From: an uncultured Candidatus Saccharibacteria bacterium
GTDB lineage: Bacteria > Patescibacteriota > Doudnabacteria > UBA920
NCBI GenBank assembly: GCA_964474825.1
Contig: CAYYWQ010000001.1
Span: 820,152-884,151 of the forward strand
DNA length: 64,000 nucleotides
Direction of reading: 5' to 3'
Shown here: positions 1 to 64,000 of the stretch, one piece after another
Numbering within the stretch: the stretch's first letter is position 1
Layout of the letters: each line of letters starts with the position of its first letter
Made by a program: the position numbers and the translations under genes
The notes under the pieces: generated by a model
What the model saw: only the letters and a program-made list of their open reading frames with translations
Databases searched by the model: none
What the model was told of the DNA's origin: nothing

Positions 1-3000
1 TTACATTAATAGATGCGTAAAGACCTGTTATTTCAGCGGGGGTTAGGGCGCGGTTAAAAACGGCAATGTCATCGAGGTTTCCGACATAGTAGTTGCTTTC
101 AGGCCAGTCATCGGACGTATTGCCGAGGTAGAGAGGCTGGTCGGTCGCTTCCGGACCCGGTGGATTGTTTGTGCTTATGTCGAGTATGCCATCAACATAT
201 ACCTGAGTGTTGGCTGCCTGCCGCAAGAGCGCAATGGGATGCCACACCCCGTCGGCGACGCTGACCGTTCCGACATACCAGCTTGAACCGTCGTAGATTT
301 GCAAAGTCCCGGTATCTTCCACCCGCAAGGTAAAACCGCGGTAGGTCCCACTGTACCTCAAATTGCTCCAAAACGCATCGTTATTTTTGGTGGAAGTTTT
401 AATCCATCCTGCGATGGAATAAGGATAAGTCGGCATTATGAAGGTGCTAATACGGCCGCTGCCTCCAAAACCCCCCCCCTGACCGAATTTGCCGGGGACG
501 TAACTGACGTTTGCAGCTGCGCCATTGTGGTTGCCTTTACTGTCATTGCTATTACCTTCCATTTTGTAGTAGCTAATTAAGGCGGGGTCAGTGGCAAGAG
601 TACTGGAAGCTAACTCCTGGTTAACAGTTATCATAGATTTCGTGGCATCCGGAAACACCAAATACCCGTTGACAATATAATAAATTTCTTCCAGCGCTTC
701 CCTGGTTAAGCTTAAATTTTTATTGGCTTTAACATTAACGTAAATATTCTTAAGGGTATCCAGTTTGTCGGTTTTGCTAATTGTTGTGGTTGTGGAAACT
801 GCTGATGTCCCAAAACTCGCGGGATCTGTTAAATACTGAAAAATGTCATCGCGTTTAGTAATCCCCACGCCTAATAATTCAGCCGCACTTTCTTTGGAGA
901 CGTTCATTTTTTGGGGCAAGGGTAAATCAGCCGCGCTTAAATCCCTAACACTGCTTACTCCCGGAACCACGGATAAGTTTACCAAACTGCCGCGGTCAAA
1001 GACTGCAGAGGTTAGAGTAGAATTGTACTCATTGGCGTCTTGCGGCAGTCTAAGCTTACCCTGCCAGACCATATAAAGTTCTTCCAGGGCCTCGCGGGTC
1101 AGCTTGGTTTCATTTGTTGTGCTGGCGGTTGTCCTAATGCTGTCCCAAACCGCGGCCAAGGTTTGGTCTTTTTGCAATTTTTCGTTTTGGTCAAACAGCT
1201 GGTTTAAGCTGCTAGTAGAGGTTAAATTCGTACCTTTAATTTCATTGTAAGTTTCCTGGGATATTATAGTATTGCCGCCGGGGTTATAATTACGGTCTAT
1301 TCTGGACAAAACTTTAAGCACATTATTTTCCACATCACTGTCTTTGGGATTTATTACCAAAGGCGTATAAACATTCCTTTTAATTTGATCCGCGTCTTTG
1401 GAATAAGTGACAGCCATGGTAAAGCTGTTTATATTGTTAACAAAAGTGTCGTCACCGCCTGTTGCGATTCTTAAACCAAAGTTAGCCATTGCCCCGGAGG
1501 CGAAGGCTTTTACTATTTTGGTTATATCCAGAGTATTAGGCCTGCTTACGTCAATAGTCAAAGCCGGACTTCGCAAGGAAGAGTCAGTATTGTTATCAAA
1601 AAAATAGCTGCCTAAAGCCGGAGCTGCGTTGCTCATTAAAGGCACAAAATAAACGCTGGGTGGATTATAGGGCCGGGCTACTTGAACCCCTCCGGTGTAA
1701 TTTGTATTACCATTAGAAAAACTCAAATCAACCGTAGTTGTGGCAATTTCGTCTTTACGATTAACTAATTCTGCCGGCAACAAAAAATCAAACTCGCAAA
1801 GATGATAATTCGAACTACCTTGATAATAAGTTCCTATCTGGCAAGCACCATTAGTATAAGACGGAAAATTAAATCCGTAATTTACATAAACTTGGCCGTA
1901 ACTTCTTGGATTGGTATTTTGAATAGAATAAATTTTTTGTTCATTAATTTTATATTCATCCAATTTGTTGGGCACGGTTAAATTACCCAGCATGGCATCA
2001 AATATTTCATCGAGGGCATAGGAAGTAAGCTCTTTGTCCTTGTCGTATTTAACTATAGCGTAAAGATATTTAACAAAGGCCTGTTTGCGGCAATCATACT
2101 TGGCATGGTCATTGGCCTCTTGGTCGCAAGCGCCATAGGGGGCAAATGAGTTGTCTATAAGACGGTCATAAATTACCAAACTGGAATAAGTAATACCCAA
2201 ATCCTCAATTTCCTTTAAGGTTTCCTGGGAAATTAATTTAGATTTGGCAAACAAAGAAGGGATACTCTTTTCCTGATAAAGATAGCCATATAAGGCCTTG
2301 TTGGTCCGGTCAATGACTTCGGTTTTTATAGCACTATCAGTTACACTGGGAATAATTTTTGAAGCGTCGTTAACCAAATCTTGGCCAATTAAATATGAGC
2401 CATTTGCCAGTTTGCCGTATGGAATTTTATTTATCGGCAACAGCAATTTGTCTTTAACAACCATGTCCATTTCTGCCAAGGCTTTGGCCGAGAGTAAAAT
2501 ATTATATTTGCTGAAAAGAAATCCGGAAACAAACTTCACGATTTCTTTTTTGGCGCAGTCTTGGTCTGCCGACTGGGAGCATTTTTCCGCAATATACGGG
2601 CTTTGGGCGGCTATTTCAAACAGCGCGTCCGCTTTATTTTTGGAGTTGAGTTTGTTTAAAGCCAGCTCGTCGTAGCCGCTTTCGGACATATAAACCGTCG
2701 GCGCGGGATTGCCGGCTTGGGTTGGCACTCCGTTTATTACCGCTTGGTAATATACGTTGACATTGTCCGGAACAACCGCTTTTACGTTAGAATTGTTAAA
2801 AGGAACGTATGTGCCGTCAAAAATATTTTGTAAGTAAACGCTCAAATCTACAGGCAAACTAACTTTACCCTTAAATACAAACCAAATTTCCTGCAGCGCC
2901 CCAAAAGAAAGATCAAGGCTTTTTTCTTTTAGGGTTTTAGCATAAAAAGCTTTGAGAGTTGTTTCCCTAACACAGGCGTCTTTGTCTGTTGATATAATTT

Positions 3001-6000
3001 TTTTACAGGTATTTGCTACAAAATCGGAAGTATAGACCGGCGTAAGCAAATTGTTAATAAACGCCGAGCTGACGCCTCCGTTTTGCGGGTTTAATTTGGC
3101 AAGCTCGGTAAAAGCCCCCTTAGACATAAAGTACTTCCCGGTTGGCGAAGAGGTGGCGTTTAACTGGTCGTTAAAAAAGATAGCATCGTCAAATTTAACT
3201 TTATTCTTGTCGGCAACAAATCCCGGATTCTTTGCCCTGACTACCTCCTTAATCCTTTCCCCGGAAACATCGTAAGTAAAGTTGGAAATACCGCCCGAAG
3301 AGTCAACAGTTTTTAGCGTATTCTTTTTTGTCCAAGTGTATAAATTATTTCCGTCGTCTAAAACATTACCGTTTAAATCATACGACATCCTTGTGGTGCC
3401 AATTAAGGACGCGGCGTGGGGGTTGCGGTAGTCCGTACCGTCATAATAATAGCTAACATCGTTTGCCGACAATAAATTGCCAACTGGGCTATAGGTAAAC
3501 TGACCGGAGACAGACTGGCCGTTTTCTACTCTAGTGGTGTTAGTCAAGCGCTGGAGTTCATCATAAACAAATTTATTCGCAATACTGCCGCCGTCGCCCG
3601 AATATTTTTCCGTGGTGCTGGTAATTAAACCGGCCAGGTTGTAATTTAGATTTTGGCTATAAAGCAGGCTGGGCGCGGTTGTACTGGCCGAAGAACAGGC
3701 GTCTGTCCCCTTGAAAACGTAAATATCGGAAAGCCTGGGCGCGGTATTTCCGCCGTTTGTGCTCGAATAGTTATAACAAGACTTAGTAATGTTGCCGTAA
3801 GTTAACTCTTTTTGCGTCCCGTCTATATTGTATCTGGCATTATTCACTACGTCAGTAGTTACTGTCTGGCCATTGACGCTTCGCTGCACTTTTACGCTCT
3901 TTTGTTTGCCGTTTGGGTCATAGGTATAAAGCAATTTACTGCCGTCCGGCAAAATTACTCCGGCTATTTGCCCCAGCGCGTTATAAACATAGTAATGGGC
4001 AAAGCTTTGATCGTCTATATATTTGGTTTCGCTCTGGATTTGCCCGCTTTTTGTGTAAGTTATGTTTTGCGTGTAGTCGGAATTACTAACACTGCAAAGC
4101 GCGCCAATGCCGTTTTGGCAATTATCGTAAGTATAGGCCGTGGTTAAATCCCCGTTGCTCTCGCTTAACGGGCGATACAATGAGTCGTAAACATAGGTAA
4201 ACTTATTTTGCTCGGGGTCAGTTTTGCTGGTTAAATTGCCTACTGGATCGTAGGTATATTTATAGACGCCGAAAGTATTGTCGCCTTTTTTGTGCAAATC
4301 TTCCTGGCTTATTAGCCGGCCTTCGCCGTCATAGGTAAAGTTGCGCGCATTGCCTTCGGCGTCTTCTAAATAAACCAAATTGCCCAAAATATTCCATTTG
4401 TAGGCAGTGACATTATTAACAGCCCCATTTTCTTCAGTTACGGATGTTACTTTGTTAAAACTATTGTATTTGTAAATTTTGGTGTGCTTGTCGCCGGTGT
4501 TATCGTAAACTTTTTTGCCGTTTACGTAATAATCCGTGTAAGTCTCGCTGTCGCCCTGTTTGGTTTTAACAAGCCTGCCAATGTTGTCATAAGTGAATTT
4601 GGTGTCCAATGCCGAATTGTACCCGGCCAATACGCCATTTCTGTCATAAGGATAAGTTAAGCTTTCCACCTGGCCTAAATTGTTATAGCGTGTAACGGCG
4701 GTTTTATTGCTATTCTCAGTGTCCGTTTCGCTGGCTTGGATGTTTCGCCCAAAACTATCAAATTTATTTTCCACTGTTTTATAAACACTACCATCTGAAT
4801 AAATACTGTCGGTTTGCACCATTCCCAAACCATAAGCGATATTGGAAGTGGAAACCAATTCCAAGTTGCCGGTCTTGGGGCTGGTGGCTGAAACTTTTAT
4901 TCTGTTGCCAAAACCGTCATAGGCGTTTTCGGTGATGCTGCCGTTAGGGTTAACGCTGGAAACCCGCAAGCCCCAAGCTTTGTCGTATTTTACATTGGTT
5001 ATCTGGCCTAACGCGTTTATGGATTGGACCGGGTTGTTATAATTGTCGTAATAAGTCGTGGTGGTATTGCCGTTGTCGTCGGTAACTTTTTCCGGCAGGC
5101 CTTTGGAATTATAGGCATAAGTGATTTTGGTATATTGGGTAGGGCTGGAATAGTTACGGGCTTCGGTTAACAGCCCTTTTTCCAAATAGCCAAAAGGCAG
5201 GTTATCGTAAAAATTAACCTTTTTGTCTATAAATTTGCCGTTTATGTCGGATTTTTCCTCGGATAAAAACTTTTGCGGGCGGTTGGTGGTGGAAATTAGA
5301 ATTGACGTGACCAAGTCGTCGCCAAGGTCGGTAATTGTGTCACTGGAAATATCATAGTTAACCTCGCCGTAATTAACAATGTGCTTTGGCAGCCTGGAAG
5401 CCAAATCGTAATCGTAGGTTTCGGCTTTTATTTGCTTGCCGTCGCTTGTGTCATACTGGGTGGTGATGGCTTCTTTAGGATAATTAAAAATTTGTCCCGC
5501 GGATTGATAAACGCCAAACGTACGGTAAGTTTCGGAATAAAGGGTGGGGCCGCCAAATAGTTGATCCTTAAACTCTTTGCCAATTAAGTTAATGGAATCG
5601 CCTCGTTCATTTAGTAACGAATTGTCGCCGTCGCCCTGATGGAAATATTTAACCGTTTTTTGACTGCCCTTTTGGACACTAACTTTACCAAACCCGGCGA
5701 ACCTGCGGTCGCGGATGTTATTAACGTCATAATACATTTTCCCCTGCTCAAAGGTATATTGCGTGGTTTCTACTAAATTGTTTACACCTTCGGTTTCCTT
5801 AACCTGGTCAACAGCCAAAATGTTTATAGGCAAATTAGGGTTAAGTAAAACCGCGGAATTTTCCATACTGGCAGTGCCTTTGTAGGCAACATCTATTTTA
5901 CTGCCCAAACTTCCGGTAACGTTAGTTAAAATGTCTGTTTTTTTAGGGTTAGTATTCTCTTGCAAAAAGCTCGTGGTGACTTTTGGATTACCTGCGTAAG

Positions 6001-7861
6001 TGTTCCAATTATTTGTCTCGTAATATATTGTTGTGCCGCCTTTTAAGTCTGGGTTATCTTTTTTTACAAAAGCTTTGCCATTATTTATATAAAGCTCTGT
6101 AAAAGTGCCTTGCGGAATAGCCGGTTTATCTAGCCAATAAGGCGATTGGTTAGTTTTATAAGACCTGATAATATCCGGCAAGCCGTCTAAATTTACGTCT
6201 ACAAACTGAACGCCCAGGTCTGTATCCACCCCCGAACCATTTGTTGGTTGATAATGAAAGGTTAAAGCGGTCGGAATTTTCATCCCCATTTCCGGACTGC
6301 CGTTCCAACCATGTCCGTTATTTAAGTACACGTACTTGCTGTTTAAGGAAGGGTTCGTACTGCTGGCAAAATCCCCTATCTTATCTATTAAACCGTCACC
6401 ATTAAAGTCGCCTTTTAGGGAATCCAGATCAGAATTGGCAAAATCTTGCGTTTGCTCAAAACCATTACCCTTATTTAAAAATGCGCCTGATTGTTCCGCA
6501 CCGTTGGCTAATACGTCCTGCAATCCGTCACCGTTTAAATCAACGGCCACCGCGGTTTTATTGTACCACCAGGAGTTTAGATTATTCGGGGAAGAATAAG
6601 ATATGGGAAAATTATATGTGCTTATAGGATAATTTACTAATGAACCCTTAACGTTCTTTTTATAAATATTGTCTGAAAAATTTTGAAAACCTTGATAATT
6701 TATATACCTGGAATTATTATACATATCCGGCAAATAGTCGCCATTGGCGTCAATAACCAAATAACTCCTGCTTCCGTCTATATAGGTATCCAAATTATCC
6801 GGCCGACCGTCCCCGTTGGTGTCTATGCTTATTGTGGAATTGTTGGACGGCGTAACCCAGTTTAAGCTTGCCGAAAAATCCAAGCCTTGGGTGTAACTAA
6901 AGGTGGTGGCCGGAAGCGATGTCCAGGACCCATCTGTCCCAAGCCGGGATTCGGTTATAGAAGAAAGCAAACTGCGACTGCCGTTTTGGCCGGTGATGTA
7001 CGCCAAGTCCAACTGGGCTTCCAAAACGCCGTCCGTATAAGCTTTAACCGATTTTAGGCGGTCAGTCATTACGGTTAAAAACCCGTTTCTGTAGCCGGCC
7101 TCCTCGTCTGGCCGCCCTTCTCTTTCAAACACCACGCGGTTTGAAAAGTTCCCCTGTTTGTCAAAGGTATAATCTATCTCCTTAGGATAAACAAAATTGT
7201 TTTTCTTTTCGTAAAAATATTTAATTTGGTTTCCGAATACGTCTTTTACTGAATTTAAATAATATTTGGAAATTTTAGTCCCACTGTCGTCCGACAGCCG
7301 GGAGTCCAAGGCCTGGCCAAAAGTGTAACTGTTGCCCGAACGGTCGGCCAGGGTCCAAATATTATTAGTAAAAGTGTAAAGTTGGTAGGAGCCGTCATCA
7401 AACTTTTGCAAATAATTATTCGTTGTTCCGGCTTTTAAGACAAGTTCGCCGCCCAGGCTGGAAACAAAAGCGTTATTGTCCGTAAACATTTTGTCTACCC
7501 CGCTTTTGGACGTGCGTTCAATATAAGGTATAGGCAAAGCCATTCCGTATCCAACAATGCTGTTTTCAGGATTTTGGGAATTATAGTTTATGGAAACAGA
7601 CGGCCCCAAACCAAACTTGCCTTTAGGCACGACAAGCGGATAAGAATAAGTAAACGCGCCGTTTGATGCATCCACACCGCTGCTGCCAATTGTCTTTAAC
7701 CGGTTGGCTTTGGTGCCAACCGTATTTAAAGCATTGGAAGTATCGCTATCCTGGATGGCTTGCGGAGCAGCCAAAGCTATCAACGGCGCCAAAGATTGTA
7801 AAGTAAACAAAAAAGCCAAAAAATAGCTTGTTAGTCGAATTTTTTTACGATTACTGGGCAT
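1..7861 (-). CDS. Giant RHS/YD-repeat protein (signal peptide, SpvB/TcdB-like N-terminal domain, multiple YD repeats, LamG-like domain near window start); ORF continues beyond window start
   Basis: ATG at 7859-7861 (minus). No minus-strand stop-bounded ORFs are listed in 1..7860, and plus-strand ORFs there are short. Hand translation of the N-terminus gives MPSNRKKIRLTSYFLAFLFTLQSLAPLIALAAP ... FTYSYPLVVPKGKFGLGPSVSINYNSQNPENSIVGYGMALPIP (SpvB-like). YD repeats include KFTYDNIGRLVKTKQGDSETYTDYYVNGKKVYDN (about 4500-4600) and YTYDPVGNLTSKTDPEQNKFTYVYDSLYRPL (about 4150-4300). Near 1-300 the translation gives LYLGNTSDDWPESNYYVGNLDDIAVFNRALTPAEI (LamG-like). Confidence 0.6.
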   Translation of the reverse strand, partial: MPSNRKKIRLTSYFLAFLFTLQSLAPLIALAAPQAIQDSDTSNALNTVGTKANRLKTIGSSGVDASNGAFTYSYPLVVPKGKFGLGPSVSINYNSQNPENSIVGYGMALPIPYIERTSKSGVDKMFTDNNAFVSSLGGELVLKAGTTNNYLQKFDDGSYQLYTFTNNIWTLADRSGNSYTFGQALDSRLSDDSGTKISKYYLNSVKDVFGNQIKYFYEKKNNFVYPKEIDYTFDKQGNFSNRVVFEREGRPDEEAGYRNGFLTVMTDRLKSVKAYTDGVLEAQLDLAYITGQNGSRSLLSSITESRLGTDGSWTSLPATTFSYTQGLDFSASLNWVTPSNNSTISIDTNGDGRPDNLDTYIDGSRSYLVIDANGDYLPDMYNNSRYINYQGFQNFSDNIYKKNVKGSLVNYPISTYNFPISYSSPNNLNSWWYNKTAVAVDLNGDGLQDVLANGAEQSGAFLNKGNGFEQTQDFANSDLDSLKGDFNGDGLIDKIGDFASSTNPSLNSKYVYLNNGHGWNGSPEMGMKIPTALTFHYQPTNGSGVDTDLGVQFVDVNLDGLPDIIRSYKTNQSPYWLDKPAIPQGTFTELYINNGKAFVKKDNPDLKGGTTIYYETNNWNTYAGNPKVTTSFLQENTNPKKTDILTNVTGSLGSKIDVAYKGTASMENSAVLLNPNLPINILAVDQVKETEGVNNLVETTQYTFEQGKMYYDVNNIRDRRFAGFGKVSVQKGSQKTVKYFHQGDGDNSLLNERGDSINLIGKEFKDQLFGGPTLYSETYRTFGVYQSAGQIFNYPKEAITTQYDTSDGKQIKAETYDYDLASRLPKHIVNYGEVNYDISSDTITDLGDDLVTSILISTTNRPQKFLSEEKSDINGKFIDKKVNFYDNLPFGYLEKGLLTEARNYSSPTQYTKITYAYNSKGLPEKVTDDNGNTTTTYYDNYNNPVQSINALGQITNVKYDKAWGLRVSSVNPNGSITENAYDGFGNRIKVSATSPKTGNLELVSTSNIAYGLGMVQTDSIYSDGSVYKTVENKFDSFGRNIQASETDTENSNKTAVTRYNNLGQVESLTYPYDRNGVLAGYNSALDTKFTYDNIGRLVKTKQGDSETYTDYYVNGKKVYDNTGDKHTKIYKYNSFNKVTSVTEENGAVNNVTAYKWNILGNLVYLEDAEGNARNFTYDGEGRLISQEDLHKKGDNTFGVYKYTYDPVGNLTSKTDPEQNKFTYVYDSLYRPLSESNGDLTTAYTYDNCQNGIGALCSVSNSDYTQNITYTKSGQIQSETKYIDDQSFAHYYVYNALGQIAGVILPDGSKLLYTYDPNGKQKSVKVQRSVNGQTVTTDVVNNARYNIDGTQKELTYGNITKSCYNYSSTNGGNTAPRLSDIYVFKGTDACSSASTTAPSLLYSQNLNYNLAGLITSTTEKYSGDGGSIANKFVYDELQRLTNTTRVENGQSVSGQFTYSPVGNLLSANDVSYYYDGTDYRNPHAASLIGTTRMSYDLNGNVLDDGNNLYTWTKKNTLKTVDSSGGISNFTYDVSGERIKEVVRAKNPGFVADKNKVKFDDAIFFNDQLNATSSPTGKYFMSKGAFTELAKLNPQNGGVSSAFINNLLTPVYTSDFVANTCKKIISTDKDACVRETTLKAFYAKTLKEKSLDLSFGALQEIWFVFKGKVSLPVDLSVYLQNIFDGTYVPFNNSNVKAVVPDNVNVYYQAVINGVPTQAGNPAPTVYMSESGYDELALNKLNSKNKADALFEIAAQSPYIAEKCSQSADQDCAKKEIVKFVSGFLFSKYNILLSAKALAEMDMVVKDKLLLPINKIPYGKLANGSYLIGQDLVNDASKIIPSVTDSAIKTEVIDRTNKALYGYLYQEKSIPSLFAKSKLISQETLKEIEDLGITYSSLVIYDRLIDNSFAPYGACDQEANDHAKYDCRKQAFVKYLYAIVKYDKDKELTSYALDEIFDAMLGNLTVPNKLDEYKINEQKIYSIQNTNPRSYGQVYVNYGFNFPSYTNGACQIGTYYQGSSNYHLCEFDFLLPAELVNRKDEIATTTVDLSFSNGNTNYTGGVQVARPYNPPSVYFVPLMSNAAPALGSYFFDNNTDSSLRSPALTIDVSRPNTLDITKIVKAFASGAMANFGLRIATGGDDTFVNNINSFTMAVTYSKDADQIKRNVYTPLVINPKDSDVENNVLKVLSRIDRNYNPGGNTIISQETYNEIKGTNLTSTSSLNQLFDQNEKLQKDQTLAAVWDSIRTTASTTNETKLTREALEELYMVWQGKLRLPQDANEYNSTLTSAVFDRGSLVNLSVVPGVSSVRDLSAADLPLPQKMNVSKESAAELLGVGITKRDDIFQYLTDPASFGTSAVSTTTTISKTDKLDTLKNIYVNVKANKNLSLTREALEEIYYIVNGYLVFPDATKSMITVNQELASSTLATDPALISYYKMEGNSNDSKGNHNGAAANVSYVPGKFGQGGGFGGSGRISTFIMPTYPYSIAGWIKTSTKNNDAFWSNLRYSGTYRGFTLRVEDTGTLQIYDGSSWYVGTVSVADGVWHPIALLRQAANTQVYVDGILDISTNNPPGPEATDQPLYLGNTSDDWPESNYYVGNLDDIAVFNRALTPAEITGLYASINV

Positions 7862-7894
7862 ACTGGTTTAAATAGGAATAACTTAGATATTTCC

Positions 7895-7923
7895 AAATTA
7901 CGCTTAAATAACGGGCTTGTCAA
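7895..7923 (-). promoter_or_regulatory. Candidate sigma70-like promoter for the RHS gene (TTGACA-17-TAATTT on minus strand)
   Basis: The reverse complement of 7918-7923 is TTGACA and of 7895-7900 is TAATTT, with a 17-nt spacer, about 35 nt upstream of the ATG. Confidence 0.25.
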
Positions 7924-8094
7924 ATGAGCTTTAAACAAATAATGACTTAAATTTAAGCCATTATAAATTGTTGTCAATAGCTAACTATGTTGGTGTCAAT
8001 GTTTGGCCTTATGCTTATTCGCTTTTTTGATAATATGTTGGAATGGCATAACAGTAAAAATTCCAATTTTTAAAATAAAGGCTACCCGCAGCAG

Positions 8095-8118
8095 AGCCTG
8101 CCTGCCGGCAGGCAGGCT
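8095..8118. repeat. 24-bp perfect GC-rich palindrome AGCCTGCCTGCCGGCAGGCAGGCT in the RHS upstream region
   Basis: Seen directly. It is self-complementary over 24 nt and sits in an otherwise AT-rich intergenic region. Confidence 0.6.
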
Positions 8119-8179
8119 GACGGAAGCTCCCTGTCTACCGCAAGCAGCCGGACTCGCTCTACGTCGCTAATAATTTCTG

Positions 8180-8215
8180 TCAAAAAAGCTCCGGAAGAGA
8201 CTCAGCCGGAGCTTT
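8180..8215 (-). terminator. Intrinsic terminator downstream of the 8254..10503 gene
   Basis: Hairpin AAGCTCCGG-N11-CCGGAGCTT. On the minus strand it is followed by a T-run (plus-strand A-run 8181-8187). Confidence 0.5.
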
Positions 8216-8253
8216 AAAAAACTATTATAGCGGTGTGGGCCTTAAAAACTAAA

Positions 8254-10503
8254 CTACTGCGCGGGTAAAGTTTTTAGGAAATCTTGCGCTTCCTGTATGT
8301 TAGGCGCGTTGGTGTCTATTAATTTTTGGGCGGTTTCCCGAGCTTTGTCTATTTGATTGTTTTGCGCATACGCTTTAGCCAAACTTAAAACCGCGCCGCT
8401 GTCTGCTGGCGAAAGTTTTACTCCCAACTCCCCCCAAAATACCACTTGGGCGTAATCTTTTTTCTGCAAGTAATAATTAGGGAGCCAGGAAATCATAACC
8501 ACATTTTGCGGCAAGAATTCCTTTGCGGCCAGTTCCCCGGCTAAAACCGCGGCTGGGTCGTCCTGCCCAGCTGAATGGTCGGCGTAAACTTCCAGCCAGC
8601 GTGCGGAAGCAGTGTAGGAAGTTAAAGGCAAAACGCTGTTGAGCCTTTTTATTTCTGCTTGGGCTTCAGGAAGGCGCTGCTGTGCAATATAAATTTGGAC
8701 CAGGAGCAGCTCTGGCTCCATACGGTTGGGCGCCAAAGCCATGGCCTTTTTAATGGAAATTTCAGCGGCCGGATCCAGCGCTGTCTGATTAACAACTGCC
8801 TGGAGGTAATAGTCGTTTGCTAATTTTTGCCAGGAAATTGGGTCATTACCCACGGCTTCCGCTACCTGTTTTTCAAAATTTGTTATTGTGCCAAGAATGT
8901 TTTTAGCAACGGACGGGTCCAATTTTTGCGATTGCGCCACGTGCGTAGATAAATCACTGTAACGCTGGGCCGTGTCCTGCAAATCAAAATTAAAAGAAGA
9001 ATTAATGGCAGACTGAAAATATTCCTGGGACTTTAGCTGGTCAATACTGGCGTACGCGTAACCATAATTAACATTCTTAGAAGCCCGGGCCGGCACTATA
9101 TTGGTAACATAGACGGCATAAATCGCAACCACGGCCGAAACTAAGGCTGCGGCAACCGCTAAGCCCGGCTGGTCCTGAATTTTATTTTTTCCTAAGTCCT
9201 GGCTAAAACCATTTGCCTCGTTCCACAAATAAACAGCAAAACCCACGAACACAAAAAACATCATGCTGGCAGGAATGGTGTCGAATACAAAGAGGTTTTG
9301 GACAACATAAGCCACAAAGCCGGCCAGTAGCAGGCACATTTGCAATAAGCTTAAAAACCCGGCCCTAAAGGCGCGGTAAAGCGCCCAAGCCACTAAAGCA
9401 ATTATGGCTAAATACGCTGCCGCTCCCAATACTCCGGTAGTAATTAAAACTTCCAAAATATAATTGTGGGGCTTGTCGAACCACGAAGCATCGTACTTTA
9501 CAATTTCGGGATTATAATACTTGTTGGCAATAAAATAATAATTTTCTGGCCCAACACCCAAAATAGGGTAATCTTTTGATCCCTTAAGTGCTGTACGCCA
9601 CTGAATAAAACGCGCATGTGTGTCGCCGCCCTGCAACTGGAACAGCTGGGTTAAGCGTCCCTGAGGCAAGTGGGGATGGAATAAATAAAGCGACCCAAAC
9701 AATAAAATAAAAAGCACTAAAATCCCATAACCCCACATTTTAAATATTCGGTTCGGATGCAATACAATAAATACAACCAAAGCAAAACCGATACCGGAAA
9801 TTAAACCAACTAAGGCTCCGCGTGTCACGCTCAGTAAAATACCTGCGAACAGCAGCGCCGTTAACAGCCATAACGTTATTTTTTTAGCCTGAGTGTCGTG
9901 GTCCTGAAGCGCAAAAAATGCAGAAAGGAACATGGGAAAGATTAAAAAGCTGCCCAAAAAAATAGGGTTTCCTAATGTGCTGGAAACACGGGAAGGCAGG
10001 GACGGGTCGGGCACAAAAGTTCCCCACCCAAGCCAGCCCGATACGCCGTTTAAGGTAATTAACGCGGCAATACCTAAAGCCACATATAAAATATACTTAA
10101 TATAAGAGCCACCAATTTGCGCCAATATAATAATATACATAGAAAGCAAAACCAAATGCGCAAGGTAATAAGCACCGCCCATGCGTTCAAAATTCCCCCA
10201 TAGGCTGCGCGTAACATTCACACCCGTAAAAGATGCTATAAAAGTTACCGCTAAAAACGCCAGCATGGCTAAAAGTAGCGGATTCTTCCAGGAAGGACGA
10301 TAATCCGGCCGCTTTATTAGTAAATACACATAAACCGGAAAAGCTAATTCAATAAAAGCCCTAAAAGCAAAAGCTTTGCTGGTAATAAAAGGAAATAGCA
10401 AATCCTTAAAAACCCACAGGGGACTAAGCAGGGATAAGGCAACAAAAATAAATAACAAGACCGCGGCTCCGGTTTCAGACGACTTTACTTGCTGTTTGGG
10501 CAT
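8254..10503 (-). CDS. Polytopic membrane protein, O-antigen ligase (Wzy_C)-like core with C-terminal TPR-like repeats
   Basis: 749-aa ORF with many TM helices and a C-terminal soluble helical-repeat region. The pattern resembles O-antigen ligase / TPR fusion proteins. Confidence 0.5.
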   Translation of the reverse strand: MPKQQVKSSETGAAVLLFIFVALSLLSPLWVFKDLLFPFITSKAFAFRAFIELAFPVYVYLLIKRPDYRPSWKNPLLLAMLAFLAVTFIASFTGVNVTRSLWGNFERMGGAYYLAHLVLLSMYIIILAQIGGSYIKYILYVALGIAALITLNGVSGWLGWGTFVPDPSLPSRVSSTLGNPIFLGSFLIFPMFLSAFFALQDHDTQAKKITLWLLTALLFAGILLSVTRGALVGLISGIGFALVVFIVLHPNRIFKMWGYGILVLFILLFGSLYLFHPHLPQGRLTQLFQLQGGDTHARFIQWRTALKGSKDYPILGVGPENYYFIANKYYNPEIVKYDASWFDKPHNYILEVLITTGVLGAAAYLAIIALVAWALYRAFRAGFLSLLQMCLLLAGFVAYVVQNLFVFDTIPASMMFFVFVGFAVYLWNEANGFSQDLGKNKIQDQPGLAVAAALVSAVVAIYAVYVTNIVPARASKNVNYGYAYASIDQLKSQEYFQSAINSSFNFDLQDTAQRYSDLSTHVAQSQKLDPSVAKNILGTITNFEKQVAEAVGNDPISWQKLANDYYLQAVVNQTALDPAAEISIKKAMALAPNRMEPELLLVQIYIAQQRLPEAQAEIKRLNSVLPLTSYTASARWLEVYADHSAGQDDPAAVLAGELAAKEFLPQNVVMISWLPNYYLQKKDYAQVVFWGELGVKLSPADSGAVLSLAKAYAQNNQIDKARETAQKLIDTNAPNIQEAQDFLKTLPAQ

Positions 10504-10654
10504 AGAAAATTCTGTTGATAAATAATGAGAAAATGCTTATTATAGATATAATAGCAAAACAAAGGACGTAGGCCAACTGTTTAACGACCTTACTAAAACC
10601 TTGTAAAGCTAAAGCAAGAAACTCATTCTCGGGACTACTAAGCCGTTCACGATT

Positions 10655-11689
10655 ATGGCAGAAAAAAAACATTTACCAACATATTTAATAGTAATAAGCT
10701 ACTGCGTCGCAGTATTTGTGGGAGCGGCGGGAGCTTCGGTCATTTGGCATAATGGCGGCCAAAAAACCTTACAAACAGTTGCCGCGCAAATTAAGCCGTT
10801 GCGGCAAAAAAATAACCCTTACCAATATATTAATCCCCTGCTGGGTTATGAAGTACCCGGCAATATTAAAGAGTTTAACGACTACGAGCCATTGCGGCAC
10901 AAAATTACCGAGGTCATTAACCAAAACATTGAACATAAACCCGACAGCTACGCTATTTATTTCCGCGATATAACCTTAGGACGCTGGAGCGGTGTCAATG
11001 AAGACACAGCCTACGCGCCCGCCAGTATGATGAAGGTCGTTATAATGATAGCTTACTTTAAGCAGGCGGAAACCGACCCGAACTTACTGGAAAAAACTTA
11101 TACCTACTCTTCCGCGGTTGGAAGCCAAATTAATGAAGTGCCTTTTGAAACTCCTTCGGAGCTGCAAATAAATAAAAGCTACACTGTGCGCCAGTTAATT
11201 GACGCCATGATAATCAATTCGGACAACGGCGCTAAAAATGTTTTACTGGATAATTTAAACCAAAATAACCTGGACGAAATTTATACCGACCTTGGACTGC
11301 CAAACCCCAGCCAGTCGGACAATTACCTAATAACGCCTAAGCAATTTTCTCTTCTGCTTCGCGTCCTTTATAACGGCAACTATTTAAGCCGCCAATATTC
11401 CGAACTGGCGCTGCAAATTATGAGCCAAGCCAAATACAACGAAGGCTTAGTCTCAGGGCTTCCAACCGGAACAACAGTGGCCCAAAAGTTTGGGGAAAAT
11501 ATCAGCACCGCGGAAGACTCTCTTACGATCACCCTGTCTAACTGCGGGATAATTTACCACCCCGGACACCCTTACATTTTATGTGTTATGACCAAGGGCT
11601 CAGACTTAAGTGGCCTTACCAAAACTATTGTTTCCATTTCCAGAGCTGTCTGGGAGGAGGTTGACTCTTACGCAAACAATAAAAAATAG
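10655..11689 (+). CDS. Membrane-anchored serine hydrolase, class A beta-lactamase-like fold
   Basis: N-terminal TM helix. SxxK (ASMMKV), SDN (NSDNGA) and a KxG-like (AQKFGE) motif are present. Confidence 0.5.
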   Translation: MAEKKHLPTYLIVISYCVAVFVGAAGASVIWHNGGQKTLQTVAAQIKPLRQKNNPYQYINPLLGYEVPGNIKEFNDYEPLRHKITEVINQNIEHKPDSYAIYFRDITLGRWSGVNEDTAYAPASMMKVVIMIAYFKQAETDPNLLEKTYTYSSAVGSQINEVPFETPSELQINKSYTVRQLIDAMIINSDNGAKNVLLDNLNQNNLDEIYTDLGLPNPSQSDNYLITPKQFSLLLRVLYNGNYLSRQYSELALQIMSQAKYNEGLVSGLPTGTTVAQKFGENISTAEDSLTITLSNCGIIYHPGHPYILCVMTKGSDLSGLTKTIVSISRAVWEEVDSYANNKK

Positions 11690-11724
11690 AAAAAAGGACA
11701 AACCATAAATTTCCCATATTATAA

Positions 11725-11752
11725 AAGCACCCCCACTCAGGGGTGCTTTTTA
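11725..11752 (+). terminator. Rho-independent terminator (bidirectional) between convergent genes
   Basis: AAAGCACCCC-CACTCA-GGGGTGCTTTTT hairpin with a T-run. Confidence 0.5.
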
Positions 11753-11776
11753 AATTGCAATAAAGTAACCTAAATT

Positions 11777-11989
11777 TTACTTGTCAGTATCCGGAATCAA
11801 GCCCTGGGTAATTAACACTGACCGCTGTTTTACGATTTCCGCGTCTTCCCCATAAAACAAACACAACCTGCCACAGCCGCGGCATTTAACTTCTAAAACT
11901 GTTGCGGAGTCATGTAGAGAGCCTTTGCAAAGAAGTTTATTACAAACCTTGCAGCGGTATTCTTTAAAAAATTTTGAGTCAATCGTCAT
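11777..11989 (-). CDS. Small C4 zinc-ribbon protein
   Basis: 70 aa, CKVC...CRGCG double CxxC pairs. Confidence 0.4.
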   Translation of the reverse strand: MTIDSKFFKEYRCKVCNKLLCKGSLHDSATVLEVKCRGCGRLCLFYGEDAEIVKQRSVLITQGLIPDTDK

Positions 11990-12053
11990 AGAAAATAATA
12001 AGTCTTACTACTATATACAATCACTTTTATCCGGTCCTGTCAAATAAGCTTCT

Positions 12054-12096
12054 GTAAAAAACAACCCCGCCCTGTCTTGCGACAGGGCGGGTTGTC
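12054..12096 (-). terminator. Intrinsic terminator downstream of the large surface protein gene
   Basis: ACAACCCCGCCCTGTC-TTGC-GACAGGGCGGGTTGT hairpin, followed by a T-run on the minus strand. Confidence 0.5.
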
Positions 12097-12147
12097 TTAA
12101 ACTTTTTGCAACTGGTTTAAGTCAGTACCTTATTTCTGGCTAAACGA

Positions 12148-15100
12148 CTAGTTGTGGATTGACACAGAGTTAGTCGGGTAGTTCGGAATATAAGTGGCTG
12201 TTAAGCTGGCGCCGTTAACGTTGTTGGTCTGTTTGACCGCAATGTTATCAGCGTTGCTGTTTACGTCTTTAAACGTAAATCCGGTAGCCGCACCCATTGT
12301 AACGGAGATAGTAGCACCAGGAGAGGCGGCAAATGTACCACCAACAGGCACCTGAATGTTATATGTCTTGCTTGTACCGGCACCAATTGTGTTGTCGGTA
12401 GACAAGGTTACAACAGTGGATCCGGAACCGCCGCTGGAAACTACCACAGCAGTGCTGCTGGCAGTTACACTTTGTCCTGTAGCATCGTCAACTATAGTGA
12501 CGCCTGCGCCGTTAATGATGGTGGTTGAAGCACCGCCAGAAGCGCTAAAGGTCAAAGGCAAGTTCCTGACAATAATATCACCCGCAGCGTTCGCAGTAAT
12601 AGTAACTTTGGCGACAGTTTGTGTGCCTGCAGTTAACAAAGCAGACGGAGCCGCAATGCTAACAGTAGGAGCGCTGCCTACCAAGTTAAAGCTGTTAGTA
12701 GCTGTGTTGTAGTAGTTGTCGTGGGTTGTACCACCGGCAATATACTTAACGTGGGTCAAGTTAACAGTGAATACCTGGTTACCGGTTTTGCCACCGACAC
12801 CAACGTTACCAAGGTTCATAGTAACCGGTACGTCTACACCGCTATAGGTGGTTGGAACAACAATGTTCAAACCAGAAATAGTTGTAGTAGCACCGACTAC
12901 GTTCCCGAGAACGCCGGCCGCAGTAATTCCAGTAACTGGGACTTCGTTAACCGTGCTAGTAGCCATAAAGTCTAACTGAGTAATAGTCAGACCGCCACTA
13001 GCGGCAACAAAGTTAAAGGTACCAGCTGGTTGGTTCTGGCCGCCCGCAATGACAAAGGAGTCGATTGGGGAAGAGGCCTTAAGAGTCAAAGAGCTGATTG
13101 TACCAACACCAACAGTAATGAGCTGACCGGTTACAGAGTTACCAGCAGAAGCAGCGCTCACAGTGGACACGCCTCCGTCAGTTGTTAAGTAAACAGTCTG
13201 GCTGCTGGTTGTACCAATACCCGTACCAGTTAAGCTGGGCTGTAAGGTACCAGAAGTGTTGCTGATGTCAGCATAGACATCAACAGTAGCAGTCTGGTTC
13301 ATAGCCACAGTGAAGTTAACGCTAAACTGGGTGGAAGAAGCGCCGGTCATTGGCGTGGTTCCGCTCGGGAAATCCGGAGTCACCAGGTAAAGGTTAGCAA
13401 TACCGGTGGACGGAGTAATCGAGTTGTTAGCGCCGGCAACAAAGGTGACAGTAAGAGTATTAACTCTTACTCCGTCAGCCTGGCTGGCCTGGATTACGAA
13501 CGAACCAATTTTCTGCTTGGTTAAGTTCGGGGCAATTGTTTGGTTGTTATAAGCAGTATTCTTACCTGTGGTCGCGGAGCTGGCAGAAACAGTCTGGGCT
13601 GTGCCAGTGTAGGTACTACCGGCTGTCGGACCTAAGGTGAAGGAGGTTACGCCCTGGAAAGAAGAAGTGGTGGTTGTCACCAAATCAGCTCTAACCGTGG
13701 CCACTCCGGTGTTGCTTACTAGGGTGTTATCACCCTTAACTGTAACAGTTACAGTCTGGCCGGCCGGGATTGTGAACAAATTGGTCGTGCCATAGGTGTA
13801 AGAAATTACACCGGTACTGTCAGCAGTTGAAGTGGAGTAAAGCGCGCTCTGGGAAGAACCGACGCTACCACCGTTAACATACAAAGAAAGGTTATTGAAA
13901 CCTTCTGTGGCTCCAGCGGAAGCTACAGCTCCAGCCGCGTTCTTGTAAGTCAAAGTGACTTTCAAGGTTTGAACTTTCACATCTTCACCATAAGCCTTCA
14001 TAGTCCATTGGCCTAAGGTTACGTTGGAAGCGTTCTTAACGAACTGGTTTTGGGTGTACGTAGGATCAGTCTGGATGCTGACTGTACCGCTGTTAACAGA
14101 GGTCAAGCCAGGATTTAACTGAACAATGGTCGCACCGCTGCTGCCAGTCAAAGGAACGTTAACGCCGTAGCTTGAGTCCAAGAACAAGGCGTCAGTAGAA
14201 GACTGGATGGTAAATTCGTAGTTGTAGGAAGAACCTTTAACTACATCACCATGAAGTTCAATAGTGTGGCTGCCTGTGTTCAAGTTAACCGGGCTGCCGG
14301 ATAAGTCGAAGATAACCACATTGGTGTTGGCACCGCTGTTCATAACGGAAGCAGTGCTGCCGGCTTGGGAGCCGTCCACCATCAGTTTAAGATTTTGGAT
14401 AGCGTCTGCAGCGACGGAACCAATTTGCTTGAACTGAATGTACTGTAACTTAACAGCTCTCTGGCTGACTGAAACAGTCGTACCCCAGAGGTTAGCATTC
14501 ATAGTGCCGGCATTAATGCTGCCCGCGGTACCAGCGCTGGCGCCGGAACCGGTAATGACACTGTTCATGTTGCTGTTAACGCTCAACTGCACGCTAGCGA
14601 CATCGCTAACCGCGGCAATGTTGAATAAGTTACCAGTAATGGAGGTAGACATTGGGGTGCCGTTGGCAACCGTGTAGGAAGCCAATTGAGCGCCTACTGT
14701 CTGACCGGAAACGGAGCTGGCCACGTCAACTCTCACGCCAATAACGGCAGAGCCATTAACTGTGAACAAACCGTTGGAATTTGCAAAGGTTACCTGTCCG
14801 TTGGAGAACGTACCGGCATCGGTGATGCGGTTGTTGCCCATGTAGAGGTAAACATTGTTGATGCTGGTGTCAGAAGAAACACCAGTTCTCTTAATAACAA
14901 CCTGGGTTACAGTGCCTGTGCCGCTAAAGGCAAAGTGGGCAATGTCAGCGCCAGTTTGGCTACCTCGTGTAGTAACAGAGGAGGAAACCAAGGTGTTAGC
15001 AGCCGGGGTGTCGGAGGAAAGCATAGCGCTTACGCTGCCGTTAACTACCGGAGGCTGATTTGGGTTGCCTGGGTTGCTACCAGTTGTCCAAGTCGGGTTC

Positions 15101-15777
15101 AATTGGCCAGCTTGGCGGGCTACCATGACGCCAGTTTGGGTCAAAGCTTTGTCCGCTGTGTTGGCCGGAACCACGTCGCTGAAGGAATAGCCCCAGCTGT
15201 TGAAGGTGGTAAGGTCAGGAATACCCAATAAGCCGTTGCTGCCGACTAATTGGACTGTACCGCCGTTATTGACCAAAACACCTGTGCGGTGAGCAGCAGT
15301 TGTGTTGTCAATGTTGGAGGTTTTGCTTAAGAAGGAAGAATCACCATACTGTGCGCGGCTAAAGCTAAAGCCGTTGCCGGTGAACACGGAAGCGCTGGTA
15401 AAAGCGGCTTTCATGCCTCCGGTGACCAAGGCACATTCGCCTTTGACATCGGAACCTTTAGTAGCGGTGGCACAGAAGATTTTGCCGTCTTGCGGAGGAA
15501 TGAATCCAGCCGAGTCAACAGGCAAATTGAGGTCATCCGAGTTAGCATCTACTACGGTCGCAAACGAGTTGAAACCATAAGAAGTAAATGCTCCCGCGGA
15601 GGTGTAGGCGCGGCGGGTGCCACTGGAAGTAATGTACCAGATGGTGCCATCCGAGCTTTTGACGTTTGTGCCTACGCCGTGCGCAGCAGCGTGAGCTGCT
15701 AACGGGGCGACTAGGGACGCAACCATCGCGGCAGCGGAACCTACAGCAAAGATTTTCTTTGCGAGAGTATCTTGCAT
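12148..15777 (-). CDS. Large secreted Thr/Ser/Gly/Asn/Val-rich low-complexity surface protein (S-layer or adhesin-like)
   Basis: 1209-aa ORF. Signal peptide MQDTLAKKIFAVGSAAAMVASLVAPLAAHAAAHG. SD AAGGAG upstream. Leader/promoter region of about 680 bp. Confidence 0.6.
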   Translation of the reverse strand: MQDTLAKKIFAVGSAAAMVASLVAPLAAHAAAHGVGTNVKSSDGTIWYITSSGTRRAYTSAGAFTSYGFNSFATVVDANSDDLNLPVDSAGFIPPQDGKIFCATATKGSDVKGECALVTGGMKAAFTSASVFTGNGFSFSRAQYGDSSFLSKTSNIDNTTAAHRTGVLVNNGGTVQLVGSNGLLGIPDLTTFNSWGYSFSDVVPANTADKALTQTGVMVARQAGQLNPTWTTGSNPGNPNQPPVVNGSVSAMLSSDTPAANTLVSSSVTTRGSQTGADIAHFAFSGTGTVTQVVIKRTGVSSDTSINNVYLYMGNNRITDAGTFSNGQVTFANSNGLFTVNGSAVIGVRVDVASSVSGQTVGAQLASYTVANGTPMSTSITGNLFNIAAVSDVASVQLSVNSNMNSVITGSGASAGTAGSINAGTMNANLWGTTVSVSQRAVKLQYIQFKQIGSVAADAIQNLKLMVDGSQAGSTASVMNSGANTNVVIFDLSGSPVNLNTGSHTIELHGDVVKGSSYNYEFTIQSSTDALFLDSSYGVNVPLTGSSGATIVQLNPGLTSVNSGTVSIQTDPTYTQNQFVKNASNVTLGQWTMKAYGEDVKVQTLKVTLTYKNAAGAVASAGATEGFNNLSLYVNGGSVGSSQSALYSTSTADSTGVISYTYGTTNLFTIPAGQTVTVTVKGDNTLVSNTGVATVRADLVTTTTSSFQGVTSFTLGPTAGSTYTGTAQTVSASSATTGKNTAYNNQTIAPNLTKQKIGSFVIQASQADGVRVNTLTVTFVAGANNSITPSTGIANLYLVTPDFPSGTTPMTGASSTQFSVNFTVAMNQTATVDVYADISNTSGTLQPSLTGTGIGTTSSQTVYLTTDGGVSTVSAASAGNSVTGQLITVGVGTISSLTLKASSPIDSFVIAGGQNQPAGTFNFVAASGGLTITQLDFMATSTVNEVPVTGITAAGVLGNVVGATTTISGLNIVVPTTYSGVDVPVTMNLGNVGVGGKTGNQVFTVNLTHVKYIAGGTTHDNYYNTATNSFNLVGSAPTVSIAAPSALLTAGTQTVAKVTITANAAGDIIVRNLPLTFSASGGASTTIINGAGVTIVDDATGQSVTASSTAVVVSSGGSGSTVVTLSTDNTIGAGTSKTYNIQVPVGGTFAASPGATISVTMGAATGFTFKDVNSNADNIAVKQTNNVNGASLTATYIPNYPTNSVSIHN

Positions 15778-16270
15778 TTTATTATATTGCTCCTTTTCCA
15801 GGATTGATTATTCAATTGAGACAATCAATTGGTCTGGAAAAATTTTAATTAATGTTTTCCCAATTCGCATTGGGACACCCCCCTGTCCTTTAAACTATTG
15901 TCGCTCTAGAGATCAACAAAGGCTTAAAAATACAAAGGTGTGATTATTGGTATCCTAAGAAGGAACTTTAACGCCAACAGATCGACCTTGGCACAAAATG
16001 TTCTTTGTATATTTTCCCCAAGCATGGAACTAAAATACGCAAAGCTTTTTGGCCCAGTTAGCTGGCACCTTAATAGGTCAATAACTAAAGTTGTAAAAGA
16101 CAACTAAAGAATGACTCGAAACGCTTTTAAAACTACAGTTGTATAAACGCTATAGTTTTTGGCTTTGTTTCAAGCTTCTAGAGTTATCTAACACCAAGAC
16201 GGGCTAAAGCAGTGGTATGTTACAGCCGTGTTGATGTTTCTGACCAAATGGTTTTTAAGACACAAAAAGC

Positions 16271-16333
16271 CAGGAAATCCACACAAATTTTAGCTTATTT
16301 AAGGCTAATTTATAAATTTGTGGATATTTCCTG
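16271..16333. repeat. 20-bp inverted repeat (CAGGAAATCCACACAAATTT / AAATTTGTGGATATTTCCTG) forming a long hairpin between tRNA-Pro and the surface-protein gene
   Basis: Seen directly. 20-bp arms, 23-nt loop. Confidence 0.4.
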
Positions 16334-16465
16334 ACCTTCTAATTCACAGGCTGTGTATAAATTGGAGATGACGGTAATCAAGCTCTGTTTGAACATATTA
16401 ACCGCATTATAACAGAAGAGCTTAAGGTTGTCAAAGTAAAACAGAAAAATAAAATTAGTGTTCTA

Positions 16466-16539
16466 TGGTCGGGATGCAGGGAATTGAACCCTGTCTACCT
16501 GCTCCCAAAGCAGGCGTACTACCGGTATACGACATCCCG
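16466..16539 (-). tRNA. tRNA-Pro (anticodon UGG), CCA encoded
   Basis: Reverse complement GGGATGT...CTGCTTTGGGAGCAG...GGTTCAATTCCCTGCATCCCGACCA. Cloverleaf with a 7-bp acceptor stem, anticodon loop TTTGGGA. Confidence 0.85.
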
Positions 16540-16609
16540 TAAAACCTTTACAAATCTTAGCATTAAAAAAATAACAGGGCAATGCCCTGTTATTCCGATA
16601 AACTGATAA

Positions 16610-17452
16610 TTACTTAATCAGAGCATTCCAATCTTGAGCAAATTTTTCTAACCCCTTATCTGTAAGTTCGTGATTAACATCATAACTTTCCCATGGCTGG
16701 TCTAAATTTATTTCCTTGTATGGAATTGGCTTAAGATTTTTATTCTCGATTCTAGATTCTAGATTCTTCATTCCAGAAGCCTTCCACTCTTTTAGGACCT
16801 TAAGTGGCACAGTGAGAATATCGGACCCTAGCTCAATTGCTTTAACCATATGCTCTGGGTTGCGAACAGAGGCAGTTAAAACTTCTACATGCCCGTCTCC
16901 GCTGTTATACATTTTTATTATATTTTCAATCAGATCCATGCCATTTTCTCCTCTGTCGTCTAAACGGCCAATGAACGGGGAGACATAAACTTGTCCTTTA
17001 GAAGCGCCCTTGGTAGCCGCATAAATTGCCGCAGCCTGGTCTTGGCTAAAGACCAGGGTCATATTTACCCTAAGACCGTCTTTTACAGCCAATTCAGCGG
17101 CTTTTAGGCCTTCTGAGGTAGTTGGAAACTTAATATGGGCATTGGAAATCCACTGGTTAAACCCTGTTCCCTGCTCAAGCATTTCTTCGGCAGGCGTGTC
17201 CTTGTCAGCATAAACTTCTATAGAAACAGATCCCTCTGGTATTAAGTCCGAAACCCGTTTTGCCACGCTTTCATAAAAATTTAAAATCTCAGCCGCGGAA
17301 AATTTCTTGCCAACAGCGCCGGGGTTTTTGGCAATAAGAGAAGGATTAGTGGTTTGGCCGTCTAAAAAACCAAGCACCTTCAAAGCCTCCCTCGTTTCCG
17401 CCGGATCCCCGCTGTCTAAAAAAATTTTAGTTTTTAAATTTTGGGGCCTCAT
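16610..17452 (-). CDS. tal: Transaldolase / fructose-6-phosphate aldolase family
   Basis: N-terminus KIFLDSGDPAETREALKVLGFLDGQTTNPSL is typical of transaldolase. Confidence 0.8.
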   Translation of the reverse strand: MRPQNLKTKIFLDSGDPAETREALKVLGFLDGQTTNPSLIAKNPGAVGKKFSAAEILNFYESVAKRVSDLIPEGSVSIEVYADKDTPAEEMLEQGTGFNQWISNAHIKFPTTSEGLKAAELAVKDGLRVNMTLVFSQDQAAAIYAATKGASKGQVYVSPFIGRLDDRGENGMDLIENIIKMYNSGDGHVEVLTASVRNPEHMVKAIELGSDILTVPLKVLKEWKASGMKNLESRIENKNLKPIPYKEINLDQPWESYDVNHELTDKGLEKFAQDWNALIK

Positions 17453-17455
17453 GCT

Positions 17456-17923
17456 GTCTTTACTAACTACTAATAGTTACTAATATACTAATCAAGATTT
17501 ACAATCCTTTTATAATGCACACCTCTCGGAGCAAAATAGACTAATATCCCCAATTTTAAATTCTTAGCAACAAGATACTGATAAACTTGTTTAATGTGTG
17601 CCGAAGAAAAATGGTCGCCTTTTTTTAATTCCAATACAATAATATTTTCTATTAAAAAATCAAAAAAGTTTCTGCCAACAATTTTATCCCCAAACATTAC
17701 CGGCGCATACAATTGCTCTGTAAACTTGAATCCCGCTTGCCTTAAAGCTTCTGCCACTGCCTTTTGATAGGTTTTCTCGTCATAGCCATAACCGAGTTGG
17801 TTAAAAACGTTCATCACGCTCCCAACTATTCTATAGCACTCATCTTTATAAACCAAGCCGTCTCTTTTGTTGCCTTCTGCAGTCATTAGTATATTAGTAC
17901 AGATTCGTAGTTAGTAAAGACAG
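17456..17923. repeat. Cassette: two inverted repeats of about 38 bp (TACTAAC family) exactly bracketing the GxxExxY ORF
   Basis: Left 17456-17493 CTTTACTAACTACTAATAGTTACTAATATACTAAT. The reverse complement of right 17884-17923 is CTTTACTAACTACGAATCTGTACTAATATACTAAT. The stop and start codons lie inside the repeat termini. Confidence 0.6.
17488..17886 (-). CDS. GxxExxY-family protein
   Basis: 132 aa. Motif GYDEKTY (G-x-x-E-x-x-Y) and a C-terminal GILVYF region typical of the family. Confidence 0.7.
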   Translation of the reverse strand: MTAEGNKRDGLVYKDECYRIVGSVMNVFNQLGYGYDEKTYQKAVAEALRQAGFKFTEQLYAPVMFGDKIVGRNFFDFLIENIIVLELKKGDHFSSAHIKQVYQYLVAKNLKLGILVYFAPRGVHYKRIVNLD

Positions 17924-17927
17924 AAGA

Positions 17928-18635
17928 CTATCCAAATAGATGCTTGTCTTTGGAAAGCACTTTAATTAACTCGTAAGCTTCCTCAGCGTTGTCTACTAAA
18001 GAGTAAAGAGCCATGTCCTCTTTATTTATTGCTTTATTTTTTTCGTAAACAACTTTTGTTATCCATTCTAATAACGGCTGCCAAAAGGCTTTGTTAACTA
18101 AGATTATTGGTACGGCTTTTATTTTTTTGGTTTGGGTTAGGGTTATCATTTCAAACAATTCGTCTAAAGTACCAAAGCCGCCAGGGAAAAAAACATACAC
18201 CTGGGAAGCGTACTCGAGCATAACTTTTCTGGTAAAAAAGAAAGAAAAGGATTCGTATTCTTTTACGAATTGGTTGGTGCGCTGCTCAAACGGCAGGCGG
18301 ATGTTAATTCCGACCGATTTTCCTCCAGCCTCGTAAGCCCCTTTATTTGCAGCTTCCATAATGCCAGGGCCGCCGCCGGTCATAATGGCAAAACCGGCCT
18401 TGGAAAGCATATTACCAAGCTGCGTGGCTTCTTCGTAAACGCCGTTTTGCAGACCCACCCTGGCGCTACCCATTACGCTCACAGCTTTTTTGTAATGCCT
18501 TAAAAATTCAAAACCCTTAATAAATTCCGCGGTGATTTTGTTTATCATCCACTGCGGAATTTCCCGCATATGCCCTTTACGGACTTTTTCTAAATGCTCA
18601 ATGGGTTTGAATGCAGCTTTTTTTGTTTCAGGCAT
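17928..18635 (-). CDS. LOG-family protein (TIGR00730-like, cytokinin riboside 5'-monophosphate phosphoribohydrolase-like)
   Basis: Motifs [14 protein letters not shown] and [12 protein letters not shown]. Confidence 0.8.
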
Positions 18636-18691
18636 AAATTAATTGACTAGATTGACATGAATGATCAAGATTGGGCAAAAACGGCATTTAT

Positions 18692-18738
18692 GTCGTCCCG
18701 AATGCAATGAGGGACCCCTCGGCTGCACTCGGGATGAC
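18692..18738 (-). terminator. Palindromic element GTCGTCCCGA...TCGGGATGAC downstream of the aldolase gene (family also at 34032-34136)
   Basis: Inverted repeat seen directly. Positioned at a gene 3' end. Confidence 0.4.
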
Positions 18739-18789
18739 AACCATGATATCTTATAGGATTGTCACTTTTTAAATTTTGTTCAATGCTAT

Positions 18790-19839
18790 TTAGTCTTGCG
18801 TTGCTTCCCCGCCTGTTCCTGCTTCAAATCCTTTTTCCATTTCGGCAGAATATTTTCCCAAGGAAGCCAAGCTGTTCATTTTAGCGCGGTGCATAAAAAC
18901 TTTTTGCGCGGCTTCAAAATTTTCTTTCTTTCCCTGCCAAGTTTTTGTAGCTCCGTCCTGAAGCGCTCTGGCAAAAGAGAACGTTAAAGCCCAAGGAAGG
19001 TCACCGGTTTTATGCATGGCGTTTAAATTGGCCGTGGCTTCCAGCTCGCTCTGTCCGCCGCTTAAAAACGCTTGTCCAACTAATTCATTTGGTAAAATTT
19101 TCTTAAATACTCTTAAAGTTGCCTCTGCAACTTGCTCAGGCGTGGCTTTTTGAGCCGACCCTTTTCCCGGAATAACCATACTGGTTTTTAAAATTATTCC
19201 TTCAGTGGCCACGCCAGCGACTTTAAGTTCAGAAAATAGCGCGGTTAAAATTTTCTCGCTAGCTGCTTCGCTTTGCTCTATAGTATGGTCGCCCTCTATT
19301 AATACTTCCGGCTCTACCATAGGAACTAAGCCGTTTTCTTGGCAAACTAAAGCGTAGGCCGCTAAATCTTTAGCATTTTGGGCAATATTTGCGTCTGTTG
19401 GTGTGCCTTCACCAATAGTTATTACAGAACGCCACTTGCAGAATTTTGCTCCCAAAGCTACATATTCTTTTAGTCTGTCCCCAAGCCCTTCCAGACCTTT
19501 AGTGATTTTTTCTCCTTTATCACCAAAATCAACCAAACCTAAATCTACTTTTATTCCCGGTAAAATTCCTTCGCTCTGTAAAACAGAAACAAACGAGCGT
19601 CCGTCCGCAAGCGATTGCCGAATAGTTTCGTCGTGTAAAATTACTCCGCTAATATATTCACCCTCTCCCGGAGCAGTTAAAAGCATTTCGCGGAAAGCTT
19701 TTCTATTGGGCTCGTTGTTTTCCAAATTAATAGATGAAAAACGTTTACCTACCGTTTTTTCGCTCTCGTCCGCCGCCAAAATCCCCTTCCCCGGCGCAAC
19801 CATTTGTTTAGCAATTTTATTTAATTCTTGTGTATTCAT
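18790..19839 (-). CDS. fba: Fructose-bisphosphate aldolase, class I
   Basis: GKGILAADESEKTVGKRF...NEPNRKAFREMLLTAPG class I FBA signature. Confidence 0.85.
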   Translation of the reverse strand: MNTQELNKIAKQMVAPGKGILAADESEKTVGKRFSSINLENNEPNRKAFREMLLTAPGEGEYISGVILHDETIRQSLADGRSFVSVLQSEGILPGIKVDLGLVDFGDKGEKITKGLEGLGDRLKEYVALGAKFCKWRSVITIGEGTPTDANIAQNAKDLAAYALVCQENGLVPMVEPEVLIEGDHTIEQSEAASEKILTALFSELKVAGVATEGIILKTSMVIPGKGSAQKATPEQVAEATLRVFKKILPNELVGQAFLSGGQSELEATANLNAMHKTGDLPWALTFSFARALQDGATKTWQGKKENFEAAQKVFMHRAKMNSLASLGKYSAEMEKGFEAGTGGEATQD

Positions 19840-20132
19840 AAATTTTCTCCTTTATCAATTTTTTCTTTTAACAACTTAACTCTTTTTAATAAATCATCTT
19901 TCTCTTCCTGAGTTAATGCTCTTTTAAGCGCTTGTTCACCTTCCGAAACAAAAATATTTAGCACCCACTCAGGACTCTTTCCCTCTTTAAGAGAATCTAT
20001 AACATTTCTACGAAGATGGTCATAAAAAAACTTGCCCACATCATCACTTGATAAATCTCCTTCCAATTCTCTTCTCCAATTTTGTAAATCTTCTACTGGA
20101 ATTTTCCCTGTAAGCTTTTCTGTATCTCGCAT
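19836..20132 (-). CDS. Hypothetical protein (98 aa)
   Basis: ORF tightly packed between glpX and fba (3-nt and 4-nt junctions). Confidence 0.4.
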   Translation of the reverse strand: MRDTEKLTGKIPVEDLQNWRRELEGDLSSDDVGKFFYDHLRRNVIDSLKEGKSPEWVLNIFVSEGEQALKRALTQEEKDDLLKRVKLLKEKIDKGENL

Positions 20133-20134
20133 TT

Positions 20135-21073
20135 TTATTTTTCCTTATGATGCGTAGTAATATAGCGAATAGTCCCGCTTTGGCCGCGGATGACTATGGA
20201 ATGGGTAATAATTTGGCCGTTTTCATAGCGAACGCCGTCAAGCAGTGGGCCGTCTATTATTCCAGTTGCGGTAAAAGTTAATTGGTTTCCTTTGGCTAAG
20301 TCATTCACACTGTAAACTTTTTTGTCGTTAAGGCCGTGTTTTTTTAGGAGCTGATGGTGCGCATCTTTCATTGGGCTAAAGCGCGCGAATATTTGTCCGC
20401 CTAAAATTTTTATGGCAACTGCGGCAAGTACCGACTCAGCCGAAGCCCCAATTCCCATTAAAAGATCAATTCCGGATTCCGGCATACACGGCGCAATTGC
20501 TCCGGCAACGTCGCCGTCAGTTATAAGACGCACTCGGGCGCCTGTCTTTCTTATCTGCGCGATTAAATCCGTGTGGCGCGGGCGGTCCATAACACACACA
20601 GTAACATCACCAACTTTTTTTCCTAAAGCTTTTGCAACTTTTGTAATATTTACCTTAACTGGCGCGCCCATTTTTATAACCTTAGCTGCCTTAGGTCCTG
20701 CAGCAAGTTTTTCCATATAAGTGTCCGGCGCGTTAAGCAGACTGCCTTTGGCTCCCGCAGCAATTACAGAAATTGCGTTATAACGGCCAAAAGCTACGCT
20801 ATCCGTGCATTCTAAAGGGTCGATAGCTAAATCCATCACTGGCAACTTCCCCATACCCACAATCTCCCCATTATAAAGCTCCGGGGCTTCGTCTTTTTGC
20901 CCTTCGCCAATTACAACAACACCTTTAAAATCTATTTGGTTAAACCTGTCGCGCATTTCGTCCACTGCCGCGCCGTCGGCCTTTTTAGCCTCACCCTTCC
21001 CCACCCACTTAGAAGCCGCTATGGCAGCTGCCTCTGTAACCCGCACAAATTCTAACGCTAAGTTTCTATCCAT
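20135..21073 (-). CDS. glpX: Fructose-1,6-bisphosphatase class II (GlpX)
   Basis: MDRNLALEFVRVTEAAAIAASKWVGKG...DGAAVDEM is a typical GlpX N-terminus. Confidence 0.85.
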   Translation of the reverse strand: MDRNLALEFVRVTEAAAIAASKWVGKGEAKKADGAAVDEMRDRFNQIDFKGVVVIGEGQKDEAPELYNGEIVGMGKLPVMDLAIDPLECTDSVAFGRYNAISVIAAGAKGSLLNAPDTYMEKLAAGPKAAKVIKMGAPVKVNITKVAKALGKKVGDVTVCVMDRPRHTDLIAQIRKTGARVRLITDGDVAGAIAPCMPESGIDLLMGIGASAESVLAAVAIKILGGQIFARFSPMKDAHHQLLKKHGLNDKKVYSVNDLAKGNQLTFTATGIIDGPLLDGVRYENGQIITHSIVIRGQSGTIRYITTHHKEK

Positions 21074-21089
21074 ATGATTATAAAAATAT

Positions 21090-21365
21090 TTATTCTAAAC
21101 CTTTTTCTTTAACAGTTTTTGGTAATAACCTTGTCCCAGGATCTTGAGGGTCTATGCTCATCCAAAATTCCTCTCCATTTACTCTAACTTTTAGAAATTC
21201 TCCTTCTTTAGGAGTTATATTTTTTGAAGCTAAAAGACGAGCCATCTCAATTCTTTCATCCCTAGTTTTTGGAGAAAACCCCGCGAGTATAAAATCATAC
21301 TCAAATGGTTCCAAATCAATAGGTTCTTTAGGCCCTTCTCTTCTTTCACCTTTTTCACTTGTCAT
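21090..21365 (-). CDS. Hypothetical protein (91 aa)
   Basis: ORF in an operon-like arrangement. Confidence 0.35.
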   Translation of the reverse strand: MTSEKGERREGPKEPIDLEPFEYDFILAGFSPKTRDERIEMARLLASKNITPKEGEFLKVRVNGEEFWMSIDPQDPGTRLLPKTVKEKGLE

Positions 21366-21371
21366 AATTGC

Positions 21372-23219
21372 TTAAATTAATTTTTTTACTTTTTTAATTA
21401 TAGCATCCTTATCTATCTCTTCATAAGCTAAAAGTTCTTCGGGTTTACCACTATGAGGCATCTTCCGGACAGTAAGACTTGCAACTTGATAACTTGATAA
21501 CTTTCCACTTGTGGCCAGTGCACTGGCCACCGCTTCTCCAATACCGCCCGCTTCAAAGTGATCTTCAACAGTAATAATTGCTTTGGTTTCTTTGGCGGCT
21601 TTTTCTAAAGTTGCAACATCTATTGGCTTTATAGAATATAAATCTATAACTCTAATATTTATATTTTCTTTTTGCAGTTCTTCGTAAGCAGCAAGGGCTT
21701 CGTGAAGTGTTATGCCTGCGCCGATTACAGTAACTTGGTCGTTAGCGGATGTTTTTAAGGTCTTAGATCCGCCAATGGGAAATTCATCAGCCTGATTATA
21801 TAAAATAGCTGTGTCTTTTCTTGTGGTCTGGATGTAAACATTCCCAAAATGTTTTGCGGCTTCGGCGACTAATTTTCCTGTTGAAACTGCGTCAGAAGGA
21901 TACAGCACAACTGACCCTAAAAGCGTTCTAAACATTGCAATTTCTTCTAAACCCATTTGTGAGGCGCCGTCTTCGCCAATGCTTACGCCAGCGTGGGAGC
22001 CCACGAATTTTATGTTGCTGTTTGCAAACTGGGACATTCTAATTTGGTCAAAAGCGCGGCTAAAAAATGCCGCGAATGTGGAAATAAACGGAATTTTTCC
22101 GCGCCTGGAAAACCCTAGCGCCACCCCAGCCATATTCTGCTCCGCAATAAACATTTCAACGTAATGTTCTGGGTGGGCTTTGCGGAACAATTCTGCAAAA
22201 GTGGAATTAGAAGTCTCTCCGTCCAACACCACCATATTTGGGTGCGCCGCAAAAATATTTACCAAAGCATTTCCATACGCTTTTCGCGTAGCAACTTTTT
22301 TGTCCAACGGATAATCTGTAAATTTAATTTCGCTCTTTTCACTTTTAACTTTCAACTTGTCACTTTCAACTTGTTCCGGTTTCGCAATGTGGCCGATTAA
22401 CCCCTTATCCACCGTCCCCAACTCCTCCAGCGCCTTAGCTAAATCTTCCCCCGAAAGCGCCACCCCATGCTTGCCTTCTTTGTCTTCCAAAAATGAAACG
22501 CCTTTACCTTTTAAAGTTTTGGCAATTATTATGGCTGGCTTGTCGCTAGACTGCATTACGCGCATAAAAGCAGCGCTAATTTCGTTTAAGCTGTGGCCGT
22601 CTACCACAATAGTTTCCCAGCCAAAAGCTTTAAACCGCTGCTCATAAACCTCGGTGTGGTGTCCAAGCATGGTTTCTCTGCTTTGCCCCAGGCGGTTAAC
22701 GTCTAAAATTGCAATTAAATTATTTAATTTATAAAAACTTGCCGCAGCGGCAGCTTCCCAAGAGCTACCTTCGGCCATTTCGCTGTCCCCCAAAAGTACA
22801 AAAGTTCTGTAGGACAAATTATCCATTTTTGCATTAAGCGCCATACCCACGCCAACGGAAAGACCTTGCCCCAAAGACCCGGTAGGCACCTCGGTATATT
22901 TAAATTCCATGGTCGGGTGTCCCTCTAACTTGCTGCCAAATTTTCGCAACGTCAAAAGTTCCTGCTCGCTTACTTTTCCGGCCACAGTATACAAAGAATA
23001 AAAAAGCGGGCTGGCGTGCCCTTTGCTAAAAATTAAACGGTCGTTATTTTCAAAATCTGTATTATCCAAGTCCGCCTTAAAATTTCCGCCAAACATTAAC
23101 ACGGTCATTAAGTCGGCGGCCGACAAACTAGATGTAGGATGCCCACTCCCCGCGGCCGTAGTGGAGGTTAAAATATAGTAGCGGACAAGTTTGGCTAATT
23201 CAGATAAGTCATTCTTCAT
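21372..23219 (-). CDS. tkt: Transketolase
   Basis: 615 aa. GHPTSSLSAADLMTVLMF TPP-binding N-terminus and a C-terminal domain. Confidence 0.85.
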   Translation of the reverse strand: MKNDLSELAKLVRYYILTSTTAAGSGHPTSSLSAADLMTVLMFGGNFKADLDNTDFENNDRLIFSKGHASPLFYSLYTVAGKVSEQELLTLRKFGSKLEGHPTMEFKYTEVPTGSLGQGLSVGVGMALNAKMDNLSYRTFVLLGDSEMAEGSSWEAAAAASFYKLNNLIAILDVNRLGQSRETMLGHHTEVYEQRFKAFGWETIVVDGHSLNEISAAFMRVMQSSDKPAIIIAKTLKGKGVSFLEDKEGKHGVALSGEDLAKALEELGTVDKGLIGHIAKPEQVESDKLKVKSEKSEIKFTDYPLDKKVATRKAYGNALVNIFAAHPNMVVLDGETSNSTFAELFRKAHPEHYVEMFIAEQNMAGVALGFSRRGKIPFISTFAAFFSRAFDQIRMSQFANSNIKFVGSHAGVSIGEDGASQMGLEEIAMFRTLLGSVVLYPSDAVSTGKLVAEAAKHFGNVYIQTTRKDTAILYNQADEFPIGGSKTLKTSANDQVTVIGAGITLHEALAAYEELQKENINIRVIDLYSIKPIDVATLEKAAKETKAIITVEDHFEAGGIGEAVASALATSGKLSSYQVASLTVRKMPHSGKPEELLAYEEIDKDAIIKKVKKLI

Positions 23220-23227
23220 AACGAAAA

Positions 23228-23545
23228 TTAATTTATATACTCAGATTTATGATTTTCTAGAAACTCTCTCGCTGCAATGTCATGTGAGGCTAATTCAGTA
23301 ATCTGGCTAACAATATCTTGACGATATTTAGTTAATCTCTCTATTTCTTTTAACGCTTCGCCATAAGCCTTAGTTTCTTTACTAACTTCCCTTTTTGAGA
23401 CTTTTGCTTGTTCAAAAATTTCCTTATAGCCCGCGACCTCAGCTTCCAGAACCTCAAGCCTTTTTTCAACTCCCTCCCATACATGCATTAATGGCCCAGA
23501 TTCTTCCTGGTAGACAGAATAATCACTTGATAATTCATTTTTCAT
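23228..23545 (-). CDS. Hypothetical coiled-coil protein (105 aa)
   Basis: ORF, charged and helical composition. Confidence 0.35.
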   Translation of the reverse strand: MKNELSSDYSVYQEESGPLMHVWEGVEKRLEVLEAEVAGYKEIFEQAKVSKREVSKETKAYGEALKEIERLTKYRQDIVSQITELASHDIAAREFLENHKSEYIN

Positions 23546-23579
23546 ATATTTTGATTATATACAATTCCTGTCATATTTT

Positions 23580-23608
23580 AAAGGGTCGACCTTAAGGTCA
23601 ACCCTTTA
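23580..23608 (-). terminator. Terminator hairpin downstream of metK
   Basis: AAGGGTCGACC-TTAA-GGTCAACCCTT immediately 3' of the metK stop. Confidence 0.4.
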
Positions 23609-23618
23609 TTTACAATAA

Positions 23619-24797
23619 TTATTTCCTGGCTTTAGAAAGTTTTTTAAGCTCCCTTACCTTGTCTGTTCTTTCCCACGGAAATTTAACGTCTGTTCTGCCA
23701 AAGTGGCCGTAGGCCGCGGTTTGTTCGTAAATTGGTTTTTCCAAACCTAATTGCTTAACTATGTCCGCTGGCTTCATTGGAAAAATTTGCTCAACTATAT
23801 TTTCCAATTTGTCGTCCGAAATTTTTCCGGTGCCATAAGTGTCTACCATAGCGCTAACCGGTTTTGCCACGCCAATGGCGTAAGCCAACTGTACCAAACA
23901 TTTTTTAGCAAGGCCCGAAGCCACAACATTTTTGGCAATGTAGCGAGCGGCGTAAGCAGCGCTTCTGTCTACCTTAGTAACACACTTACCAGAAAATGCG
24001 CCGCCGCCGTGTGGGGCATAGCCCCCGTAAGTGTCTACTATAATTTTGCGGCCAGTTAGGCCTGCGTCTGCGGGCGGCCCACCAATTACAAACCTACCTG
24101 TGGAATTTATAAATACTTTTACATTTTTGTTAAACCATTTGCCAAGCACAGGCTTTATAACCTGGTTTGTAATGTCGGCACGAAGCTGCTCTGTAGTAAC
24201 ATCTTCGCTATGATGCGCAGCAATAACCACAGTAGTCACAGTTTTTGGCTTGCCTCCAACATATTCAATACTAACCTGACTCTTGCCGTCTGGCCGCAAA
24301 TACGGTAATTTTTTATTCTTGCGTACTTCAGCTAATTTTCTTGTAAGACGATGCGCCAGTGAAATAGGCAGCGGCATTAACTCTTTAGTTTCGTCGCAAG
24401 CAAAACCAAACATAAGACCCTGGTCACCCGCGCCCTGCTCTTTAAACTCTCCTTTACCTTCGTCTACGCCCTGGGCTATGTCTGGCGACTGTTCGTGCAA
24501 AGTGGAAATAACGCCGACGTCTGAAAAACAAAAGCCATATTCTGGTTTGTCGTAACCAATTTTTTTAAGCGTCCTGCGCACAACCGCCTGAATGTCTACA
24601 TAGGCTTTAGTCCTGGCCTCGCCGCCAACTACCACTAAACCTGTGGTGGCAAAGCACTCAATGCCAGCATGAGCTTTTTTGTCCTGCTTAAGCATTTCGT
24701 CATAAATGGCGTCACTAATTTGGTCGCATACTTTGTCCGGATGTCCTTCTGTTACGGACTCGGAGGTAAACAGTTTGGTTTGTGCTGATATTTTCAT
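23619..24797 (-). CDS. metK: S-adenosylmethionine synthetase
   Basis: [18 protein letters not shown] and GGGAFSGK motifs. Confidence 0.9.
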
Positions 24798-24869
24798 AGT
24801 ATTATCCTTACCCTCCTACGCCAAGGCTACGAAGGGTTATTACTCTAAAAAATAAATTAATATTGTGTA

Positions 24870-25003
24870 ATAAAAAAATCCGCCAAAGCGGATGGATAAT
24901 TTTATCTTCCCCGCGAGGGGCTAGAATTAGCACCGTATCGCCTTTCGGCGGATTGGTTGCTGGCAGGTCATTGGGCTAGTTCCCTAACTGCGCTCTTGAT
25001 AAA
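24870..25003 (-). promoter_or_regulatory. SAM-I (S-box) riboswitch with expression-platform terminator, in the metK leader
   Basis: Minus-strand RNA UUAUCAAGAG...UAGGGAACUAGCCCAAUGA...GCAACC...GGUGCUAAUUCU...GAAGAUAA matches the SAM-I conserved core. It is followed by the hairpin AUCCGC-UUUG-GCGGAU plus a U7 run (24873-24896). Confidence 0.65.
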
Positions 25004-25020
25004 TATTAAGTTGTAAAAAC

Positions 25021-25049
25021 ATTATACTCCTAAAAAGCTAAGTTGTCAA
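25021..25049 (-). promoter_or_regulatory. sigma70-like promoter TTGACA-17-TATAAT driving the riboswitch and metK
   Basis: The reverse complement of 25044-25049 is TTGACA and of 25021-25026 is TATAAT, with a 17-nt spacer. Confidence 0.5.
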
Positions 25050-25054
25050 ATTTG

Positions 25055-25639
25055 TCAGCCAAAACCAGCCAAATGCGTGCCCAAGGGTTTTCCGCGAATG
25101 CCTGTGCCTGCTGGGTCAATATCAATCCATGTATTCCCGACCCGTACCTTTAAATACTGATGAATAAACATATTCACAAATACGTGCTGAACTTTTATGT
25201 CCTCGGGCCTAAAATATTTACTATTAACTAACAAAGCCGAAACTAAATAGTTTATGGCAGTGCAATAAATAAAATCTTTAGTACTCCAAATTTCACTTAA
25301 GTCCTTAACAAATGCCCGTGGCAACCGAGTAGCCGCCTGGAAACGGGTATGGTTCCACTGGTATTTGTTCTTTTCCATAACTAAATCAAACACCGCCTGC
25401 AAATAGGAGAACTGGTCTTTTGACTGTGCTTCTAAATCTAAAATGACCGCTTTAATTTCCTCGGGAACTTTTAACGGGGGCTTAAAACCTCCCCACTCCA
25501 TAAAAGGAACTACAAAGCGCGACATCACGTAGACGAGTAAAACATAAATCGCGACCAATATAACAATAAAAATAAATGTGCTCATATTAAGGAACATTTT
25601 CCGCTGGAAGGCGTTATATACAGTAACGGCTTTTAACAA
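25055..25639 (-). CDS. Membrane protein with transglutaminase-like Cys-His-Asp core
   Basis: N-terminal TM. FIYCTAINYLVSALL ... QHVFVNMF ... WIDIDPAG resembles a transglutaminase-like triad. Confidence 0.4.
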   Translation of the reverse strand: MLKAVTVYNAFQRKMFLNMSTFIFIVILVAIYVLLVYVMSRFVVPFMEWGGFKPPLKVPEEIKAVILDLEAQSKDQFSYLQAVFDLVMEKNKYQWNHTRFQAATRLPRAFVKDLSEIWSTKDFIYCTAINYLVSALLVNSKYFRPEDIKVQHVFVNMFIHQYLKVRVGNTWIDIDPAGTGIRGKPLGTHLAGFG

Positions 25640-25653
25640 ATAAACCTGCGCTT

Positions 25654-26166
25654 ATGTTACTAATTATAATTGCTATTGTAATATTTGTACTGCTGATTTT
25701 TTACTGTATAGAAATTGTCAGCGAAAACACCGTATATGTTATTGAAACTTTTGGTAAATTTAGCCGCATTATGCCTGCAGGACTGAATTTTCGCGTTCCC
25801 GTGTTGGAACAAGTGGTGGAAAAAATTAGTTTAAAGCAGCAGACTTTTTCCTTTACCGGGCGCTACCACACTGTAAATAAAGAAGCTCTGGACGTAACAG
25901 CCAACATAATTTTTTCAGTAACACCAACCGCGGAAGCAATAACAAACTTTGTTTACACTTTGGAGGACCGCGACAAAACAATTAGCGCCACAATAGAAAA
26001 CGCATTACGGACTTCCATTGCCAGAGAAACTCATGACGATGTTTTGCAAAAAAAGGAAGCACTGACCCAAGAAGTAAAAAAAGACTTACAAACCCAATTC
26101 ACCCAATGGGGAATTGAAGTATTAAATTTTCAAATATTGGCGGTGAAGTTTATATTGAATGTTTAG
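25654..26166 (+). CDS. SPFH/band-7 domain protein (short)
   Basis: N-terminal TM, then VIETFGKFSRIMPAGLNFRVP, which is a typical SPFH start. Confidence 0.5.
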   Translation: MLLIIIAIVIFVLLIFYCIEIVSENTVYVIETFGKFSRIMPAGLNFRVPVLEQVVEKISLKQQTFSFTGRYHTVNKEALDVTANIIFSVTPTAEAITNFVYTLEDRDKTISATIENALRTSIARETHDDVLQKKEALTQEVKKDLQTQFTQWGIEVLNFQILAVKFILNV

Positions 26167-26221
26167 AATCTGGTTTTTTAACTTAAAGGGTGATCAAAAT
26201 TAACCCTGCAATTACCATGAA

Positions 26222-26599
26222 TTAACTTTTTGTAACGTCAATAGCTGTTTTTAATTGTTCGCCATATTTCTGAATATCTTGTGGATGTGTAACTGCTGGG
26301 TTAAGGAGTACCTCCATAACACCTTTGCGTTTGCTGTAGTAGAATCGGAAAACAGTATTAATGGTATATTGGTTATGAGCACTCTCGTTTTGCAAAAAAT
26401 GATCAGCCTCACTATCGCTTAAATAATACTGAAGTGCTTCACAAAGCCTAATGAAAAAAGGTTTTATAACGGAGACATCGCCGCTTATATTATACCTGTA
26501 CTCACCCACCTGTTCTATGGAAACGCCATAGGGTTTAAATTCTGGACTACCTAATGTATCTGTCATATAAGGAGTATAACAAAAAATATCTACAACCAA
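26222..26599 (-). CDS. Hypothetical protein
   Basis: ORF only. Confidence 0.3.
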   Translation of the reverse strand: MVVDIFCYTPYMTDTLGSPEFKPYGVSIEQVGEYRYNISGDVSVIKPFFIRLCEALQYYLSDSEADHFLQNESAHNQYTINTVFRFYYSKRKGVMEVLLNPAVTHPQDIQKYGEQLKTAIDVTKS

Positions 26600-26687
26600 A
26601 AATGTTCTTTATGCGACAAAAGAATTAACACCCCACAGCCCCCTTTTCATAAAAGGGCTTTTTTGGTAGAATTGGTAAGTAAAATCC

Positions 26688-26762
26688 GCGGGTATCGTAT
26701 AGCGGTTATTATCTCAGTTTTCCAAACTGATGATGGGGGTTCGACTCCCCCTACCCGCTCCA
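26688..26762 (+). tRNA. tRNA-Gly (anticodon UCC)
   Basis: GCGGGTA acceptor / TACCCGC. Anticodon arm TCAGT-TTTCCAA-ACTGA. T-arm GGGGG-TTCGACT-CCCCC. 3' TCCA. Confidence 0.85.
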
Positions 26763-26771
26763 GACAATTTT

Positions 26772-26799
26772 AAAAGCCCCCACTTGGGGGCTTTTTCTT
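26772..26799 (+). terminator. Terminator after tRNA-Gly
   Basis: AAAAGCCCCC-ACTT-GGGGGCTTTTT. Confidence 0.5.
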
Positions 26800-26843
26800 C
26801 TGTAGGCATCTGTAGTGTAATTTAATCCGTAGTTCTGTAGCTC
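26800..26843. repeat. CTGTAG-family repeat (right-arm copy CTGTAGGCATCTGTAGTG plus TTCTGTAGCTC tail) abutting the HU stop codon
   Basis: Shares about 40 nt with the copy at 48979-49016. Confidence 0.5.
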
Positions 26844-27124
26844 TATCTTAATTTTACCGCAGCCTTAAACGCTTCACCCGCTTTAAACTTTGGGGTGTTG
26901 AGCTCAGGGATGGTAATTTTCTGGGAAGGATTACGGGGGTTAACGCCAATTCTGGAAGCACGGTGGGACACGCTAAACTGGCCAAAACCCGAAATATTAA
27001 CTTTGTCTCCGGTCCTTAGCTGTTCGTAAACCATGCTAATTAAGGTATTTAAAAATCTTTCCGCTTCGCTGTGGGTTATACCCAATTTAGCGGCTAATTG
27101 CTCGGTGAGCTGGAGTTTATTCAT
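26843..27124 (-). CDS. hup: HU family DNA-binding protein
   Basis: 93 aa. GFGQFSV...RNPRTGE-like HU arm. Confidence 0.85.
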   Translation of the reverse strand: MNKLQLTEQLAAKLGITHSEAERFLNTLISMVYEQLRTGDKVNISGFGQFSVSHRASRIGVNPRNPSQKITIPELNTPKFKAGEAFKAAVKLR

Positions 27125-27193
27125 ATATGTTTGTGTTAATTATCTTTAGGCCTTTTAGATACGAAACTTGGCTCAAAAAAGGTGCGTATTAAT

Positions 27194-27222
27194 ATTATAG
27201 GTTATTTTTTTTACTCTGACCA
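27194..27222 (-). promoter_or_regulatory. Candidate promoter for hup (TGGTCA-17-TATAAT)
   Basis: The reverse complement of 27194-27199 is TATAAT. The -35-like box lies within the palindrome TTTTACTCTGACCAGAGTAAAA. Confidence 0.3.
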
Positions 27223-27306
27223 GAGTAAAACAGCTTAAATAAGCAGGTCCTAATTATACTAACGTTAGTTTGGGCAATTTGTTGCTCTTTTTTATTTCTA
27301 AATTTT

Positions 27307-27774
27307 TTATTCTTTATCTGCCTCATCTATTTTTACCGGCACGTCTGTAATTTCTTCCCCTTCCGGAAACAATTCTTTATACAAAGTCCCAAGCACACCA
27401 TTTAAAAATTTGCCGCTACCATCCCCGCCAAAAGTTTTGGCTAATTCCACGGCTTCGTTAATCGCCACTTTAGGCGGCACGGCTTTTAAAAACATAAGTT
27501 CAAAAATACCCAAACGCAAAACGCTCCGGTCCACGCCGTCTATTTGGTCCAGTGGCCACTCCGGCGCGGTTTTAACAATAATTTTGTCTATTTCTTCCAA
27601 ATTATTAGCCACGCCTTCGGCCAACTCAAAAATAAAAGACGTGTCTTCCATTTCGCCGGAAAATTCCGCAATATGGTTTTTGACGATCGTCTTTAAATCT
27701 TCCTGCCTCTGTTTAAAATCCCATTCAAACAGGGACTGCATGGCAATGGTTCGTGATAGATGCCTATTAGCCAT
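27307..27774 (-). CDS. nusB: Transcription antitermination factor NusB
   Basis: 155 aa. [18 protein letters not shown]-terminus. Confidence 0.8.
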
Positions 27775-27799
27775 TTGTTTTCAAGAATTTCTACTAAAG

Positions 27800-27971
27800 T
27801 TATTTAGTAACTTTACGTCCCTTATAATAACCGCAGCTCATGCAAGGTAAATGAGGCTTGGTCGGGCTGCCGCAATTTTTACAAACTGCAAAAGAAGTAG
27901 CTTTTAAAGCGTGGTGGCTTCTGCGCTGGTTACGTCCACTCCGGGTCTTATGTTTCTTTGGAACTCCCATG
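27800..27971 (-). CDS. rpmF: 50S ribosomal protein L32
   Basis: Hand translation gives MGVPKKHKTRSGRNQRRSHHALKATSFAVCKNCGSPTKPHLPCMSCGYYKGRKVTK. It is below the ORF-track size cutoff. Confidence 0.7.
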
Positions 27972-28102
27972 GAATTGAATTTAAGATTAAAAATTTAAGA
28001 AAGTAAACAAATTATAGCGAATATTGGCACTTTCGTCAATTGTCCCGCCTGGAAATATAAACCTTAAAAAACCGGCGCGCAACCAAACATCGTTGCGCGC
28101 CC

Positions 28103-28612
28103 TTAGCCGTTGCTCCTCTGCCAAGATCTGAGCTCATGGAGCCACAGTACCCTCTCCCAGTTGTAAGGGAGCTTCTTGGCAGGAACAATGCTAAAAAGAA
28201 AAAAGTCGTCCAAGTCATCCCACCGCCACCCAATGCGGGTGTGGTACATTTCTTTATTGGTGTACGCAACATAGTATAGCTTCACCTTCCAGTAGCTTGT
28301 GGAAACTACTGTGCGAGACACCTGCCATTGGCCGGGCAGCGGTATGGGTTTGGGGTGACCTTCGTAAGTGCTGTAGCTCTGGTTTCCCAGAACCATTAGC
28401 GGAGGGTCGATACCGCACAGCACGGTATCCTTCCACTTTACAAAAGTTATCAACCCCCAAAGATAGTCGGCGTGATAACCGTCTTTACGTTTATCCACCA
28501 AACACCCGCCTCCCCCGTATTCCAAAAACACCGGGAGAACGTAGATGCCATAGGCGAACAACGGAATGAAAGTTACCAAAAATAACATCAAAAACTTCCG
28601 CCTTTTGGACAC
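28103..28612 (-). CDS. Hypothetical membrane-anchored protein (GTG start, GC-rich codon usage)
   Basis: SD GAGGAGG 6 nt upstream of GTG. N-terminal TM helix. Confidence 0.45.
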   Translation of the reverse strand: MSKRRKFLMLFLVTFIPLFAYGIYVLPVFLEYGGGGCLVDKRKDGYHADYLWGLITFVKWKDTVLCGIDPPLMVLGNQSYSTYEGHPKPIPLPGQWQVSRTVVSTSYWKVKLYYVAYTNKEMYHTRIGWRWDDLDDFFLFSIVPAKKLPYNWERVLWLHELRSWQRSNG

Positions 28613-28834
28613 TTAAGTCCTCCTCTAATAAAACAAACTTTAGCAAACAGCTCTATTTATTGCAAGCAATAATAAAAGACGTTTTTGCGAAGAAAAACGT
28701 CTTTTATTATTCTGTATTGTAAACCGTTGACTATGACAGGAGTTAATTTAAATTTGTGTCTTGCGATACAAACTTACATTAACCATAGTCAACGGATCAC
28801 AAAAAAGAAAGTGGGAGAGGGGCGGACGATCTTG

Positions 28835-28969
28835 TCATTCTGTGCCCCTTCCTTTGTAATTACTCTTGTCGGAGCGGTCCGACCGACTAATAGGAGGCTC
28901 TACCAGAATACTAAGTAGAACCAAAACTATTACAATCAGCCAACCGTAACCGACAAAAAAATCTGCCAT
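28835..28969 (-). CDS. Small hydrophobic peptide, 44 aa (MADFFVGYGWLIVIVLVLLSILVEPPISRSDRSDKSNYKGRGTE)
   Basis: ATG preceded by GGAGGGAAG. Single TM helix. Confidence 0.35.
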   Translation of the reverse strand: MADFFVGYGWLIVIVLVLLSILVEPPISRSDRSDKSNYKGRGTE

Positions 28970-29049
28970 CTTCCCTCCTTACGCTGGACCGCGGCGGGCC
29001 CAGGGAGCAAACCGCAAAAGACTTTACGGCCCGCTTTCGATTCACGAAG

Positions 29050-29142
29050 TTAGTGGCAGTGCTGATCCCCTGCAATCAACTGAACCACCGCCATCAAGAG
29101 AAAAAAGATGGCTGTAATGGCAGTAATCAAATCTCCCGCCAT
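29050..29142 (-). CDS. Small hydrophobic peptide, 30 aa (MAGDLITAITAIFFLLMAVVQLIAGDQHCH)
   Basis: SD AAGGGGGA upstream. The ATG overlaps the upstream peptide stop. It is in frame with a longer TTG-start ORF that has no SD. Confidence 0.3.
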   Translation of the reverse strand: MAGDLITAITAIFFLLMAVVQLIAGDQHCH

Positions 29143-29267
29143 TAATCTTTCCCCCTTTCCCAAACCAGGACCGGAACAAGCCCGATCCAAAGCAGCGCTT
29201 GGAACCACCAAGCCTGGCGATGGCGCTGCACCCTGCAGTGCCACCTTGTTTCGGTCTTTACCTTCAT
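29142..29267 (-). CDS. Small peptide, 41 aa (MKVKTETRWHCRVQRHRQAWWFQALLWIGLVPVLVWERGKD), translationally coupled to the next peptide
   Basis: SD GGAGG 6 nt upstream. Its stop overlaps the next ATG (TAATG). Confidence 0.3.
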   Translation of the reverse strand: MKVKTETRWHCRVQRHRQAWWFQALLWIGLVPVLVWERGKD

Positions 29268-29458
29268 TCCCTACCTCCAAACCTGCCCACTAAAATTTAA
29301 CAGGCAAATTTGGAAGTCGTATTTTAAAAAATTTGGGTGGGAGAGTGAAAAACTACGAACAACATCACTCTCCCCATTCTGCAATCAATCGCGATCCTCC
29401 TTTGCCCCGGGTAACGGGGCGATGTGTCTTCCCGCGCGGCGGCGGGATTATCTCGTGC

Positions 29459-29605
29459 CTATCGGTACAACATTCTGGCTGAGAACTGCCGTCCTAGCAT
29501 CTCAAGCCAATCCGAGTGGGTCAGGATTAATATCATGGCCCCACCCAAAAAAACCCAACAAATCCACGGGATTCTTACCCGTGGGAAACGGATATGAAAC
29601 GTCAC
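29459..29605 (-). CDS. Small hydrophobic peptide, about 48 aa, GTG start (VTFHIRFPRVRIPWICWVFLGGAMILILTHSDWLEMLGRQFSARMLYR)
   Basis: SD GGAGGAAGGAG 5 nt upstream of GTG. TM helix. Confidence 0.3.
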   Translation of the reverse strand: MTFHIRFPRVRIPWICWVFLGGAMILILTHSDWLEMLGRQFSARMLYR

Positions 29606-29829
29606 CCGATTCTCCTTCCTCCCGGCGTTTGGGGGACTACTTCCTTTCGGAAGCATTCACGCGCGTGAGGATAAAAATTCCAAATTATTTTGGAAACTTT
29701 ATTCCAACTGCGTTATGAACATTCTATTCCTTTTTCTATTTTTTTCAAGCCAGTACCTTAATGTCTGATACTTTGGCCGCGTTAAGTTTGGGCGGGGTCG
29801 TGGACATGTTCTGTCCACGACCCCGCGTG

Positions 29830-30006
29830 CTAACGATGGATAATGATAATGGCGAGGGCGATAACAGCCGTCGCGCTCCCCATAAAAACAACCCTGTACA
29901 GTAGCTCCCAGGACCCCCACCACTCCTGGAACCGTTTGCTGAAACAAAACATTACCAGCAAAACTAACAGGACAAACGCAACAAAGAGATCTCGGTAATA
30001 GATCAT
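29830..30006 (-). CDS. Small two-TM peptide, 58 aa (MIYYRDLFVAFVLLVLLVMFCFSKRFQEWWGSWELLYRVVFMGSATAVIALAIIIIHR)
   Basis: SD AAGGAGGAGGAG immediately upstream. Below the ORF-track cutoff. Confidence 0.35.
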   Translation of the reverse strand: MIYYRDLFVAFVLLVLLVMFCFSKRFQEWWGSWELLYRVVFMGSATAVIALAIIIIHR

Positions 30007-30678
30007 CTCCTCCTCCTTATTTTTCTATAATCTGCGGAAAGGGCGTGGGCAAAATAGGCACTTTAAAAGGGACGCCGACCGTCCCTCTCTTATATTAAAT
30101 TTTGCCAAAACCTTTTCCGCAGACAAATTTTGTAGAAACAAGACTGGCAACTGGCTGGATAACCCTCCAATCGCCAAACTTTTTCCTGCAAACTTATTTT
30201 CACAATTGTGGGTCTAAACAAACGGATGAGGCCAAAAGGTCTAAAGCGACCTCATATAAATTCGCCTTCCTGTTAGGCCCACTATAGTGAAAATAAACTA
30301 AAAACCGTATATTCAATACAGGAGAATCAATTAAAAATTATTCTTGTATGCAATATACGGCTTTATTGCGCCGCCGATTCGGTTTAACGAAATCAGCAGC
30401 ATGTTGTTTGTCCCCACACCAATCTCCATCAAATCTTTTCTAACAATAATTGAATCTCTTAAACTAGTGGGAAATTTTATTCTTAACTAACCTGGTGAAG
30501 ATTAGTGTAGGGACACCCGTATATTCTCCTGCAAAAACAGACGGATACTATATTTGTGTTGTAAAAGAAAAATCATGCTACATTTAGCATGACCAAACAT
30601 TCTACACCTTTTTCACCCTTTTGTCAAGAGTTTTTAAGGCTTTGATAAAAACTTGGCTTATTTAAGATAATATTTTAA

Positions 30679-30975
30679 TTAATTAGCGTGTCTTTTCTCC
30701 CATTCGTTGTGTAAATCTACCCACATTTTATCCAACTCCATCGTAATCACGGCTTCCTCATTTGGGGTGATAAGTTTCGGCCTTTTATCAATCTTTTTAT
30801 AAATAAACCAATAAATATTTCGTATCCGCTCCTTAAGCCAATCATCAGTTTCTAAGGCCGCAATCATTGCCCGCGTTTGCGTGAGATTTAAATAATGAGC
30901 GTGCAAAATCATATCTTTAAACTCTTGGTCTGTAGGATCTTCCATACCCTCTGGAGTTGGAAATTCTCTCGCCAT
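30679..30975 (-). CDS. Hypothetical protein (98 aa)
   Basis: ORF only. Confidence 0.35.
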   Translation of the reverse strand: MAREFPTPEGMEDPTDQEFKDMILHAHYLNLTQTRAMIAALETDDWLKERIRNIYWFIYKKIDKRPKLITPNEEAVITMELDKMWVDLHNEWEKRHAN

Positions 30976-31101
30976 AATATTTATAATTTAGTATTTCACT
31001 ATTATAATAGCAAAACCCGCCTCTATTCGCCAGTTGGCGATGAGGCGGGTTTGTTCCATCTGCTTTAAATCCGCGTTGCTATCCCCGTGTAATCTGCGGT
31101 C

Positions 31102-32775
31102 TTAGTAATCCATTCCACCCATACCGCCCATGCCTCCAGGCATGCCGCCTGCTGGGGCTGAGGATTTTGGTTCTGGCTTGTCGACAATTATTGCTTCGGT
31201 GGTAACTAATGTGGAAGCAATGGACACCGCGTTCTCTAAAGCTAAGCGAGTAACTTTAAGCGGGTCAACAATTCCGGCTTTCATCATGTCCGGTTCCTGG
31301 CCTTTGGTCCAATCGGCTTCGTCGTATTTGGTAAAATCATAACCCGCGTGTGTGCCGCCGTTTTGAATGTAGGTAATTACTCCGGTTGGCTCAACGCCGC
31401 TGTTTTGGGCAATTTGCCTAAGCGGTGCTTCCAAAGCTTTTCGAACAATTTTGTATCCGGTCTTTTGCGCGCCGTGGGCTTTGGTCATTTCTTTTTCGAG
31501 CATTGGCGCAATTTTAGCAAGAGCCGCGCCGCCTCCGGCAACAATTCCTTCTTCCACAGCCGCTTTGGTGGCGTTTAACGCATCTTCAATTTTAAACTTT
31601 TTGGCTTTCATTTCCGTTTCCGTAAAAGCGCCAACTTTAATAACGCCCACGCCGCCGGCCAAACGGGCCATGCGTTCCTGGAGTTTTTCTTTGTCGTAAT
31701 CCGAAGTAGATTCTTTAATTTCCGCTTTAATTTGGTTAACGCGGTCTTCAATATTCTTTTTGTCGCCCTGGCCGTCTACAATGGTGGTATATTCTTTGGT
31801 GGCAACAACTTTGCGGGCGCGACCCAGCTGGTTTAATTCAGTCTTGTCTAACTTAAGGCCCATGTCTTCCGAAATAACCTGGCCGCCAGTAAGCACCGCA
31901 ATGTCTTGCAACATTTCTTTGCGCCTGTCGCCAAAACCCGGGGCTTTTACCGCCAAAACATTAAAGGTACCTTTGAGTTTGTTAATGACAAAAGTGGTCA
32001 AAGCTTCGCCTTCCACTTCGTCCGCAATAATAACAATATCTTTTTTACCGCTCTGCGCGACTTTTTCTAAAATTGGCAAAATTTCCTGCACACTGGAAAC
32101 TTTTTTGTCCGTAATTAAAATGTACGCGTCTTCCCAAACAGCTTCCATTCTCTCAGCGTTAGTCACCATGTATGGGTTTACAAAACCTTTGTCAAAGCGC
32201 ATGCCTTTAACCACTTCTTTTTCAAGCCCGGTAGTCTGGCCTTCTTCCACGGTAATAATGCCTTCGTGGCCGACTTCTTCCATAGCTTCGGCAATAAGTT
32301 TGCCAACTTCTTCGTCTAGCGAAGCAATGGTGGCTACCTGTTGGATTTCTTCTTTATTCTTTACGTCTTTTTTTACTTTTATAAGTTCGCTAACGACAAA
32401 CCTAACCGCGCTGTCCATGCCCTTCTTTATTTCGTTAGCTTGGGTTGAGGCAAGAGCCGCAGCTTCAAAGGCTTCCTGGATCATAGTTTGGGCCAGCACA
32501 GTTGCAGTAGTCGTACCGTCACCGGCTGCTTCGTTGGTTTTGTTAGCCACCTCCTGAATGAGTGACGCTCCCACGTTTTCAAACTTGTCTTCAAGTTCAA
32601 TGTCTTTGGCAACGGTAACGCCGTCGTCAGTAATTACTGGACTGCCAAAACCTTTGTCTAAAATTACTGCCTTGCCGGTTGGTCCCAGCGTAACTTTAAT
32701 GGCATTTGCGGCTTTGTCTACACCTGCCTTAATGGCCTGCTTTGCTTCAAAACCGTATTTTATAATTCTGCTCAT
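31102..32775 (-). CDS. groL: Chaperonin GroEL
   Basis: [13 protein letters not shown], the C-terminal GGM repeat, and full-length similarity to GroEL. Confidence 0.95.
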
Positions 32776-32882
32776 AATATTTCTCCGAAATCTCTACTAA
32801 ATACTAAATGAGACTAAAAATACTAAATCTAGAAACCTTCGCTTTCGTATTTTTAGTTATTTTAGTATTTAGTAGAAAATAA

Positions 32883-33188
32883 TTAGTCAATTATTGCTAA
32901 AATGTCAGACTCGTCTTTTTCTTTGCCTACGTATAAAATTTTGTATTCCACTTTCTTGCCGTCTTCGTCCAGCTCAACTTCGTCGCCGGCGTATTTTCCA
33001 AAAACAACTTTGTCTCCTACTTTTAGGCCAAGCGAGGAAATTTCACTGCCTGTCCCCAGCTCTACAATTTTACCAACTGCTTTTTTTTCTTTGTCACCAG
33101 TGTCGGGCAAAACAATTCCGGATTTTGTGACTTCTTCCTGGCTGTCTTGTTTTACCAGCACCCGGTTACCTAAGGGCTTTACTTTCAT
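32883..33188 (-). CDS. groS: Co-chaperonin GroES
   Basis: MKVKPLGNRVLVK... is a typical GroES. Confidence 0.9.
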   Translation of the reverse strand: MKVKPLGNRVLVKQDSQEEVTKSGIVLPDTGDKEKKAVGKIVELGTGSEISSLGLKVGDKVVFGKYAGDEVELDEDGKKVEYKILYVGKEKDESDILAIID

Positions 33189-33257
33189 ATTACTGTCTCC
33201 TTGTTTATTAATGTCTAAGTCTATTTTATAGCAGCATTTATCACTCTGTCAAGTTGA

Positions 33258-34022
33258 GTGATAAATACCTTATGTTATAATAGCACTATGAGTAATGGTT
33301 ATCAAAATCCTAAAAAAGCCCAAATTTACGAGGATTTTTTAGCTTCCACCAACGGGCAGATCCAGCGGGAAATTTTAACCAAAGCCCTCTTGTCTGCCTT
33401 ACCAAGCTCCCCTCAAACGGCTATTCTCGATGCCGCCTCCGGCAATGGTTGGCTGGCTGCGGATTTAAAAAACATTTATGACAAGGTATATGGCTGTGAC
33501 GGATCAGCTGCTCTCATAAGCAGTGCGCGTCAGCGCTACAAGGCCGTAGAATTTTCGCACTGCGACTTGTGCGGCGACCTTCCCTACCCGGCCGGATTTT
33601 TTGACGCCGTAATTCTAAACATGGCCGCGCCGGACATAGAAGACTTAAACACCGCGGTAAAAAACTTAACCGGCAAATTAAAATTCGGCGGCAAATTTCT
33701 AATGACCATACCCAACCCCTACTACAGTTACCCTGTGGCGGTTTGGAAAAGATCTTTGATTGATGTGTTATTATTCCGTAAACCGCAGTTAAAAATAAAC
33801 CGCTCGTATTTTGGCCCTAAAGAAATCCAAAGGGAATTTAACGGGAAAAAAATTGACTCTCATTTTTATACAATGAGCGATTACTTAGGTCCCGCGGGCA
33901 ACGCCGGCCTTGGGCTAACAAAAATCCACGAACTAAAAAGCCAAACTGATGGTAAACAGTTTGACTTAAATTATGAAATGTATCGTTTTCCGCTTATTTT
34001 AATGCTGGAATTTAAGAAGTAA
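33258..34022 (+). CDS. Class I SAM-dependent methyltransferase
   Basis: Motif I ILDAASGNGWLA. Confidence 0.55.
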   Translation: MINTLCYNSTMSNGYQNPKKAQIYEDFLASTNGQIQREILTKALLSALPSSPQTAILDAASGNGWLAADLKNIYDKVYGCDGSAALISSARQRYKAVEFSHCDLCGDLPYPAGFFDAVILNMAAPDIEDLNTAVKNLTGKLKFGGKFLMTIPNPYYSYPVAVWKRSLIDVLLFRKPQLKINRSYFGPKEIQREFNGKKIDSHFYTMSDYLGPAGNAGLGLTKIHELKSQTDGKQFDLNYEMYRFPLILMLEFKK

Positions 34023-34031
34023 TCCCAGTGT

Positions 34032-34136
34032 GTCATTCCGAGGAGTGCAGCCGACGAGGAATCCCTTAAATCTAATTCTTGAATAAGGGATCCCTCCGCT
34101 CACCGTCGGATGCACTCCGGCTCGGTCGGGATGACA
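34032..34136. repeat. Nested palindromic element (TGTCATTCCGAGGAGTGCAGCCGACG ... CGTCGGATGCACTCCGGCTCGGTCGGGATGACA) filling the gap between convergent genes; related to 18692-18738
   Basis: Inverted repeats seen directly. Shares the TGCACTC(C)GG...TCGGGATGACA motif. Confidence 0.45.
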
Positions 34137-34142
34137 GACATA

Positions 34143-35093
34143 CTATTGTACGAAAAACTTGGAAAGCAAACTCTGCTGTTTGCTCTGCGGGTGAAACGAA
34201 AGCTCGTCTTCCCTAACCAAAATAAATTCTTCCTGGCGGATTTTAGGTAACTGCCAGTTTTTTAATTTAATTTCCAGCCATTGCCCGAACCTACCGGACA
34301 ACAGCTTTTCCAATATTTTTTGAGCTGATGATGTCTTCACCTCATCGTGAACTAAAATTTCAAAATTTGGTAGAAAGGCCGCAATCCACGAGCGGTTTTT
34401 TTGTTGGAATTCCGAAATTATTTGACCGTAAACCAAAGGCCGCAGTTTAGCATATTCCCAGGCAGTGTATAAATTTTTTAGCTCGTTAATAGTTTTAACC
34501 CCGGCCAAATAGTGGTTCAAACAAAACCTGTTGGAAATGTTTTTTCCATGCCTGCGTTTGCCCAGTAACTGAAAGTAAGCAGTCACTAAGGTTCTGGTAA
34601 GCCACAAAAATTTGGGATGTACTATTATTAGTAAGTCTATGTCTGAATCTATCTTCTGAAGTCCCATAGCCTGGCTCCCGGCTAAGCCTACGCCGCGCAC
34701 AAAGGGTATGTGCCGCAGGCCCTTGGCAAACCAGCGTATGCTCCGTTCCCTTTCTATTCCATAAAGATAGTTAGCCAAACGCCTGTCTATAATTTCAATC
34801 CGTCCTTTTAAACTATAAAAACCGTTTTTTTGCTCTATATTGTCTTTGCATTCTTGGTTTAAGCACAATAAAATTTCATTTATGCCGGTCTTTTCTTGGC
34901 TATGATTGTTATCTATCAGCTCCCATTCTGTATTAACCTGATGCTTTAAATCACTCACATCCCTAAGCAAAAACTTATACAATTCCAAAAGCGTCAGCGG
35001 GTAGTCCTGCAAATCAAAAAAGCGCAAAGTAGATAAAATTCGGTCTTTGAGCATAATTACAGCCCTAATTTGTCCAAAGTTATTTCGTCCCAC
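34143..35093 (-). CDS. Nucleotidyltransferase-fold protein
   Basis: GVGLAGSQAMGLQKIDSDIDLLII (GS...DxD minimal NTase motif). Confidence 0.45.
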   Translation of the reverse strand: MGRNNFGQIRAVIMLKDRILSTLRFFDLQDYPLTLLELYKFLLRDVSDLKHQVNTEWELIDNNHSQEKTGINEILLCLNQECKDNIEQKNGFYSLKGRIEIIDRRLANYLYGIERERSIRWFAKGLRHIPFVRGVGLAGSQAMGLQKIDSDIDLLIIVHPKFLWLTRTLVTAYFQLLGKRRHGKNISNRFCLNHYLAGVKTINELKNLYTAWEYAKLRPLVYGQIISEFQQKNRSWIAAFLPNFEILVHDEVKTSSAQKILEKLLSGRFGQWLEIKLKNWQLPKIRQEEFILVREDELSFHPQSKQQSLLSKFFVQ

Positions 35094-35422
35094 TCGTCAT
35101 AGTCCACTTCTTTGTAGACCTTTAATTTGTGGAAAAATTCCGTGGCGGAAAATTTATACTGGGCCTGAGCACTTTGCCCCGCGCGGTGGGAGTACAATTC
35201 TTTTTTTTCTAAAACTACAGGGCGGTTCTCGCGGATTAATTTAAAACGGCCCGCAGGATTTTCAAAAATTAAAATATCCTGCGTTCCCTGCTTAACAGGG
35301 CCATCCTGTGTGTCCATAATTAAATCTTCAGAGGTAATTTTTACACCCTGAAAATTCTTTTGCGCCGCCTCCACTAATTGTTGCCATTTTTCGTCTGTCA
35401 TAGAGTATTCGCGAATATACAA
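35057..35422 (-). CDS. Hypothetical protein (121 aa)
   Basis: ORF overlapping the downstream gene by 37 nt. Confidence 0.35.
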   Translation of the reverse strand: MYIREYSMTDEKWQQLVEAAQKNFQGVKITSEDLIMDTQDGPVKQGTQDILIFENPAGRFKLIRENRPVVLEKKELYSHRAGQSAQAQYKFSATEFFHKLKVYKEVDYDEWDEITLDKLGL

Positions 35423-35478
35423 ATAAAAGATAATATACGAATTCGAATATTTGCGCTAGATTAGTATATTAGGGATTA

Positions 35479-35709
35479 CTACTGCAGTCCTCCCCCATAA
35501 ATCCCGCTCAGGCTGCTTAAAGACTTCATTACAATAGGAATTAAAATTACCATGCCGAGCAGAGGCAAAACAATAAGCACAATAGTAATATATAACTGCC
35601 ACTTCATGTAAGTCATGGTCTTGTGTGTGTTGTTGTAAATAGCCAAAAGCATTTCGTCAGTCGTGGGCTTTTGCGGCTGCGGGACTTGCTGATTTTGTTC
35701 TGTTTCCAT
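35479..35709 (-). CDS. Small membrane protein (76 aa)
   Basis: Two predicted TM helices. Confidence 0.35.
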   Translation of the reverse strand: METEQNQQVPQPQKPTTDEMLLAIYNNTHKTMTYMKWQLYITIVLIVLPLLGMVILIPIVMKSLSSLSGIYGGGLQ

Positions 35710-35763
35710 ATTTTATATTTAGATTATTAGTTAAATACATTATACTTAATACCCTACACAATG

Positions 35764-36690
35764 TCACATTTGGCACATTGGACAAAAACTGCCAGTACGT
35801 CCGCCAAGTTTTATGCTTTGTATTACGCTCCCGCATTTCTTACACTTTTGGCCCTTACGGCCGTACACAAAGTGATGCTTGCCCATTTGGCCCCAGGAGC
35901 CATCTGTGCGGACAAAATCACCTACCGACGAACCTTTCGCCGCTATGCCTTTAAGTAGTACCGGCTTAATGTGTTTATAGATGGCCTTTAATTCCGTTGC
36001 TGATAAAGATTCAAAGCTCCTGGTGGGCCGCACGCCGGCGTGGAATAAAATTTCGTCGGAATAAATGTTACCAATTCCAGCCACGACTTTAGGATCCATT
36101 AAAACCAACTTAATTTTTCTTTTAACTGACTTTTTCACGGCCGTGAAAAAGTCAGTTATTTTGAATTTGCTGTCGAGCGGTTCCGGGCCGTATTCGTTAA
36201 GTTCTTTCACCTGGTTAATTTCGTCGTCTTTTACCAACTTCATGTAGCCAAATTTCCGCACGTCGTTAAAATACAAAATGGAGCTGTCTGTAAAATAAAA
36301 AATGACATGAGTGTGTTTTCCGGGCAGGCTAACGAACGGCGCGTTTAATTTGTTTAGCATTCTGTATTTCCCACCGGTTTTTTTGCGTAATGTTTTGTCC
36401 TCAAAAATAAACTGTCCGGTCATTTTTAAATGTACTAAAAGGGATAAAGGTCCTGATAAATCTAAAATAAGCAGTTTCGCCCTCCGCTTTACTTGGCCAA
36501 AGCGTTGTCCTGTTAGCATTTTTTTAAAGAGCTTTACTTTGGAATTATCGGCTTTTCTAATATTGCTCACGGTATTAGGTCCTAACGCAACCATTTTGGG
36601 CGCGTTAACAACCACGGACTTAATTGTCCGGTTTTTTAATTTGCGATTAAGTTCGCTAACTATGGTTTGGACTTCAGGGAGTTCGGGCAA
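35764..36690 (-). CDS. mutM: Formamidopyrimidine-DNA glycosylase (Fpg/Nei family), TTG start
   Basis: PELPEVQTIV N-terminus and a C-terminal zinc finger CKKCG...CPMCQ. Confidence 0.8.
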   Translation of the reverse strand: MPELPEVQTIVSELNRKLKNRTIKSVVVNAPKMVALGPNTVSNIRKADNSKVKLFKKMLTGQRFGQVKRRAKLLILDLSGPLSLLVHLKMTGQFIFEDKTLRKKTGGKYRMLNKLNAPFVSLPGKHTHVIFYFTDSSILYFNDVRKFGYMKLVKDDEINQVKELNEYGPEPLDSKFKITDFFTAVKKSVKRKIKLVLMDPKVVAGIGNIYSDEILFHAGVRPTRSFESLSATELKAIYKHIKPVLLKGIAAKGSSVGDFVRTDGSWGQMGKHHFVYGRKGQKCKKCGSVIQSIKLGGRTGSFCPMCQM

Positions 36691-36706
36691 GAAAAACCTT
36701 TCACCT

Positions 36707-36793
36707 GTCTTTACTAACTACTAATTTTTACGAATATACTAATGCTAGTATTTGGAATTAGTATATTCGTATCCATTCGTAGTTCGTAAAGCC
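36707..36793. repeat. TACTAAC-family palindromic element, cargo-less copy (arms separated by 12 nt)
   Basis: CTTTACTAACTACTAATTTTTACGAATATACTAAT / ATTAGTATATTCGTATCCATTCGTAGTTCGTAAAG. Confidence 0.6.
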
Positions 36794-36868
36794 AGTAAAT
36801 TTATGTTTCCATTATAATTCCTTTTCCTTCACCTGTCTAAAACATCCTAGAATTGTTATAATAACTTT

Positions 36869-38377
36869 ATGGGAAAATCTTTCTTAAACTCTATTCCTCA
36901 TAAATTCACCAAAGAAGAAGAGCAACTGCTTCTCCATGCCTTTGAATTCGCCAAAAAAGCCCATGAGGGACAAAAGCGCAAAAGTGGCGAGGAGTACATT
37001 ATTCATCCCGCTGAAACAGCTTTAATTTTAGGAAAAATTTTTCCAGACACCAAAGCCTTAGTCGCCTCGCTACTGCATGACGTTCCCGAAGACACCCAGG
37101 TAACTATAGAACAAATTAAAAAAGAATTCGGCGAAGAAATTAGCCAAATTATAGACGGTGTTACCAAACTGGGACAGGTAAGACTGCGCTCAAGCAAAGA
37201 CAAATTTTACATAGAAAATTTGCGTAAGTTGTTCATTGCCACCAGCAAAGACATTCGCGTTATTTTGGTTAAACTGGCCGATCGGCTTCATAACATGCGC
37301 ACCCTGAAGCACATCCCCCCGGAAAAACAAGTTAAGGTCGCCACTGAAACTTTAGAAATGTACGCTCCAATTGCCAGCCGCCTGGGCATTAGCTCCTGGA
37401 AGGACGAACTGGAAGACCTTTCTTTTAAAATTGTTTTTCCAAAAGAATATGAGGAAACCAAAATTACTTTGGACCAAGAGTTGGAGCGGCGCGGCGCGGA
37501 TATAAAAGAAACCCAGCGTCTGCTGGAACACATGCTTAGGACCGAAGGCATAAAATTTTTGGAAGTTAACGGGCGCGTAAAACGGCTTTATTCCCTGCAC
37601 CGGAAACTGCAGCGCTACAAAGGCGATATCCAGAAAATTTTTGACGTAGTGGCCTTTAGGGTCATTACCAAAGCTACCACGGACTGCTACGCGGCCTTAG
37701 GCGTTATTCATAAACATTTCCAGCCAGTACCGGGAAGGATTAAAGATTACATTGCAACACCCAAACCCAATGGCTACCAGAGCATTCACACCACTGTATT
37801 TAACCAAAGCGGCCAAACCCTGGAAATCCAAATCCGTACCGATTTAATGCACGAGGAGTCTGAACGTGGAGTAGCTGCCCATTGGTTTTACGAGGAAGAA
37901 GGCAAGGGCGATTACACAACCAGGCTGCAGGCGCCGTGGATTAAAGAACTTTCCGCCTGGCAGGACCTGGCCGACGACCCCGAGGAATATTTGGAAAGTT
38001 TGCGCATAGATTTTTTCCGGGACCGGATTTTTGTATTCACTCCCAAAGGCGACATCAAAGACCTCCCTCTTGGCGCCACAGCAATAGATTTTGCGTTCAA
38101 TGTCCACACCGACCTGGGCTACCACATGATGGGCGCCAAAATTAACGACAAAATGGCCAGCATTTATGACGAACTGGACAACGAAGACACAGTGGAAATT
38201 ATTAAAAGCAAAAAGCCGGTTAAAATTTCCCAGGACTGGCTTAAGGCCGCAAAGACTTCCAGCGCCAGAAACAGAATTCGCCACTACCTAAACGAAAACA
38301 ACAGAGGCATTATCCAGCGGGTTAAAGAATTAAAACTAAAAGACCTCTCCCTCCCGAAATTTTTTAGAAAAAAATAG
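36869..38377 (+). CDS. RelA/SpoT homolog, (p)ppGpp synthetase/hydrolase (HD + synthetase + TGS domains, no ACT)
   Basis: HD motif HDVPED, synthetase region, and TGS FVFTPKGDIKDLPLGATAIDFA. Confidence 0.8.
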   Translation: MGKSFLNSIPHKFTKEEEQLLLHAFEFAKKAHEGQKRKSGEEYIIHPAETALILGKIFPDTKALVASLLHDVPEDTQVTIEQIKKEFGEEISQIIDGVTKLGQVRLRSSKDKFYIENLRKLFIATSKDIRVILVKLADRLHNMRTLKHIPPEKQVKVATETLEMYAPIASRLGISSWKDELEDLSFKIVFPKEYEETKITLDQELERRGADIKETQRLLEHMLRTEGIKFLEVNGRVKRLYSLHRKLQRYKGDIQKIFDVVAFRVITKATTDCYAALGVIHKHFQPVPGRIKDYIATPKPNGYQSIHTTVFNQSGQTLEIQIRTDLMHEESERGVAAHWFYEEEGKGDYTTRLQAPWIKELSAWQDLADDPEEYLESLRIDFFRDRIFVFTPKGDIKDLPLGATAIDFAFNVHTDLGYHMMGAKINDKMASIYDELDNEDTVEIIKSKKPVKISQDWLKAAKTSSARNRIRHYLNENNRGIIQRVKELKLKDLSLPKFFRKK

Positions 38378-38474
38378 CTACCGAACTACGAAAACAAAAA
38401 CACTACAGATACCTACAGAAAAGTACTTAATTTCTGTAGGTATCTGTAGTGCAAAAAATCCTTAGTTCGGTAGC
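38377..38474. repeat. CTGTAG-family nested palindrome (outer GCTACCGAACT/AGTTCGGTAGC; inner CACTACAGATACCTACAGAA / TTCTGTAGGTATCTGTAGTG), probable bidirectional terminator
   Basis: Fills exactly the space between convergent stop codons. Confidence 0.6.
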
Positions 38475-39073
38475 TAAAACATTATATCTTCCTCAGCGCG
38501 TTTGTATTCATGAATTTCGTCTTTAGCAAACCAAAGGCCAATTTCGTTATTGGCTTCGTCTGTTGTTTCAGAGGCGTGCATGATGTTATGGATGGCGCGG
38601 CGTTCAATGTTAGCCACAGAAGGGCTGTCTACGCTGTAATCGCCCCTTATGGTGCCCATTTCCGCAAAAACCGGTAAAGTGTTACCAGCCAGCTTACGGA
38701 CCATGTCTATGGCATGAATACCCTGGACCACCATGGCTACCACTGGCCCGGACTGCAAATATTTAAACAAACTTTCTTTTACCATTTTACCAAGTTCTTT
38801 TGGGTCAGCTGTTCCCTGAGCGGCAACCGGGTCAATGGCGTATTCAGTAAAAGTTTTTAAAGTTTTAGTCCCCAAGCGTTCCACCCATTCCTCGCTTTTT
38901 GGAAAATGGTTTTCCAAATGCTCGCGGCCAACCTGGACCATTTTCATGGCAATGACTTTAAGGCCGCGGTGTTCAATGCGGCTAACCACTTCACCAATAA
39001 GGCCGCGCTTTACGCCGTCCGGCTTAACCAAAACTAATGTACGTTCCTGTTTGATTTGCAAATGTTTTTCCAT
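38474..39073 (-). CDS. ndk: Nucleoside diphosphate kinase (extended)
   Basis: LVLVKPDGVKRGLIGEVVSRIE. Confidence 0.8.
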   Translation of the reverse strand: MEKHLQIKQERTLVLVKPDGVKRGLIGEVVSRIEHRGLKVIAMKMVQVGREHLENHFPKSEEWVERLGTKTLKTFTEYAIDPVAAQGTADPKELGKMVKESLFKYLQSGPVVAMVVQGIHAIDMVRKLAGNTLPVFAEMGTIRGDYSVDSPSVANIERRAIHNIMHASETTDEANNEIGLWFAKDEIHEYKRAEEDIMF

Positions 39074-39092
39074 TTTAATCCTTTTAACTGTT

Positions 39093-39175
39093 TTTACTAA
39101 CTACGAATGCGTACTAATATACGAATTCCAACCTTTAGCATTAGTATATTGGTAAAGATTAGTAGTTAGTAAAGG
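39093..39175. repeat. TACTAAC-family palindromic element, cargo-less copy
   Basis: TTTACTAACTACGAATGCGTACTAATATACGAAT / CATTAGTATATTGGTAAAGATTAGTAGTTAGTAAAGG. Confidence 0.6.
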
Positions 39176-39183
39176 CAGAAGTG

Positions 39184-39939
39184 TTATTTAATAATTTTTA
39201 CGCTCTCCATAACTACAGGAGTTACCGGTGCGCCGTCGCCCGGAGGGTTTGTTTGAAGCTCACCAATTTTGTCCACTACGTCCTGCCCTGCTTTAACTTT
39301 GCCAAAAATTGTGTAGTTGTGGGGCATCCAGGAAGTTTGATCACCCAGCAAAATAAAGAACTGGCTGCCGTTGGTGTTAGGGCCTGCGTTGGCCATGGCC
39401 AGCACGCCTTTTACGTAACCTGTTTTGTAACTGGCAGTTTCCGGATTCAATTCGTCGGCAAATTTTTCGCCAAACGCGCTTACTCCTCCGCTGCCGTTAC
39501 CGCTTGGGTCTCCGCCTTGAATGACAAAACCTTTAGCCACACGGTGGAAAGTTAAACAATTATAGTACCCCGAGTCTGTTAAGCGCAAAAAATTCTCCAC
39601 GGTTTTGGGCGCGTCTTTGTCAAAAAATTCCAATTGAATCTTACCAAAACCCTTAACATTTATTTCGGCTATGCGGTTTAAAATATTCACTTTGTTGTTG
39701 GTTAATTTTGTCTGGCTAAAATCTCTGGTACAGCCGCCGACTGCAACAGGGGTTGACGTTGCGGTGTCTGCGGTAGGAGTAGGCTGAGTGTCTACAGGTG
39801 TTGGATTTAACATTTCGTCTGTTACAACAGGCTCAGTACCGCTTACAGTGTTGTCACTGCGGTAGCGAAAAAAGGCAACAACTCCGGCAAAAACTAATAA
39901 AATTACTACAATACTAATAACTAAAGTTTTGTTGGACAT
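39184..39939 (-). CDS. Membrane-anchored cyclophilin-type peptidyl-prolyl isomerase
   Basis: TM, then a Thr/Pro linker, then FHRVAKGFVIQGGDPSGNGSGG. Confidence 0.8.
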   Translation of the reverse strand: MSNKTLVISIVVILLVFAGVVAFFRYRSDNTVSGTEPVVTDEMLNPTPVDTQPTPTADTATSTPVAVGGCTRDFSQTKLTNNKVNILNRIAEINVKGFGKIQLEFFDKDAPKTVENFLRLTDSGYYNCLTFHRVAKGFVIQGGDPSGNGSGGVSAFGEKFADELNPETASYKTGYVKGVLAMANAGPNTNGSQFFILLGDQTSWMPHNYTIFGKVKAGQDVVDKIGELQTNPPGDGAPVTPVVMESVKIIK

Positions 39940-39989
39940 AGATTCATTTAATTTTTAAGGGCTAAACTTTATGTATATTAACAAATAAT

Positions 39990-41432
39990 CTACTTCTCAT
40001 CAACTGCCTTTTTACGGCCCAAACTTATATGCCTTAGCCAAAAATATGCGCCGACAATAATGATCCCTAAAAACGCGAACTGGTATTGTGAAATTTTTAT
40101 GCTCACATTCCCGTAAGGCACATGGGAAAAATTTTCGGTTACGCTTAGCATATAACGTAAGGCAAGGCCGGCGGCAAAAGCAAAACCGCGACCAATCCAT
40201 GGCAAAACACTAAAAAACCCAAGGAGCATAGTTAGCGGAACCAAGGGTAAAATTAAAATGTTAACCAAAGGAGCAACAATACTTAACCGGCCAAAGGTAA
40301 ATAATATTAAGGGCAGGGTTGCGGCAATGGCGGAAATAGTCGTAAGCAAAGTGGATTTAATATTTAAAAAATTATCCCACTTGGGAGTTAACTGTTCCAG
40401 CAGCGGCATAAAATAAACAATACCCATGGTTGCCAAGAATGAAAGCTGGAAGCCCGCGTCCCAAAATAAAATTTTAGGGTTAAGGAGAAGCATTATAAAA
40501 GCCGCAAAAAATAACGAAGGCCCCACGCTATACTGGCGGCCAATATTCCCGGCGAGCAATAACAAAACTCCCATAACCGCCGCGCGTATAACAGAAGCAG
40601 ATGCGCCCGACAAAACAACAAAACCTAAAATGACCGCGAGCGTTATGTAAAGCCTGGCGCGCCTGCCAGGCCAATGGGCTAAAAAGCCCAGCCAAGACAC
40701 AATAATACTAATGTTATAACCGGAAATAGCAATAACATGGGAAACCCCGGTGGCGTTAAAGTTGTCTATAACTTCTTGCGGCAGGGTCTTCCTCGCGCCA
40801 ATTAATATACCCATAAGCAAACTGCTTTGCGGCTCCTGTAAAAACTTGTCTACCCTTTTCGTAAAACTCCACTTAATCTGCAGCAGCCACTCTTTTACCA
40901 AATTTTGCTTGTGACTTTTGAGCGGCAAAATTTTTGGATATTTCATAACCGCGTAAACATTGTGGCGTTCCAAATATTTTGGATAATCAAAATCGTCAAA
41001 AGCTTGCGGCTCCTGAACCTTGCCGTTGAGCACCACCCAGTCGCCGTAAAAATAATTTGAAGTTACGGGCACGCTCACTAAAATTCGCTGGCTAAACCCT
41101 TTGGGCAAAATTGTTAAAAACTGGAAAGTTTGGCGTATGTCTACATCTTCCACAATATAGCCTTCCATTTCCTGCTTGCTGTCGAACAATTCTTGATATT
41201 CGCTTTGGTACATAGATGCTTGCAACCTAAGCGCGCCTAAAGACGCGCAAAATAAAAACACCGCCATAAGCGGCAGTATTTTATTTTTTAAATTAAAGCT
41301 TAAAGCAAATGCGACAGCGCATAATGCTAAAGCAATGAAAATTATTTGTCTTGGCAAAACAAAACGTGAAGCCAGCCAGATCCCGGCTGCAAAACTCACC
41401 GCAATCCCTATAAAAATCCTGCTCTTAGACAT
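39990..41432 (-). CDS. comEC: ComEC/Rec2-family competence membrane protein (no metallo-beta-lactamase domain)
   Basis: Polytopic, with the VSHVIAISGYNISII motif. Confidence 0.7.
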   Translation of the reverse strand: MSKSRIFIGIAVSFAAGIWLASRFVLPRQIIFIALALCAVAFALSFNLKNKILPLMAVFLFCASLGALRLQASMYQSEYQELFDSKQEMEGYIVEDVDIRQTFQFLTILPKGFSQRILVSVPVTSNYFYGDWVVLNGKVQEPQAFDDFDYPKYLERHNVYAVMKYPKILPLKSHKQNLVKEWLLQIKWSFTKRVDKFLQEPQSSLLMGILIGARKTLPQEVIDNFNATGVSHVIAISGYNISIIVSWLGFLAHWPGRRARLYITLAVILGFVVLSGASASVIRAAVMGVLLLLAGNIGRQYSVGPSLFFAAFIMLLLNPKILFWDAGFQLSFLATMGIVYFMPLLEQLTPKWDNFLNIKSTLLTTISAIAATLPLILFTFGRLSIVAPLVNILILPLVPLTMLLGFFSVLPWIGRGFAFAAGLALRYMLSVTENFSHVPYGNVSIKISQYQFAFLGIIIVGAYFWLRHISLGRKKAVDEK

Positions 41433-41646
41433 TCACCCGAAAAGTTTTAATTTTAGATTTCTGGCCCTTTGTTAGTTCAACCTGATGTTTCTTGAGTTTA
41501 AGATGTTCTGCCAAGGCCAAAATAACCGCTTCATTAGCCCTACCTTCCAGCGGCGGCGCGCTTACATAAATATGAAGTTGGCCGAACAAATCTTTTTCTA
41601 CGCGCGGTTTTTTGGAATTTGGATGTGCAGTAACAGTTATATTCAT
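41425..41646 (-). CDS. DUF167/YggU-family protein
   Basis: 73 aa. SAPPLEGRANEAVILALAE pattern. Overlaps comEC by 8 nt. Confidence 0.55.
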   Translation of the reverse strand: MNITVTAHPNSKKPRVEKDLFGQLHIYVSAPPLEGRANEAVILALAEHLKLKKHQVELTKGQKSKIKTFRVNV

Positions 41647-41666
41647 TATAGTTAAAACTCCCTCGC

Positions 41667-42182
41667 CTAGGCGAGGGAGTTTTTTACGAGTTGTTCCTTA
41701 CGGTTTGCCACAAAATATTTAACTAACTCATAGACTCCAAATAATGCTACCGTGTAGCCAACGTCGCCTATTAAGGTTCCCCGGAAAAACGGGAGGCCGT
41801 TGGTGTACGCGGAAATTATACCGCCCCAAGTGTGGGGATATTCAGAATATAAAAAGGCAAAGTTTGTTGTCAGAAAAAACACAAGAGCGGAAATAAATCC
41901 GGAAACACCAATTTTGAGCCACTTATTGTCCGGCGACTTTTTTATCCAAAGCCCCAACAAAATCCCAAATAAGTGCGCCGCGTAAACCGCAACCATTTGC
42001 CAAAAGCCAAAAAAACCAAGAAAAATGTCTGAAACTAAACGCGCTGCCATAGTCATACCAACCGCCTGCTTCTTAGGCAAATTAGCTGCGGCAAAAATTG
42101 CCAAAGCCGTAATTGGCACGGCATTGGACATGTGAGGAACAAACCTGGTTGCTATTGCTAAAATTATTATTAAATAAATCAT
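41667..42182 (-). CDS. Hypothetical polytopic membrane protein
   Basis: ORF with about 5 TM helices. Confidence 0.4.
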   Translation of the reverse strand: MIYLIIILAIATRFVPHMSNAVPITALAIFAAANLPKKQAVGMTMAARLVSDIFLGFFGFWQMVAVYAAHLFGILLGLWIKKSPDNKWLKIGVSGFISALVFFLTTNFAFLYSEYPHTWGGIISAYTNGLPFFRGTLIGDVGYTVALFGVYELVKYFVANRKEQLVKNSLA

Positions 42183-42466
42183 TTAGGTGCAATTAGTTTT
42201 TTATAATTATCATCTATTAACTTAAATAAATCATGCGCCACTTGATAGTCTTTTCTACTTTTTAAAATTTCCGAACACTTCTCTATTTCTGACATTACCC
42301 CCTCATCAAACAGTCGGGATCTTACAACCGAGTTTGCAATACCCTGAACCCGTCCAATATATTCATCAGGATCTAAAACTTCATTTTCTAATGTACCAAG
42401 TGAGTTTCTCAAATTTTCCAAGGACAACGCTCTTAAATTTGCTCTCCTGCTTTCTAAATTGTCCAT
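42179..42466 (-). CDS. Hypothetical protein (95 aa)
   Basis: ORF, 4-nt overlap with the neighbour. Confidence 0.35.
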   Translation of the reverse strand: MDNLESRRANLRALSLENLRNSLGTLENEVLDPDEYIGRVQGIANSVVRSRLFDEGVMSEIEKCSEILKSRKDYQVAHDLFKLIDDNYKKLIAPK

Positions 42467-42469
42467 AAA

Positions 42470-43096
42470 TTATTTTATTGCTTCTAATTTCCATTCTATC
42501 TTGTCTTGGTCTTTGGGCTTGTAGCTGCTGGCGCCCACGTTGCTGGATTTACCGTTTACATAAAAGGCCCAAAAGTGCCTGGTGTCCGGCTTTATTCCGT
42601 CAATCACCACAACCATTTCGCCAATACTGCCGTAACTTTCGGTTTCTATTGTATGGTCGCGCCTTAATAAATCTATGGCATTTTCCCCTACAGGAACAAC
42701 AGTTGAAAGTTTATTTAAATTAGAACCTTCAACAGTTTGCGCAACCGTTATGGTTGGTGCTTTCGGAACGCTGGTGGGTGTTGGCTGATTTGGAATATAG
42801 TCAGGACCATTTGGATTGTCCCGCGTTTGCGTTTGCCCATTCGGCTTAGGCTCCTGGCAAGCGTCACCTACGTCGTTATGATCACTGTCTTTCTGGTCGG
42901 AGTTAGATATTGCTGGGCAGTTGTCGTCCAAATTTGAAACCCCGTCCTTGTCAAAATCAAGTTGCTCTGCGGCCTTCTTTACATCTGCCAGACGCAGCTC
43001 AGCATCAGATACAGAATCCTTACTATTATTACAGCCTGCTGCTAAAAGCGTTGCAACCAATAAAACTAATAAAATTTTTGTGTACTTTTTTTGCAT
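42470..43096 (-). CDS. Lipoprotein with thrombospondin type-3-like Ca-binding repeats and a C-terminal DUF4430-like (transcobalamin/intrinsic-factor beta-domain-like) domain
   Basis: Lipobox LLAAGC. DKDGVSNLDDNCPAISNSDQKDSDHNDVGDAC. C-terminus FWAFYVNGKSSNVGASSYKPKDQDKIEWKL. Confidence 0.45.
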   Translation of the reverse strand: MQKKYTKILLVLLVATLLAAGCNNSKDSVSDAELRLADVKKAAEQLDFDKDGVSNLDDNCPAISNSDQKDSDHNDVGDACQEPKPNGQTQTRDNPNGPDYIPNQPTPTSVPKAPTITVAQTVEGSNLNKLSTVVPVGENAIDLLRRDHTIETESYGSIGEMVVVIDGIKPDTRHFWAFYVNGKSSNVGASSYKPKDQDKIEWKLEAIK

Positions 43097-43134
43097 AAAT
43101 CCTAAAAGCTAAAACCTAGAACCTAACACCTATT

Positions 43135-43749
43135 TTAATAGTCTATACCTTTTTGCGCAAGTATCCCCTTGTAATAAGGATGTTTAACCATTTTCATTTC
43201 CGTAACTAAATCACACTGCGCCACAATTTTGGGGTACTTGTTGTGCCCGGTTAAAACCAAATGTGTCATTTCGGGTTTTAATTTAATTAGGTCTAATATA
43301 TCGCGCTCTTCAATTAACTTGAGTTCCAAAGCAGAAATAAGTTCGTCTAAAATTATTACTTCATACTTTTTAGACAAAATAATTTCCCGTGCTCGTTCAA
43401 GACCATTAAGCGCCTCGCGAACATGCAAATCTTTTTGCTTTTGGTCGCCCAAAATTCCCACAAAGCCAATACCAACTTGTTCGTTGTCTATTTTACCAAC
43501 CTTTGACGAATAGCTAATGTTGTTAAAAAAATCAATTTCGCAGCTAAGCGGCCACTCACCCTCTTCGGTCTTGTCGACTGATGTTGCTTTAGCCTTTACA
43601 AACTGCAAAACAAAAACATTCATCCCCGCCCCACTAGCACGAACGGCAAGACCCATAGCAGCAGATGTTTTTCCCTTGCCTGTGCCAATGTAACAAATAA
43701 CCAGGCCTTTATTCTCTATTTTTTTATCGGGAATTTTTATCTTCGGCAT
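43135..43749 (-). CDS. cobO: Cob(I)alamin adenosyltransferase (CobO/BtuR type)
   Basis: P-loop YIGTGKGKTSAAMGLAVRA and DELISALE. Confidence 0.8.
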   Translation of the reverse strand: MPKIKIPDKKIENKGLVICYIGTGKGKTSAAMGLAVRASGAGMNVFVLQFVKAKATSVDKTEEGEWPLSCEIDFFNNISYSSKVGKIDNEQVGIGFVGILGDQKQKDLHVREALNGLERAREIILSKKYEVIILDELISALELKLIEERDILDLIKLKPEMTHLVLTGHNKYPKIVAQCDLVTEMKMVKHPYYKGILAQKGIDY

Positions 43750-43757
43750 AAATTTTT

Positions 43758-43786
43758 AGGCGGCCGGCTGGAACAGCCGGCCGCCT
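43758..43786 (-). terminator. GC-rich hairpin downstream of nrdJ
   Basis: AGGCGGCCGGCTG-GAACA-GCCGGCCGCCT. Confidence 0.4.
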
Positions 43787-43833
43787 ACTTTATAACTTTA
43801 TAAACTTGATAACTTTCAACTCTCAAAATTCGG

Positions 43834-46497
43834 CTAGCCGCATTTTGAATACCCACACATCTCACACTTTTGGCAGCCTTCGGCAAAGACTAACATGTTG
43901 GCGCAGGAAGGGCAGACTGGGGAGTTACCAAGGTTGGCAATGGAAACTTTGTGCGAAGTTTTGTAGGTTAGTTCACCGTTGGTCTTAATTTTTTCTTCCA
44001 CTGTAACGGTTTCGCTAATTTGTTCGCCAACTTTTAAAGCTGCGGCCGGGGCCATGGGAAGCTCTAACGCTAGCTGCTTACCGGGTCTCTTTATATGTTT
44101 TTCCAAAACTTTGGCAATGGCGTCCGGCAAGCTAAACACTACGCCGTCGGCAGAAAAGGAAACGTCGGGACTGCGAATGCCTTTTAACTGGGCAATAATT
44201 TCTTCGGTTGCCACGTTAGAACGCAGGGCCAAGCTAATCATTCGGGTAATAGCCTCGGTTTGAGCGCTAAAGAATCCGCCGGCTTTGCCCATGGTGGCAA
44301 AAACTTCAAACGGCCCTTCCTGGTCTTCGTTAATGGTAATGTACAAATTACCGTAAGCCGTGTTCATTTTATAAGTTACACCCTGCATTATGTCCGGGCG
44401 CTGTCTTGGCGCGTATTTTATTTGCACATTGTCGCCTACTACAGACATAACCTGTGGCTGCTCCAATTTCTTTTCCAACTTGTCTTCCGCGGCTTTTTTG
44501 TCCGAAGTCATTTTAGCTTCCACTTGGTCGGAGGCATCCTTCCCTAATTTGGTGTGGTCAGTGGCCAAAATTTGCTCGTCTCTGCTGCCGTCACGGTAAA
44601 TGGTGCCGCCCTTACAGCCTAAGTCGTACATTAAAGTGTAGAGCTGTTTGGTTTGTTCAATAGTGTAATCGGCCGGCGCATTGCAGGTTTTGGAAATGGC
44701 GCTGTCTGTCCAGCGCTGAACCGCGGCCTGGACTTTTACGTGCTCTTCAGGCATTAATTCCATTGCGGTTGTAAAATATTCCGGCAGTTCTTCTCCGGGG
44801 TGATTCTCCAGCCAGTCCTTAGCCAGCTTAATTTTTTCTTCGTGAACACCCAAACGACTCTTGCGGAAATATGTCCAGGAAAAGAACGGCTCAATGCCTG
44901 TAGATGTCCCAACCATGGTCCCCACAGTTCCGGTAGGCGCCTGAGTCATTATGGTAACGTTACGAATGCCGTACTGAGCAACAAGGTCCCGAATATAGCC
45001 GGGCATATTTTTCATAAAACCGGACTGCAAAAACTTGTCGGCATCAAACTGGGAGAAGGAACCTTTTTCGCGCGCAAGTTCCACCGAGGTTTCGTAAGCA
45101 GTAACCGCAATAAACTGGTAAAGCTTGTCTATAAATTCCACGCCTTTTTCGCTTCCGTATTTAAGCCCCAAATGAATTAACATTTCAGCCAAACCAATAG
45201 TGCCCATACCAACACGGCGTTCAGAGAGCTGCTGTTTTTTGTTCTCGTCAAAAAAGTAAGGAGTGGCGTCTATAACATTGTCCTGGAAACGCACAGCCTG
45301 CTGTACTGTAGTTTTTAATTCATTCCACAAAACTTCGCGCGTGTCTTTGTTAACATGCTTGGCCAAATTTACGTGCCCCAAATTACAAACGCCCCAGGCC
45401 GGCAGCGGCTGCTCTCCGCAAGGGTTAGTGCAAGGCAAGTCCGCGTAGTAATATGAGTTAGAAAAATAGTTAGCGCGGTCAATAAAATACATACCGGGTT
45501 CCGCGGACTTCCAGGCCGACTCAATTATGTTGGTCCAAATATCCTGGGCACGCACAGTTTTGTGTTTAATAACTTTGCCGCCTAATTCCTTCCAGCGTTT
45601 AATGTTGCCGTCCCACTTTTTTTCGTACAAAGGGTCTGTGGGGTCCGGGAAAATTAAATCCCATGGCTGGTCATTTTTTACAGCTTCCATAAAATCGTCG
45701 GTAATGCCTACGGAAATGTTGGCATTGGTAATTTTACCGGCTTCTTTTTTGCTGTTTATAAAGTCTATAACATCTGGGTGCCAAACATTCAAGATTAACA
45801 TCAAGGCCCCGCGTCTGCTGCCACCCTGTTCAATTAAGCCGGTAACGAATGAATAAAGAGATGCCCAGGAAACAGACCCAGAAGAGCGTCCGTTAACGCC
45901 TTTAACATAAGCATAGCGTGGCCGAAGGGATGATACATTAATTCCCACTCCGCCGCCGCGGCTCATAATTTCCGCCATCTGACTTAGCGTGTCAAAAATT
46001 CCCTGCCTGCTGTCTTTCGGATGCGGAATAACATAGCAGTTATAAAAAGTTAAATTCTGTCCCGTACCCGCGCCTGTAAAAATTCTGCCGGCTGGTACGT
46101 ATTTCCAGTCGTCCATCATTTCCCGGAATTTGCTTTCCCATTCCGTTCTTTTCTCCGCAGTTTTTTCCACGCTGGCAATGTGCCGGGCAATGCGTTCAAA
46201 CATTTGTTCCGGCACAGTTTCAAGCGGCTTGTCTACGTGTTCAATAGTGCGCATTTCCAAACTGTTGTCGCGCATTCTCACCTGGACTTCTTTTTTACCC
46301 AAATCTAAACTTTCAATAACCCCGATTTCCCGCTGTCCGGTTTTTGGATTTACCAAAACCACAACCGTGTCACCCACGGCTAAAGTTTCCCGCTTAACGT
46401 CCTTAACCGCATAGCGGTCTAAAAATATTTTTTCGCCTAATTCGGAAAGGCCGTTTACTTTTCGGGTTTGCAAGTTTTCTTTTATTTGGGTAGACAT
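43834..46497 (-). CDS. nrdJ: Adenosylcobalamin-dependent (class II) ribonucleotide reductase
   Basis: 887 aa. N-terminal IFLDRYA...ERIARHIA pattern and C-terminal Cys pairs. Confidence 0.85.
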   Translation of the reverse strand: MSTQIKENLQTRKVNGLSELGEKIFLDRYAVKDVKRETLAVGDTVVVLVNPKTGQREIGVIESLDLGKKEVQVRMRDNSLEMRTIEHVDKPLETVPEQMFERIARHIASVEKTAEKRTEWESKFREMMDDWKYVPAGRIFTGAGTGQNLTFYNCYVIPHPKDSRQGIFDTLSQMAEIMSRGGGVGINVSSLRPRYAYVKGVNGRSSGSVSWASLYSFVTGLIEQGGSRRGALMLILNVWHPDVIDFINSKKEAGKITNANISVGITDDFMEAVKNDQPWDLIFPDPTDPLYEKKWDGNIKRWKELGGKVIKHKTVRAQDIWTNIIESAWKSAEPGMYFIDRANYFSNSYYYADLPCTNPCGEQPLPAWGVCNLGHVNLAKHVNKDTREVLWNELKTTVQQAVRFQDNVIDATPYFFDENKKQQLSERRVGMGTIGLAEMLIHLGLKYGSEKGVEFIDKLYQFIAVTAYETSVELAREKGSFSQFDADKFLQSGFMKNMPGYIRDLVAQYGIRNVTIMTQAPTGTVGTMVGTSTGIEPFFSWTYFRKSRLGVHEEKIKLAKDWLENHPGEELPEYFTTAMELMPEEHVKVQAAVQRWTDSAISKTCNAPADYTIEQTKQLYTLMYDLGCKGGTIYRDGSRDEQILATDHTKLGKDASDQVEAKMTSDKKAAEDKLEKKLEQPQVMSVVGDNVQIKYAPRQRPDIMQGVTYKMNTAYGNLYITINEDQEGPFEVFATMGKAGGFFSAQTEAITRMISLALRSNVATEEIIAQLKGIRSPDVSFSADGVVFSLPDAIAKVLEKHIKRPGKQLALELPMAPAAALKVGEQISETVTVEEKIKTNGELTYKTSHKVSIANLGNSPVCPSCANMLVFAEGCQKCEMCGYSKCG

Positions 46498-46530
46498 AAT
46501 TTTAGAATTTAGAATATTGAATTTAGATTT

Positions 46531-46977
46531 TTATAATTTTTTTAGTTCTGCTTTAAACTCTTCCACGTCTTCAAACTGGCGATAAACAGCGGCAAAGCGG
46601 ATGTAAGCAACCTTGTCCGTCTTTCTTAATTTTTTCATAACTATTTCGCCAATGTCCGCGCTCTTTATTTCCCCGTCTTTGGCTTTACGCTGAATGTCTA
46701 TTTCTATAGAGGAAAGCAGTTTGCGGAATGTCTCGTCTGTATGGGGCCGCTTGTCCAGCGGCAGGCGGATACTGCGCTCAAGCTTCTCCCTGGAAAATGG
46801 CTGCTTCTTCCCTTCCTTTTTTACTACCGACAAATCCAGAATTTCTATTTCTTCATAGGTGCTAAACCGGAACTCACACTTGTCGCATTCGCGGCGGCGC
46901 CTAATTGCATTGCCTTCGTCTACAGGCCTACTATCCAGCACCTTAGTGTCTTCATTGCTGCAATTTGGACAACGCAT
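46531..46977 (-). CDS. nrdR: Transcriptional repressor NrdR
   Basis: MRCPNCSNEDTKVLDSRP zinc ribbon plus an ATP cone. Confidence 0.85.
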   Translation of the reverse strand: MRCPNCSNEDTKVLDSRPVDEGNAIRRRRECDKCEFRFSTYEEIEILDLSVVKKEGKKQPFSREKLERSIRLPLDKRPHTDETFRKLLSSIEIDIQRKAKDGEIKSADIGEIVMKKLRKTDKVAYIRFAAVYRQFEDVEEFKAELKKL

Positions 46978-47176
46978 ACTTTTAAAAGTTAACGGTCAAA
47001 TGGCTTAAAATATTTAATCTTATTATTTTTAGGGAAATTTAAAAACCCTTCTTTCCTATAAAATAGGATATTTGGCGCAGTAGCTCCTAACTTTCCCCTC
47101 TTCCCCAAATGAAGGGTTTTATGCGGTTTTGTTTTAAACTTGGCTTTTATGTCTGGAATCTCAGATATTCTGAAAC

Positions 47177-47222
47177 CACAATATGTAGTGCGTTACTAGT
47201 TAACTATAATACTACATATAGT
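47177..47222 (-). promoter_or_regulatory. Two NrdR-box-like palindromes (CACAATATGTAGTG and ACTACATATAGT), centres about 33 bp apart, upstream of nrdR-nrdJ
   Basis: Imperfect palindromes with a CAATAT / ACATAT core. The second lies inside a predicted promoter spacer. Confidence 0.3.
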
Positions 47223-47231
47223 TTATGTCAA
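47203..47231 (-). promoter_or_regulatory. Candidate promoter TTGACA-17-TATAGT (minus strand)
   Basis: The reverse complement of 47226-47231 is TTGACA and of 47203-47208 is TATAGT. Confidence 0.35.
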
Positions 47232-47352
47232 AAGCTTTATATTTTAAATCAAATCCTGTTTTGGCATTTAGATATCCACAAAAATAAATTAAAAAACTCT
47301 CCGGCGGCCACGAGGGACGCCGGAGAACAAAGATAATCCCCTTGCGCGAACG

Positions 47353-48024
47353 TCAATGAACGTTCGGCGGACGAAATCTGGCAGACTTGATGTAAATGCC
47401 CGCGCCCTCCAGGTGGGGTGCAAGATAATCAGTGACCATCTTGCGAAACTCCTTCTGCTGGTTGGCGTCGTAGGAGTTGTAAAACCTCCCTAAGGCAGTG
47501 TGGTTCGCGTGCTCGAACTCGTTCAGATACCACTGCAGAGTGGCCTGCGGTGTCGCGATCCACTCCGTCTTACGACGCCGTAGGTAACCCTCCACCGTTC
47601 CCACGGTTTCCAGCTCAACTTCACAAACCAACTCCTTGACCTCAGGGTTCGGGTTAATGGGGCTTGAGCCAACCCGAGCCGCTGCCGTAAGGCGCGAGTA
47701 CACTTCTCTTGTTGTGCCCTTGAGACGTTTGTCCCACGACCACAGAAGGGCGCCGTTGGGAAAATCAACAACTACTCGGTCGGCCGACAGGATCACAGTT
47801 TGAGAATCAATTCGCGTAACCGCCTGCCACCAGCCCAGGACAGCGACAAAGATAAATAACACCATCCCTGTCAAAGCCAAGTCAAAGAAATCCGGCGCTT
47901 TTCTCTCTTCATTACAGTCGTCCCTGTACTTCTTATTCTGCCATCGGTAAACCATAACGGGAACCCCGATGCCGACAGCAAAAGCCAAAGCAAGTACCAC
48001 AAAAGTCGGGTATGCATCAAGCAA
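47353..48024 (-). CDS. Hypothetical membrane protein in a short GC-rich segment
   Basis: 223-aa ORF with 2 TM helices. Local GC is clearly above the flanks. Confidence 0.45.
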   Translation of the reverse strand: MLDAYPTFVVLALAFAVGIGVPVMVYRWQNKKYRDDCNEERKAPDFFDLALTGMVLFIFVAVLGWWQAVTRIDSQTVILSADRVVVDFPNGALLWSWDKRLKGTTREVYSRLTAAARVGSSPINPNPEVKELVCEVELETVGTVEGYLRRRKTEWIATPQATLQWYLNEFEHANHTALGRFYNSYDANQQKEFRKMVTDYLAPHLEGAGIYIKSARFRPPNVH

Positions 48025-48135
48025 AATCCGCTCCTCCTTAGTGAGCTTCTAATATATTAACATTTCCCAATACATAAAAAAACTCCCCGGAGGCACAGCC
48101 GAAGAGTTTTTAATATTATTACAAATTTCCAATTC

Positions 48136-48534
48136 TTATTGTGACCAGTGCATTGTGAATGCGCCGGCTACGGAACCAGCAGACGCAGTCTGGGGTTTAG
48201 AATAGTCAGGCACTAAACTTGAAAGGCCAGCCATGGCGACAATCTTGGTGTCAGCATTGTCCATAACAAAGGCTAAACCCTCGTGGTAGCTTTGGCCATA
48301 AAATGCCAAGCTTTCCGAGGCAGGGCCTGTAATATAACTATGGACAAAATTTCCATAGCTACTGGCCGTGCTGTCTAACATAGCCACTACATTTTCCGGA
48401 GTAGGAGCCTGGGGCAGGGCGTTTGCTCTGCTGAAGCTGGCGTCGCTGGCACTAATGGCAAACATAAATGCCAATGAGAACAGCGAGACACCTAACAGAC
48501 TCATTACTTTTACCGGAGTTTCTTCAGTCATCAT
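48136..48534 (-). CDS. Small secreted hypothetical protein
   Basis: Signal-peptide-like N-terminus. Confidence 0.4.
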   Translation of the reverse strand: MMTEETPVKVMSLLGVSLFSLAFMFAISASDASFSRANALPQAPTPENVVAMLDSTASSYGNFVHSYITGPASESLAFYGQSYHEGLAFVMDNADTKIVAMAGLSSLVPDYSKPQTASAGSVAGAFTMHWSQ

Positions 48535-48927
48535 AAATTTTTATTTATTTTTTTTTAAAGACTAAAGTAACCTATTTTAAAAATCCTTTGGGCTGCAATT
48601 TTAGTATTTCGGCATCTTGTCAGAAAAAATTTTTCAGCTTAGCTTTGGCTAAACCTCAAAATTTATTTCTGCCGATCTGCTCGAAATCCTAAAATTTCGC
48701 CTCTCAAATTATTTTTCAAATAGGTTAGCAAAAAATTTAGCTCTCCAATTGTCAGAGCCAATCGCTAATCTTTAAAATCTTCTTTTCTTAATTGTGTTTT
48801 GTTTTTGTTTCTTAATCCGCGATTTTGGCGGATTTAGATAAAGTTTTCTTTGCCTTTTTGGCAATCGACCTTTGAAAACCTTGTACATGTATTATAGCAC
48901 AGCTGCGGAAAAAAAGCAAGAGGTTTC

Positions 48928-49016
48928 CACTACAGATGCCTACAGAATAAAAAAACTTCCGCCCAATCAGGATGGAAGTTTCTGTAGGTATCTGTAGTGA
49001 ATTTTTTCTGTAGCTC
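48928..49016. repeat. CTGTAG-family palindrome (CACTACAGATGCCTACAGAA ... TTCTGTAGGTATCTGTAGTG) plus TTCTGTAGCTC tail, immediately 3' of ftsZ
   Basis: 20-bp arms with a structured 31-nt loop. Third copy of the family. Confidence 0.6.
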
Positions 49017-49023
49017 CGTAGCC

Positions 49024-50232
49024 TTACTTCATCTTCTTGCGAATGAAGGCGGGGATGTCCAGTTCGTCGTCTGAGGCAGAGGGATCTTCTGCGGTTGGTT
49101 TAGTAATGGGACGAATGGGCTGGGGTTGGAACGGCTGCTGCATGGGCTGGGAAGGCTGGGGGTTAAACAAAGGCTTCCTGACTTCAGTCGGCTGCAGGGG
49201 CCTGGCTTCCAATTTTTTAGTTTCCTCGCGGGTAGGAAGCTGCACCGGCATGGGACGTTTGTTGCCTTCGTCAAAACCCGTGGCAATAACAGTAATGCGG
49301 ATTTCGTCGCCCATGGCCTCTTCTACCACCGCGCCAAACTTTACTTTGGCGTCCGGGTCTATACTCTTGGTAATAACTTTGGCGGCTTCGTCTATTTCAA
49401 ACATTCCCAAGCTGCTGCCGCCGGTAATGTTAAACAACACTCCCCTGGCGCCGTCTATTGTCATTTCAAGCAGCGGAGAATTAATAGCCATACGAGCCGC
49501 GTCTTGCGCGCGGGTTTCACCGCTGGCTCTTCCAATACCCATAAGGGCCGTGCCCGCGTCTTGCATTATGCTGCGCACGTCCGCGAAGTCCGCGTTAACA
49601 ATTCCGTGGGTTGTAATTAAATCGGAAATACCGGCAATGCCCTGGCGCAAAACTTCGTCTACTGTTTTAAAAGCTTCCATGAGGGAAGTTTTTTTGTCTA
49701 TAATTTGAAGTATGCGGTCGTTGTGAATGGAAATTATGGCGTCTACTTTGTCTTTTAAATTGTCATAACCTGCCTCGGCAACTTCCTTGCGCTTGCTGCC
49801 TTCAAAAGTAAACGGCTTGGTTACAACTGCCACTGTGAGCACGCCTTTATTTTTTGCAAGCTCGGCTAAAATAGGTGCCGCGCCTGTTCCTGTGCCGCCG
49901 CCCAAACCACAAGTTATAAAAACCATGTCAGCGTTGTCTACAACTTCTTCCAGCTCCTCTACGCTTTCTTCTGCCGCCTGCCGTCCGAGTTCCGGATTCA
50001 TTCCCGAACCAAGGCCTTTGGTAATACTTTTGCCAATATGGACTTTGCGGTCTGCCTGGTTGTTGTGGAGCGCCTGGGCGTCGGTGTTAACCGCAATAAA
50101 TTCCACGCCGCGGATACCCAACTGGCTCATGCGGTTAACGGCCGAAGTGCCGGAGCCGCCAATGCCTAAGACCTTAATTCTGGCAAAAGTTTCGATTTTT
50201 GGTTTCACTTCCATTGATTGGTGTTTTTTCAT
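49024..50232 (-). CDS. ftsZ: Cell division protein FtsZ
   Basis: VLGIGGSGTSAVNRM (T1) and GGGTGTGAAP (T4). Confidence 0.9.
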   Translation of the reverse strand: MKKHQSMEVKPKIETFARIKVLGIGGSGTSAVNRMSQLGIRGVEFIAVNTDAQALHNNQADRKVHIGKSITKGLGSGMNPELGRQAAEESVEELEEVVDNADMVFITCGLGGGTGTGAAPILAELAKNKGVLTVAVVTKPFTFEGSKRKEVAEAGYDNLKDKVDAIISIHNDRILQIIDKKTSLMEAFKTVDEVLRQGIAGISDLITTHGIVNADFADVRSIMQDAGTALMGIGRASGETRAQDAARMAINSPLLEMTIDGARGVLFNITGGSSLGMFEIDEAAKVITKSIDPDAKVKFGAVVEEAMGDEIRITVIATGFDEGNKRPMPVQLPTREETKKLEARPLQPTEVRKPLFNPQPSQPMQQPFQPQPIRPITKPTAEDPSASDDELDIPAFIRKKMK

Positions 50233-50420
50233 TTAATTTCAATTTAAAGATACCTTATAGATAAAATAAAATCAAGCCTCAAGTAGTTCAGTAGTTTGGC
50301 TTGTTTTTGTTTTTGTTTAGCCCTGTTAAATGCCGCAAAGCGGCAATTTGCCTTCGGCCAATTATTTAACAGGGTGGAACCTTTGTTTTTTTGATTATAG
50401 CATAAATTTGTAGGTTAGCA

Positions 50421-50461
50421 AAAAAACCAAAACACCCCCGCCTAAGCAGGGGTGTTTTTAT
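50421..50461. terminator. Bidirectional intrinsic terminator after the giant protein gene
   Basis: ACACCCC-CGCCTAAGCAG-GGGTGT flanked by A- and T-runs. Confidence 0.5.
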
Positions 50462-50469
50462 TCAATTTA

Positions 50470-53400
50470 CTAAGCTGCAGCTGCTACCGAAACCAATTCT
50501 CTAATATTGTAAGCATTCACAATCTTGGGTTTAATATTCCCATCTTTATCAACAAGAGAATTTGGCAAATAAGCTTTAGCTTCCGTTGATAAGACAACAG
50601 GCTGGCCTTCAATTAAAGCCTTGGAAAGCTCGTAACCAAACCTGTCAGCGTCATGTTCGTAATCCATTATTGCCATTAGTACTTCCATAAACTGAGGGCG
50701 GGGGCGTTCCTTCTTCCCTTTTTCGCGGCCTTCCAGTTTTTCCACTAAAGGCTTTAAGGCCTTGCGGTTAACAGCGCTCTTGGCAAAATCTTCAAAATCA
50801 ATTTCAAACTTTCTTTGAAGTAATTCTAAAACTTCTCTTTCCCCACTATAGGCTTCTAAAGGTATTTTGGGGTAACCTTTCTCTTCTTTTGAATAAACAT
50901 TGTCTAAAACTTTTCTGGCCAACTTTTCTGTAATAGCTTCGTTCAAAGCCCTACCCCGCTCGCGAATATTTTCATTAGCCCTTCTGACCATTTTTATGCC
51001 GCCTCGTCGCGGAAGATAGGCCGAGTCGCCGGGTTTTTCCGTGGCAAAGCGCCAATAATTATTAACTGCCGTGGCATGAATGACTTCGTGCGCTACAATG
51101 TGTTTAATTTCCATAATAGTCTGCTCAAGGGAGGTAGTTTCTTGCACGAGCAAATCCACGTTAACAAAGACTTCGCCCTTCTTATTAAAGAACAAACCGT
51201 AAGTATCATAGCCGCTGGTTTCAGCCTGGGCCTGGTACTCGTACATATTAACCAAGTGGATTTTTTCTATGCCGGGCAATTCACTGCGCCCCTCTTTGCC
51301 GTATTCCTCAAAAACTTCATTAACTTTGTCCAGAGTGAACTGGACAATTTGACGCAACTCAACAAGTTTTTCATTTTTGTTGAAATCGTAATTGCTTTCT
51401 TTTACAATACGCTCTAAAAACTTAATCTTTTCTTCGCGATTAGGAATACCATTTAGCTGGGCAAGATCTTTCTTGTCCGCATAAATGCCAGGCTTGCCCA
51501 AGTTGTCCAGAATATATTCCGCGATTTGGCGGTCATTTTTGAATGGGAATTTTTCCGGATAATCTTTACCAAAATCTTTTTTGTCGCCTTTAATTTTTTG
51601 GCCCCGCGTATCCACGACTACATCACCTTTACCGGTTTTAATCTTCCTGTCTGTAATTTTCTTTTTTATCTCGGGCTCATCGGGGTCATCATCATATGAA
51701 CCGTCTTCCAAATTGCCCAATCTTGGTTTAATCTCTTTCCCCTTGCCGTCCTGGATTTGTTTTTTGTTTGTTTTTGGGTCTAAAATTTCATAGCCCTGAC
51801 CTTCATGACCGCCGATCTTCTCCTGTTTCTCCTGTTTCTCCTGTTTCTCCTGTTTCTCCTGTTTCTCCTGTTTCTCCTGTTTTCCGCGTTTATAAATTTT
51901 TCTGTCAGGCAAAATAACCGGGGTAGTCCAATCATCACGCTTTATTGGGCCGTCGCTGGAGGGACCAGGTTGAATAATTCGGTCATCCCCAACAACAGGC
52001 TCCTCAGGCACTGGCGGGAAATACCCCTCGCCTTTTACAACAGAAGTAGCCAAGGTGTCAAAGTGTCCATCTTTGTCCTGGCCAATTTCCAAATACTTGG
52101 CTAATTGCTTGCCGTCGCTGTCAAAAAATGCTTTTCTAATATTTTCGTCGAATACAATATTACCCTTTGCGTCAACATGGCCGGCAATAATTCCTTCGTG
52201 GGCCTTATTCATGGCCTCGGTGGGAATAATCCTCACAACCAAATTTTCATGGAAAGTGCTTAAAAACTTCTTGGCTTCTTCTTGGTAATGCTCATGCAAA
52301 TTAACCAAATTATGCACAGCCTCTTGCAAATCTTCCGGGGCTGAGTCATCGTCGTAATCCTCGGCGTCAAAATTCGGGAATTTTACTTTTAGCTCGTTCT
52401 TAGCTTCTATTAGTTCCTGCATTTGGTTCTTTAAACCTTCTGGCATTAAATGCTGGAAGCGGCTGTCCACGGTCTGGTCCCAATTTTTACCTAACTCGTG
52501 GGTTTCCCCGCGGATATTTTTGGCAATATTTGCCAAAGCATTGTGGTAACTAAAAATAACCTTGTCACCCTTAGCTTCATGCATTAACTGGCCTTGCAAC
52601 TCTTTACCGGAATGAATATGGGAGCCGGCCGCAGTTTGTTCCGCGGTTTCCATATCGTGATTATGATGCCAGTCAAAATGAAAGATCTTGGTTATGCCCC
52701 AATTCTTCTTCCAGGCCTCGCCGGACATTAGTGGTCTCATTTCAGTATGAGTATGGTTAGTGAGTATTTCTGTACCCTTACCGCCTACTCCAGCCGCGCT
52801 CATTTCCCATGGGTGCTGGGCCAAATCTTTTTTACTCCAATGTTTAACTATTTTTTCCAAAGTAGTGCCGTGTGTTTGGAAATAATGCTTCATACCAGCC
52901 CAGTGGAATTTATCGGCCATAAAACCTAGGCCTTTGTTCAATGCAAACTGCCCCAAAACACCGCCCACGCTGCCCATAAGCGCTCCACTAACAGCCCTCT
53001 TGGTTGCTTCCCAGCGGCGGAACTTGTCAAAGTCCTTGTCTTTTTCGTTTATGTCTTTAATAAGTTCCTGGCGCACCGCCAAAGTAAACTTGTCTAAATC
53101 GGCTTCTTTTAGTCCCGTTGTCTTTAAAATTTCTGTAATTGCCAAACGCAAATCTGTTTCCGCAACTTCCGTAGTGCCGTATTTTTTACCCTGCTCTTCG
53201 TTTAAGTAAAACAAATCTACATTGTCTTTGCCTTTAGCTTCACGCATTTGCCAACGGCCCATAACTCCGGCCAAAGTTTGTTTTTCGGCATCGCTTAAAG
53301 CTGCTTTGCCTTTTAAGGTGTTTAAAGAAGCAATGGCATCTTCAAAACTCATTAAACTGCTGTATTCCCGCTCTTTGGTTAACAACTCGCTCGTCTCCCC

Positions 53401-55509
53401 GCCTAAAGTTTTTTGGCGCTGTTCCTGCGCCATGTCGTATTTCAGATCTTTACTGCGTTTGCGGTATGCCCAATACGCGCCCATAGCGCCCCCGGCAATT
53501 AAAGGCGCGGCAAAAGACACACCAACACCCAAGCCCACCAACCCGCCAGTCACGGCCAACTTACCCAAACGGCGGCCTGCTTGCCCGCCAATAACGCCTC
53601 CTATTACACCCACAGTAAATGGATTGGCAACAATCCTGCCAAGCAAGCGGTTGTCTTCAAACTTGTCTTGCAGCCGTTCCATTAAAGTCAAAAGCCCTTT
53701 GGGTTTGTTGTTAGCCAAGTCACGCTGCTGCAAACCCAACTGGAAATTTATATCCATACTGCCGGCCACGTGGTCCATAATGGCTTTTTCATTTTCCGGA
53801 CCATGTTCTTTAACTGCCTTGTCCACTTCTGCTTTAACTAAATCTTTGTAGCCTTCGGCCAAATTATAAAAATTGCTGGCAAACAGCCTTTTCTCAACAT
53901 TTTTTTGGACTTCGTTTTCCCTGACCTTATTGCCTTTTTCATCAACCGCCCATTTTTTGTCTTGTAGCAGCGGGGCAATTTTTTCCTTAACATACAACTC
54001 AACTGCGTCGCGTCCGGTTTGCCCTGTAAACTTATCGCCTAAATCGTCCCACTTGCCTTGCTGGTGCCTATAAAACAATTCGCCCGCGGCCGCGGCTAAA
54101 TTTGGGTCATTGGAAATTTTTTCACCAAGCTCCTGCTGGGCGCCGTAAAGCTCCTGCTCATACTGCACCACAACTTTGTCTAAAATTTCAAAATAATCTT
54201 TTTTGTCAGCATGAGGGCCATTTAAACCCAAAGAACCGTGCGCATATTTATTTTCAGCGCCAACTAAACGGCCCTCAATGGCTTTGAGCAGGTTGTTGTC
54301 TGTCTGAATTTCCTTTAAAGCTTCGTTGTAAAACTTTAAGCGGTAATAATTCTCGGTTAAACTGCGCGCCTTGCGCATAAACCAGTTAGACTTTTCGAAA
54401 TGATTAGTCAACTGTTCCTCAGCCTTAGTCCAGGCCATGCGTTTGGCAACTTCGGAGATGTCTATAATAAAAGCGGTCTTGGCTTTTTCTATTTTCTTAG
54501 GGTCCTCAATTTTTTTAGGATCCTCCACCTTTTTGGGATCCTCTATCTTCTTAGGATCTTCAATTTTTTTGGGGTCTTCGATCTTCTTTGGATCTTCTAC
54601 CTTTTTAGGGTCCTCAATTTTTTTAGGATCCTCCACCTTTTTGGGATCTCCCGTTTTTTCTTCTTCCTCCGCCTCTAAATCCATTTCACGGCGGTGTTTT
54701 AAAATTTCCATACCGGCTTCGTAATTGCCATGCTCACTGCCTGTGTCGCGATAATCTAACGAAACCAATTTGGCTTCGTGGCGCGTGCGCAAATTTTGCC
54801 GCTCACGCTGTGGATCTTCCCAAACATTTGGGTCTTCTCCATGTTGTTTGGTATAGTGCTCTTCCCAATATGTTTTACTGTTTTTTTCTAAATCTTTTGC
54901 CAGGTCTTCCAAAGCGCTTCCCTGCAGCATGCCTTCTTCAGCCTCCTCCTCTGCCTTTTTCCAAGCCTGGTCCGCAACATCGTACTGGCTTCCCCAATTG
55001 GCTTTTTCTATAACTTCAAAAGTTCCTTGATATTTTTCCCATAATTTATCGCGCTTTTGTTTCAGATCAGCTAAATTTTGCTTAACTTCATTCCTGACTT
55101 CTTGCCCACGCTTTCGCAAAATACCAATGGCTTCGTCTACCGGAATGCCTTCTTTTTGGTTATACCCCGGCTGGCCTCCAAAACCTTCAACAGCCACATT
55201 TATTTTTCCGTCTTTACCCGCTAGTTTAAGTCCCCCGTTTATGGAATCTATGGTATGCTCCAGGCGCTTTCTGTCCCTGCTGCCGTCCGGAAAAACCTGG
55301 CGCAATTTTTCCAGTTCGCTTACAGTGCGGGCCAGTTTTTCCCTGCGTTTTTCGTTTTCTTTTTTCTCCTTGGCTTCCCGAGCTTTGTCTTTTTGAGTTT
55401 GGCGTTTTTCTTCGGCGGCACGCTGCTCCCGGCTGGGCCTGTGTTCACGGTCCGAGTTTAAAATAACTTTTTTTTCTTCGTGATGCGGCCCAGAGTTTTC
55501 TTTGGACAT
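50470..55509 (-). CDS. Giant 1679-aa protein: charged coiled-coil N-terminus, (E/K)DPKKI and QEK tandem repeats, Gly-zipper TM pair, His-rich region, C-terminal HExxH (HEVIH) putative zinc-peptidase-like domain
   Basis: ORF. HEVIH is encoded near 51078-51092. TM segment VGVIGGVIGGQAGRRLG...GLVGLGVGVSFAAPLIAGGAMGAY. Confidence 0.65.
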   Translation of the reverse strand: MSKENSGPHHEEKKVILNSDREHRPSREQRAAEEKRQTQKDKAREAKEKKENEKRREKLARTVSELEKLRQVFPDGSRDRKRLEHTIDSINGGLKLAGKDGKINVAVEGFGGQPGYNQKEGIPVDEAIGILRKRGQEVRNEVKQNLADLKQKRDKLWEKYQGTFEVIEKANWGSQYDVADQAWKKAEEEAEEGMLQGSALEDLAKDLEKNSKTYWEEHYTKQHGEDPNVWEDPQRERQNLRTRHEAKLVSLDYRDTGSEHGNYEAGMEILKHRREMDLEAEEEEKTGDPKKVEDPKKIEDPKKVEDPKKIEDPKKIEDPKKIEDPKKVEDPKKIEDPKKIEKAKTAFIIDISEVAKRMAWTKAEEQLTNHFEKSNWFMRKARSLTENYYRLKFYNEALKEIQTDNNLLKAIEGRLVGAENKYAHGSLGLNGPHADKKDYFEILDKVVVQYEQELYGAQQELGEKISNDPNLAAAAGELFYRHQQGKWDDLGDKFTGQTGRDAVELYVKEKIAPLLQDKKWAVDEKGNKVRENEVQKNVEKRLFASNFYNLAEGYKDLVKAEVDKAVKEHGPENEKAIMDHVAGSMDINFQLGLQQRDLANNKPKGLLTLMERLQDKFEDNRLLGRIVANPFTVGVIGGVIGGQAGRRLGKLAVTGGLVGLGVGVSFAAPLIAGGAMGAYWAYRKRSKDLKYDMAQEQRQKTLGGETSELLTKEREYSSLMSFEDAIASLNTLKGKAALSDAEKQTLAGVMGRWQMREAKGKDNVDLFYLNEEQGKKYGTTEVAETDLRLAITEILKTTGLKEADLDKFTLAVRQELIKDINEKDKDFDKFRRWEATKRAVSGALMGSVGGVLGQFALNKGLGFMADKFHWAGMKHYFQTHGTTLEKIVKHWSKKDLAQHPWEMSAAGVGGKGTEILTNHTHTEMRPLMSGEAWKKNWGITKIFHFDWHHNHDMETAEQTAAGSHIHSGKELQGQLMHEAKGDKVIFSYHNALANIAKNIRGETHELGKNWDQTVDSRFQHLMPEGLKNQMQELIEAKNELKVKFPNFDAEDYDDDSAPEDLQEAVHNLVNLHEHYQEEAKKFLSTFHENLVVRIIPTEAMNKAHEGIIAGHVDAKGNIVFDENIRKAFFDSDGKQLAKYLEIGQDKDGHFDTLATSVVKGEGYFPPVPEEPVVGDDRIIQPGPSSDGPIKRDDWTTPVILPDRKIYKRGKQEKQEKQEKQEKQEKQEKQEKIGGHEGQGYEILDPKTNKKQIQDGKGKEIKPRLGNLEDGSYDDDPDEPEIKKKITDRKIKTGKGDVVVDTRGQKIKGDKKDFGKDYPEKFPFKNDRQIAEYILDNLGKPGIYADKKDLAQLNGIPNREEKIKFLERIVKESNYDFNKNEKLVELRQIVQFTLDKVNEVFEEYGKEGRSELPGIEKIHLVNMYEYQAQAETSGYDTYGLFFNKKGEVFVNVDLLVQETTSLEQTIMEIKHIVAHEVIHATAVNNYWRFATEKPGDSAYLPRRGGIKMVRRANENIRERGRALNEAITEKLARKVLDNVYSKEEKGYPKIPLEAYSGEREVLELLQRKFEIDFEDFAKSAVNRKALKPLVEKLEGREKGKKERPRPQFMEVLMAIMDYEHDADRFGYELSKALIEGQPVVLSTEAKAYLPNSLVDKDGNIKPKIVNAYNIRELVSVAAAA
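51820..51891. repeat. 9-bp tandem repeat (CTCCTGTTT) x8, in frame and encoding (QEK)n within the giant gene
   Basis: Seen directly. Confidence 0.7.
54488..54656. repeat. 18-bp tandem repeat, about 9 units, encoding (DPKKIE)n within the giant gene
   Basis: Seen directly: TTTTTTAGGATCCTCCACC-like units. Confidence 0.7.
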
Positions 55510-55560
55510 AAAATTTTAAATAATAAAAATTCCTCGCTAATAAAAAAACGCCCAAAAACT

Positions 55561-55887
55561 TTAGGCGCCTACGTAAACTTTTTTAAATTTTTCCATTTCT
55601 TCCGCAACGACTGCCTGAAAATCCGGCACCCTGGCGCGCAAAAATTCCATAATTTCCGTCTGAGTCGCGCCTTTGTCTACCAAAACTTCCAGCGGCTGGA
55701 CATCTTTTTCTTCCAGTTTCTTAAACATAGCCTGGAGCAGCCAAGTTTCTAAACGCACTGCTAAATCTTGCGTCATTTGCACATGCAGCTCTTTTGGCAC
55801 TTCACGAATTCCTTTTTCCCACAAGCAGGAATCTAAAAACGCTTCCAAGGCGGGATCAACAGACACTTTTGTTTTATTTTCGGCCAT
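55561..55887 (-). CDS. Hypothetical protein (about 108 aa, internal Met start preferred)
   Basis: ORF. The start was chosen at MAENKTK. Confidence 0.35.
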   Translation of the reverse strand: MAENKTKVSVDPALEAFLDSCLWEKGIREVPKELHVQMTQDLAVRLETWLLQAMFKKLEEKDVQPLEVLVDKGATQTEIMEFLRARVPDFQAVVAEEMEKFKKVYVGA

Positions 55888-56058
55888 AAAAAATGTATTA
55901 ATGGCAATTTTCTTTTTATATAACGCAACTATAGCATATTTTGGGCAAAAAGAAAAGGGAGGCACGTGCGCAAAGCGCAGGCGATCTCCCCTTCCAGTTT
56001 TTCTATTAGATCGGTAGGTTTGTTGGCAGTGACCTGTCCGATTCAATCTTTAACAACG

Positions 56059-58029
56059 TTACTTCTTGTCCTTGGAATCCGGCTTCTTGGCCGGTTTTTC
56101 CTTTGGCGCCGGAACATACAGTTCCGGGTAAAGCCGCGCAGCAGCCCGCAGCGCTTCCTTCCGAGAAGACCTGCTCGTGCCTTTCGGCTTGAGCTTATCC
56201 TGAAGCAAGGCCTTAGCGGCTGTGTCGGTCCGGGCAATCTTCTTTCCCGTGTCGCCGGTCGGCGACAGGTCAGTTTCGATCTTGGCGACTTTGGCCGCCA
56301 CCGGCTTCAACTCCGCCTCGATTTGCTCATTCGTGTACTTCCTTGCGTCGTACAAAATGAGCGACCGCTCGGTATTGCTGAGCGATCCGGTAGCGGTTCC
56401 GACCACGGGCGCATACTGGGCAATTAAAGCCCTGAAACCCGCCGGGTCAGCCGCAGCGACCTTTTGCAGGTCAGCGAGTGTAACCTCGTCTCCCCCTGCA
56501 TCAATCGCCTCCTTGATCTTAGACTGAAGGGACTGAAGGGCCTTCATCCGGCCCTCCAAGTCCGCAACCTGCGAGCGGGTTTTCACATCAACCACCACCT
56601 TGGTGAGGGTGGTAGTCTTGGTCGGCACCGGAGCAGAAACGGAAACTGGCGGCCTTGCAGCAAGCTGCTTGGCCACATAGCTCCGCATCATTTCCGTCGC
56701 TCCATCCACAACTCCCGCCTGGTCAGGCGGATAGAAGCGGAGGAGCCGACCAAGATTCTGCCCGTTCACCACCATGTTCGGCCGGGAGGCCGGAACATTG
56801 CGGTCAACAGTCAGGTTAAACTCGGTCCGGCTGCCGGACGAACGGATGTTGGCAACGCGAACGCCGGGAACAGCGCGCCCCGTCTGTACATCGGTAAACG
56901 ACACAGACGAAGCGCTGGTCGGCATACCGTCACAAACAAAGTGGCGGGTGTAACCGGTTGCCAGGTAAGGCATACCGGTCTGGAAATCGCCGCACTCGGC
57001 TGAGAAGAGGCGGGTCGCCCCAACCAGCGTTAACACTGCGATCATTGCGACCTTCGCGCCGCCATTACCGCCATTTCCACCGCCAGCGAGTGGCGGCTTG
57101 TTGGAGTCGTCTGCCTTGGGCGGGTCGGTCGGAGGCGGGGGCGGTGGAGGAGGAGTGTTCGGAGTCGCCAAGGTCACTTTAGCCTTGACGAATTTTGTAG
57201 AATCCGACTTGAGGGCGGCCGTGACGGTCACGAACCGCTCTTCCTCCAGCTTATCCGGCGCGGTGTATTCACCGTCGTCGGAAATCTTCCCGGCATCGTC
57301 CCCTGCGGGACGCAGCCACCAGAAAAGCGGTTCGGTCGCGCCAGTCACGGTGAACTTCTGCTTTTCGCCGGCCTTCAACGTGATCGTCTGGGGCGAAATC
57401 AGAAGGGTAGCAGGAGGCGGAGGTGGAGGCGCAGTGGTGGTAGCCGGACGAACCATGAACTTCACGGTCGCCGTTTTGGTCGGATCGAACACCGAAGCCA
57501 CCGTGATGGTTTCTTCGGTCTCGGCCTTCACGTCCGGAGTCGTGTAGCGACCGGTCAGGGGTGAGATGGTTCCGTGAGCGGCGGTCCACTTAACATCCGT
57601 GGAAGCCCCGCCAACAGCGTCAACCTCTGCCTGAAAATTCCAGGTCGCGCCCGCGGTAATCCCGCGCATAGGCGAAGCCTTGATGCGAACTCCGCGAACT
57701 GCAGGAGCCGCAGGCGGAACGACCGGAGGCGGAGTGGGACGGACCGGGGGAGCAACAGGAGGTGGGGGCGGAGGAGTAGGACGAACAGGCGGCACGGGCG
57801 GGGCAGACGGTTTGCGGGTAATCAGTTTGTAAATCAGCCACACCGCAAACAAAATCGCCGCGAGCAATAGTAGCCCGTCCCAGGGAATTTCCCACCCGCC
57901 GCCAGTCCCGGACTCGGGAGCAATGGCGGTCGGCACGGGGTCGTAAACCTGGGCCATCAAAGACACAAAAGCCATGAGGATGCCGGCGAGGAGCCGGGTC
58001 CAGATACTGATAAGGGTAATGCGCTTCAT
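56059..58029 (-). CDS. GC-rich island protein: two-TM, proline-rich (PPVPPVRPTPPPPPP) linkers, Ig-like segments, large C-terminal domain
   Basis: The ORF start was moved to MKRITLISIW, which has SD TAGGAGA 7 nt upstream. Confidence 0.5.
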   Translation of the reverse strand: MKRITLISIWTRLLAGILMAFVSLMAQVYDPVPTAIAPESGTGGGWEIPWDGLLLLAAILFAVWLIYKLITRKPSAPPVPPVRPTPPPPPPVAPPVRPTPPPVVPPAAPAVRGVRIKASPMRGITAGATWNFQAEVDAVGGASTDVKWTAAHGTISPLTGRYTTPDVKAETEETITVASVFDPTKTATVKFMVRPATTTAPPPPPPATLLISPQTITLKAGEKQKFTVTGATEPLFWWLRPAGDDAGKISDDGEYTAPDKLEEERFVTVTAALKSDSTKFVKAKVTLATPNTPPPPPPPPTDPPKADDSNKPPLAGGGNGGNGGAKVAMIAVLTLVGATRLFSAECGDFQTGMPYLATGYTRHFVCDGMPTSASSVSFTDVQTGRAVPGVRVANIRSSGSRTEFNLTVDRNVPASRPNMVVNGQNLGRLLRFYPPDQAGVVDGATEMMRSYVAKQLAARPPVSVSAPVPTKTTTLTKVVVDVKTRSQVADLEGRMKALQSLQSKIKEAIDAGGDEVTLADLQKVAAADPAGFRALIAQYAPVVGTATGSLSNTERSLILYDARKYTNEQIEAELKPVAAKVAKIETDLSPTGDTGKKIARTDTAAKALLQDKLKPKGTSRSSRKEALRAAARLYPELYVPAPKEKPAKKPDSKDKK

Positions 58030-58540
58030 CGAGTTATCTCCTAAAAAGGTTGCGAACTCTCCACGGACCCTATGACATCTAGGACCCAAAATATCTCGCT
58101 AAGGCACTCACGGCCTAGCACAGCAATGGGTAAAGTGAGTGCCCTTTGCGGTAACCTACCCATAACAAAATGAGTAAACAGCCGCAAAGGACAGCTCACA
58201 AAAAAACAAAAAGTAACGTTTATATCCCCCTTACAAAATTTTTAAAGAACTTTGGAGCCAAAAACTACGGGCTCACGGCTGGCTTCCCTAAAAAAGCCAC
58301 CCACAAGCCCACAATTAACTATTCAACTTTGACCTAGTATTATACACCTTTTTAGGCTTTTTGTCAAGGTCTAAACCAAAAACTCCTTTAAGTTTAACAA
58401 ATTCCTCTTAATTGAAACAAGAACCCCAAACTTATCTTCCGGCCGCGTAGGCAAGAAAAGAAAGTTTGGGGTTCTCTTGGTAATGATGTACTGGTCTGTT
58501 CACGGCCGCCGAGGGGCGGCGTGTCGCCGGAAATTAGTGG

Positions 58541-60298
58541 TTAGGGATCGACGAATCTTGCGGCAAGGCCGGAGACGGTGGCAATGGCCCCGTCGGTAAA
58601 CTTCTTGACGGCGCTGGGCTCCACATATGGAACAACCAACTGAGCAAACTGTTCGTCGCCCAGGACTGCTCGGGCCCAGCGCACACGGCGGAAATCGTCG
58701 AGATTGGTGGGGTTCTTGCGTTCGTAAAGAATCAAGTTGTCCAAAGACTCGGCCGCGACGTCTACCGTCGTTTTGCCGCCTTCGGAAAGTTCTAACACGA
58801 ACTTGGACGGGAAACTACAGAGTGCTCCCTGACAAAGTTGGAAGTACAATTGCCGGAACCCTTCCGACAGTTGGTGCTTCCTAACAAGAACAGCAAGACC
58901 GTCCAGGCTCTCCTGGAAGTCTGAGTAGGTAATAGCGAAATTGGGCTCACTGCCCATGGAGACAACAACCGCGTTGGCGAGCTCAATCAGTTTGGCGGGC
59001 TCGCCGACGAAAAGCGTTTTTGCCGTAAGATTGTCGTCCTTGCTCGCAGCGACAACAAACTTTTTGAAAGTTACTGCCGTGGGGTCGGAGTCGGTTTTGA
59101 AAATCCGCTCCTTCAGGGAAGTAAGCTGACCGGTCGAGAAACCGCGGTATTGAAGCGGAGCCTCGGGAGCCGGCACGCCTTGCGCAACTGCGACGAGGAT
59201 CTTCTCCTCTGCGGGAGCCGGGGAAGGAGCAATACTCTGAACGTGCGCTCGCCTTTTCCAAAGGCGGGGCGGGTCGACCGAAACGGTTTCAACGTCGGAT
59301 GTCGCGAGCAAAACGGCAAACGTAGGGTTAGCCTCCGGTTCCGTCCTGCCGGTTACAATCTTGAAGTCAGGAGCGACATTATCGCCGCCGAAGTTGCGGA
59401 TTTGCGAATAGAGCACCTTCATCATATGAGGCGTCCACTTGCCGGTGCGGTAAACAAGGGCGCGTTGGAGAATTTTGCCGCGTTCAAAGTAGTTTGGGAT
59501 TGCTCGCGCCCAAACCTCGGCCACGGTTTTTTCCACGTCCCCAATTTCGGAGATTGCGGGCAGCTCACCATACACAGGATACAAGTAGCCGCCGCCGTCC
59601 TGGTAAATAAACCGCTGGACCAAGTCGACAATGTCAATCTGGTCCGGGTTGAGCACAATGCGTCCTACGCAGTGGCTCAAGATTTGCTGGACGCGCCGGT
59701 CAAGCTCGGAAAACGCCTCGTCTTCTTCCATATCCACGAGGTTCTTGTCGGTGTCGAGGGCTGTTGTGTCCACGGCAATAATGCGCACGCCGAGACCAAC
59801 AACTTCCGCGAGCTGCTTTTTGTAGCCCTCAAGTTCCCCGGGGGAAACCGAAGGGTTGTCGCTGGAAGGGACGCTGACCACAACAATCGGGACAACCCCT
59901 TCCTGCAGCAGCAGCTCCACCATAGGCTTAAGCGTGCCCGTTCCGGTCCCCTTGCCCAGGGCAAAGAAACTGACGGCAATATCTAGCGGCTGAAGCGCCG
60001 CCGAAACTTTGTCGCGATGAAATTCAAACGCTGCCCGCGCGACCTCGGGGTTAAAGCCTGTGCCGTCGCGGCCCGTGCCGTCTTCACCTGTTCCCAGCAG
60101 CACGGAAGAGAACTCCAAACCGAATTCCCCGGCTTTAAAAAACACTTCCACTGCTTCAAGTGTGGCGTGATTTGTGTCGAGCGATGCATACCGCTCGGCT
60201 GGCCATCCGCTGCTTCTTCCGTAAGCAGCAAAGCGTTTGGCCATTTGGTTGCCGCCATAGCCGGAGCCAATGACTCCGACCGTTAATCTATTGGACAT
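58541..60298 (-). CDS. Divergent tubulin/FtsZ-superfamily GTPase, TubZ-like (585 aa with a long C-terminal extension)
   Basis: T1-like GVIGSGYGGNQMAKRF. SLDTNHATLE (compare FtsZ NTDAQAL). T4 GKGTGTG. T7-like LNPDQIDIVD (N-x-D-x-x-D). SD GGGAGGGG 4 nt upstream of the ATG at 60296-60298. Confidence 0.65.
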   Translation of the reverse strand: MSNRLTVGVIGSGYGGNQMAKRFAAYGRSSGWPAERYASLDTNHATLEAVEVFFKAGEFGLEFSSVLLGTGEDGTGRDGTGFNPEVARAAFEFHRDKVSAALQPLDIAVSFFALGKGTGTGTLKPMVELLLQEGVVPIVVVSVPSSDNPSVSPGELEGYKKQLAEVVGLGVRIIAVDTTALDTDKNLVDMEEDEAFSELDRRVQQILSHCVGRIVLNPDQIDIVDLVQRFIYQDGGGYLYPVYGELPAISEIGDVEKTVAEVWARAIPNYFERGKILQRALVYRTGKWTPHMMKVLYSQIRNFGGDNVAPDFKIVTGRTEPEANPTFAVLLATSDVETVSVDPPRLWKRRAHVQSIAPSPAPAEEKILVAVAQGVPAPEAPLQYRGFSTGQLTSLKERIFKTDSDPTAVTFKKFVVAASKDDNLTAKTLFVGEPAKLIELANAVVVSMGSEPNFAITYSDFQESLDGLAVLVRKHQLSEGFRQLYFQLCQGALCSFPSKFVLELSEGGKTTVDVAAESLDNLILYERKNPTNLDDFRRVRWARAVLGDEQFAQLVVPYVEPSAVKKFTDGAIATVSGLAARFVDP

Positions 60299-60953
60299 CT
60301 TTCCCCTCCCTAAAATCAAAAAGTAACCAAACCTGGTTTGTCTCCACGGCCCGCGCAAGGCGAAAACGTGGATCCGAAAATTCTTTTTCAATCAGCCTTA
60401 ACTCTTCGAGCGCGTGGCCTTGAAAGCCATGGCCCAAAGTTGGGTAAGTGCGGGACGGGTTCGGTCTGAGGCCAACCCAGACACCAGGCAATTCCAACCA
60501 CGGCTGAACGCTATAGCTTAAAGGGTCCCGGTGTGCGGGACTCGACCGGCGAACAAAAAATTGCTCGCCAATAAGCTCGCCGTGTTTGACCAACACCTCT
60601 CGAAGATACGTGTGAGCAGGTGGTGGCCGCCAATTGTATATATTTTGCGCCTGCAAGTCAAAACTCAAACCCTTTGTAAAACAGGGCTGAGCAAAATCGA
60701 CCGGAAAGAACCGCAGACTTGCTTCCGCAAATGCCTGATTTGCTAAAAGCAAGGAACGTATAAAACTATCGCGTTCGGGACCGTTAAGAACTGCGTGGTC
60801 GAAACGGATTACTCCATCCCGAACCACAAAATTCTGTTCGTAATCCGTGTTCCGGTTATGGTCGCGAAGGAACCGAAGCAAAAATTCGAGGAACTCCCTC
60901 AAAGCCTGCTCCAGCTCCCGGCCATTCCGGGAAAAACCAGACATCATATTCAT
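60288..60953 (-). CDS. Hypothetical protein, translationally coupled upstream partner of the TubZ-like gene
   Basis: 11-nt overlap (ATGTCCAATAG). SD GGAGG 6 nt upstream of the internal ATG. Confidence 0.4.
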   Translation of the reverse strand: MNMMSGFSRNGRELEQALREFLEFLLRFLRDHNRNTDYEQNFVVRDGVIRFDHAVLNGPERDSFIRSLLLANQAFAEASLRFFPVDFAQPCFTKGLSFDLQAQNIYNWRPPPAHTYLREVLVKHGELIGEQFFVRRSSPAHRDPLSYSVQPWLELPGVWVGLRPNPSRTYPTLGHGFQGHALEELRLIEKEFSDPRFRLARAVETNQVWLLFDFREGKDVQ

Positions 60954-60981
60954 TGGTTTCCTCCACCAATTTGTCAAAGTT

Positions 60982-61010
60982 CCAGAGAGATATTATAAAC
61001 AGAAGCAGGT
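60982..61010 (-). promoter_or_regulatory. sigma70-like promoter TTGAAA-17-TATAAT for the two-gene TubZ-like operon
   Basis: The reverse complement of 61005-61010 is TTGAAA and of 60982-60987 is TATAAT. Confidence 0.45.
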
Positions 61011-61182
61011 ATTATTTCAAGGTATATTATTGGCAAATTGCGCTTAAATATAAGATAAAATTTTTTAACCCTCTTTATAAAAATAAAGATTCCTCGCAGC
61101 AGAGTTATGAATGCGGAACCTGTGTTAGCTCCTCGGCTCGCTTATCCAGATTTCCGTTGGAATAGACACACCTACGTCGCTA

Positions 61183-61241
61183 ATAAAAAAGGCCGAGTGC
61201 GGGATCAACCATCTTAGGAATGGGATCCGCGCGCACTCGGC
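61183..61241 (-). terminator. Strong intrinsic terminator downstream of the 61288..62375 gene
   Basis: GCCGAGTGCGCGCGGATC...GATCCCGCACTCGGCC hairpin, followed by a T6 run on the minus strand. Confidence 0.5.
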
Positions 61242-61287
61242 GTTGGAAGGTTTGACGATGCTTAACGCGTAACTAAAAAGTATAGCG

Positions 61288-62375
61288 CTATTTAATTGGA
61301 ATTATTGGCCCGCCTCGACCGCCGCTTGCGACGGGAGGCCTACGGGGTACGGGATCGCGAGAGCGATCCTGCTCCTGTTTCAACGCATTGATTTGCGTTG
61401 TCAGTTTGTCATTCTCATGTCTACCCGCCGCCCGGACTTCGGACAGCTTAAAGTAAAAAACAATTGACACGATTACTAACCCTGAAGCTAGTACAGTGAA
61501 AACTGCGACAGCAACTCCAATCCACAAAGGCGGGATCGGCGCCCTGGTAACCACCAGGTCGTAAACCACAGTGTATCCAGTATGCTCGATCTGGAAACCC
61601 GCAAATCCTTCGCCCAGAATTTGAACAAGCATCTGCCCGTTTTCCTGGCGAACTTTTACCACATCAAACCCCGTCTGTTGGTCTAACTTCCCCAACTCCA
61701 CGGTAAAAGTATCCCCCACTTTCAGACTCATATGTTGAACAATCATATGATGGGACGGAAGCCCAACTTCTACCGGCTCTACGGTTTTAGGGTCAATCGT
61801 AATAATCATCTCTTTCGAATTATCTTGCCTGGACACCACGGTGTCGGAAGCGGCCGGTGGGGCCGCCAAAGTCTTAGGCTGGGAAATAACGAAAGTGTCG
61901 CTCGGTGCTGGGATGGTGGCAGGAGTGGCGGACGCCGAAGTTTTCGGGGCCGCGGGAGAAGCAGACTGAGGAGCCGGGGAAGATGTTTTCGCTACCACGG
62001 CTTGGGAGGAGGTTGAAATTCGGGAAGCAAAAAACACATTCGCTTCCTTAAAAAACAGGTTCGCCAGTTTCGGGTCTGCCTTAGCGTCTACCGCCAGCCA
62101 AAACTCCGGCTGGAGATGGGCGTCTTCGGGATTAATGAACTCACCCTTTGCCGGCTTTTGCACGGCGGGGATAAGGTTCGCGAAGTTGCGAACCTGCGGG
62201 AACAACTGGCCGCAGTTGTGCTGCAACCACCGAAGTCCATCCAGGGCGCCTTCGCCCTTGCTCACATCAACCGAGAGTCGATAGCGTCCGTCCACGGGCG
62301 ACGAACATTCTTGTGCCGTAGCGGCCGGAGCCGCCAAAAGCGCAAGGAAAAACAACAAAGCTATACGCATCGTCA
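61288..62375 (-). CDS. GC-rich island protein: signal peptide, Ala/Pro/Ser-rich linker, C-terminal TM anchor and basic tail
   Basis: Start chosen at MTMRIALLFFLALLAAPAATA, with SD AGAGGA. Confidence 0.5.
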
Positions 62376-62706
62376 TATTGTTCCTCTTTATGGGACTCAA
62401 AACTTCCCGACTAATCGTCTCGCTTGTGTTCGTAAACAACAAACAAAAACCAAACAATAAGCCCTAATGGGACTCCTTACTATATCAAAAAACCTCCAAA
62501 ATTGCAAGAGCCGGAAGTTTAAAAATTTTATATTTAAAAAAATTAGAGTAAAACGATTTAAACCATTTTTTCACTTTACCCACCAAAAGAAAAACTGCGG
62601 CTTGCTGGTAGGCAGGCCGCAGTCGTCCAGATAAGTTGTTACTTAGAGGTTGTCGCCTTTCTGAACTAAGGCGCCCGTTTAGGCCTAACGGGAAGGTTTC
62701 GCGTGT

Positions 62707-63714
62707 TTAGGGGCAGGGTACGGGTACGCCGTTAGCCCCAGTGAAGGCAACGCAGGCGGCTGTCTTAAACAGTGCCGGAGCACTAGGCCAGAGCCACCAT
62801 GCGCCCCCGACAATAGCCGCGCACTCAAGAATGGGCAGACCAATTCCGTAGAGGGATTTCTCCCGCGGGAAGCATGGGATGGGAACTTTGTGTCGCTTCT
62901 TAGTGATCACAATTTCCTCTTCGGGGGGTGGAGACTGAACAACGGTAAGTGAGCCCCGACAGACAGTACGCCTGCCCATGGAGTCCGTAACCCGGAACGC
63001 AATACTGGTGTTCTTTTCGGCTTTAACGGTTATAGAACCGCCTTGGCCGATTTCTTCCCAGTCGTCCCTCGACCACTTACCCGCCGCGCCGTCGGCATCG
63101 CCACGAATGTAACCTTCAAACGTGACACTGTCGCCGAACTTGGCCGTAGCAGCCGAAGGCCGGATTTCACATTCCGTTTGAGGCGGAATGGAAACAACTT
63201 CTGCGGGCGGAGGGGCCGGTACTTCCACGGGTGGTGGAGGCGGCTCTACGCGGGGTGGAGGGGCCGGAGCAGCCGGCGGCGGCGGAATGATGGGAATACT
63301 AACGACTCGCGGATTTCCGCAAACCTTCCCATTCCCGTCCTCGGGCCCAAGGTCGAACATGTCGCGGCCTTGACTATCAACGGCCACTTTTGTTCCTTTC
63401 GGGCGGATTTTCCACAACCACTGTTTCCCCGCCAAGGTCCAAGTGCACTCATTGGTTGGCTGAACCCGGAACTTAATGCCCGCCGGTACGAACCGAAACA
63501 AATTCACGAAGTGCGGTTCGTACGGTTCCTGCGCTGCGCACTTGGTGAGGTCCGGAAGCTCGGTTGGCCACACGACCTTTACACGCGAGGCCTTCTCCCA
63601 AGCGGAGTAACGGTCGTCGGACTCAATGGATGTCGTCTGGGCGAAGGCCGAAACCGACGCCAGAAAAAACAACGCGAAAACTACCGTAAGAACGGTAGTA
63701 CTTACTTTCTTCAT
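62707..63714 (-). CDS. GC-rich island protein: secreted, poly-proline segments (IPPPPAAPAPPPRVEPPPPPVEVPAPPP)
   Basis: Signal peptide MKKVSTTVLTVVFALFFLASVSAFA. SD AAGGAG. Confidence 0.5.
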   Translation of the reverse strand: MKKVSTTVLTVVFALFFLASVSAFAQTTSIESDDRYSAWEKASRVKVVWPTELPDLTKCAAQEPYEPHFVNLFRFVPAGIKFRVQPTNECTWTLAGKQWLWKIRPKGTKVAVDSQGRDMFDLGPEDGNGKVCGNPRVVSIPIIPPPPAAPAPPPRVEPPPPPVEVPAPPPAEVVSIPPQTECEIRPSAATAKFGDSVTFEGYIRGDADGAAGKWSRDDWEEIGQGGSITVKAEKNTSIAFRVTDSMGRRTVCRGSLTVVQSPPPEEEIVITKKRHKVPIPCFPREKSLYGIGLPILECAAIVGGAWWLWPSAPALFKTAACVAFTGANGVPVPCP

Positions 63715-63857
63715 GCTGATCTCCTTGAAATTTTCTGAAGTCCAAATTTACGGCCCGCTTGGACCGCTGTACTGCTGTGCCAGCGGTCTGCGAGCACATT
63801 ATAAGTGCTATGTAATTCATAACGCTCATAACGCGCCGGCAGATACTAGAACTCTTG

Positions 63858-63886
63858 ACTATAACAAAAAAACCGCTTTTTGTCAA
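63858..63886 (-). promoter_or_regulatory. sigma70-like promoter TTGACA-17-TATAGT at the right border of the GC-rich island
   Basis: The reverse complement of 63881-63886 is TTGACA and of 63858-63863 is TATAGT. The -35 box is embedded in the hairpin AAACCGC...GCGGTTT. Confidence 0.45.
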
Positions 63887-64000
63887 TAGACAATGCGGTT
63901 TTCACTCATTATTAAAGCCTAAATTGTGGCCTTTAAGGCAAGAATGATTTAAGCCACTTCTTGGCTTTGGCAACGTTTGGGTTACTTAGTACGTTTTTCA

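Follow-up and report, generated by a model that had tools for sequence, protein, structure and literature searches.

A giant SpvB-propeller-Rhs gene of Patescibacteria with a clade-specific lectin and helical-module excursion behind a TcB-like shell

The 64-kb stretch of DNA analyzed here (the window) opens inside a giant minus-strand gene, and the question it raises is what kind of protein this gene encodes and whether the end cut off by the window edge is a toxin. A preliminary description, made from the sequence alone, had proposed a single frame of more than 2600 codons running from the ATG at 7861 to position 1, with a signal peptide, an SpvB-type N-terminus, DxDG propeller-like repeats, YD repeats and a LamG domain. 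Translation bears out the frame: 2620 codons follow the ATG at 7861 with zero stops, and because base 1 is the start of codon 2621, the open reading frame continues past the window edge and the C-terminus is cut. Given that about 6% of random codons are stops at 42% GC, we estimate the chance of such an open run at roughly 1e-70. The peptides quoted in that description all occur in the translation (GLGPSVSINYNSQNPENSIVGYGMALPIP at aa 84-112, and likewise YTYDPVGNLTSKTD, FTYDNIGRLVKT and LYLGNT...GNLDDIAVFNRALTPAEI). The choice of ATG 7861 as the start is supported by homologues, whose alignments begin at residue ~3-16, and the 392-bp intergenic region 5' of the gene contains a putative sigma-70-like promoter. 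The features of the gene up to the end of its YD repeats are as follows:

7950..7977, minus strand: sigma-70-like promoter match read from 7977 to 7950 (TTGACA-16-TAAATT; consensus scan only, 10/12 positions)
1..7861, minus strand: open reading frame, 2620 stop-free codons, colinear with relatives P0001-P0006 (independent assemblies, 45-52% identity)
7769..7861, minus strand: predicted Sec signal peptide, aa 1-31 (sequence reading and hydrophobicity scan)
6887..7684, minus strand: SpvB/TcB-type N-terminal β-sheet domain, aa ~60-325 (Pfam, model, Foldseek)
6047..6844, minus strand: integrin/FG-GAP-like β-propeller, aa ~340-605 (DxNGDGxxD repeats, model)
3242..5929, minus strand: YD/RHS-repeat β-shell block, aa ~645-1540 (Pfam, NCBIfam, model)

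In the first 1540 residues, a signal peptide is thus followed by an SpvB-type domain, a β-propeller and a YD β-shell; together with the LamG domain described below, these confirm, by Pfam, NCBIfam and Foldseek, the set of features previously read from the sequence. The N-terminus has a basic RKKIR stretch, a hydrophobic segment at aa 12-30 and A-L-A at 29-31 before the predicted cleavage site; aa 1-58 are modeled with pLDDT <50, and a signal-peptide-like N-terminus is common to all clade members in the hydrophobicity scan. The SpvB domain matches its Pfam profile above cutoff (1.9e-11 at aa 66-150), is modeled with pLDDT ~90 and retrieves the SpvB N-domain structure 6p0x (Foldseek E 4.6e-10, target TM 0.62) as well as TcB chains. 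The propeller matches FG-GAP_3 at 9e-4 (aa 441-493), which at 20.2 bits lies below the curated cutoff of 26.9; the D/N/G columns of its DxNGDGxxD repeats are invariant in 39-67 relatives, and in the model it forms short β-blades. The YD block matches RHS_repeat (PF05593, 9.4e-27) and YD_repeat_2x (TIGR01643, 1.4e-18), and in the model it consists of long β-hairpins (pLDDT ~90).

The AlphaFold model of aa 1-1200 (pLDDT 82, pTM 0.82) gives a predicted fold that superposes on TcB, including its propeller. Its best Foldseek match is 6suf_F (E 3.8e-46, query TM 0.71), with 4o9x, 4igl and 5kis also retrieved, so that TcdB2-TccC3, YenB and TcdB1 are matched at E 1e-46 to 1e-40 and query TM <=0.71, whereas T6SS Rhs proteins, SGS1 and teneurins superpose via the YD part alone. 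The preliminary description had likened the protein to Tc-toxin C components and polymorphic Rhs toxins; the broader kinship holds, but the N-terminal 1200 residues resemble TcB rather than TcC.

Beyond the YD block the character of the protein changes. The ~1080 residues from there to the window edge (aa 1540-2620) are not Rhs, a point that the preliminary description missed, and they occupy the site at which canonical relatives run straight into the Rhs core. We find here a clade-specific excursion made of five Cys-bearing helical modules of ~70 residues, a CBM96-like β-sandwich and a LamG domain:

2..3241, minus strand: the non-Rhs excursion as far as the window shows it, aa 1541-2620 (split alignment, junction gaps)
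2843..3055, minus strand: helical module copy 1, aa 1603-1673 (HMM 5e-32; helices in model)
2426..2635, minus strand: helical module copy 2, aa 1743-1812 (HMM 2e-30; model)
1958..2173, minus strand: helical module copy 3, aa 1897-1968 (HMM 2.5e-32; model)
1394..1951, minus strand: CBM96-like β-sandwich, aa ~1971-2156, with a conserved Cys pair (model β-strands, Foldseek)
1031..1246, minus strand: helical module copy 4, aa 2206-2277, LTREALEELY motif (HMM 2.5e-26; model)
638..844, minus strand: helical module copy 5, aa 2340-2408, LTREALEEIY motif (HMM 2e-28; model)
29..454, minus strand: complete LamG/concanavalin-A-like lectin domain, aa 2470-2611 (Pfam)

The E-values of the helical modules come from an HMM built from five motif-anchored segments that are the five copies themselves; this small HMM detected the internal repeats, which self-BLAST of the query did not. 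Copy 1 carries a Cys pair and an L-S-x-G-A-L-Q-E-I motif. An SLH-like or dockerin-like identity of the module, an idea based on its motifs, was dropped as it found no profile support. No Pfam family matches aa 1540-2470, and six domain-sized pieces of this region gave nothing credible at E<=1; the β-sandwich segment (aa ~1971-2156) in particular has no Pfam match even at that threshold. By structure, the latter resembles a chondroitin-sulfate-binding CBM (8wab, Foldseek E 8e-4, target TM 0.58) and CBM96 domains of phage tail proteins (E 1e-4), in both cases from a region modeled with pLDDT ~50-85, and the excursion model as a whole is of moderate confidence (pLDDT 65, 13 sequences). A scan of viral contigs found no phage-borne relatives. 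The Cys pair of the β-sandwich (C468 and C483 in alignment A1) is invariant, and the conserved Cys pairs of the excursion fit an extracytoplasmic location. The LamG domain matches Laminin_G_3 at 1.4e-20 (74.4 bits, the cutoff being 27.6, over positions 8-150 of the 151 in the profile) and Laminin_G_2 at 8.7e-6, and it can be aligned to the first of two LamG domains in the relative P0005. As helical modules and lectin-type domains together form the clade-specific excursion, LamG is best read as an internal decoration and not as a pre-toxin domain. The excursion is rare: an exhaustive HMMER search with it reached E<=1e-10 for just 20 of 1.84 billion representatives, and its identity to known relatives is 36-43%.

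The relatives indicate how such a protein may end. Alignment of the query with the YD block of canonical relatives extends to residue 1537, and canonical relatives align to clade members as two blocks on either side of the excursion (P0018 134-1659 corresponds to P0005 63-1563, and P0018 1667-1850 to P0005 3577-3742). The gap between YD block and core at this junction measures 147-196 aa in 41 relatives and 220-860 aa in a further 15; it reaches 1739-2197 aa in the 10 clade members and in no others, and the tips of the relatives surveyed for it are mostly 126-337 aa long. In relatives, then, alignment places the excursion as an insertion of ~1.7-2.2 kaa where the chain normally enters the Rhs core. 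Ten of the 13 clade relatives, among them four of the five complete close ones, carry an Rhs core and a variable tip of 203-258 aa, located 700-1300 aa past the point at which the query is cut. The core motif is visible in P0002-5 and P0008-13, TIGR03696 (Rhs_assc_core) scores above its curated cutoff in P0005 (3648-3737) and P0003 (3202-3290), and the core of the relatives has a conserved R...D...DPxG aspartyl-autoprotease signature. Their tips are polymorphic, belonging to at least four unrelated families (Phage_lysozyme 6e-24; Lipase_3 3.6e-5, with GHSxGG; LHH nuclease 4e-10; SLT 8e-4); P0005 bears a lysozyme, P0004 a lipase-like tip and P0013 an LHH tip. Small open reading frames directly follow the gene in two loci (L001 and L004); in the latter, that of P0013, they stand directly downstream with an orphan YD fragment and a PT-TG gene, a classic polymorphic-toxin layout, and the downstream open reading frames of relatives match no recognised immunity family.

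Within the 2620 residues in the window there is neither a TIGR03696 match nor a DPxG motif, the rest of the 64-kb window holds no orphan toxin cassettes, and a search for related loci with the last 600 in-window residues found none in genome or metagenome contigs. For the query, we infer from its relatives that the excursion is an insertion at the core junction, which would be followed by a canonical core and a polymorphic tip of 200-260 aa. Judged by sequence comparison, the core, the tip and any immunity gene would likely, but not certainly, lie about 2-4 kb beyond the window, and thus further on than the position "just" upstream of it where the preliminary description had placed the toxin and immunity genes. 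Its placing of the toxin-bearing end beyond the window edge gains support by inference from the 10 relatives with core and tip and is weakened by the closest relative, P0001, a complete gene with neither, which is why we hold a core and tip in the query to be likely yet uncertain. Overall, the open reading frame probably covers the first two-thirds to three-quarters of an Rhs polymorphic toxin of Patescibacteria (CPR) that is TcB-TcC-like, made as a single chain and exported by Sec.

P0001 also opens the way to another reading, in which the protein would be a toxin-less giant adhesin or surface scaffold, a teneurin-like YD platform that bears lectin and helical modules for attachment of an episymbiont to its host and has no core or toxin. 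This top-scoring relative (52% identity; 3329 aa) shares the shell and the excursion, and the gene after it encodes an unrelated membrane protein; P0007, likewise without core or tip, ends in a glycine-rich domain instead; the in-window sequence consists of lectin-type modules with no catalytic domain; and both the query and P0001 adjoin envelope-polysaccharide genes (Wzy_C; glycosyltransferases, epimerases). Against this stand the prevalence of core and tip in the clade, the oddity of a hollow TcB-like shell that encloses nothing, and the last in-window region of the query (helical modules and LamG), which aligns best to P0005, a protein that continues to a core and then a lysozyme. We regard a pure adhesin as unlikely. 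The structural matches raise the further thought of a BC subunit of a tripartite Tc (ABC) toxin, the propeller of which would dock on a TcA pentamer encoded elsewhere so that the tip is injected into eukaryotic cells: TcB chains of Photorhabdus and Yersinia Tc toxins are by far the best matches, and the propeller, which gates onto TcA in Tc toxins, is conserved. However, no TcA/VRP1-type Pfam match occurs in the large open reading frames of the 56 kb that the window covers on one side of the gene, including two large neighbors, and no TcA in the loci of six relatives; the tips of relatives include peptidoglycan hydrolases, which target bacteria; and the N-terminal architecture is that of a widespread stand-alone class of polymorphic toxins (PMC3482391), all of which makes a Tc complex very improbable. 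An assembly chimera or a pseudogene in decay, and hence no functional single gene, might be suspected from an 8.6-kb short-read Logan contig (SRR14271372) that breaks exactly at the gene start, suggesting a region that is hard to assemble, and from internal repeats that could promote misassembly; but the frame is uninterrupted, at least five independently assembled relatives are colinear with it from end to end, excursion included, its composition matches the genome (GC 0.41-0.44) and the protein model is of high confidence, leaving this explanation hardly any credence.

The single-chain toxin that we favor sits in a patescibacterial genome: GroEL of the host shares 76-86% identity with CPR MAGs and <=63% with everything else, and the contig measures 1.21 Mb. 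The protein had been called unexpected in a small, reduced genome, a judgment that does not stand, since the list of homologues is dominated by Patescibacteria MAGs and there is a precedent in the literature from 2018, a Saccharibacteria case (PMC6031116). Elsewhere in the window, an rRNA operon was considered as the cause of a high-GC block at 56-64 kb, and Rfam found none.

Like the TcB-TcC cocoon (Photorhabdus TcdB2-TccC3, 4O9X/6H6E; Yersinia YenB-YenC, 4IGL), the query joins an SpvB-type N-domain to a YD/RHS β-shell, with a β-propeller inserted; its relatives end in a core bearing the R/D/D autoprotease signature and, comparable to the TcC hypervariable region, a variable tip of ~200-260 aa. 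Unlike Tc toxins, it is made as one polypeptide that begins with a Sec signal peptide, its host is a CPR bacterium, and no TcA was found; its shell is shorter, in its clade an excursion of ~2 kaa with lectin and helical modules precedes the core, and its sequence identity to TcB is only 13-15%. T6SS Rhs effectors (RhsA 7Q97, Tse5 8CP6, Tse15 8UY4) share the YD-repeat shell and are the only PDB matches by sequence (E 7e-12 to 5e-8), but they have PAAR/VgrG-linked N-termini with no SpvB domain or propeller and superpose poorly with the query (query TM <0.3). CPR bacteria are not known to possess a T6SS. Mosquito SGS1 and teneurins (8FJP, 6FB3) resemble the query, with its LamG domain and candidate CBM, in that carbohydrate-binding β-sandwiches (CBM, lectin-CRD) from inserted segments decorate the outside of an Rhs/YD shell, and SGS1 is of similar overall size (3364 aa); its insertions, however, are single domains within the repeats as opposed to a multi-module arm of ~2000 aa at the core junction, its structural match is weaker (E 8.5e-20, query TM 0.28), and teneurin cores have no proteolytic activity.

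The closest described class is that of the TcdB/TcaC-type polymorphic toxins, which Zhang, Aravind et al. (2012; PMC3482391) define by an SpvB domain behind a signal peptide, an integrin-like β-propeller, RHS repeats and, at the C-terminus, a polymorphic toxin, to which immunity genes and orphan cassettes are linked. The query's family shares this defining architecture; in the canonical form the core directly follows the YD block, as in the 41 relatives with short gaps, whereas the query's clade has the insertion. CPR/Patescibacteria are missing from the phyletic list of that study. A Saccharibacteria RHS/YD protein of 2487 aa, reported by Starr et al. (2018; PMC6031116) to carry PA14 and galactose-binding domains next to an immunity gene, is by its description likewise a giant, secreted, polymorphic-toxin-like RHS protein with lectin-type accessory domains from a CPR genome, although the accessory domains differ. 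The query therefore appears to belong to a known class, and what seems unusual in it is the huge insertion at the point at which the shell closes.

We propose that, after export, the shell would enclose the tip, which the Rhs core, a predicted autoprotease, would cut free within it, and that the external lectin/CBM arm would dock the particle on surface glycans of a neighboring cell, which may be a competitor or the bacterium on which the episymbiont lives. Once released, the tip would attack the envelope or nucleic acids, and a small downstream gene would protect the producer. A bolder version, which we offer as speculation and think rather improbable, is that the excursion (~2000 aa) is a built-in receptor-binding and possibly delivery arm doing the job of TcA, such that a self-contained, Sec-secreted, single-chain, Tc-like weapon would let ultra-small episymbiotic CPR cells dock on host-cell glycans and deliver wall- or membrane-degrading enzymes (lysozyme, SLT, lipase) as part of breaching or feeding on hosts, beyond ordinary competition among kin; the ~70-aa Cys-helical module would represent a new family of extracellular domains.

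Rhs/Tc cocoons serve generally to package and deliver toxic enzymes, yet we know of no account of how the many SpvB-propeller-Rhs proteins that stand alone, with no TcA partner, reach their targets and get inside. The clade described here suggests one answer, namely a very large lectin/CBM arm inserted exactly where the shell closes. If the simpler reading is true, the protein would merely be one more member, and an insertion variant, of the class described in 2012. For CPR bacteria physical contact with host cells is essential, and to our knowledge little has been established about their contact molecules besides pili. As its relatives bear peptidoglycan- and lipid-degrading tips, the family is a concrete candidate for attack on the host envelope or for competition among epibionts.

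The giant gene runs stop-free for 2620 codons on the minus strand, from the ATG at 7861 to the start of the window, in agreement with the single open frame of the preliminary description, and the chance of such a run is ~1e-70 (estimated from ~6% stops among random codons at 42% GC). Base 1 of the window opens codon 2621, so the gene continues past the window edge. The ATG is a credible start, since homologue alignments to the encoded protein (herein the query) begin at residue ~3–16 and a promoter-like match lies upstream; the GC content of the gene (0.41–0.44) is in line with the local baseline. The N-terminal sequence (RKKIR, hydrophobic aa 12–30, A-L-A) resembles a Sec signal peptide. All peptides quoted in the preliminary description occur in the translation and its domain calls were right, the domain composition being established by curated profiles for RHS_repeat (9.4e-27), Laminin_G_3 (aa 2470–2611, essentially the full profile, 1.4e-20), YD_repeat_2x (1.4e-18) and SpvB (aa 66–150, 1.9e-11); FG-GAP_3 matches below cutoff (9e-4).

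The neighbours of the gene are ordinary chromosomal genes, encoding a Wzy_C/TPR membrane protein, a β-lactamase-family protein, pentose-phosphate and glycolytic enzymes, MetK (behind a SAM riboswitch), GroEL, RelA/SpoT, ComEC, RNR and FtsZ, and the remainder of the window holds neither paralogues of the giant gene nor orphan cassettes. The proteins of the window all map to one NCBI contig of 1.21 Mb. GroEL shares 76–86% identity with metagenome-assembled genomes (MAGs) that bear the titles Saccharibacteria, Patescibacteria group or Doudnabacteria, and ≤63% with all else. Together these indicate that the host is a small-genome CPR/Patescibacteria bacterium. The view that such proteins are unexpected in a small, reduced genome proved wrong: of 318 relatives (E ≤ 1e-10), the majority of named ones are Patescibacteria, and a Saccharibacteria genome reported in 2018 encodes an RHS/YD protein of 2487 aa that carries lectin-type domains and has an immunity gene next to it (PMC6031116).

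Features of the window outside the giant gene
8254–10503: Wzy_C O-antigen-ligase-like gene, adjoining the giant gene
10655–11689, plus strand: Beta-lactamase2-family protein (1e-39), divergent, beside the Wzy_C/TPR gene
12148–15777, minus strand: large ORF, 1209 aa, no Pfam family, GC raised (~0.49)
23619–24797: metK
24899–25005, minus strand: SAM-I riboswitch (57 bits), directly upstream of metK, an ordinary arrangement
49024–50232: genuine ftsZ
50470–55509, minus strand: large ORF, 1679 aa, no Pfam family, weak match (1.7e-5) to PHROG 15587, a family of unknown function
56059–58089, minus strand: long ORF of the high-GC block
58541–60391, minus strand: long ORF of the high-GC block
61288–62457, minus strand: long ORF of the high-GC block
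62707–63714, minus strand: long ORF of the high-GC block

This organism has also been assembled independently from short reads (a Logan SRR14271372 contig equivalent to window ~7900–16500); that assembly breaks exactly at the giant-gene start, consistent with a repeat-rich gene being hard to assemble, and its Wzy_C gene encodes 734 aa, 15 codons below the longest ORF (749 aa). The β-lactamase-like genes of CPR bacteria have reportedly been discussed in the literature (PMC9145738). The 1209-aa and 1679-aa ORFs are both unrelated to the giant Rhs protein. The block at 56000–64000 (GC 0.50–0.60 vs ~0.42 elsewhere), a few kb from ftsZ, may represent a foreign island or a divergent cluster of tubulin-like genes. 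Its ORFs match no Pfam or PHROG family save for a weak Tubulin/FtsZ GTPase match (7.9e-9) in a 616-aa ORF, and an Rfam search of the block found no rRNA.

The AlphaFold model of aa 1–1200 is confident (pLDDT 82, pTM 0.82; 39-sequence alignment) and all-β, comprising a sheet domain (aa 60–325), short blades (aa 340–605) and long hairpins thereafter. TcB chains of Tc toxins are by far its best PDB matches, headed by TcdB2–TccC3 (E 3.8e-46, query TM 0.71) and followed by YenB and TcdB1, which argues that the predicted N-terminus is TcB-like and not TcC-like; the SpvB N-domain 6p0x also matches, and matches to T6SS Rhs proteins, mosquito SGS1 and teneurins are confined to the YD part of the model. 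Within the PDB, sequence comparison of the query reaches only T6SS Rhs repeats. Of the proposed likeness to Tc-toxin C components and polymorphic Rhs toxins, the latter part holds, as the query shares the signal peptide, SpvB, integrin-like propeller and RHS repeats by which a trafficking class of polymorphic toxins, "TcdB/TcaC", is defined (PMC3482391); for the N-terminus, the Tc-toxin counterpart is TcB.

Beyond the YD block, aa 1541–2620 (~40% of the in-window protein) are non-Rhs sequence, herein the excursion. Pfam gave no match to aa 1540–2470, also as domain-sized pieces at E ≤ 1, and HMMER, run exhaustively over 1.84 billion representatives, returned only 20 proteins at E ≤ 1e-10, all of the same clade or its fragments; weaker matches reach no further than the front edge of LamG. 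The excursion model, of moderate confidence (pLDDT 65), consists of helical modules, a β-sandwich (aa ~1971–2156) and further helical modules; the best matches of the modeled β-sandwich are carbohydrate-binding modules (8wab, E 8e-4; CBM96 domains of phage-tail proteins, E 1e-4). The query holds five copies of a helical module of ~70 aa, recognizable by the motif L-[ST]-x-x-A-L-x-E-[ILM] and in many cases by a Cys pair; the module is present in 5–7 copies in the clade relatives P0001–P0005, is weaker in P0007–P0013 and is absent from canonical short relatives. The conserved Cys pairs fit an extracellular location.

P0001–P0005, the closest relatives (3329–3951 aa, 45–52% identity to the query), are colinear with the query through the excursion. 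In P0002–P0005 and P0008–P0013, a canonical Rhs-associated core is found by alignment consensus, relaxed motif and curated TIGR03696 (P0005 residues 3648–3737, 52.8 bits; P0003 3202–3290, 46 bits; cutoff 32.5), ending DPxG-K/R/Q/E/L ~200–260 aa from the C-terminus. Canonical ~2000-aa relatives align to long clade members as two blocks (P0018 134–1659 to P0005 63–1563; P0018 1667–1850 to P0005 3577–3742), which establishes the insertion topology in these relatives. Agreement of the query with the first block extends to residue 1537; the window edge falls inside the insertion, just past the first LamG of the query. The distance from YD-block end to cleavage motif, measured in 66 relatives, is 147–196 aa in 41, 220–860 aa in 15 and 1739–2197 aa in the ten clade members and no others, identifying the excursion as the extreme case at a junction where this family tolerates insertions.

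The C-terminal tips of the relatives (203–258 aa) belong to unrelated families: a GH24 phage-type lysozyme (6e-24), an LHH nuclease (4e-10), a class-3-lipase-like GHSxGG hydrolase (3.6e-5; precomputed label "Phospholipase-like") and an SLT-like domain (8e-4, sub-threshold); the remaining tips match no assigned family. Directly downstream of P0013 (locus L004, 13712–18710; CPR MAG GCA_043719005.1) lie small ORFs (82 aa, DUF6881, DUF6572 and DUF6881) and a 414-aa orphan YD-shell fragment; further small ORFs come next, with genes for a DUF4145 protein and for a pre-toxin protein of the PT-TG type, an array that looks like orphan toxin/immunity cassettes in the classic polymorphic-toxin layout. 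A 173-aa ORF overlaps the gene end at the P0005 locus. No TcA-like gene occurs in the window or in the loci of six relatives.

Toxin-less versions of the giant protein also exist: P0001, the top-scoring relative (L087 6001–15990), is a complete gene of shell and excursion that ends without core or tip, followed by an unrelated membrane protein gene, and P0007 terminates in a glycine-rich domain. We nonetheless consider it probable that the query carries an Rhs core and tip beyond the window, so that the toxin placed there by the preliminary description has indirect support; the in-window end of the query most closely resembles P0005. Directly upstream of P0001 is a glycosyltransferase/epimerase cluster, and the giant gene of the window likewise adjoins the Wzy_C O-antigen-ligase-like gene, which hints at a link to envelope-polysaccharide loci. 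P0007 (L005 1–6000) lies directly downstream of resolvase/recombinase, terminase-like/DEAD helicase, N6_N4 methyltransferase and SNase genes, suggesting a mobile-element or prophage context for this copy; when viral_contigs was scanned with the query, no relatives turned up.

We hypothesize that the giant protein is exported by Sec, that its shell encloses a tip freed by autoproteolysis, and that an external lectin/CBM/helical arm binds glycans of a neighbouring cell, either the host of the episymbiont or a rival, much as receptor domains decorate the SGS1 and teneurin shells (PMC9935623). The tip would be released without TcA, and an immunity gene would lie downstream of the giant gene. The giant gene is thus real, and the class to which it belongs is known and abundant in CPR bacteria; undescribed are the ~2-kaa insertion that precedes the Rhs core and the helical module within it, which is restricted to this clade.

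Follow-up and report, generated by a model that had tools for sequence, protein, structure and literature searches.

Correia/NEMIS MITEs of Neisseria are short intergenic palindromes with terminal inverted repeats, which occur in many copies per genome, are co-transcribed with the genes next to them and form hairpins. A given MITE family is usually confined to one species or genus, and REPINs are lineage-specific and vertically inherited. Among homing endonucleases, a PD-(D/E)XK enzyme is known, I-Ssp6803I.

Palindromic elements with a gene are also found in rRNA. The intervening sequence (IVS) in the 23S rRNA of Coxiella burnetii is 428 nt long, has 28-bp terminal inverted repeats that form a stem, and carries the S23p ORF; it is excised by RNase III (PMC4990558). 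ORF-less versions of the ORF-bearing IVSs of Coxiella and Leptospira exist, and the sporadic spread of these elements suggests horizontal transfer (PMC4990558). Their origin and mobility have been unexplained since the early 1990s (PMC4990558).

The window analyzed here, a stretch of 64 kb in all, contains a 470-bp segment that is probably a copy of a selfish, mobile, IVS-like or MITE-like palindromic cassette encoding a minimal PD-(D/E)XK nuclease. Like rRNA IVSs, elements of this type measure about 0.4-0.5 kb and have a terminal inverted-repeat stem around one ORF of about 120-130 aa, and a sister cassette at the same gene junction, LOG|tal, carries the IVS protein family PF05635. Unlike rRNA IVSs, all copies lie between protein-coding ORFs rather than in a 16S or 23S rRNA helix, the cargo is a PD-(D/E)XK nuclease rather than a four-helix bundle, and the arms consist of heptad arrays whose conservation spans phyla. 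As in REPIN-RAYT systems, a single-copy gene is enclosed by a repeat in inverted orientation, further copies of which are dispersed through intergenic DNA as hairpin-forming doublets, but the flanked gene belongs to PF13366 and does not encode a Y1 (HUH) tyrosine transposase. As with homing endonuclease genes, a nuclease ORF sits in the tolerant loop of a sequence that has an intact 'empty' allele. In contrast to these genes, the element is intergenic, its candidate targets are many dispersed copies rather than one conserved gene, and it has no self-splicing intron or intein; an Rfam scan of the window returned two tRNAs and a SAM riboswitch only, with nothing at the palindromes, no rRNA and no intron. 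In the literature searched, GxxExxY genes were nowhere described as cassettes bracketed by palindrome arms.

Filled and empty palindromes in the window

The features of the window are as follows.

17454..17923: complete filled cassette (arm, GxxExxY gene, arm), 470 bp
17454..17492, plus strand: stop-proximal arm, CTGTCTTTACTAACTACTAATAGTTACTAATATACTAAT
17488..17886, minus strand: GxxExxY / PDDEXK_3 gene, 132 aa
17885..17923, minus strand: start-proximal arm, reading CTGTCTTTACTAACTACGAATCTGTACTAATATACTAAT on the minus strand, then G
32792..32878: diverged relative palindrome, TACTAAA heptads, arms of ~33 nt, loop of ~16 nt
35405..35490: possible decayed remnant, innermost heptads alone recognizable (ATATACGAAT ... 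ATTAGTATATTAG)
36705..36795: empty palindrome B, 91 bp, arms 36705-36743 and 36757-36795, 13-nt loop
39088..39178: empty palindrome C, 91 bp, arms 39088-39126 and 39140-39178, 13-nt loop

The filled cassette occupies the gap between a LOG-family gene, whose stop is at 17928, and tal, which starts at 17452, and its gene has the orientation of both neighbors. The initial annotation had described this ORF as bracketed by inverted repeats whose termini form its ATG and its stop codon, and both points were borne out. The arms are 39 nt each, are 90% complementary and enclose 392 nt. The TAG stop codon (17488-17490) falls within the left, stop-proximal arm, and the ATG (17884-17886) has two bases in common with the right arm, the terminal AT of which forms the codon with the next G. 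This start-proximal arm corresponds to the 'alpha' arm type (arm, then G) of the empty copies. Each arm is composed of four TACKAAY heptads (K = T or G) and a free spacer, which is 3 nt long and not 5 nt (N5) as first described.

Back-to-back arms separated by 12 nt had been reported at 36707-36793 and 39093-39175. These palindromes were confirmed with the limits given above for B and C; their loops are, however, 13 nt long. Neither contains an ORF. Palindrome B occupies the divergent fpg / relA-spoT spacer, and palindrome C separates the stop codon of the PPIase gene from the start codon of ndk. The genes flanking window copies are tal, the LOG-family gene, fpg, ndk, relA/spoT and the PPIase gene. 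The TACTAAA palindrome, in the spacer upstream of the gene at 31102..32775(-), had been missed. The 'degenerate copy' that had been proposed at 35405-35490 consists of weak partial matches alone (E = 3-10), which are not significant on their own, and could be no more than a decayed remnant. The 64 kb thus hold two clear copies without a gene and one or two diverged ones. With their terminal inverted repeats, small size, lack of coding capacity and multiple copies, the 91-bp palindromes have the attributes of MITEs, and like Correia/NEMIS MITEs they are short intergenic palindromes that appear as non-coding derivatives; they are best explained as ORF-less (MITE-like) derivatives of the filled element.

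The arms are AT-rich and have a short-word composition, as would a chance or low-complexity artifact of AT-rich intergenic DNA. That explanation can be given practically no credence. The window has 9 occurrences of each half-site pattern, compared with 2.0 and 0.16 expected, and none of 100 shuffles reached such counts. A profile built from the arms of other genomes recovered exactly the six window arms, with E-values of about 1e-12 (2e-13 to 3e-11), and 94 loci in other genomes have the arms.

Arms in other genomes

These 94 loci were found with the arm pattern in a scan of species-representative genomes, against a chance expectation of roughly 0.3-6, estimated from the pattern's base composition; the arms thus recur elsewhere beyond chance. 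The hosts are Patescibacteria, Bacteroidota, and a few Bdellovibrionales and archaeal MAGs, the last two labels of which may be binning errors. In this sample, which is biased by its choice through arm pattern or close homology, ~60 of the 94 loci are empty palindromes, among which loops of 10-14 nt are the commonest, and empty copies exceed filled ones ~10:1. Several MAGs contain 5 or more copies. The empty copies retain the alpha-arm|G polarity of the filled ones and share a distinct consensus in the loop. Arms, cargo and empty palindromes all belong to one family, and the palindrome exists, as had been proposed, both empty and with a gene, dispersed over unrelated loci and phyla. Phage origin was considered and rejected: the arm was present in one of 2.9 million viral contigs.

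No empty copy lies within an ORF (0/60). Most (46/56) are found between co-directional genes, 0-7 nt past the upstream stop codon and 12-21 nt short of the following start, and about a quarter of the genes flanking copies encode ribosomal proteins. Among classifiable empty copies 14 are sense and 7 antisense, whereas all 21 cargo ORFs point the same way as the host gene upstream of them (Fisher p = 0.009). Since the filled ORFs always have the sense of the host operon, we infer that they are expressed by read-through.

It had also been proposed that the element supplies a promoter or 5' leader to the downstream gene. The short distance to the start codons (12-21 nt) agrees with this, and palindrome B, which is downstream of a promoter-like site at 36839..36811(-) that lies outside the copy, would belong to the fpg 5' leader if that site is used. 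The sigma-70 scan, however, found no -35/-10 hexamers at 16-18 nt spacing inside any copy, and overall counts did not rise above those in shuffles. Most copies lie in co-directional arrays right after a stop codon, and both orientations occur; the position upstream of minus-strand start codons merely restates the filling of spacers in minus-strand gene arrays. The idea as a whole is very improbable, its promoter half being unsupported; a leader role may hold for palindrome B. A terminator scan likewise found no site inside the elements.

Filled copies were found elsewhere in spacers of a type IV secretion-like (T4SS-like) operon (L097 and L099), at the methylmalonyl-CoA mutase | CoA-transferase junction in Bacteroidetes (L184 and L187), after ftsZ (L189) and after efp (L192). 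Occupancy of orthologous spacers differs between relatives. At the LOG|tal junction, L074 has a GxxExxY cassette at the same site as the window, L104 has a four-helix-bundle IVP gene within arms built of the word GGATACAAG, and L105 has neither. The fpg|relA spacer of the closest relative (L009) is occupied by a palindrome from another word family, and the spacers of the T4SS-like operon are occupied differently in L097 and L099. The ndk/PPIase spacer of L023, by comparison, also contains a palindrome of the family of palindrome C. Where relatives have different families in one spacer, the cause could be spacer-specific hot spots, beyond the model considered here. Look-ups with exact tal and ndk sequences gave no strain-level empty sites, tal having no record and ndk being found in the same sample only.

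In L052 (7376-7544) approximately the first 28 codons of the gene (ATGACTGCA...) and its last ~12 nt remain between intact arms; this is an internal-deletion intermediate. The proposal of a MITE-like mobile cassette fits this intermediate, the empty and filled forms, their dispersal and the variable syntenic occupancy. The L074 cargo is 71% identical in amino acid sequence to that of the window, compared with 65-73% for the flanking genes, which fits long vertical retention and possibly a function at the level of the host. A swap of cargo within identical arms is weakly supported, because in L024a, where an IVP gene has one full arm, the second arm is only partial.

Constraint on the arms

Even in 46 arms that had not matched the search pattern, the fixed positions are 92% identical to the consensus. 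The variable heptad position is T or G in a ratio of ~50:50, and the agreement between both arms in this base is at the chance level for K2-K4. No complementarity was seen between the 3-nt spacers of the two arms, and no covariation or compensatory variation between the arms: stem positions are invariant and variable positions are unpaired. Apart from one T/G per heptad and the 3-nt spacer, the arms have remained unchanged despite saturated synonymous sites in the cargo. The constraint acts on primary sequence and not merely on pairing. A constraint through RNA pairing was rejected, given chance agreement of the variable bases and non-complementary spacers.

These results bear on the possibility that the palindromes are operon RNA hairpins useful to the host, with the small ORFs as secondary invaders of the loop, as in rRNA IVSs. 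Such hairpins might serve as RNase III processing sites, mRNA stabilizers or intercistronic regulators. The hairpins do have high stability, with energies of -28 to -36 kcal/mol and z scores between -4.8 and -10.1, and a conserved 3x3 internal loop; they lie between cistrons, ~a quarter of the flanking genes being ribosomal protein genes, and their architecture matches that of the RNase III-excised Coxiella IVS (PMC4990558). We nevertheless regard a host-useful hairpin as improbable in view of the lack of compensatory variation, the near-identity of arms at unrelated loci of different phyla, the presence of both orientations, and the sporadic occupancy of orthologous spacers, where relatives have other families.

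The nuclease and a model for mobility

The window protein matches PF13366 (PDDEXK_3; 4.7e-27, 95.1 bits, cut-off 22) and TIGR04256 (GxxExxY; 3.9e-27, 94.9 bits, cut-off 35). PF13366 comprises 17,624 clusters (50% identity) at E <= 1e-3. The motif G34-E37-Y40 reads GYDEKTY in this protein, and the candidate catalytic residues are E37, D76, E86 and K88, with the D..ExK site intact. In 61 homologues G32, E37, Y40, D76, E86 and K88 are invariant and G34 nearly so. An AlphaFold2 model (pLDDT 91.8) has the restriction-endonuclease-like alpha/beta fold; the PDB contained no sequence relative. Values of pN = 0.11-0.43 against pS = 0.65-0.86 (saturated) indicate purifying selection on the protein, and tandem two-domain GxxExxY fusions of about 265 aa suggest that it may act as a dimer. 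Assignment to a known defense system was rejected, the sole match being a weak PADLOC match to a defense-associated RT-linked PDDEXK model (7e-4).

Bracketing by inverted repeats is specific to the cargo genes. The flank inverted-repeat score had a median of 50 for GxxExxY genes, with 10/14 at >=30, and a median of 30 for IVP genes (4/7), as opposed to 16 for 593 other ORFs, 19 of which were at >=30. Other candidates with high flank scores were ribosomal protein or housekeeping genes lying between two separate palindromes and were rejected as cargo. A small GIY-YIG gene in L022 was also rejected, as its flanking repeats are direct, not inverted. All 17 GxxExxY genes inspected have arms of TAC(N)AA-type heptads and IVP genes mostly have arms of other words, which fits a specific relationship between protein and arm. 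Distantly related GxxExxY genes from plasmids of cultivated bacteria have short inverted repeats or none.

Sister cassettes of the same architecture encode an Avd-like four-helix-bundle protein (PF05635 IVS family), which is not a nuclease, and cargo therefore need not be a mobility enzyme. Two unrelated cargo families in one architecture would be expected if the palindromes were non-autonomous and moved in trans by an unrelated recombinase or transposase, with GxxExxY and IVP as passengers that have another role, such as defense, addiction or nucleic-acid processing. The excess of empties and their own loop consensus point in the same direction, namely to spread as empties, as do the vertical retention of cargo at LOG|tal, the weak defense-related match of GxxExxY and the match of IVP to Avd of diversity-generating retroelements. 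On the other hand, about 700 kb of loci contained no transposase with these ends, the arm was on a single viral contig, and the association of GxxExxY, but mostly not of IVP, with one heptad type fits a specific link between protein and arm. The lone RAYT-like gene, which is the sole Y1_Tnp gene in the fetched loci (L096), is flanked by unrelated GC-rich hairpins, and a RAYT/REP explanation was rejected. We consider this reading, with both cargoes as passengers, unlikely.

In the preferred reading, that of a mobile palindromic cassette, the nuclease is presumably the mobility enzyme of the family. T/G (keto) degeneracy is characteristic of sites read by DNA-binding proteins, and the nuclease, probably as a dimer, would read the heptad arrays in duplex DNA. 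It may cut at or near empty palindromes or arms, after which recombinational repair from a filled copy would spread the gene in a homing-like manner; the short palindromes would be mobilized in trans. Within the mRNA, the two arms could pair to form a stem of ~38 bp with the 3x3 internal loop, drawing the flanking cistrons together, and RNase III may cut this stem as it does in rRNA IVSs. This would make insertion within operons tolerable. No target-site duplication was seen at the CTG...CAG ends in the window and the aligned copies, ends that are not anchored by an empty site with identical flanks, and a classical DDE-type route is therefore unlikely. In this respect the elements differ from MITEs, as they do in having arms nearly identical across phyla and a partner with the same ends (17454-17923, L097, L074) that encodes a 132-aa nuclease instead of a known transposase.

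Should this reading hold, PF13366, a very large family without an assigned function, would acquire a concrete role and be tied to the ORF-bearing rRNA IVSs, and a type of selfish element would be recognized that colonizes the tiny spacers of streamlined genomes, among them those of ribosomal-protein and secretion operons, without breaking the operons. The 39-bp arm is a candidate recognition site of a compact sequence-specific nuclease. As it is conserved in both Patescibacteria and Bacteroidota, it also serves as a marker of horizontal exchange between the two. A broader and distinctly more tentative proposal is that GxxExxY proteins are the mobility nucleases of unrecognized miniature palindromic cassettes that cross phyla, with heptads read by a dimer, and that S23p/IVP IVSs are sister elements. 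This would constitute a new kind of mobile element and provide a mechanism for the origin and spread of IVSs. The dimer would be formed from ~130-aa PD-(D/E)XK subunits, and the elements would have in common the design of a 'small ORF in a word-repeat palindrome'.

The cassette of the window and its empty counterparts

In the window the GxxExxY gene lies between a LOG-family gene on its upstream side and tal on its downstream side, all three on the minus strand. The initial annotation had described inverted repeats around this gene whose arms also occur back to back as empty palindromes. Both statements are borne out, and a related palindrome that had been overlooked is added.

Inverted repeats and palindromes of the window
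17454-17492 / 17885-17923: inverted repeat arms, 39 nt, 90% complementary, 392 nt between the arms
17488..17886, minus strand: GxxExxY ORF, 132 aa, bracketed by the 39-nt arms
36705-36795: empty palindrome, the same two arms back to back, 13-nt loop
39088-39178: empty palindrome, the same two arms back to back, 13-nt loop
32792-32878: related palindrome of TACTAAA heptads, in the spacer upstream of gene 31102..32775 (minus strand)

The repeat termini do make the start and stop codons, as proposed: the left arm contains the TAG stop, and two bases of the ATG belong also to the right arm. The free spacer within the arm is 3 nt, not 5, and the loop of the empty copies 13 nt, not 12. At 35405-35490, where a degenerate copy had been suspected, weak partial matches do cluster, but with E = 3-10 only. 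The palindrome at 32792-32878 has diverged from the TACKAAY element (K, T or G), to which it is related. The half-site patterns have nine matches each in the window versus 2.0 and 0.16 expected, a number reached in 0 of 100 shuffles, and a profile made from the arms of other genomes recovers exactly the six arms of the cassette and the two empty palindromes (E = 2e-13 to 3e-11). Chance is scarcely credible as a source of these repeats.

Arm anatomy and distribution

In alignment the arm sequence is CTGnCTTTAC-K-AAC TAC-K-AAT nnn TAC-K-AAT A TAC-K-AAT: four TACKAAY heptads and a free 3-nt spacer. Over 115 arms T and G share the K position about 50:50, with A or C rare; keto degeneracy of this kind is found in protein-DNA recognition sites. 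In 46 arms that do not match the search pattern, so that their conservation was not forced by the search, identity to the consensus at fixed positions is 92%. Agreement at K2-K4 between the two arms of one element is no better than chance, and the 3-nt spacers of paired arms are not complementary (identity at 0.34 of 3 positions). Between the cassette arms of the window and of L097, a related Patescibacteria contig, differences are confined to the spacer and K positions, despite saturated synonymous sites in the cargo. Arm conservation reflects a constraint on primary sequence, not compensatory pairing. Computed folds of the element as RNA or single-stranded DNA give a ~38-bp stem, interrupted by single mismatches and a 3x3 internal loop, at -28 to -36 kcal/mol (z from -4.8 to -10.1). 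Such stems would suit host-useful RNA hairpins that ORFs invaded later, a reading that sits poorly with the primary-sequence constraint and is unlikely.

A scan with the pattern ACTACNAATNNNTACNAATATACNAAT, over one genome per prokaryotic species, found 94 loci versus roughly 0.3-6 expected by chance, as estimated from base composition. Among the 80 loci listed with organism titles, Patescibacteria are the majority (Doudnabacteria, Saccharibacteria-labelled genomes, Moraniibacteriota, Falkow-, Roizman- and Nomurabacteria). Another 12 are in Bacteroidota, on contigs of up to 1.5 Mb, which therefore are not CPR contamination. The few loci in Bdellovibrionales, Nanoarchaeia and Bathyarchaeia MAGs may include binning errors, and only one viral contig among 2.9 million carries an arm.

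About 60 palindromes were complete in the profile search; their modal loop is 10-14 nt, and none of the 60 lies within an ORF. Their setting is between co-directional genes in 46 cases, divergent in 6 and convergent in 4. They fill the spacer, with 0-7 nt left between the upstream stop codon and the element and 12-21 nt between the element and the next start. Ribosomal protein genes make up about one quarter of the flanking genes. A position just ahead of start codons would suit elements that supply a promoter or leader, an explanation that is very improbable.

Cargo genes, derivation of empty copies and syntenic differences

The window protein matches PF13366 (PDDEXK_3; 4.7e-27) and TIGR04256 (GxxExxY; 3.9e-27), in a family of 17,624 clusters at 50% identity (E <= 1e-3). 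Across 61 homologues, residues G32, E37, Y40, D76, E86 and K88 never vary, and E37, D76, E86 and K88 thus make the E...D...ExK site complete. AlphaFold2 models the protein with confidence (pLDDT 91.8); a PDB search found no solved structure for any sequence relative. Since many members are proteins of ~265 aa with two tandem domains (P0142, P0143, P0149 and others), a dimer is suggested as the working unit. Between cassettes pS is 0.65-0.86 (synonymous sites saturated) and pN 0.11-0.43, with dN/dS of ~0.08-0.36 where estimable; the cargo is under purifying selection.

Heptad arms of TAC(N)AA-like type surround all 17 of the GxxExxY genes inspected. The same arms as in the window enclose, at unrelated sites, the genes of L076 and L017, the latter frameshifted, and also the gene at the LOG|tal junction of L074. 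More distant homologues lie in TACGAA-type heptad arms at the methylmalonyl-CoA mutase | CoA-transferase junction of two Bacteroidetes loci (L184, L187), after ftsZ (L189) and after efp (L192). When the 100-nt upstream flank of each gene was scored against the reverse complement of the downstream flank, the median was 50 for GxxExxY genes (at least 30 in 10 of 14), 30 for IVP (PF05635) genes (4 of 7) and 16 for other ORFs (19 of 593). The high-scoring other ORFs that were checked are mainly ribosomal-protein or other housekeeping genes between two separate palindromes, and were rejected as cargo. Composite structures, in which an arm-loop-arm unit follows the gene or a full palindrome stands on each side of it, occur at L099 4393-4500, L076 2286-2389 and L192 770-1440 and suggest repeated insertion beside existing arms.

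Empty copies in several genomes have two arm types in common, alpha (spacer CTT or TTT, then G) and beta (spacer CGG or TGG, then T or C). The arm next to the start codon of a filled copy is of alpha type, and the G after it completes the ATG, so that the empty palindromes are most readily taken for filled copies that have lost the ORF. At L052 7376-7544, in a clean internal deletion, intact arms enclose a 94-nt loop that keeps approximately the first 28 codons of the gene, beginning ATGACTGCA as in the window, and the last ~12 nt. The empty copies spread as units, since their loops have a common consensus of their own. Filled copies follow an orientation rule: in all 21 cases the cargo ORF runs in the direction of the upstream host gene, versus 14 sense, 7 antisense and 20 ambiguous empty copies (Fisher p = 0.009). 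These counts agree with an ORF that is expressed through operon read-through, and with orientation free after its loss.

Syntenic spacers differ in content. The LOG|tal spacer holds a GxxExxY cassette in the window and L074, an IVP-like cassette in L104 (amino acid identity 69% for LOG and 71% for tal) and neither in L105. The L104 cassette (1486-2061) has a left arm of ~130 nt of GGATACAAG/GTATGCAAG words, a right arm that is its inverted complement, and a gene for a 123-aa four-helix-bundle protein. In PHROGs this protein has its match in an Avd family (DGR accessory protein), and it is similar to the IVP cargo (PF05635) of L024. In a type IV secretion-like operon (TrbL, PrgI, TraC-like, VirB4/TraG-like) on two related Patescibacteria contigs, three successive spacers (L097 3945-6210, L099 3943-6606) include GxxExxY genes in the arms of the window. 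All three carry GxxExxY genes in L099; in L097 a GxxExxY cassette comes first, then a decayed palindrome and last an IVP cassette. Cargos and arm word families differ between the two genomes. A palindrome of another word family lies at fpg|relA in L009, the closest relative (76-79% amino acid identity), and ndk|PPIase has a TACKAAY palindrome in L023 as in the window. At L017 4415-5036 the fpg|relA spacer is 622 nt long and GC-rich. No ORF in it is convincing, and a structured RNA or some other element may lie there.

Interpretation and other repeats

Arms, cargo and empty copies form one family, dispersed over loci, genomes and phyla, polymorphic at syntenic sites and with a deletion intermediate. 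It is probably a selfish mobile cassette family, in which heptad-array inverted repeats surround a nuclease gene and the empty copies are MITE-like derivatives. The GxxExxY nuclease would recognise the heptads and drive homing-like copying, and insertions within operons might do no damage thanks to the RNA stem, which RNase III may cleave as it does in rRNA intervening sequences. Several findings weaken this reading. No target-site duplication was seen at the elements, and IVP cassettes encode no nuclease. Vertical retention fits the LOG|tal cassette, whose cargo identity between the window and L074 (71%) is like that of the flanking genes (65-73%). Where distant GxxExxY genes sit on the plasmids of cultured bacteria, inverted repeats are short or absent. 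The nuclease-free cassettes would also suit cargo genes that are passengers in a carrier moved in trans by something else, to which the recurrence of GxxExxY genes in heptad arms gives less reason; this is possible but doubtful.

The closest described objects are ORF-bearing 23S rRNA intervening sequences, although the window element lies outside rRNA. That of Coxiella has 428 nt, a 28-bp terminal stem, an S23p ORF and RNase III excision, with origin and mobility unexplained (PMC4990558). IVP ORFs in rRNA insertions of CPR bacteria number 22 cases, a list from which PDDEXK_3 is absent (PMC11270868); PDDEXK_3 has been given as of unknown function, with multiple horizontal transfers (PMC3424549). 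The cassette behaves like a MITE with an autonomous partner, but without target duplication, and like a free-standing homing endonuclease gene, but without the intron or intein of the classical kind. Unlike REPIN-RAYT it has no Y1 transposase. The searchable literature yielded no account of the TACKAAY palindrome family, nor of GxxExxY genes occurring as cassettes bracketed by palindromes.

On plasmids, a GC-rich palindrome of ACGCGGAT words lies directly downstream of the distant GxxExxY gene of Gemmatirosa (L198, ~1880-1960), and an 11-nt inverted repeat, ACACGGATTCG, stands at both ends of that of Treponema (L199, flanks of 1507-1896); both recall the heptads' ACG(N)AT theme. Spacers in other Patescibacteria contigs (L105 3184-3291, L079 1170-1308) are occupied by GC-rich repeats that form hairpins, of type GTCATTCC(C/T)G...GGGAATCC. 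A 222-aa RAYT-like Y1 (IS200-like) transposase gene at L096 6783-7451 (minus strand) is flanked by GTACGACGTCGAACGTCGTAC hairpins, not TACKAAY arms; it is a classical REP/RAYT arrangement and was rejected as part of the family.

The window has a second palindrome family, CACTACAGATRCCTACAGAA, with copies at 38401-38451 (perfect 21-bp stem, 9-nt loop, between convergent relA/spoT and ndk genes) and 48928-48999 (within the 489-nt spacer 48535-49023). More inverted repeats, with 23-26 nt arms and 43-114-nt loops, lie at 28710-28809, 30031-30123, 30194-30296 and 48568-48727, all in unusually long spacers.

Other features of the window
24899-25005, minus strand: SAM riboswitch
16469-16539, minus strand: tRNA gene
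26688-26759, plus strand: tRNA gene
12148-15777, minus strand: 1209-aa Ser/Thr/Gly/Ala-rich ORF

The 1209-aa ORF has a hydrophobic N-terminal segment (MQDTLAKKIFAVGSAAAMVASLVAPLAAHAAAHG...) and, judged by its sequence, looks like a large surface protein.

Follow-up and report, generated by a model that had tools for sequence, protein, structure and literature searches.

A probable hypervariable micro-membrane-protein operon region among candidate structured RNAs at the groEL-rpmF locus of Doudnabacteria-like CPR bacteria

Introduction

Several bacterial systems combine small membrane proteins with RNA-level control. A hairpin that sequesters the Shine-Dalgarno (SD) sequence is characteristic of the hok, tisB, zorO and aapA1 mRNAs, which belong to type I toxin-antitoxin modules. 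OLE RNA is a large structured RNA that is encoded beside, and works with, the membrane proteins OapA and OapB. Small membrane proteins of the AcrZ, MgtS, KdpF and CydX type are usually encoded by single genes, belong with a partner complex and are conserved at the level of the genus. The genomes of CPR bacteria (Patescibacteria) are tiny, about 1.2 Mb, and have little spare room for dispensable DNA.

Here we analysed a segment between groEL and rpmF in a CPR genome; the whole stretch of DNA that was studied, 64,000 nucleotides, is called the window. A preliminary description of this DNA had pointed to a series of small hydrophobic peptides in the segment. We consider it reasonably probable that in this genome the segment represents an operon region for micro-membrane proteins that is hypervariable and at the same time conserved across a lineage of Doudnabacteria-like CPR bacteria. 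Judged from the sequences, the small ORFs are most likely real, translated and fast-turning-over micro-membrane proteins under RNA-level control. In the literature on CPR small proteins and CPR structured RNAs nothing specific was found.

Results

The segment next to rpmF is richer in GC, as had been described: the island at 28103-30020 has 47.5% GC in comparison to 41.9% in its flanks, a rise that is real but modest. GC3 was 0.57-0.67 in p169, E58 (0.61), B41, C30 and D48, compared with 0.39-0.46 in nusB, rpmF and groEL, and it was 0.40 in A44. Raised in-frame GC3 in the small ORFs resembles that of the conserved p169. The neighbouring genes are groEL, a 98-aa orphan, p169, rpmF, nusB, HU, a Band_7 protein and metK. 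On the minus strand hydrophobic codons are favoured by its richness in G+T. By length alone the ORFs do not stand out, since ORFs of 30-98 codons are numerous on both strands; the coding signal is the combination of SD, start codon and transmembrane (TM) segment within one frame, and not the length of the ORF.

Five small ORFs are located on the minus strand, with the coordinates and reading frames that the preliminary description had given correctly. E58 (29830..30006, 58 aa, ATG start) has two TM helices. Its start region reads GGAGGAGGAG, then ATG, and the SD upstream of the ATG is AAGGAGGAGGAG (30007-30018, minus strand); a perfect 12-bp GC hairpin lies 3' of the ORF at 29793-29827. D48 (29459..29605, 48 aa) has a basic N-terminus and one TM helix, starts with GTG behind AGGAG and a 6-nt spacer, and has a structured leader that lies 3' of a promoter-like site at 29721-29748. 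B41 (29142..29267, 41 aa) begins with ATG after GGAGG and a 6-nt spacer; its N-terminus is strongly basic (+5), and its one TM segment is borderline, with a hydropathy of 1.79 (KD, 17 aa), just under the threshold of 1.8. C30 (29050..29142) is an acidic TM peptide of 30 aa with a pI of 5.0, and its own SD is weak and G-rich. The ATG of C30 overlaps the stop codon of B41 (UAAUG), which confirmed the TAATG overlap from which a coupled pair had been proposed earlier. A44 (28835..28969, 44 aa) has an N-terminal TM helix and a charged tail, and GGAGGG precedes its ATG by 4 nt.

The earlier view that at least five minus-strand ORFs of 30-58 codons each follow a strong GGAGG-type SD held for four of them (E58, D48, B41 and A44) but not for C30. 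A TM helix had been assigned to every small ORF; this stood for E58 (two), D48, C30 and A44, whereas B41 was borderline. It had also been stated that none of the ORFs is annotated by size-thresholded gene finders. This is not fully right: small membrane-protein genes of this kind are missed by such annotation, but gene finders do recognise E58, which appears in the NCBI and Logan gene sets. Three further frames were rejected. F37 (29271-29384, TTG start, SD-preceded) was considered as one more gene, the sixth, or as a leader of the mok type; since it overlies conserved hairpin d and lacks a hydrophobic segment, it is probably no gene. An extended frame of 76 aa for C30 and a 98-aa plus-strand ORF at 29422-29718, both lacking an SD, were judged spurious.

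Seven GGAGG sites were found on the minus strand in 28623-30016 (1.4 kb), in comparison to about 1.2 expected pro rata from the 53 sites on the whole 64-kb minus strand. The SD density in the segment is about six times the window average and the spacing from SD to start is correct; most genes in the window have no SD. TM-like segments were defined as stop-free stretches with a KD value of at least 1.8 over 17 aa. On the minus strand of 28620-30020 there were six, all inside E58 (two), D48, C30 or A44, compared with 1.4 +/- 1.4 in shuffled sequences, and two of 300 shuffles reached six.

No match to the small-ORF peptides was found in Pfam, NCBIfam, PHROG or PADLOC, and the match to YldA was negligible (E = 0.35), so the functional labels suggested in the preliminary description are not supported. 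A six-frame Pfam search over 28613-30700 also gave no match, and the reading as fragments of a disrupted larger gene was rejected. E58 is an orphan that matched only itself among 5.8 billion clusters. Because homologs of the five window ORFs were not detected in 25 related loci, there is no direct evolutionary evidence for these five frames themselves. A concatenated-peptide search had no match, but it likewise missed its built-in positive control, E58 itself. A44 showed weak similarity to a 53-aa ORF in locus L006 (Smith-Waterman z = 6.2), for which BLASTP gave no alignment. The near-identical contigs L001 and L002 showed no polymorphism.

The larger ORF p169 (28103..28612, minus strand) encodes a conserved protein of 169 aa, in which a beta-sheet domain lies between a TM helix at the N-terminus and a further helix at the C-terminus. 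The membrane protein of this length with GTG start and SD that had been reported was borne out, with GGAGG 6 nt before the GTG. A promoter-like site of its own lies at about 28633-28665, and a terminator follows the gene at 28074-28101. Homologs with 44-64% identity adjoin rpmF in six loci. The family has 77 representatives, and p169 matches the family profile over its full length, with the motifs YHxDYxW and RIGWRWDD and the N-terminal TM helix. The AF2 model had a pLDDT of 90.6, and there was no counterpart in Pfam, in a PDB sequence profile search or in Foldseek-PDB. No relatives were found in JGI metagenomes, and one was found in GTDB genomes, in a Candidatus Doudnabacteria MAG. The small ORFs were also considered as decayed paralogs of p169; the family HMM, applied to the six-frame window and five loci, matched intact genes only.

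About 25 related loci showed one fixed order: groES-groEL, a structured RNA of about 300 nt, element b, a battery of small ORFs, hairpin c of about 100 nt, and rpmF-nusB. The synteny groES-groEL-RNA-gap-rpmF-nusB was kept in more than 20 loci, and the gaps were GC-raised in all related loci except L010. The gap ORFs of the relatives lie on the same strand, are SD-led, start with ATG, have about 40-70 codons and encode one TM segment. Among 22 loci (33.5 kb in aggregate), the sense strand had 165 SD sites, 57 of them with an ATG at 3-10 nt, giving 46 ORFs of at least 30 codons and 34 with a TM segment. The antisense strand of the same 33.5 kb had 81 SD sites, nine with ATG, three such ORFs and one with a TM segment. 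ORFs of 41-43 codons follow element d in five further loci (six of seven when the window is counted), and coupled second cistrons after the d-led ORF were also seen in L027, L028 and L037. The proposal of SD-led small membrane-protein genes is thus well supported by the window statistics together with the recurrence and strand bias in about 25 loci.

One orthologous pair in the relatives (L029/L023, 63 and 64 aa) had 62% identity and a dN/dS of about 0.19; frame, stop codon and the overlapping next ORF were all retained, and the indels were frame-preserving. By this sequence comparison, purifying selection acts on the pair. Further protein-level pairs were found between loci where nucleotide similarity is lost. 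The dN/dS check suggested earlier was made on this pair of relatives. Conservation of the peptides was seen as an architecture that recurs in about 25 loci, and no homologs of the window's own small ORFs were detected.

These data bear on the idea that no peptides are made, and that what lies from element b to element c is structured RNA that is not translated (an ncRNA or long UTRs) and whose ORFs arise from composition. It would fit the unconserved peptide frames of the window, the conserved RNA elements a, b, c and d, all four within or beside the region, the many GC hairpins, the artefactual F37 over hairpin d and the ORFs of similar length on both strands. We regard it as improbable, since the coincidence of SD, ATG and TM segment is strand-specific (34 against 1), the TM segments of the window are confined to SD-led frames, and both the L029/L023 pair and the similarity at protein level only speak for coding. 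Furthermore, the preliminary description had taken conserved nucleotides with unconserved peptide frames as the sign of an ncRNA; between the conserved elements, the nucleotide sequence was not conserved among the relatives either.

Content differs between close relatives, with L038 lacking an ORF that L037 has. Together with GC, GC3 and SD usage unlike those of the neighbouring housekeeping genes, and with further GC-rich SD-using blocks at 47.3-48.0 kb and 56-63.7 kb of the window, this could suggest a foreign island that was acquired recently, or the decaying cargo of a mobile element, from an SD-using donor of higher GC. The small ORFs would then be remnants or cargo without relation to the biology of the host, perhaps with leaderless or two-peptide bacteriocin-like peptides among them. 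However, because the same place and the same flanking RNA elements recur in more than 20 relatives whose GroEL proteins are 69-93% identical, the locus appears ancient and maintained, and no integrase, transposase or pseudogene remnants were found around it. No empty site (groEL-RNA-rpmF without a battery) was found in close relatives, and no near-identical island in an unrelated taxon. The bacteriocin-like label used earlier was not upheld: the peptides have no double-glycine leader and no Pfam or NCBIfam match, and there is no ABC transporter among the recognised neighbours and no C39 peptidase or immunity gene adjoining. We hold a foreign origin to be very improbable. As far as the compared sequences indicate, the locus is lineage-wide and hypervariable and not a one-off island.

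The region is rich in RNA structure, and some of the SD-like G-runs could be structural. Upstream of the battery, and outside the coordinates of the preliminary description, lies RNA a (30300..30592, minus strand), a putative structured RNA of about 293 nt with a 5' hairpin, P2, a long P3, P4 and a terminator hairpin P5 followed by a U-run. Its MFE was -102.5 kcal/mol (z = -8.35). The sigma70-type promoter TTGACA-17-TAGAAT (30599..30627, minus strand) scored 11/12 and is near-invariant in 21 loci, including the spacer. Homologs of RNA a were found in 22 metagenomic loci and in L003 and L004, always between groEL and rpmF, and 16 of 38 consensus pairs showed compensatory changes. As a candidate antiterminator pairing, the P2 loop ACAGGAGAA is complementary to the 3' strand of P5, UUCUCCUGU, in most loci; the changes in L004, L011 and L015 were uncompensated by eye.

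Element b (30196..30288, minus strand, about 90 nt) is predicted to fold into two stems, GUGGG..CCCAC on the outside and GAAGGC/GGCCUC, with an inner hairpin that varies. It had nhmmer matches in 22 distinct loci (E < 1e-3), and four of the 20 pairs in its consensus fold were compensatory. Between b and E58, a terminator-like hairpin GGGACGGUCGGCGUCCC followed by UUUU (30062..30090, minus strand) was recognised in the sequence and also appeared in the fold; after it comes a promoter-like TTGCCC-17-TATAGA (about 30024-30052, minus strand). At the other end of the battery, a bidirectional intrinsic terminator with a 19-bp stem is located at 28668..28711, where Rfam gave chance hairpin matches only.

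Element c (28710..28809, minus strand), which the preliminary description does not mention, is a hairpin of about 100 nt. Its apical loop (GCAA) is of the GNRA type only when the sense strand is read, and a UCCUG bulge is conserved in it. With nhmmer matches in 11 loci, the hairpin had compensatory changes in 30 of 41 consensus pairs and a covariation term of -9.2. An integron/attC reading of the inverted repeat at 28722-28795 was rejected, as this is a single long inverted repeat forming a covarying RNA hairpin with a GNRA loop; compared with the attC arrangement (R''/L''...L'/R', GTTRRRY), the arms miss the consensus by a base each, and there is no intI integrase.

For a, b, c and d there was no Rfam match with E <= 5 at 27700-30800, no match at gathering score in 20 homologous loci and nothing consistent at E <= 3 in six loci. 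ARAGORN had no match in the segment. Based on sequence and predicted fold, the four elements are previously undescribed conserved structured RNAs.

Element d (29273..29317, minus strand) is a hairpin of 21 bp, formed in the predicted fold by the pairing of CUUCCAAAUUUGCC with GGCAGGUUUGGAGG, and the SD of B41 is buried in it. The hairpin is kept in seven loci, with 87% of cells paired in comparison to 37-61% in slid controls. In 10 of 23 pairs both sides were altered, and the observed score was reached in none of 500 shuffles. By contrast with this covarying sequestration of the B41 SD, the strong SDs of E58 and A44 are predicted to be open.

Such a hairpin raises the question of type I toxin-antitoxin-like modules, in which the peptides would be membrane-depolarising toxins held by hairpin d and an RNA antitoxin (RNA a, element b or an unseen antisense RNA). 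The peptides have 30-58 aa, one TM segment and charged flanks (E58, D48, C30 and A44 are TM-like and B41 borderline), they form several tandem, rapidly diverging copies, and immediately upstream there is a structured RNA that has a strong promoter and a terminator. The SD-sequestering hairpin is conserved before B41 and its positional equivalents. Promoter-like and terminator-like sites also occur on the plus strand within the battery, but these are weak (9/12), about the chance level, and the antisense RNA is hypothetical. We consider these modules unlikely: an unguarded toxin would not be expected to have open SDs like those of E58 and A44, RNA a runs in the same orientation as the battery and was not found to be convincingly complementary to the small-ORF leaders, the pairing of P2 loop and P5 did not covary by eye, and neither NCBIfam nor Pfam gave a toxin family.

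Discussion

The sequence features, their recurrence in relatives, the strand specificity, the covariation in the RNAs and the purifying selection on one orthologous pair of the relatives agree in favouring a conserved locus with changing micro-membrane proteins. From these we infer translation of the five window ORFs, the transcript boundaries and any cellular role. The conserved strong promoter after groEL would drive the RNA a of about 300 nt, which would end at its intrinsic terminator. Element b would follow, then E58, D48, B41/C30 and A44, and hairpin c with the terminator would close the unit, after which come the independently promoted p169 and rpmF. Translation of the small cistrons would begin by canonical SD/anti-SD initiation, a mode that few genes of this genome seem to use, and their products may enter the cytoplasmic membrane as single- or double-pass micro-proteins. 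B41/C30 would be gated, with hairpin d locking the SD of B41 so that translation needs the helix to be opened, and C30 would be translated after B41 by termination-reinitiation. Peptide turnover would be so fast that only the architecture persists (SD, about 40-70 codons, one TM segment, a charged flank), which points to general membrane biophysics or diversifying selection. Our working guess is that the peptides are membrane-active, RNA-controlled and related to stress or interaction.

More tentatively, the whole groEL-rpmF locus may be one undescribed RNA/micro-protein system, a possibility to which we give limited credence. In such a system a, the riboswitch-like three-stem b, d and c would control or partner the diversifying membrane peptides, either as an RNA-guarded toxin or exclusion battery or as a membrane-tethered RNP like OLE-OapA, with a fixed address and a continually replaced protein content.

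Despite the tiny genome, about 2 kb are kept at a fixed address for a strongly promoted RNA, three more RNA structures and changing micro-proteins, and the initiation signal of the battery is one that most of the genome does not use. If the peptides are translated, the locus would show clearly how in nature small proteins arise and turn over rapidly while their post-transcriptional control is conserved. It would also provide several structured-RNA motifs new to Rfam and a way into the question of how episymbiotic bacteria change their envelope or protect themselves. In these genomes, a recurrent class of genes is concealed by the size cut-offs of annotation.

The locus can be compared with several known systems. 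In type III toxin-antitoxin (ToxIN) loci the order of promoter, structured RNA, intrinsic terminator (which could meter read-through) and effector ORFs is alike; however, RNA a is not a tandem-repeat antitoxin, and the ORFs encode tiny TM peptides and not endoribonucleases of the ToxN/AbiQ type. Two-peptide and leaderless class II bacteriocins are similarly tandem, small, hydrophobic or cationic peptides, some of them coupled, but here C30 is acidic, family matches are absent, and so are a double-glycine leader and transporter, immunity or regulatory genes. The type I toxins Hok, Fst/Ldr, TisB, ZorO and AapA1 share with the battery a size of 30-60 aa, a single TM segment, charged flanks, tandem fast-evolving copies and an adjacent small RNA gene, and for B41 also the upstream anti-SD, by which the ribosome-binding site is sequestered in a hairpin that is stable and conserved. 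They differ in that several cistrons here have strong open SDs and that up to six different peptides, without family match, occur in one array. By analogy, the locus may resemble OLE RNA with OapA/OapB, as a structured, strongly promoted and lineage-specific RNA lies beside small membrane-protein genes, but RNA a has no similarity to OLE or any Rfam family and its protein neighbours are hypervariable. The small membrane proteins known from Ribo-seq (AcrZ, MgtS, KdpF, CydX and the YldA type) are alike in size, single TM segment, own SD, often in lineage restriction, and in being routinely missed by annotation. In contrast to their usual single, conserved genes, the groEL-rpmF locus has a hypervariable multi-gene array framed by RNA motifs.

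Organisation of the locus

The region is read on the minus strand from groEL (32775..31102), at its upstream end, toward rpmF (27970..27800), which is followed by nusB. Its gene neighbours are typical for a reduced CPR/Patescibacteria genome, and the source contig is 1.21 Mb long. Further along the window, a SAM-I riboswitch (57 bits; 24899-25005, minus) lies upstream of the S-adenosylmethionine synthetase gene (23619-24797) in an ordinary arrangement. Five small minus-strand ORFs, named by their length in amino acids, were found in the interval: E58 (30006..29830), D48 (29605..29459, GTG start), B41 (29267..29142), C30 (29142..29050) and A44 (28969..28835). As described preliminarily, B41 and C30 form a coupled pair, overlapping by UAAUG, and the segment is GC-richer than its surroundings (47.5% in 28103-30020 vs 41.9% in the flanks). 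A 19-bp bidirectional terminator (28711..28668) precedes p169 (28612..28103, minus, GTG start), a 169-aa protein. An orphan ORF of 98 aa without family match (30679-30975, minus) is located between groEL and a structured RNA, RNA a; in the related locus L003 this position is occupied by an unrelated ORF of 85 aa. Between the consensus promoter of RNA a (30627..30599, minus) and E58 there is an ORF-free stretch of about 300 nt.

A conserved RNA framework

When the nucleotide sequence was compared with the first relatives, a conserved non-coding patch became apparent immediately outside the original finding. A pattern made from the 3' hairpin of this patch retrieved 36 metagenomic stretches, 22 of which carry a true homolog of RNA a. 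The order in all 22 is groES-groEL-[RNA]-gap-rpmF-nusB-HU on a single strand, with a gap of 0.7-2.4 kb. This fixed position throughout the lineage contradicts a recent horizontal acquisition of the segment. Four conserved elements (a, b, d and c) frame the small ORFs of the window, and covariation was observed in each of them.

RNA a (30592..30300, minus; about 293 nt) follows groEL in more than 20 related metagenomic loci. Its promoter, TTGACAAAAGGGTGGTTTTGGTGTATACT, is near-invariant including the spacer. The window copy has a folding energy of -102.5 kcal/mol (z = -8.35), and 16 of 38 pairs in helices P3-P5 show compensatory changes, part of P5 being invariant by construction because the retrieval pattern fixed it. 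Conservation is high in the 3' P4-P5 domain, in contrast to a 5' domain of variable length (about 210-510 nt overall). The 3' end is a hairpin with a U-run, i.e. an intrinsic terminator. No Rfam family matched RNA a in the window or the homologous loci. Six loci (L021, L023, L027, L029, L018, L020) have a tandem heptamer-like repeat insert (ATCTGTG/ATCTGCG) between P3 and P4 that the window copy lacks.

Elements b and c bracket the small ORFs. Element b (30288..30196, minus; about 90 nt, 22 distinct loci) comprises several stems, namely an outer one, a GAAGGC/GGCCUC stem and an inner hairpin that covaries; in L004 it is partly duplicated (CACTATCGTGGGCC box; 11219-11247 and 11323-11446). Element c (28809..28710, minus; 11 loci) is the long inverted repeat following A44, a hairpin of about 100 nt with compensatory changes in 30 of 41 pairs and a GNRA apical loop on the sense strand only. 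Element d (29317..29273, minus) is a 21-bp hairpin with the Shine-Dalgarno sequence (SD) of B41 as its 3' arm. Across seven loci 87% of its cells pair, compared to 37-61% with the partner slid, both sides have changed in 10 of 23 pairs, and none of 500 shuffles reached the observed score. Six of the seven loci have an ORF of 41-43 codons after it, and coupled cistrons often come next. Another ORF with an SD, F37 (29271-29384), was rejected as a gene since it spans this conserved hairpin.

Sequence signals of the small ORFs

GGAGG occurs at 53 sites on the minus strand of the 64 kb, approximately the number predicted from composition. Seven of these lie within 1.4 kb (28623-30016), four of them 4-6 nt before the start codon of an ORF of 41-169 codons (E58, B41, A44 and p169). 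D48 has AGGAG 6 nt upstream. A strong SD at the start is restricted to about one in seven of the window's long ORFs, among them groES and groEL, and is lacking in nusB, rpmF and HU. Strong SDs concentrate in the GC-richer blocks of the window, which contains no rRNA. Two such blocks (56059-63714 and 47353-48024; GC 0.53-0.60, GC3 0.56-0.67) differ from the remainder of the window in that their genes have strong SDs, and may represent a gene set of their own, acquired or specialised. A divergent Tubulin/FtsZ-family protein of 585 aa (58541-60298, E = 7e-9), with neighbours lacking Pfam matches, was detected there; the canonical FtsZ is at 49024-50232.

All stop-free segments resembling a transmembrane segment (TM) on the minus strand of 28620-30020 fall in the SD-led frames E58 (two), D48, C30 and A44, with six observed vs 1.4 +/- 1.4 in shuffles. 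In-frame GC3 is 0.57-0.67 for E58, B41, C30 and D48 and similar for p169 (0.63), as compared to 0.39-0.46 in host genes; A44 is the exception. ORF length alone is unremarkable, as both strands contain ORFs of comparable size. The preliminary description, which gave every small ORF a strong SD and a TM helix and considered none annotated by size-thresholded ORF finders, is confirmed with three small corrections: the SD of C30 is weak, E58 had already been called by gene finders, and F37 is an artefact. The TM-like segment of B41 is borderline.

Protein-level conservation and turnover

It had been proposed that frames lost in relatives within conserved nucleotide sequence would suggest a non-coding RNA. 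No match to the five peptides was found by tblastn in 25 related loci, and the nucleotide sequence between b and c was likewise unconserved, even where the relatives' GroEL is 88-93% identical to that of the window. E58 matched only itself among 5.8 billion clusters, the other four were absent from the protein collection searched, and none of the five matched Pfam, NCBIfam, PHROGs or PADLOC. Relics of p169 or of a Pfam domain were ruled out, as no such remnant was found.

The gaps of related loci have a GC content above their flanks in all but one (L010). They are filled by same-strand, ATG-started ORFs led by GGAGG or GGGAGG (median 52 codons), most of them with a single TM and charged flank; ATGA overlaps occur between several of them. 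We pooled 22 non-redundant loci (33.5 kb). The sense strand had 165 SD-like sites, 57 of them (35%) with an ATG at 3-10 nt, giving 46 ORFs of at least 30 codons, 34 with a TM segment. The antisense strand had 81 sites, nine with an ATG (11%, chance level), three such ORFs and one TM segment. L029 and L023 share an ORF of 63/64 aa with 62% identity in which start, stop and frame are kept; there are 16/16/28 substitutions at the three codon positions and a dN/dS of about 0.19, demonstrating purifying selection on this related ORF. Conservation extends, across a 6-nt indel, to the next, overlapping ORF, and several further pairs between loci are similar at the protein level only. The ORFs of sufficiently close loci behave as proteins. 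A purely untranslated RNA is contradicted by this dN/dS and by the strand-specific coincidence of SD, ATG and TM. In the otherwise identical contigs L037 and L038, most of an 85-aa ORF after hairpin d is deleted in L038 (oriented gap about 1040-1250), indicating strain-level presence/absence variation and turnover between near-identical strains.

p169 is absent from most related loci. Its homologs (44-64% identity) are rpmF-adjacent in every case, and the family has 77 representatives at 50% clustering, with one relative among GTDB genomes, a Candidatus Doudnabacteria MAG. The AlphaFold model (pLDDT 90.6, 48-sequence alignment) consists of a beta-sheet domain between an N-terminal TM helix and a C-terminal helix, without counterpart in Pfam, PDB sequences or Foldseek-PDB. 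p169 is a real, conserved and uncharacterised protein with a predicted membrane anchor.

Interpretation and comparison with known systems

Judged from sequence, the best-supported reading is that the window ORFs are real, translated micro-membrane proteins of a hypervariable operon region in a conserved RNA framework. The main uncertainty of this reading is whether these five frames in particular are translated, as we infer, and any physiological role of the peptides is putative. Upstream of E58, D48 and p169 there are candidate promoters, and a hairpin resembling a terminator is located at 30090..30062 (minus). Opening of hairpin d would allow translation of B41, and C30 could follow by termination-reinitiation at UAAUG.

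The bacteriocin-like peptides suggested preliminarily fail as an explanation, as the defining features of bacteriocins were not found. The locus resembles type I toxin loci in its SD sequestration, its adjacent RNA gene and its peptide layouts: E58 is a two-TM hairpin, C30 a bare acidic TM, the TM of D48 and B41 is preceded by a basic N-terminus, and A44 has a charged tail after its TM. However, no antitoxin RNA is evident at the locus and two cistrons have strong, predicted-open SDs, and we therefore do not claim membership. Searches of the literature on CPR small proteins and CPR structured RNAs yielded nothing specific. Both small membrane proteins and SD-sequestering leaders have precedents, whereas their combination between groEL and rpmF appears undescribed so far: a fixed chromosomal address within a CPR lineage, a strongly promoted structured RNA with three more covarying motifs absent from Rfam, and ever-replaced SD-led micro-proteins in a genome mostly without SDs.
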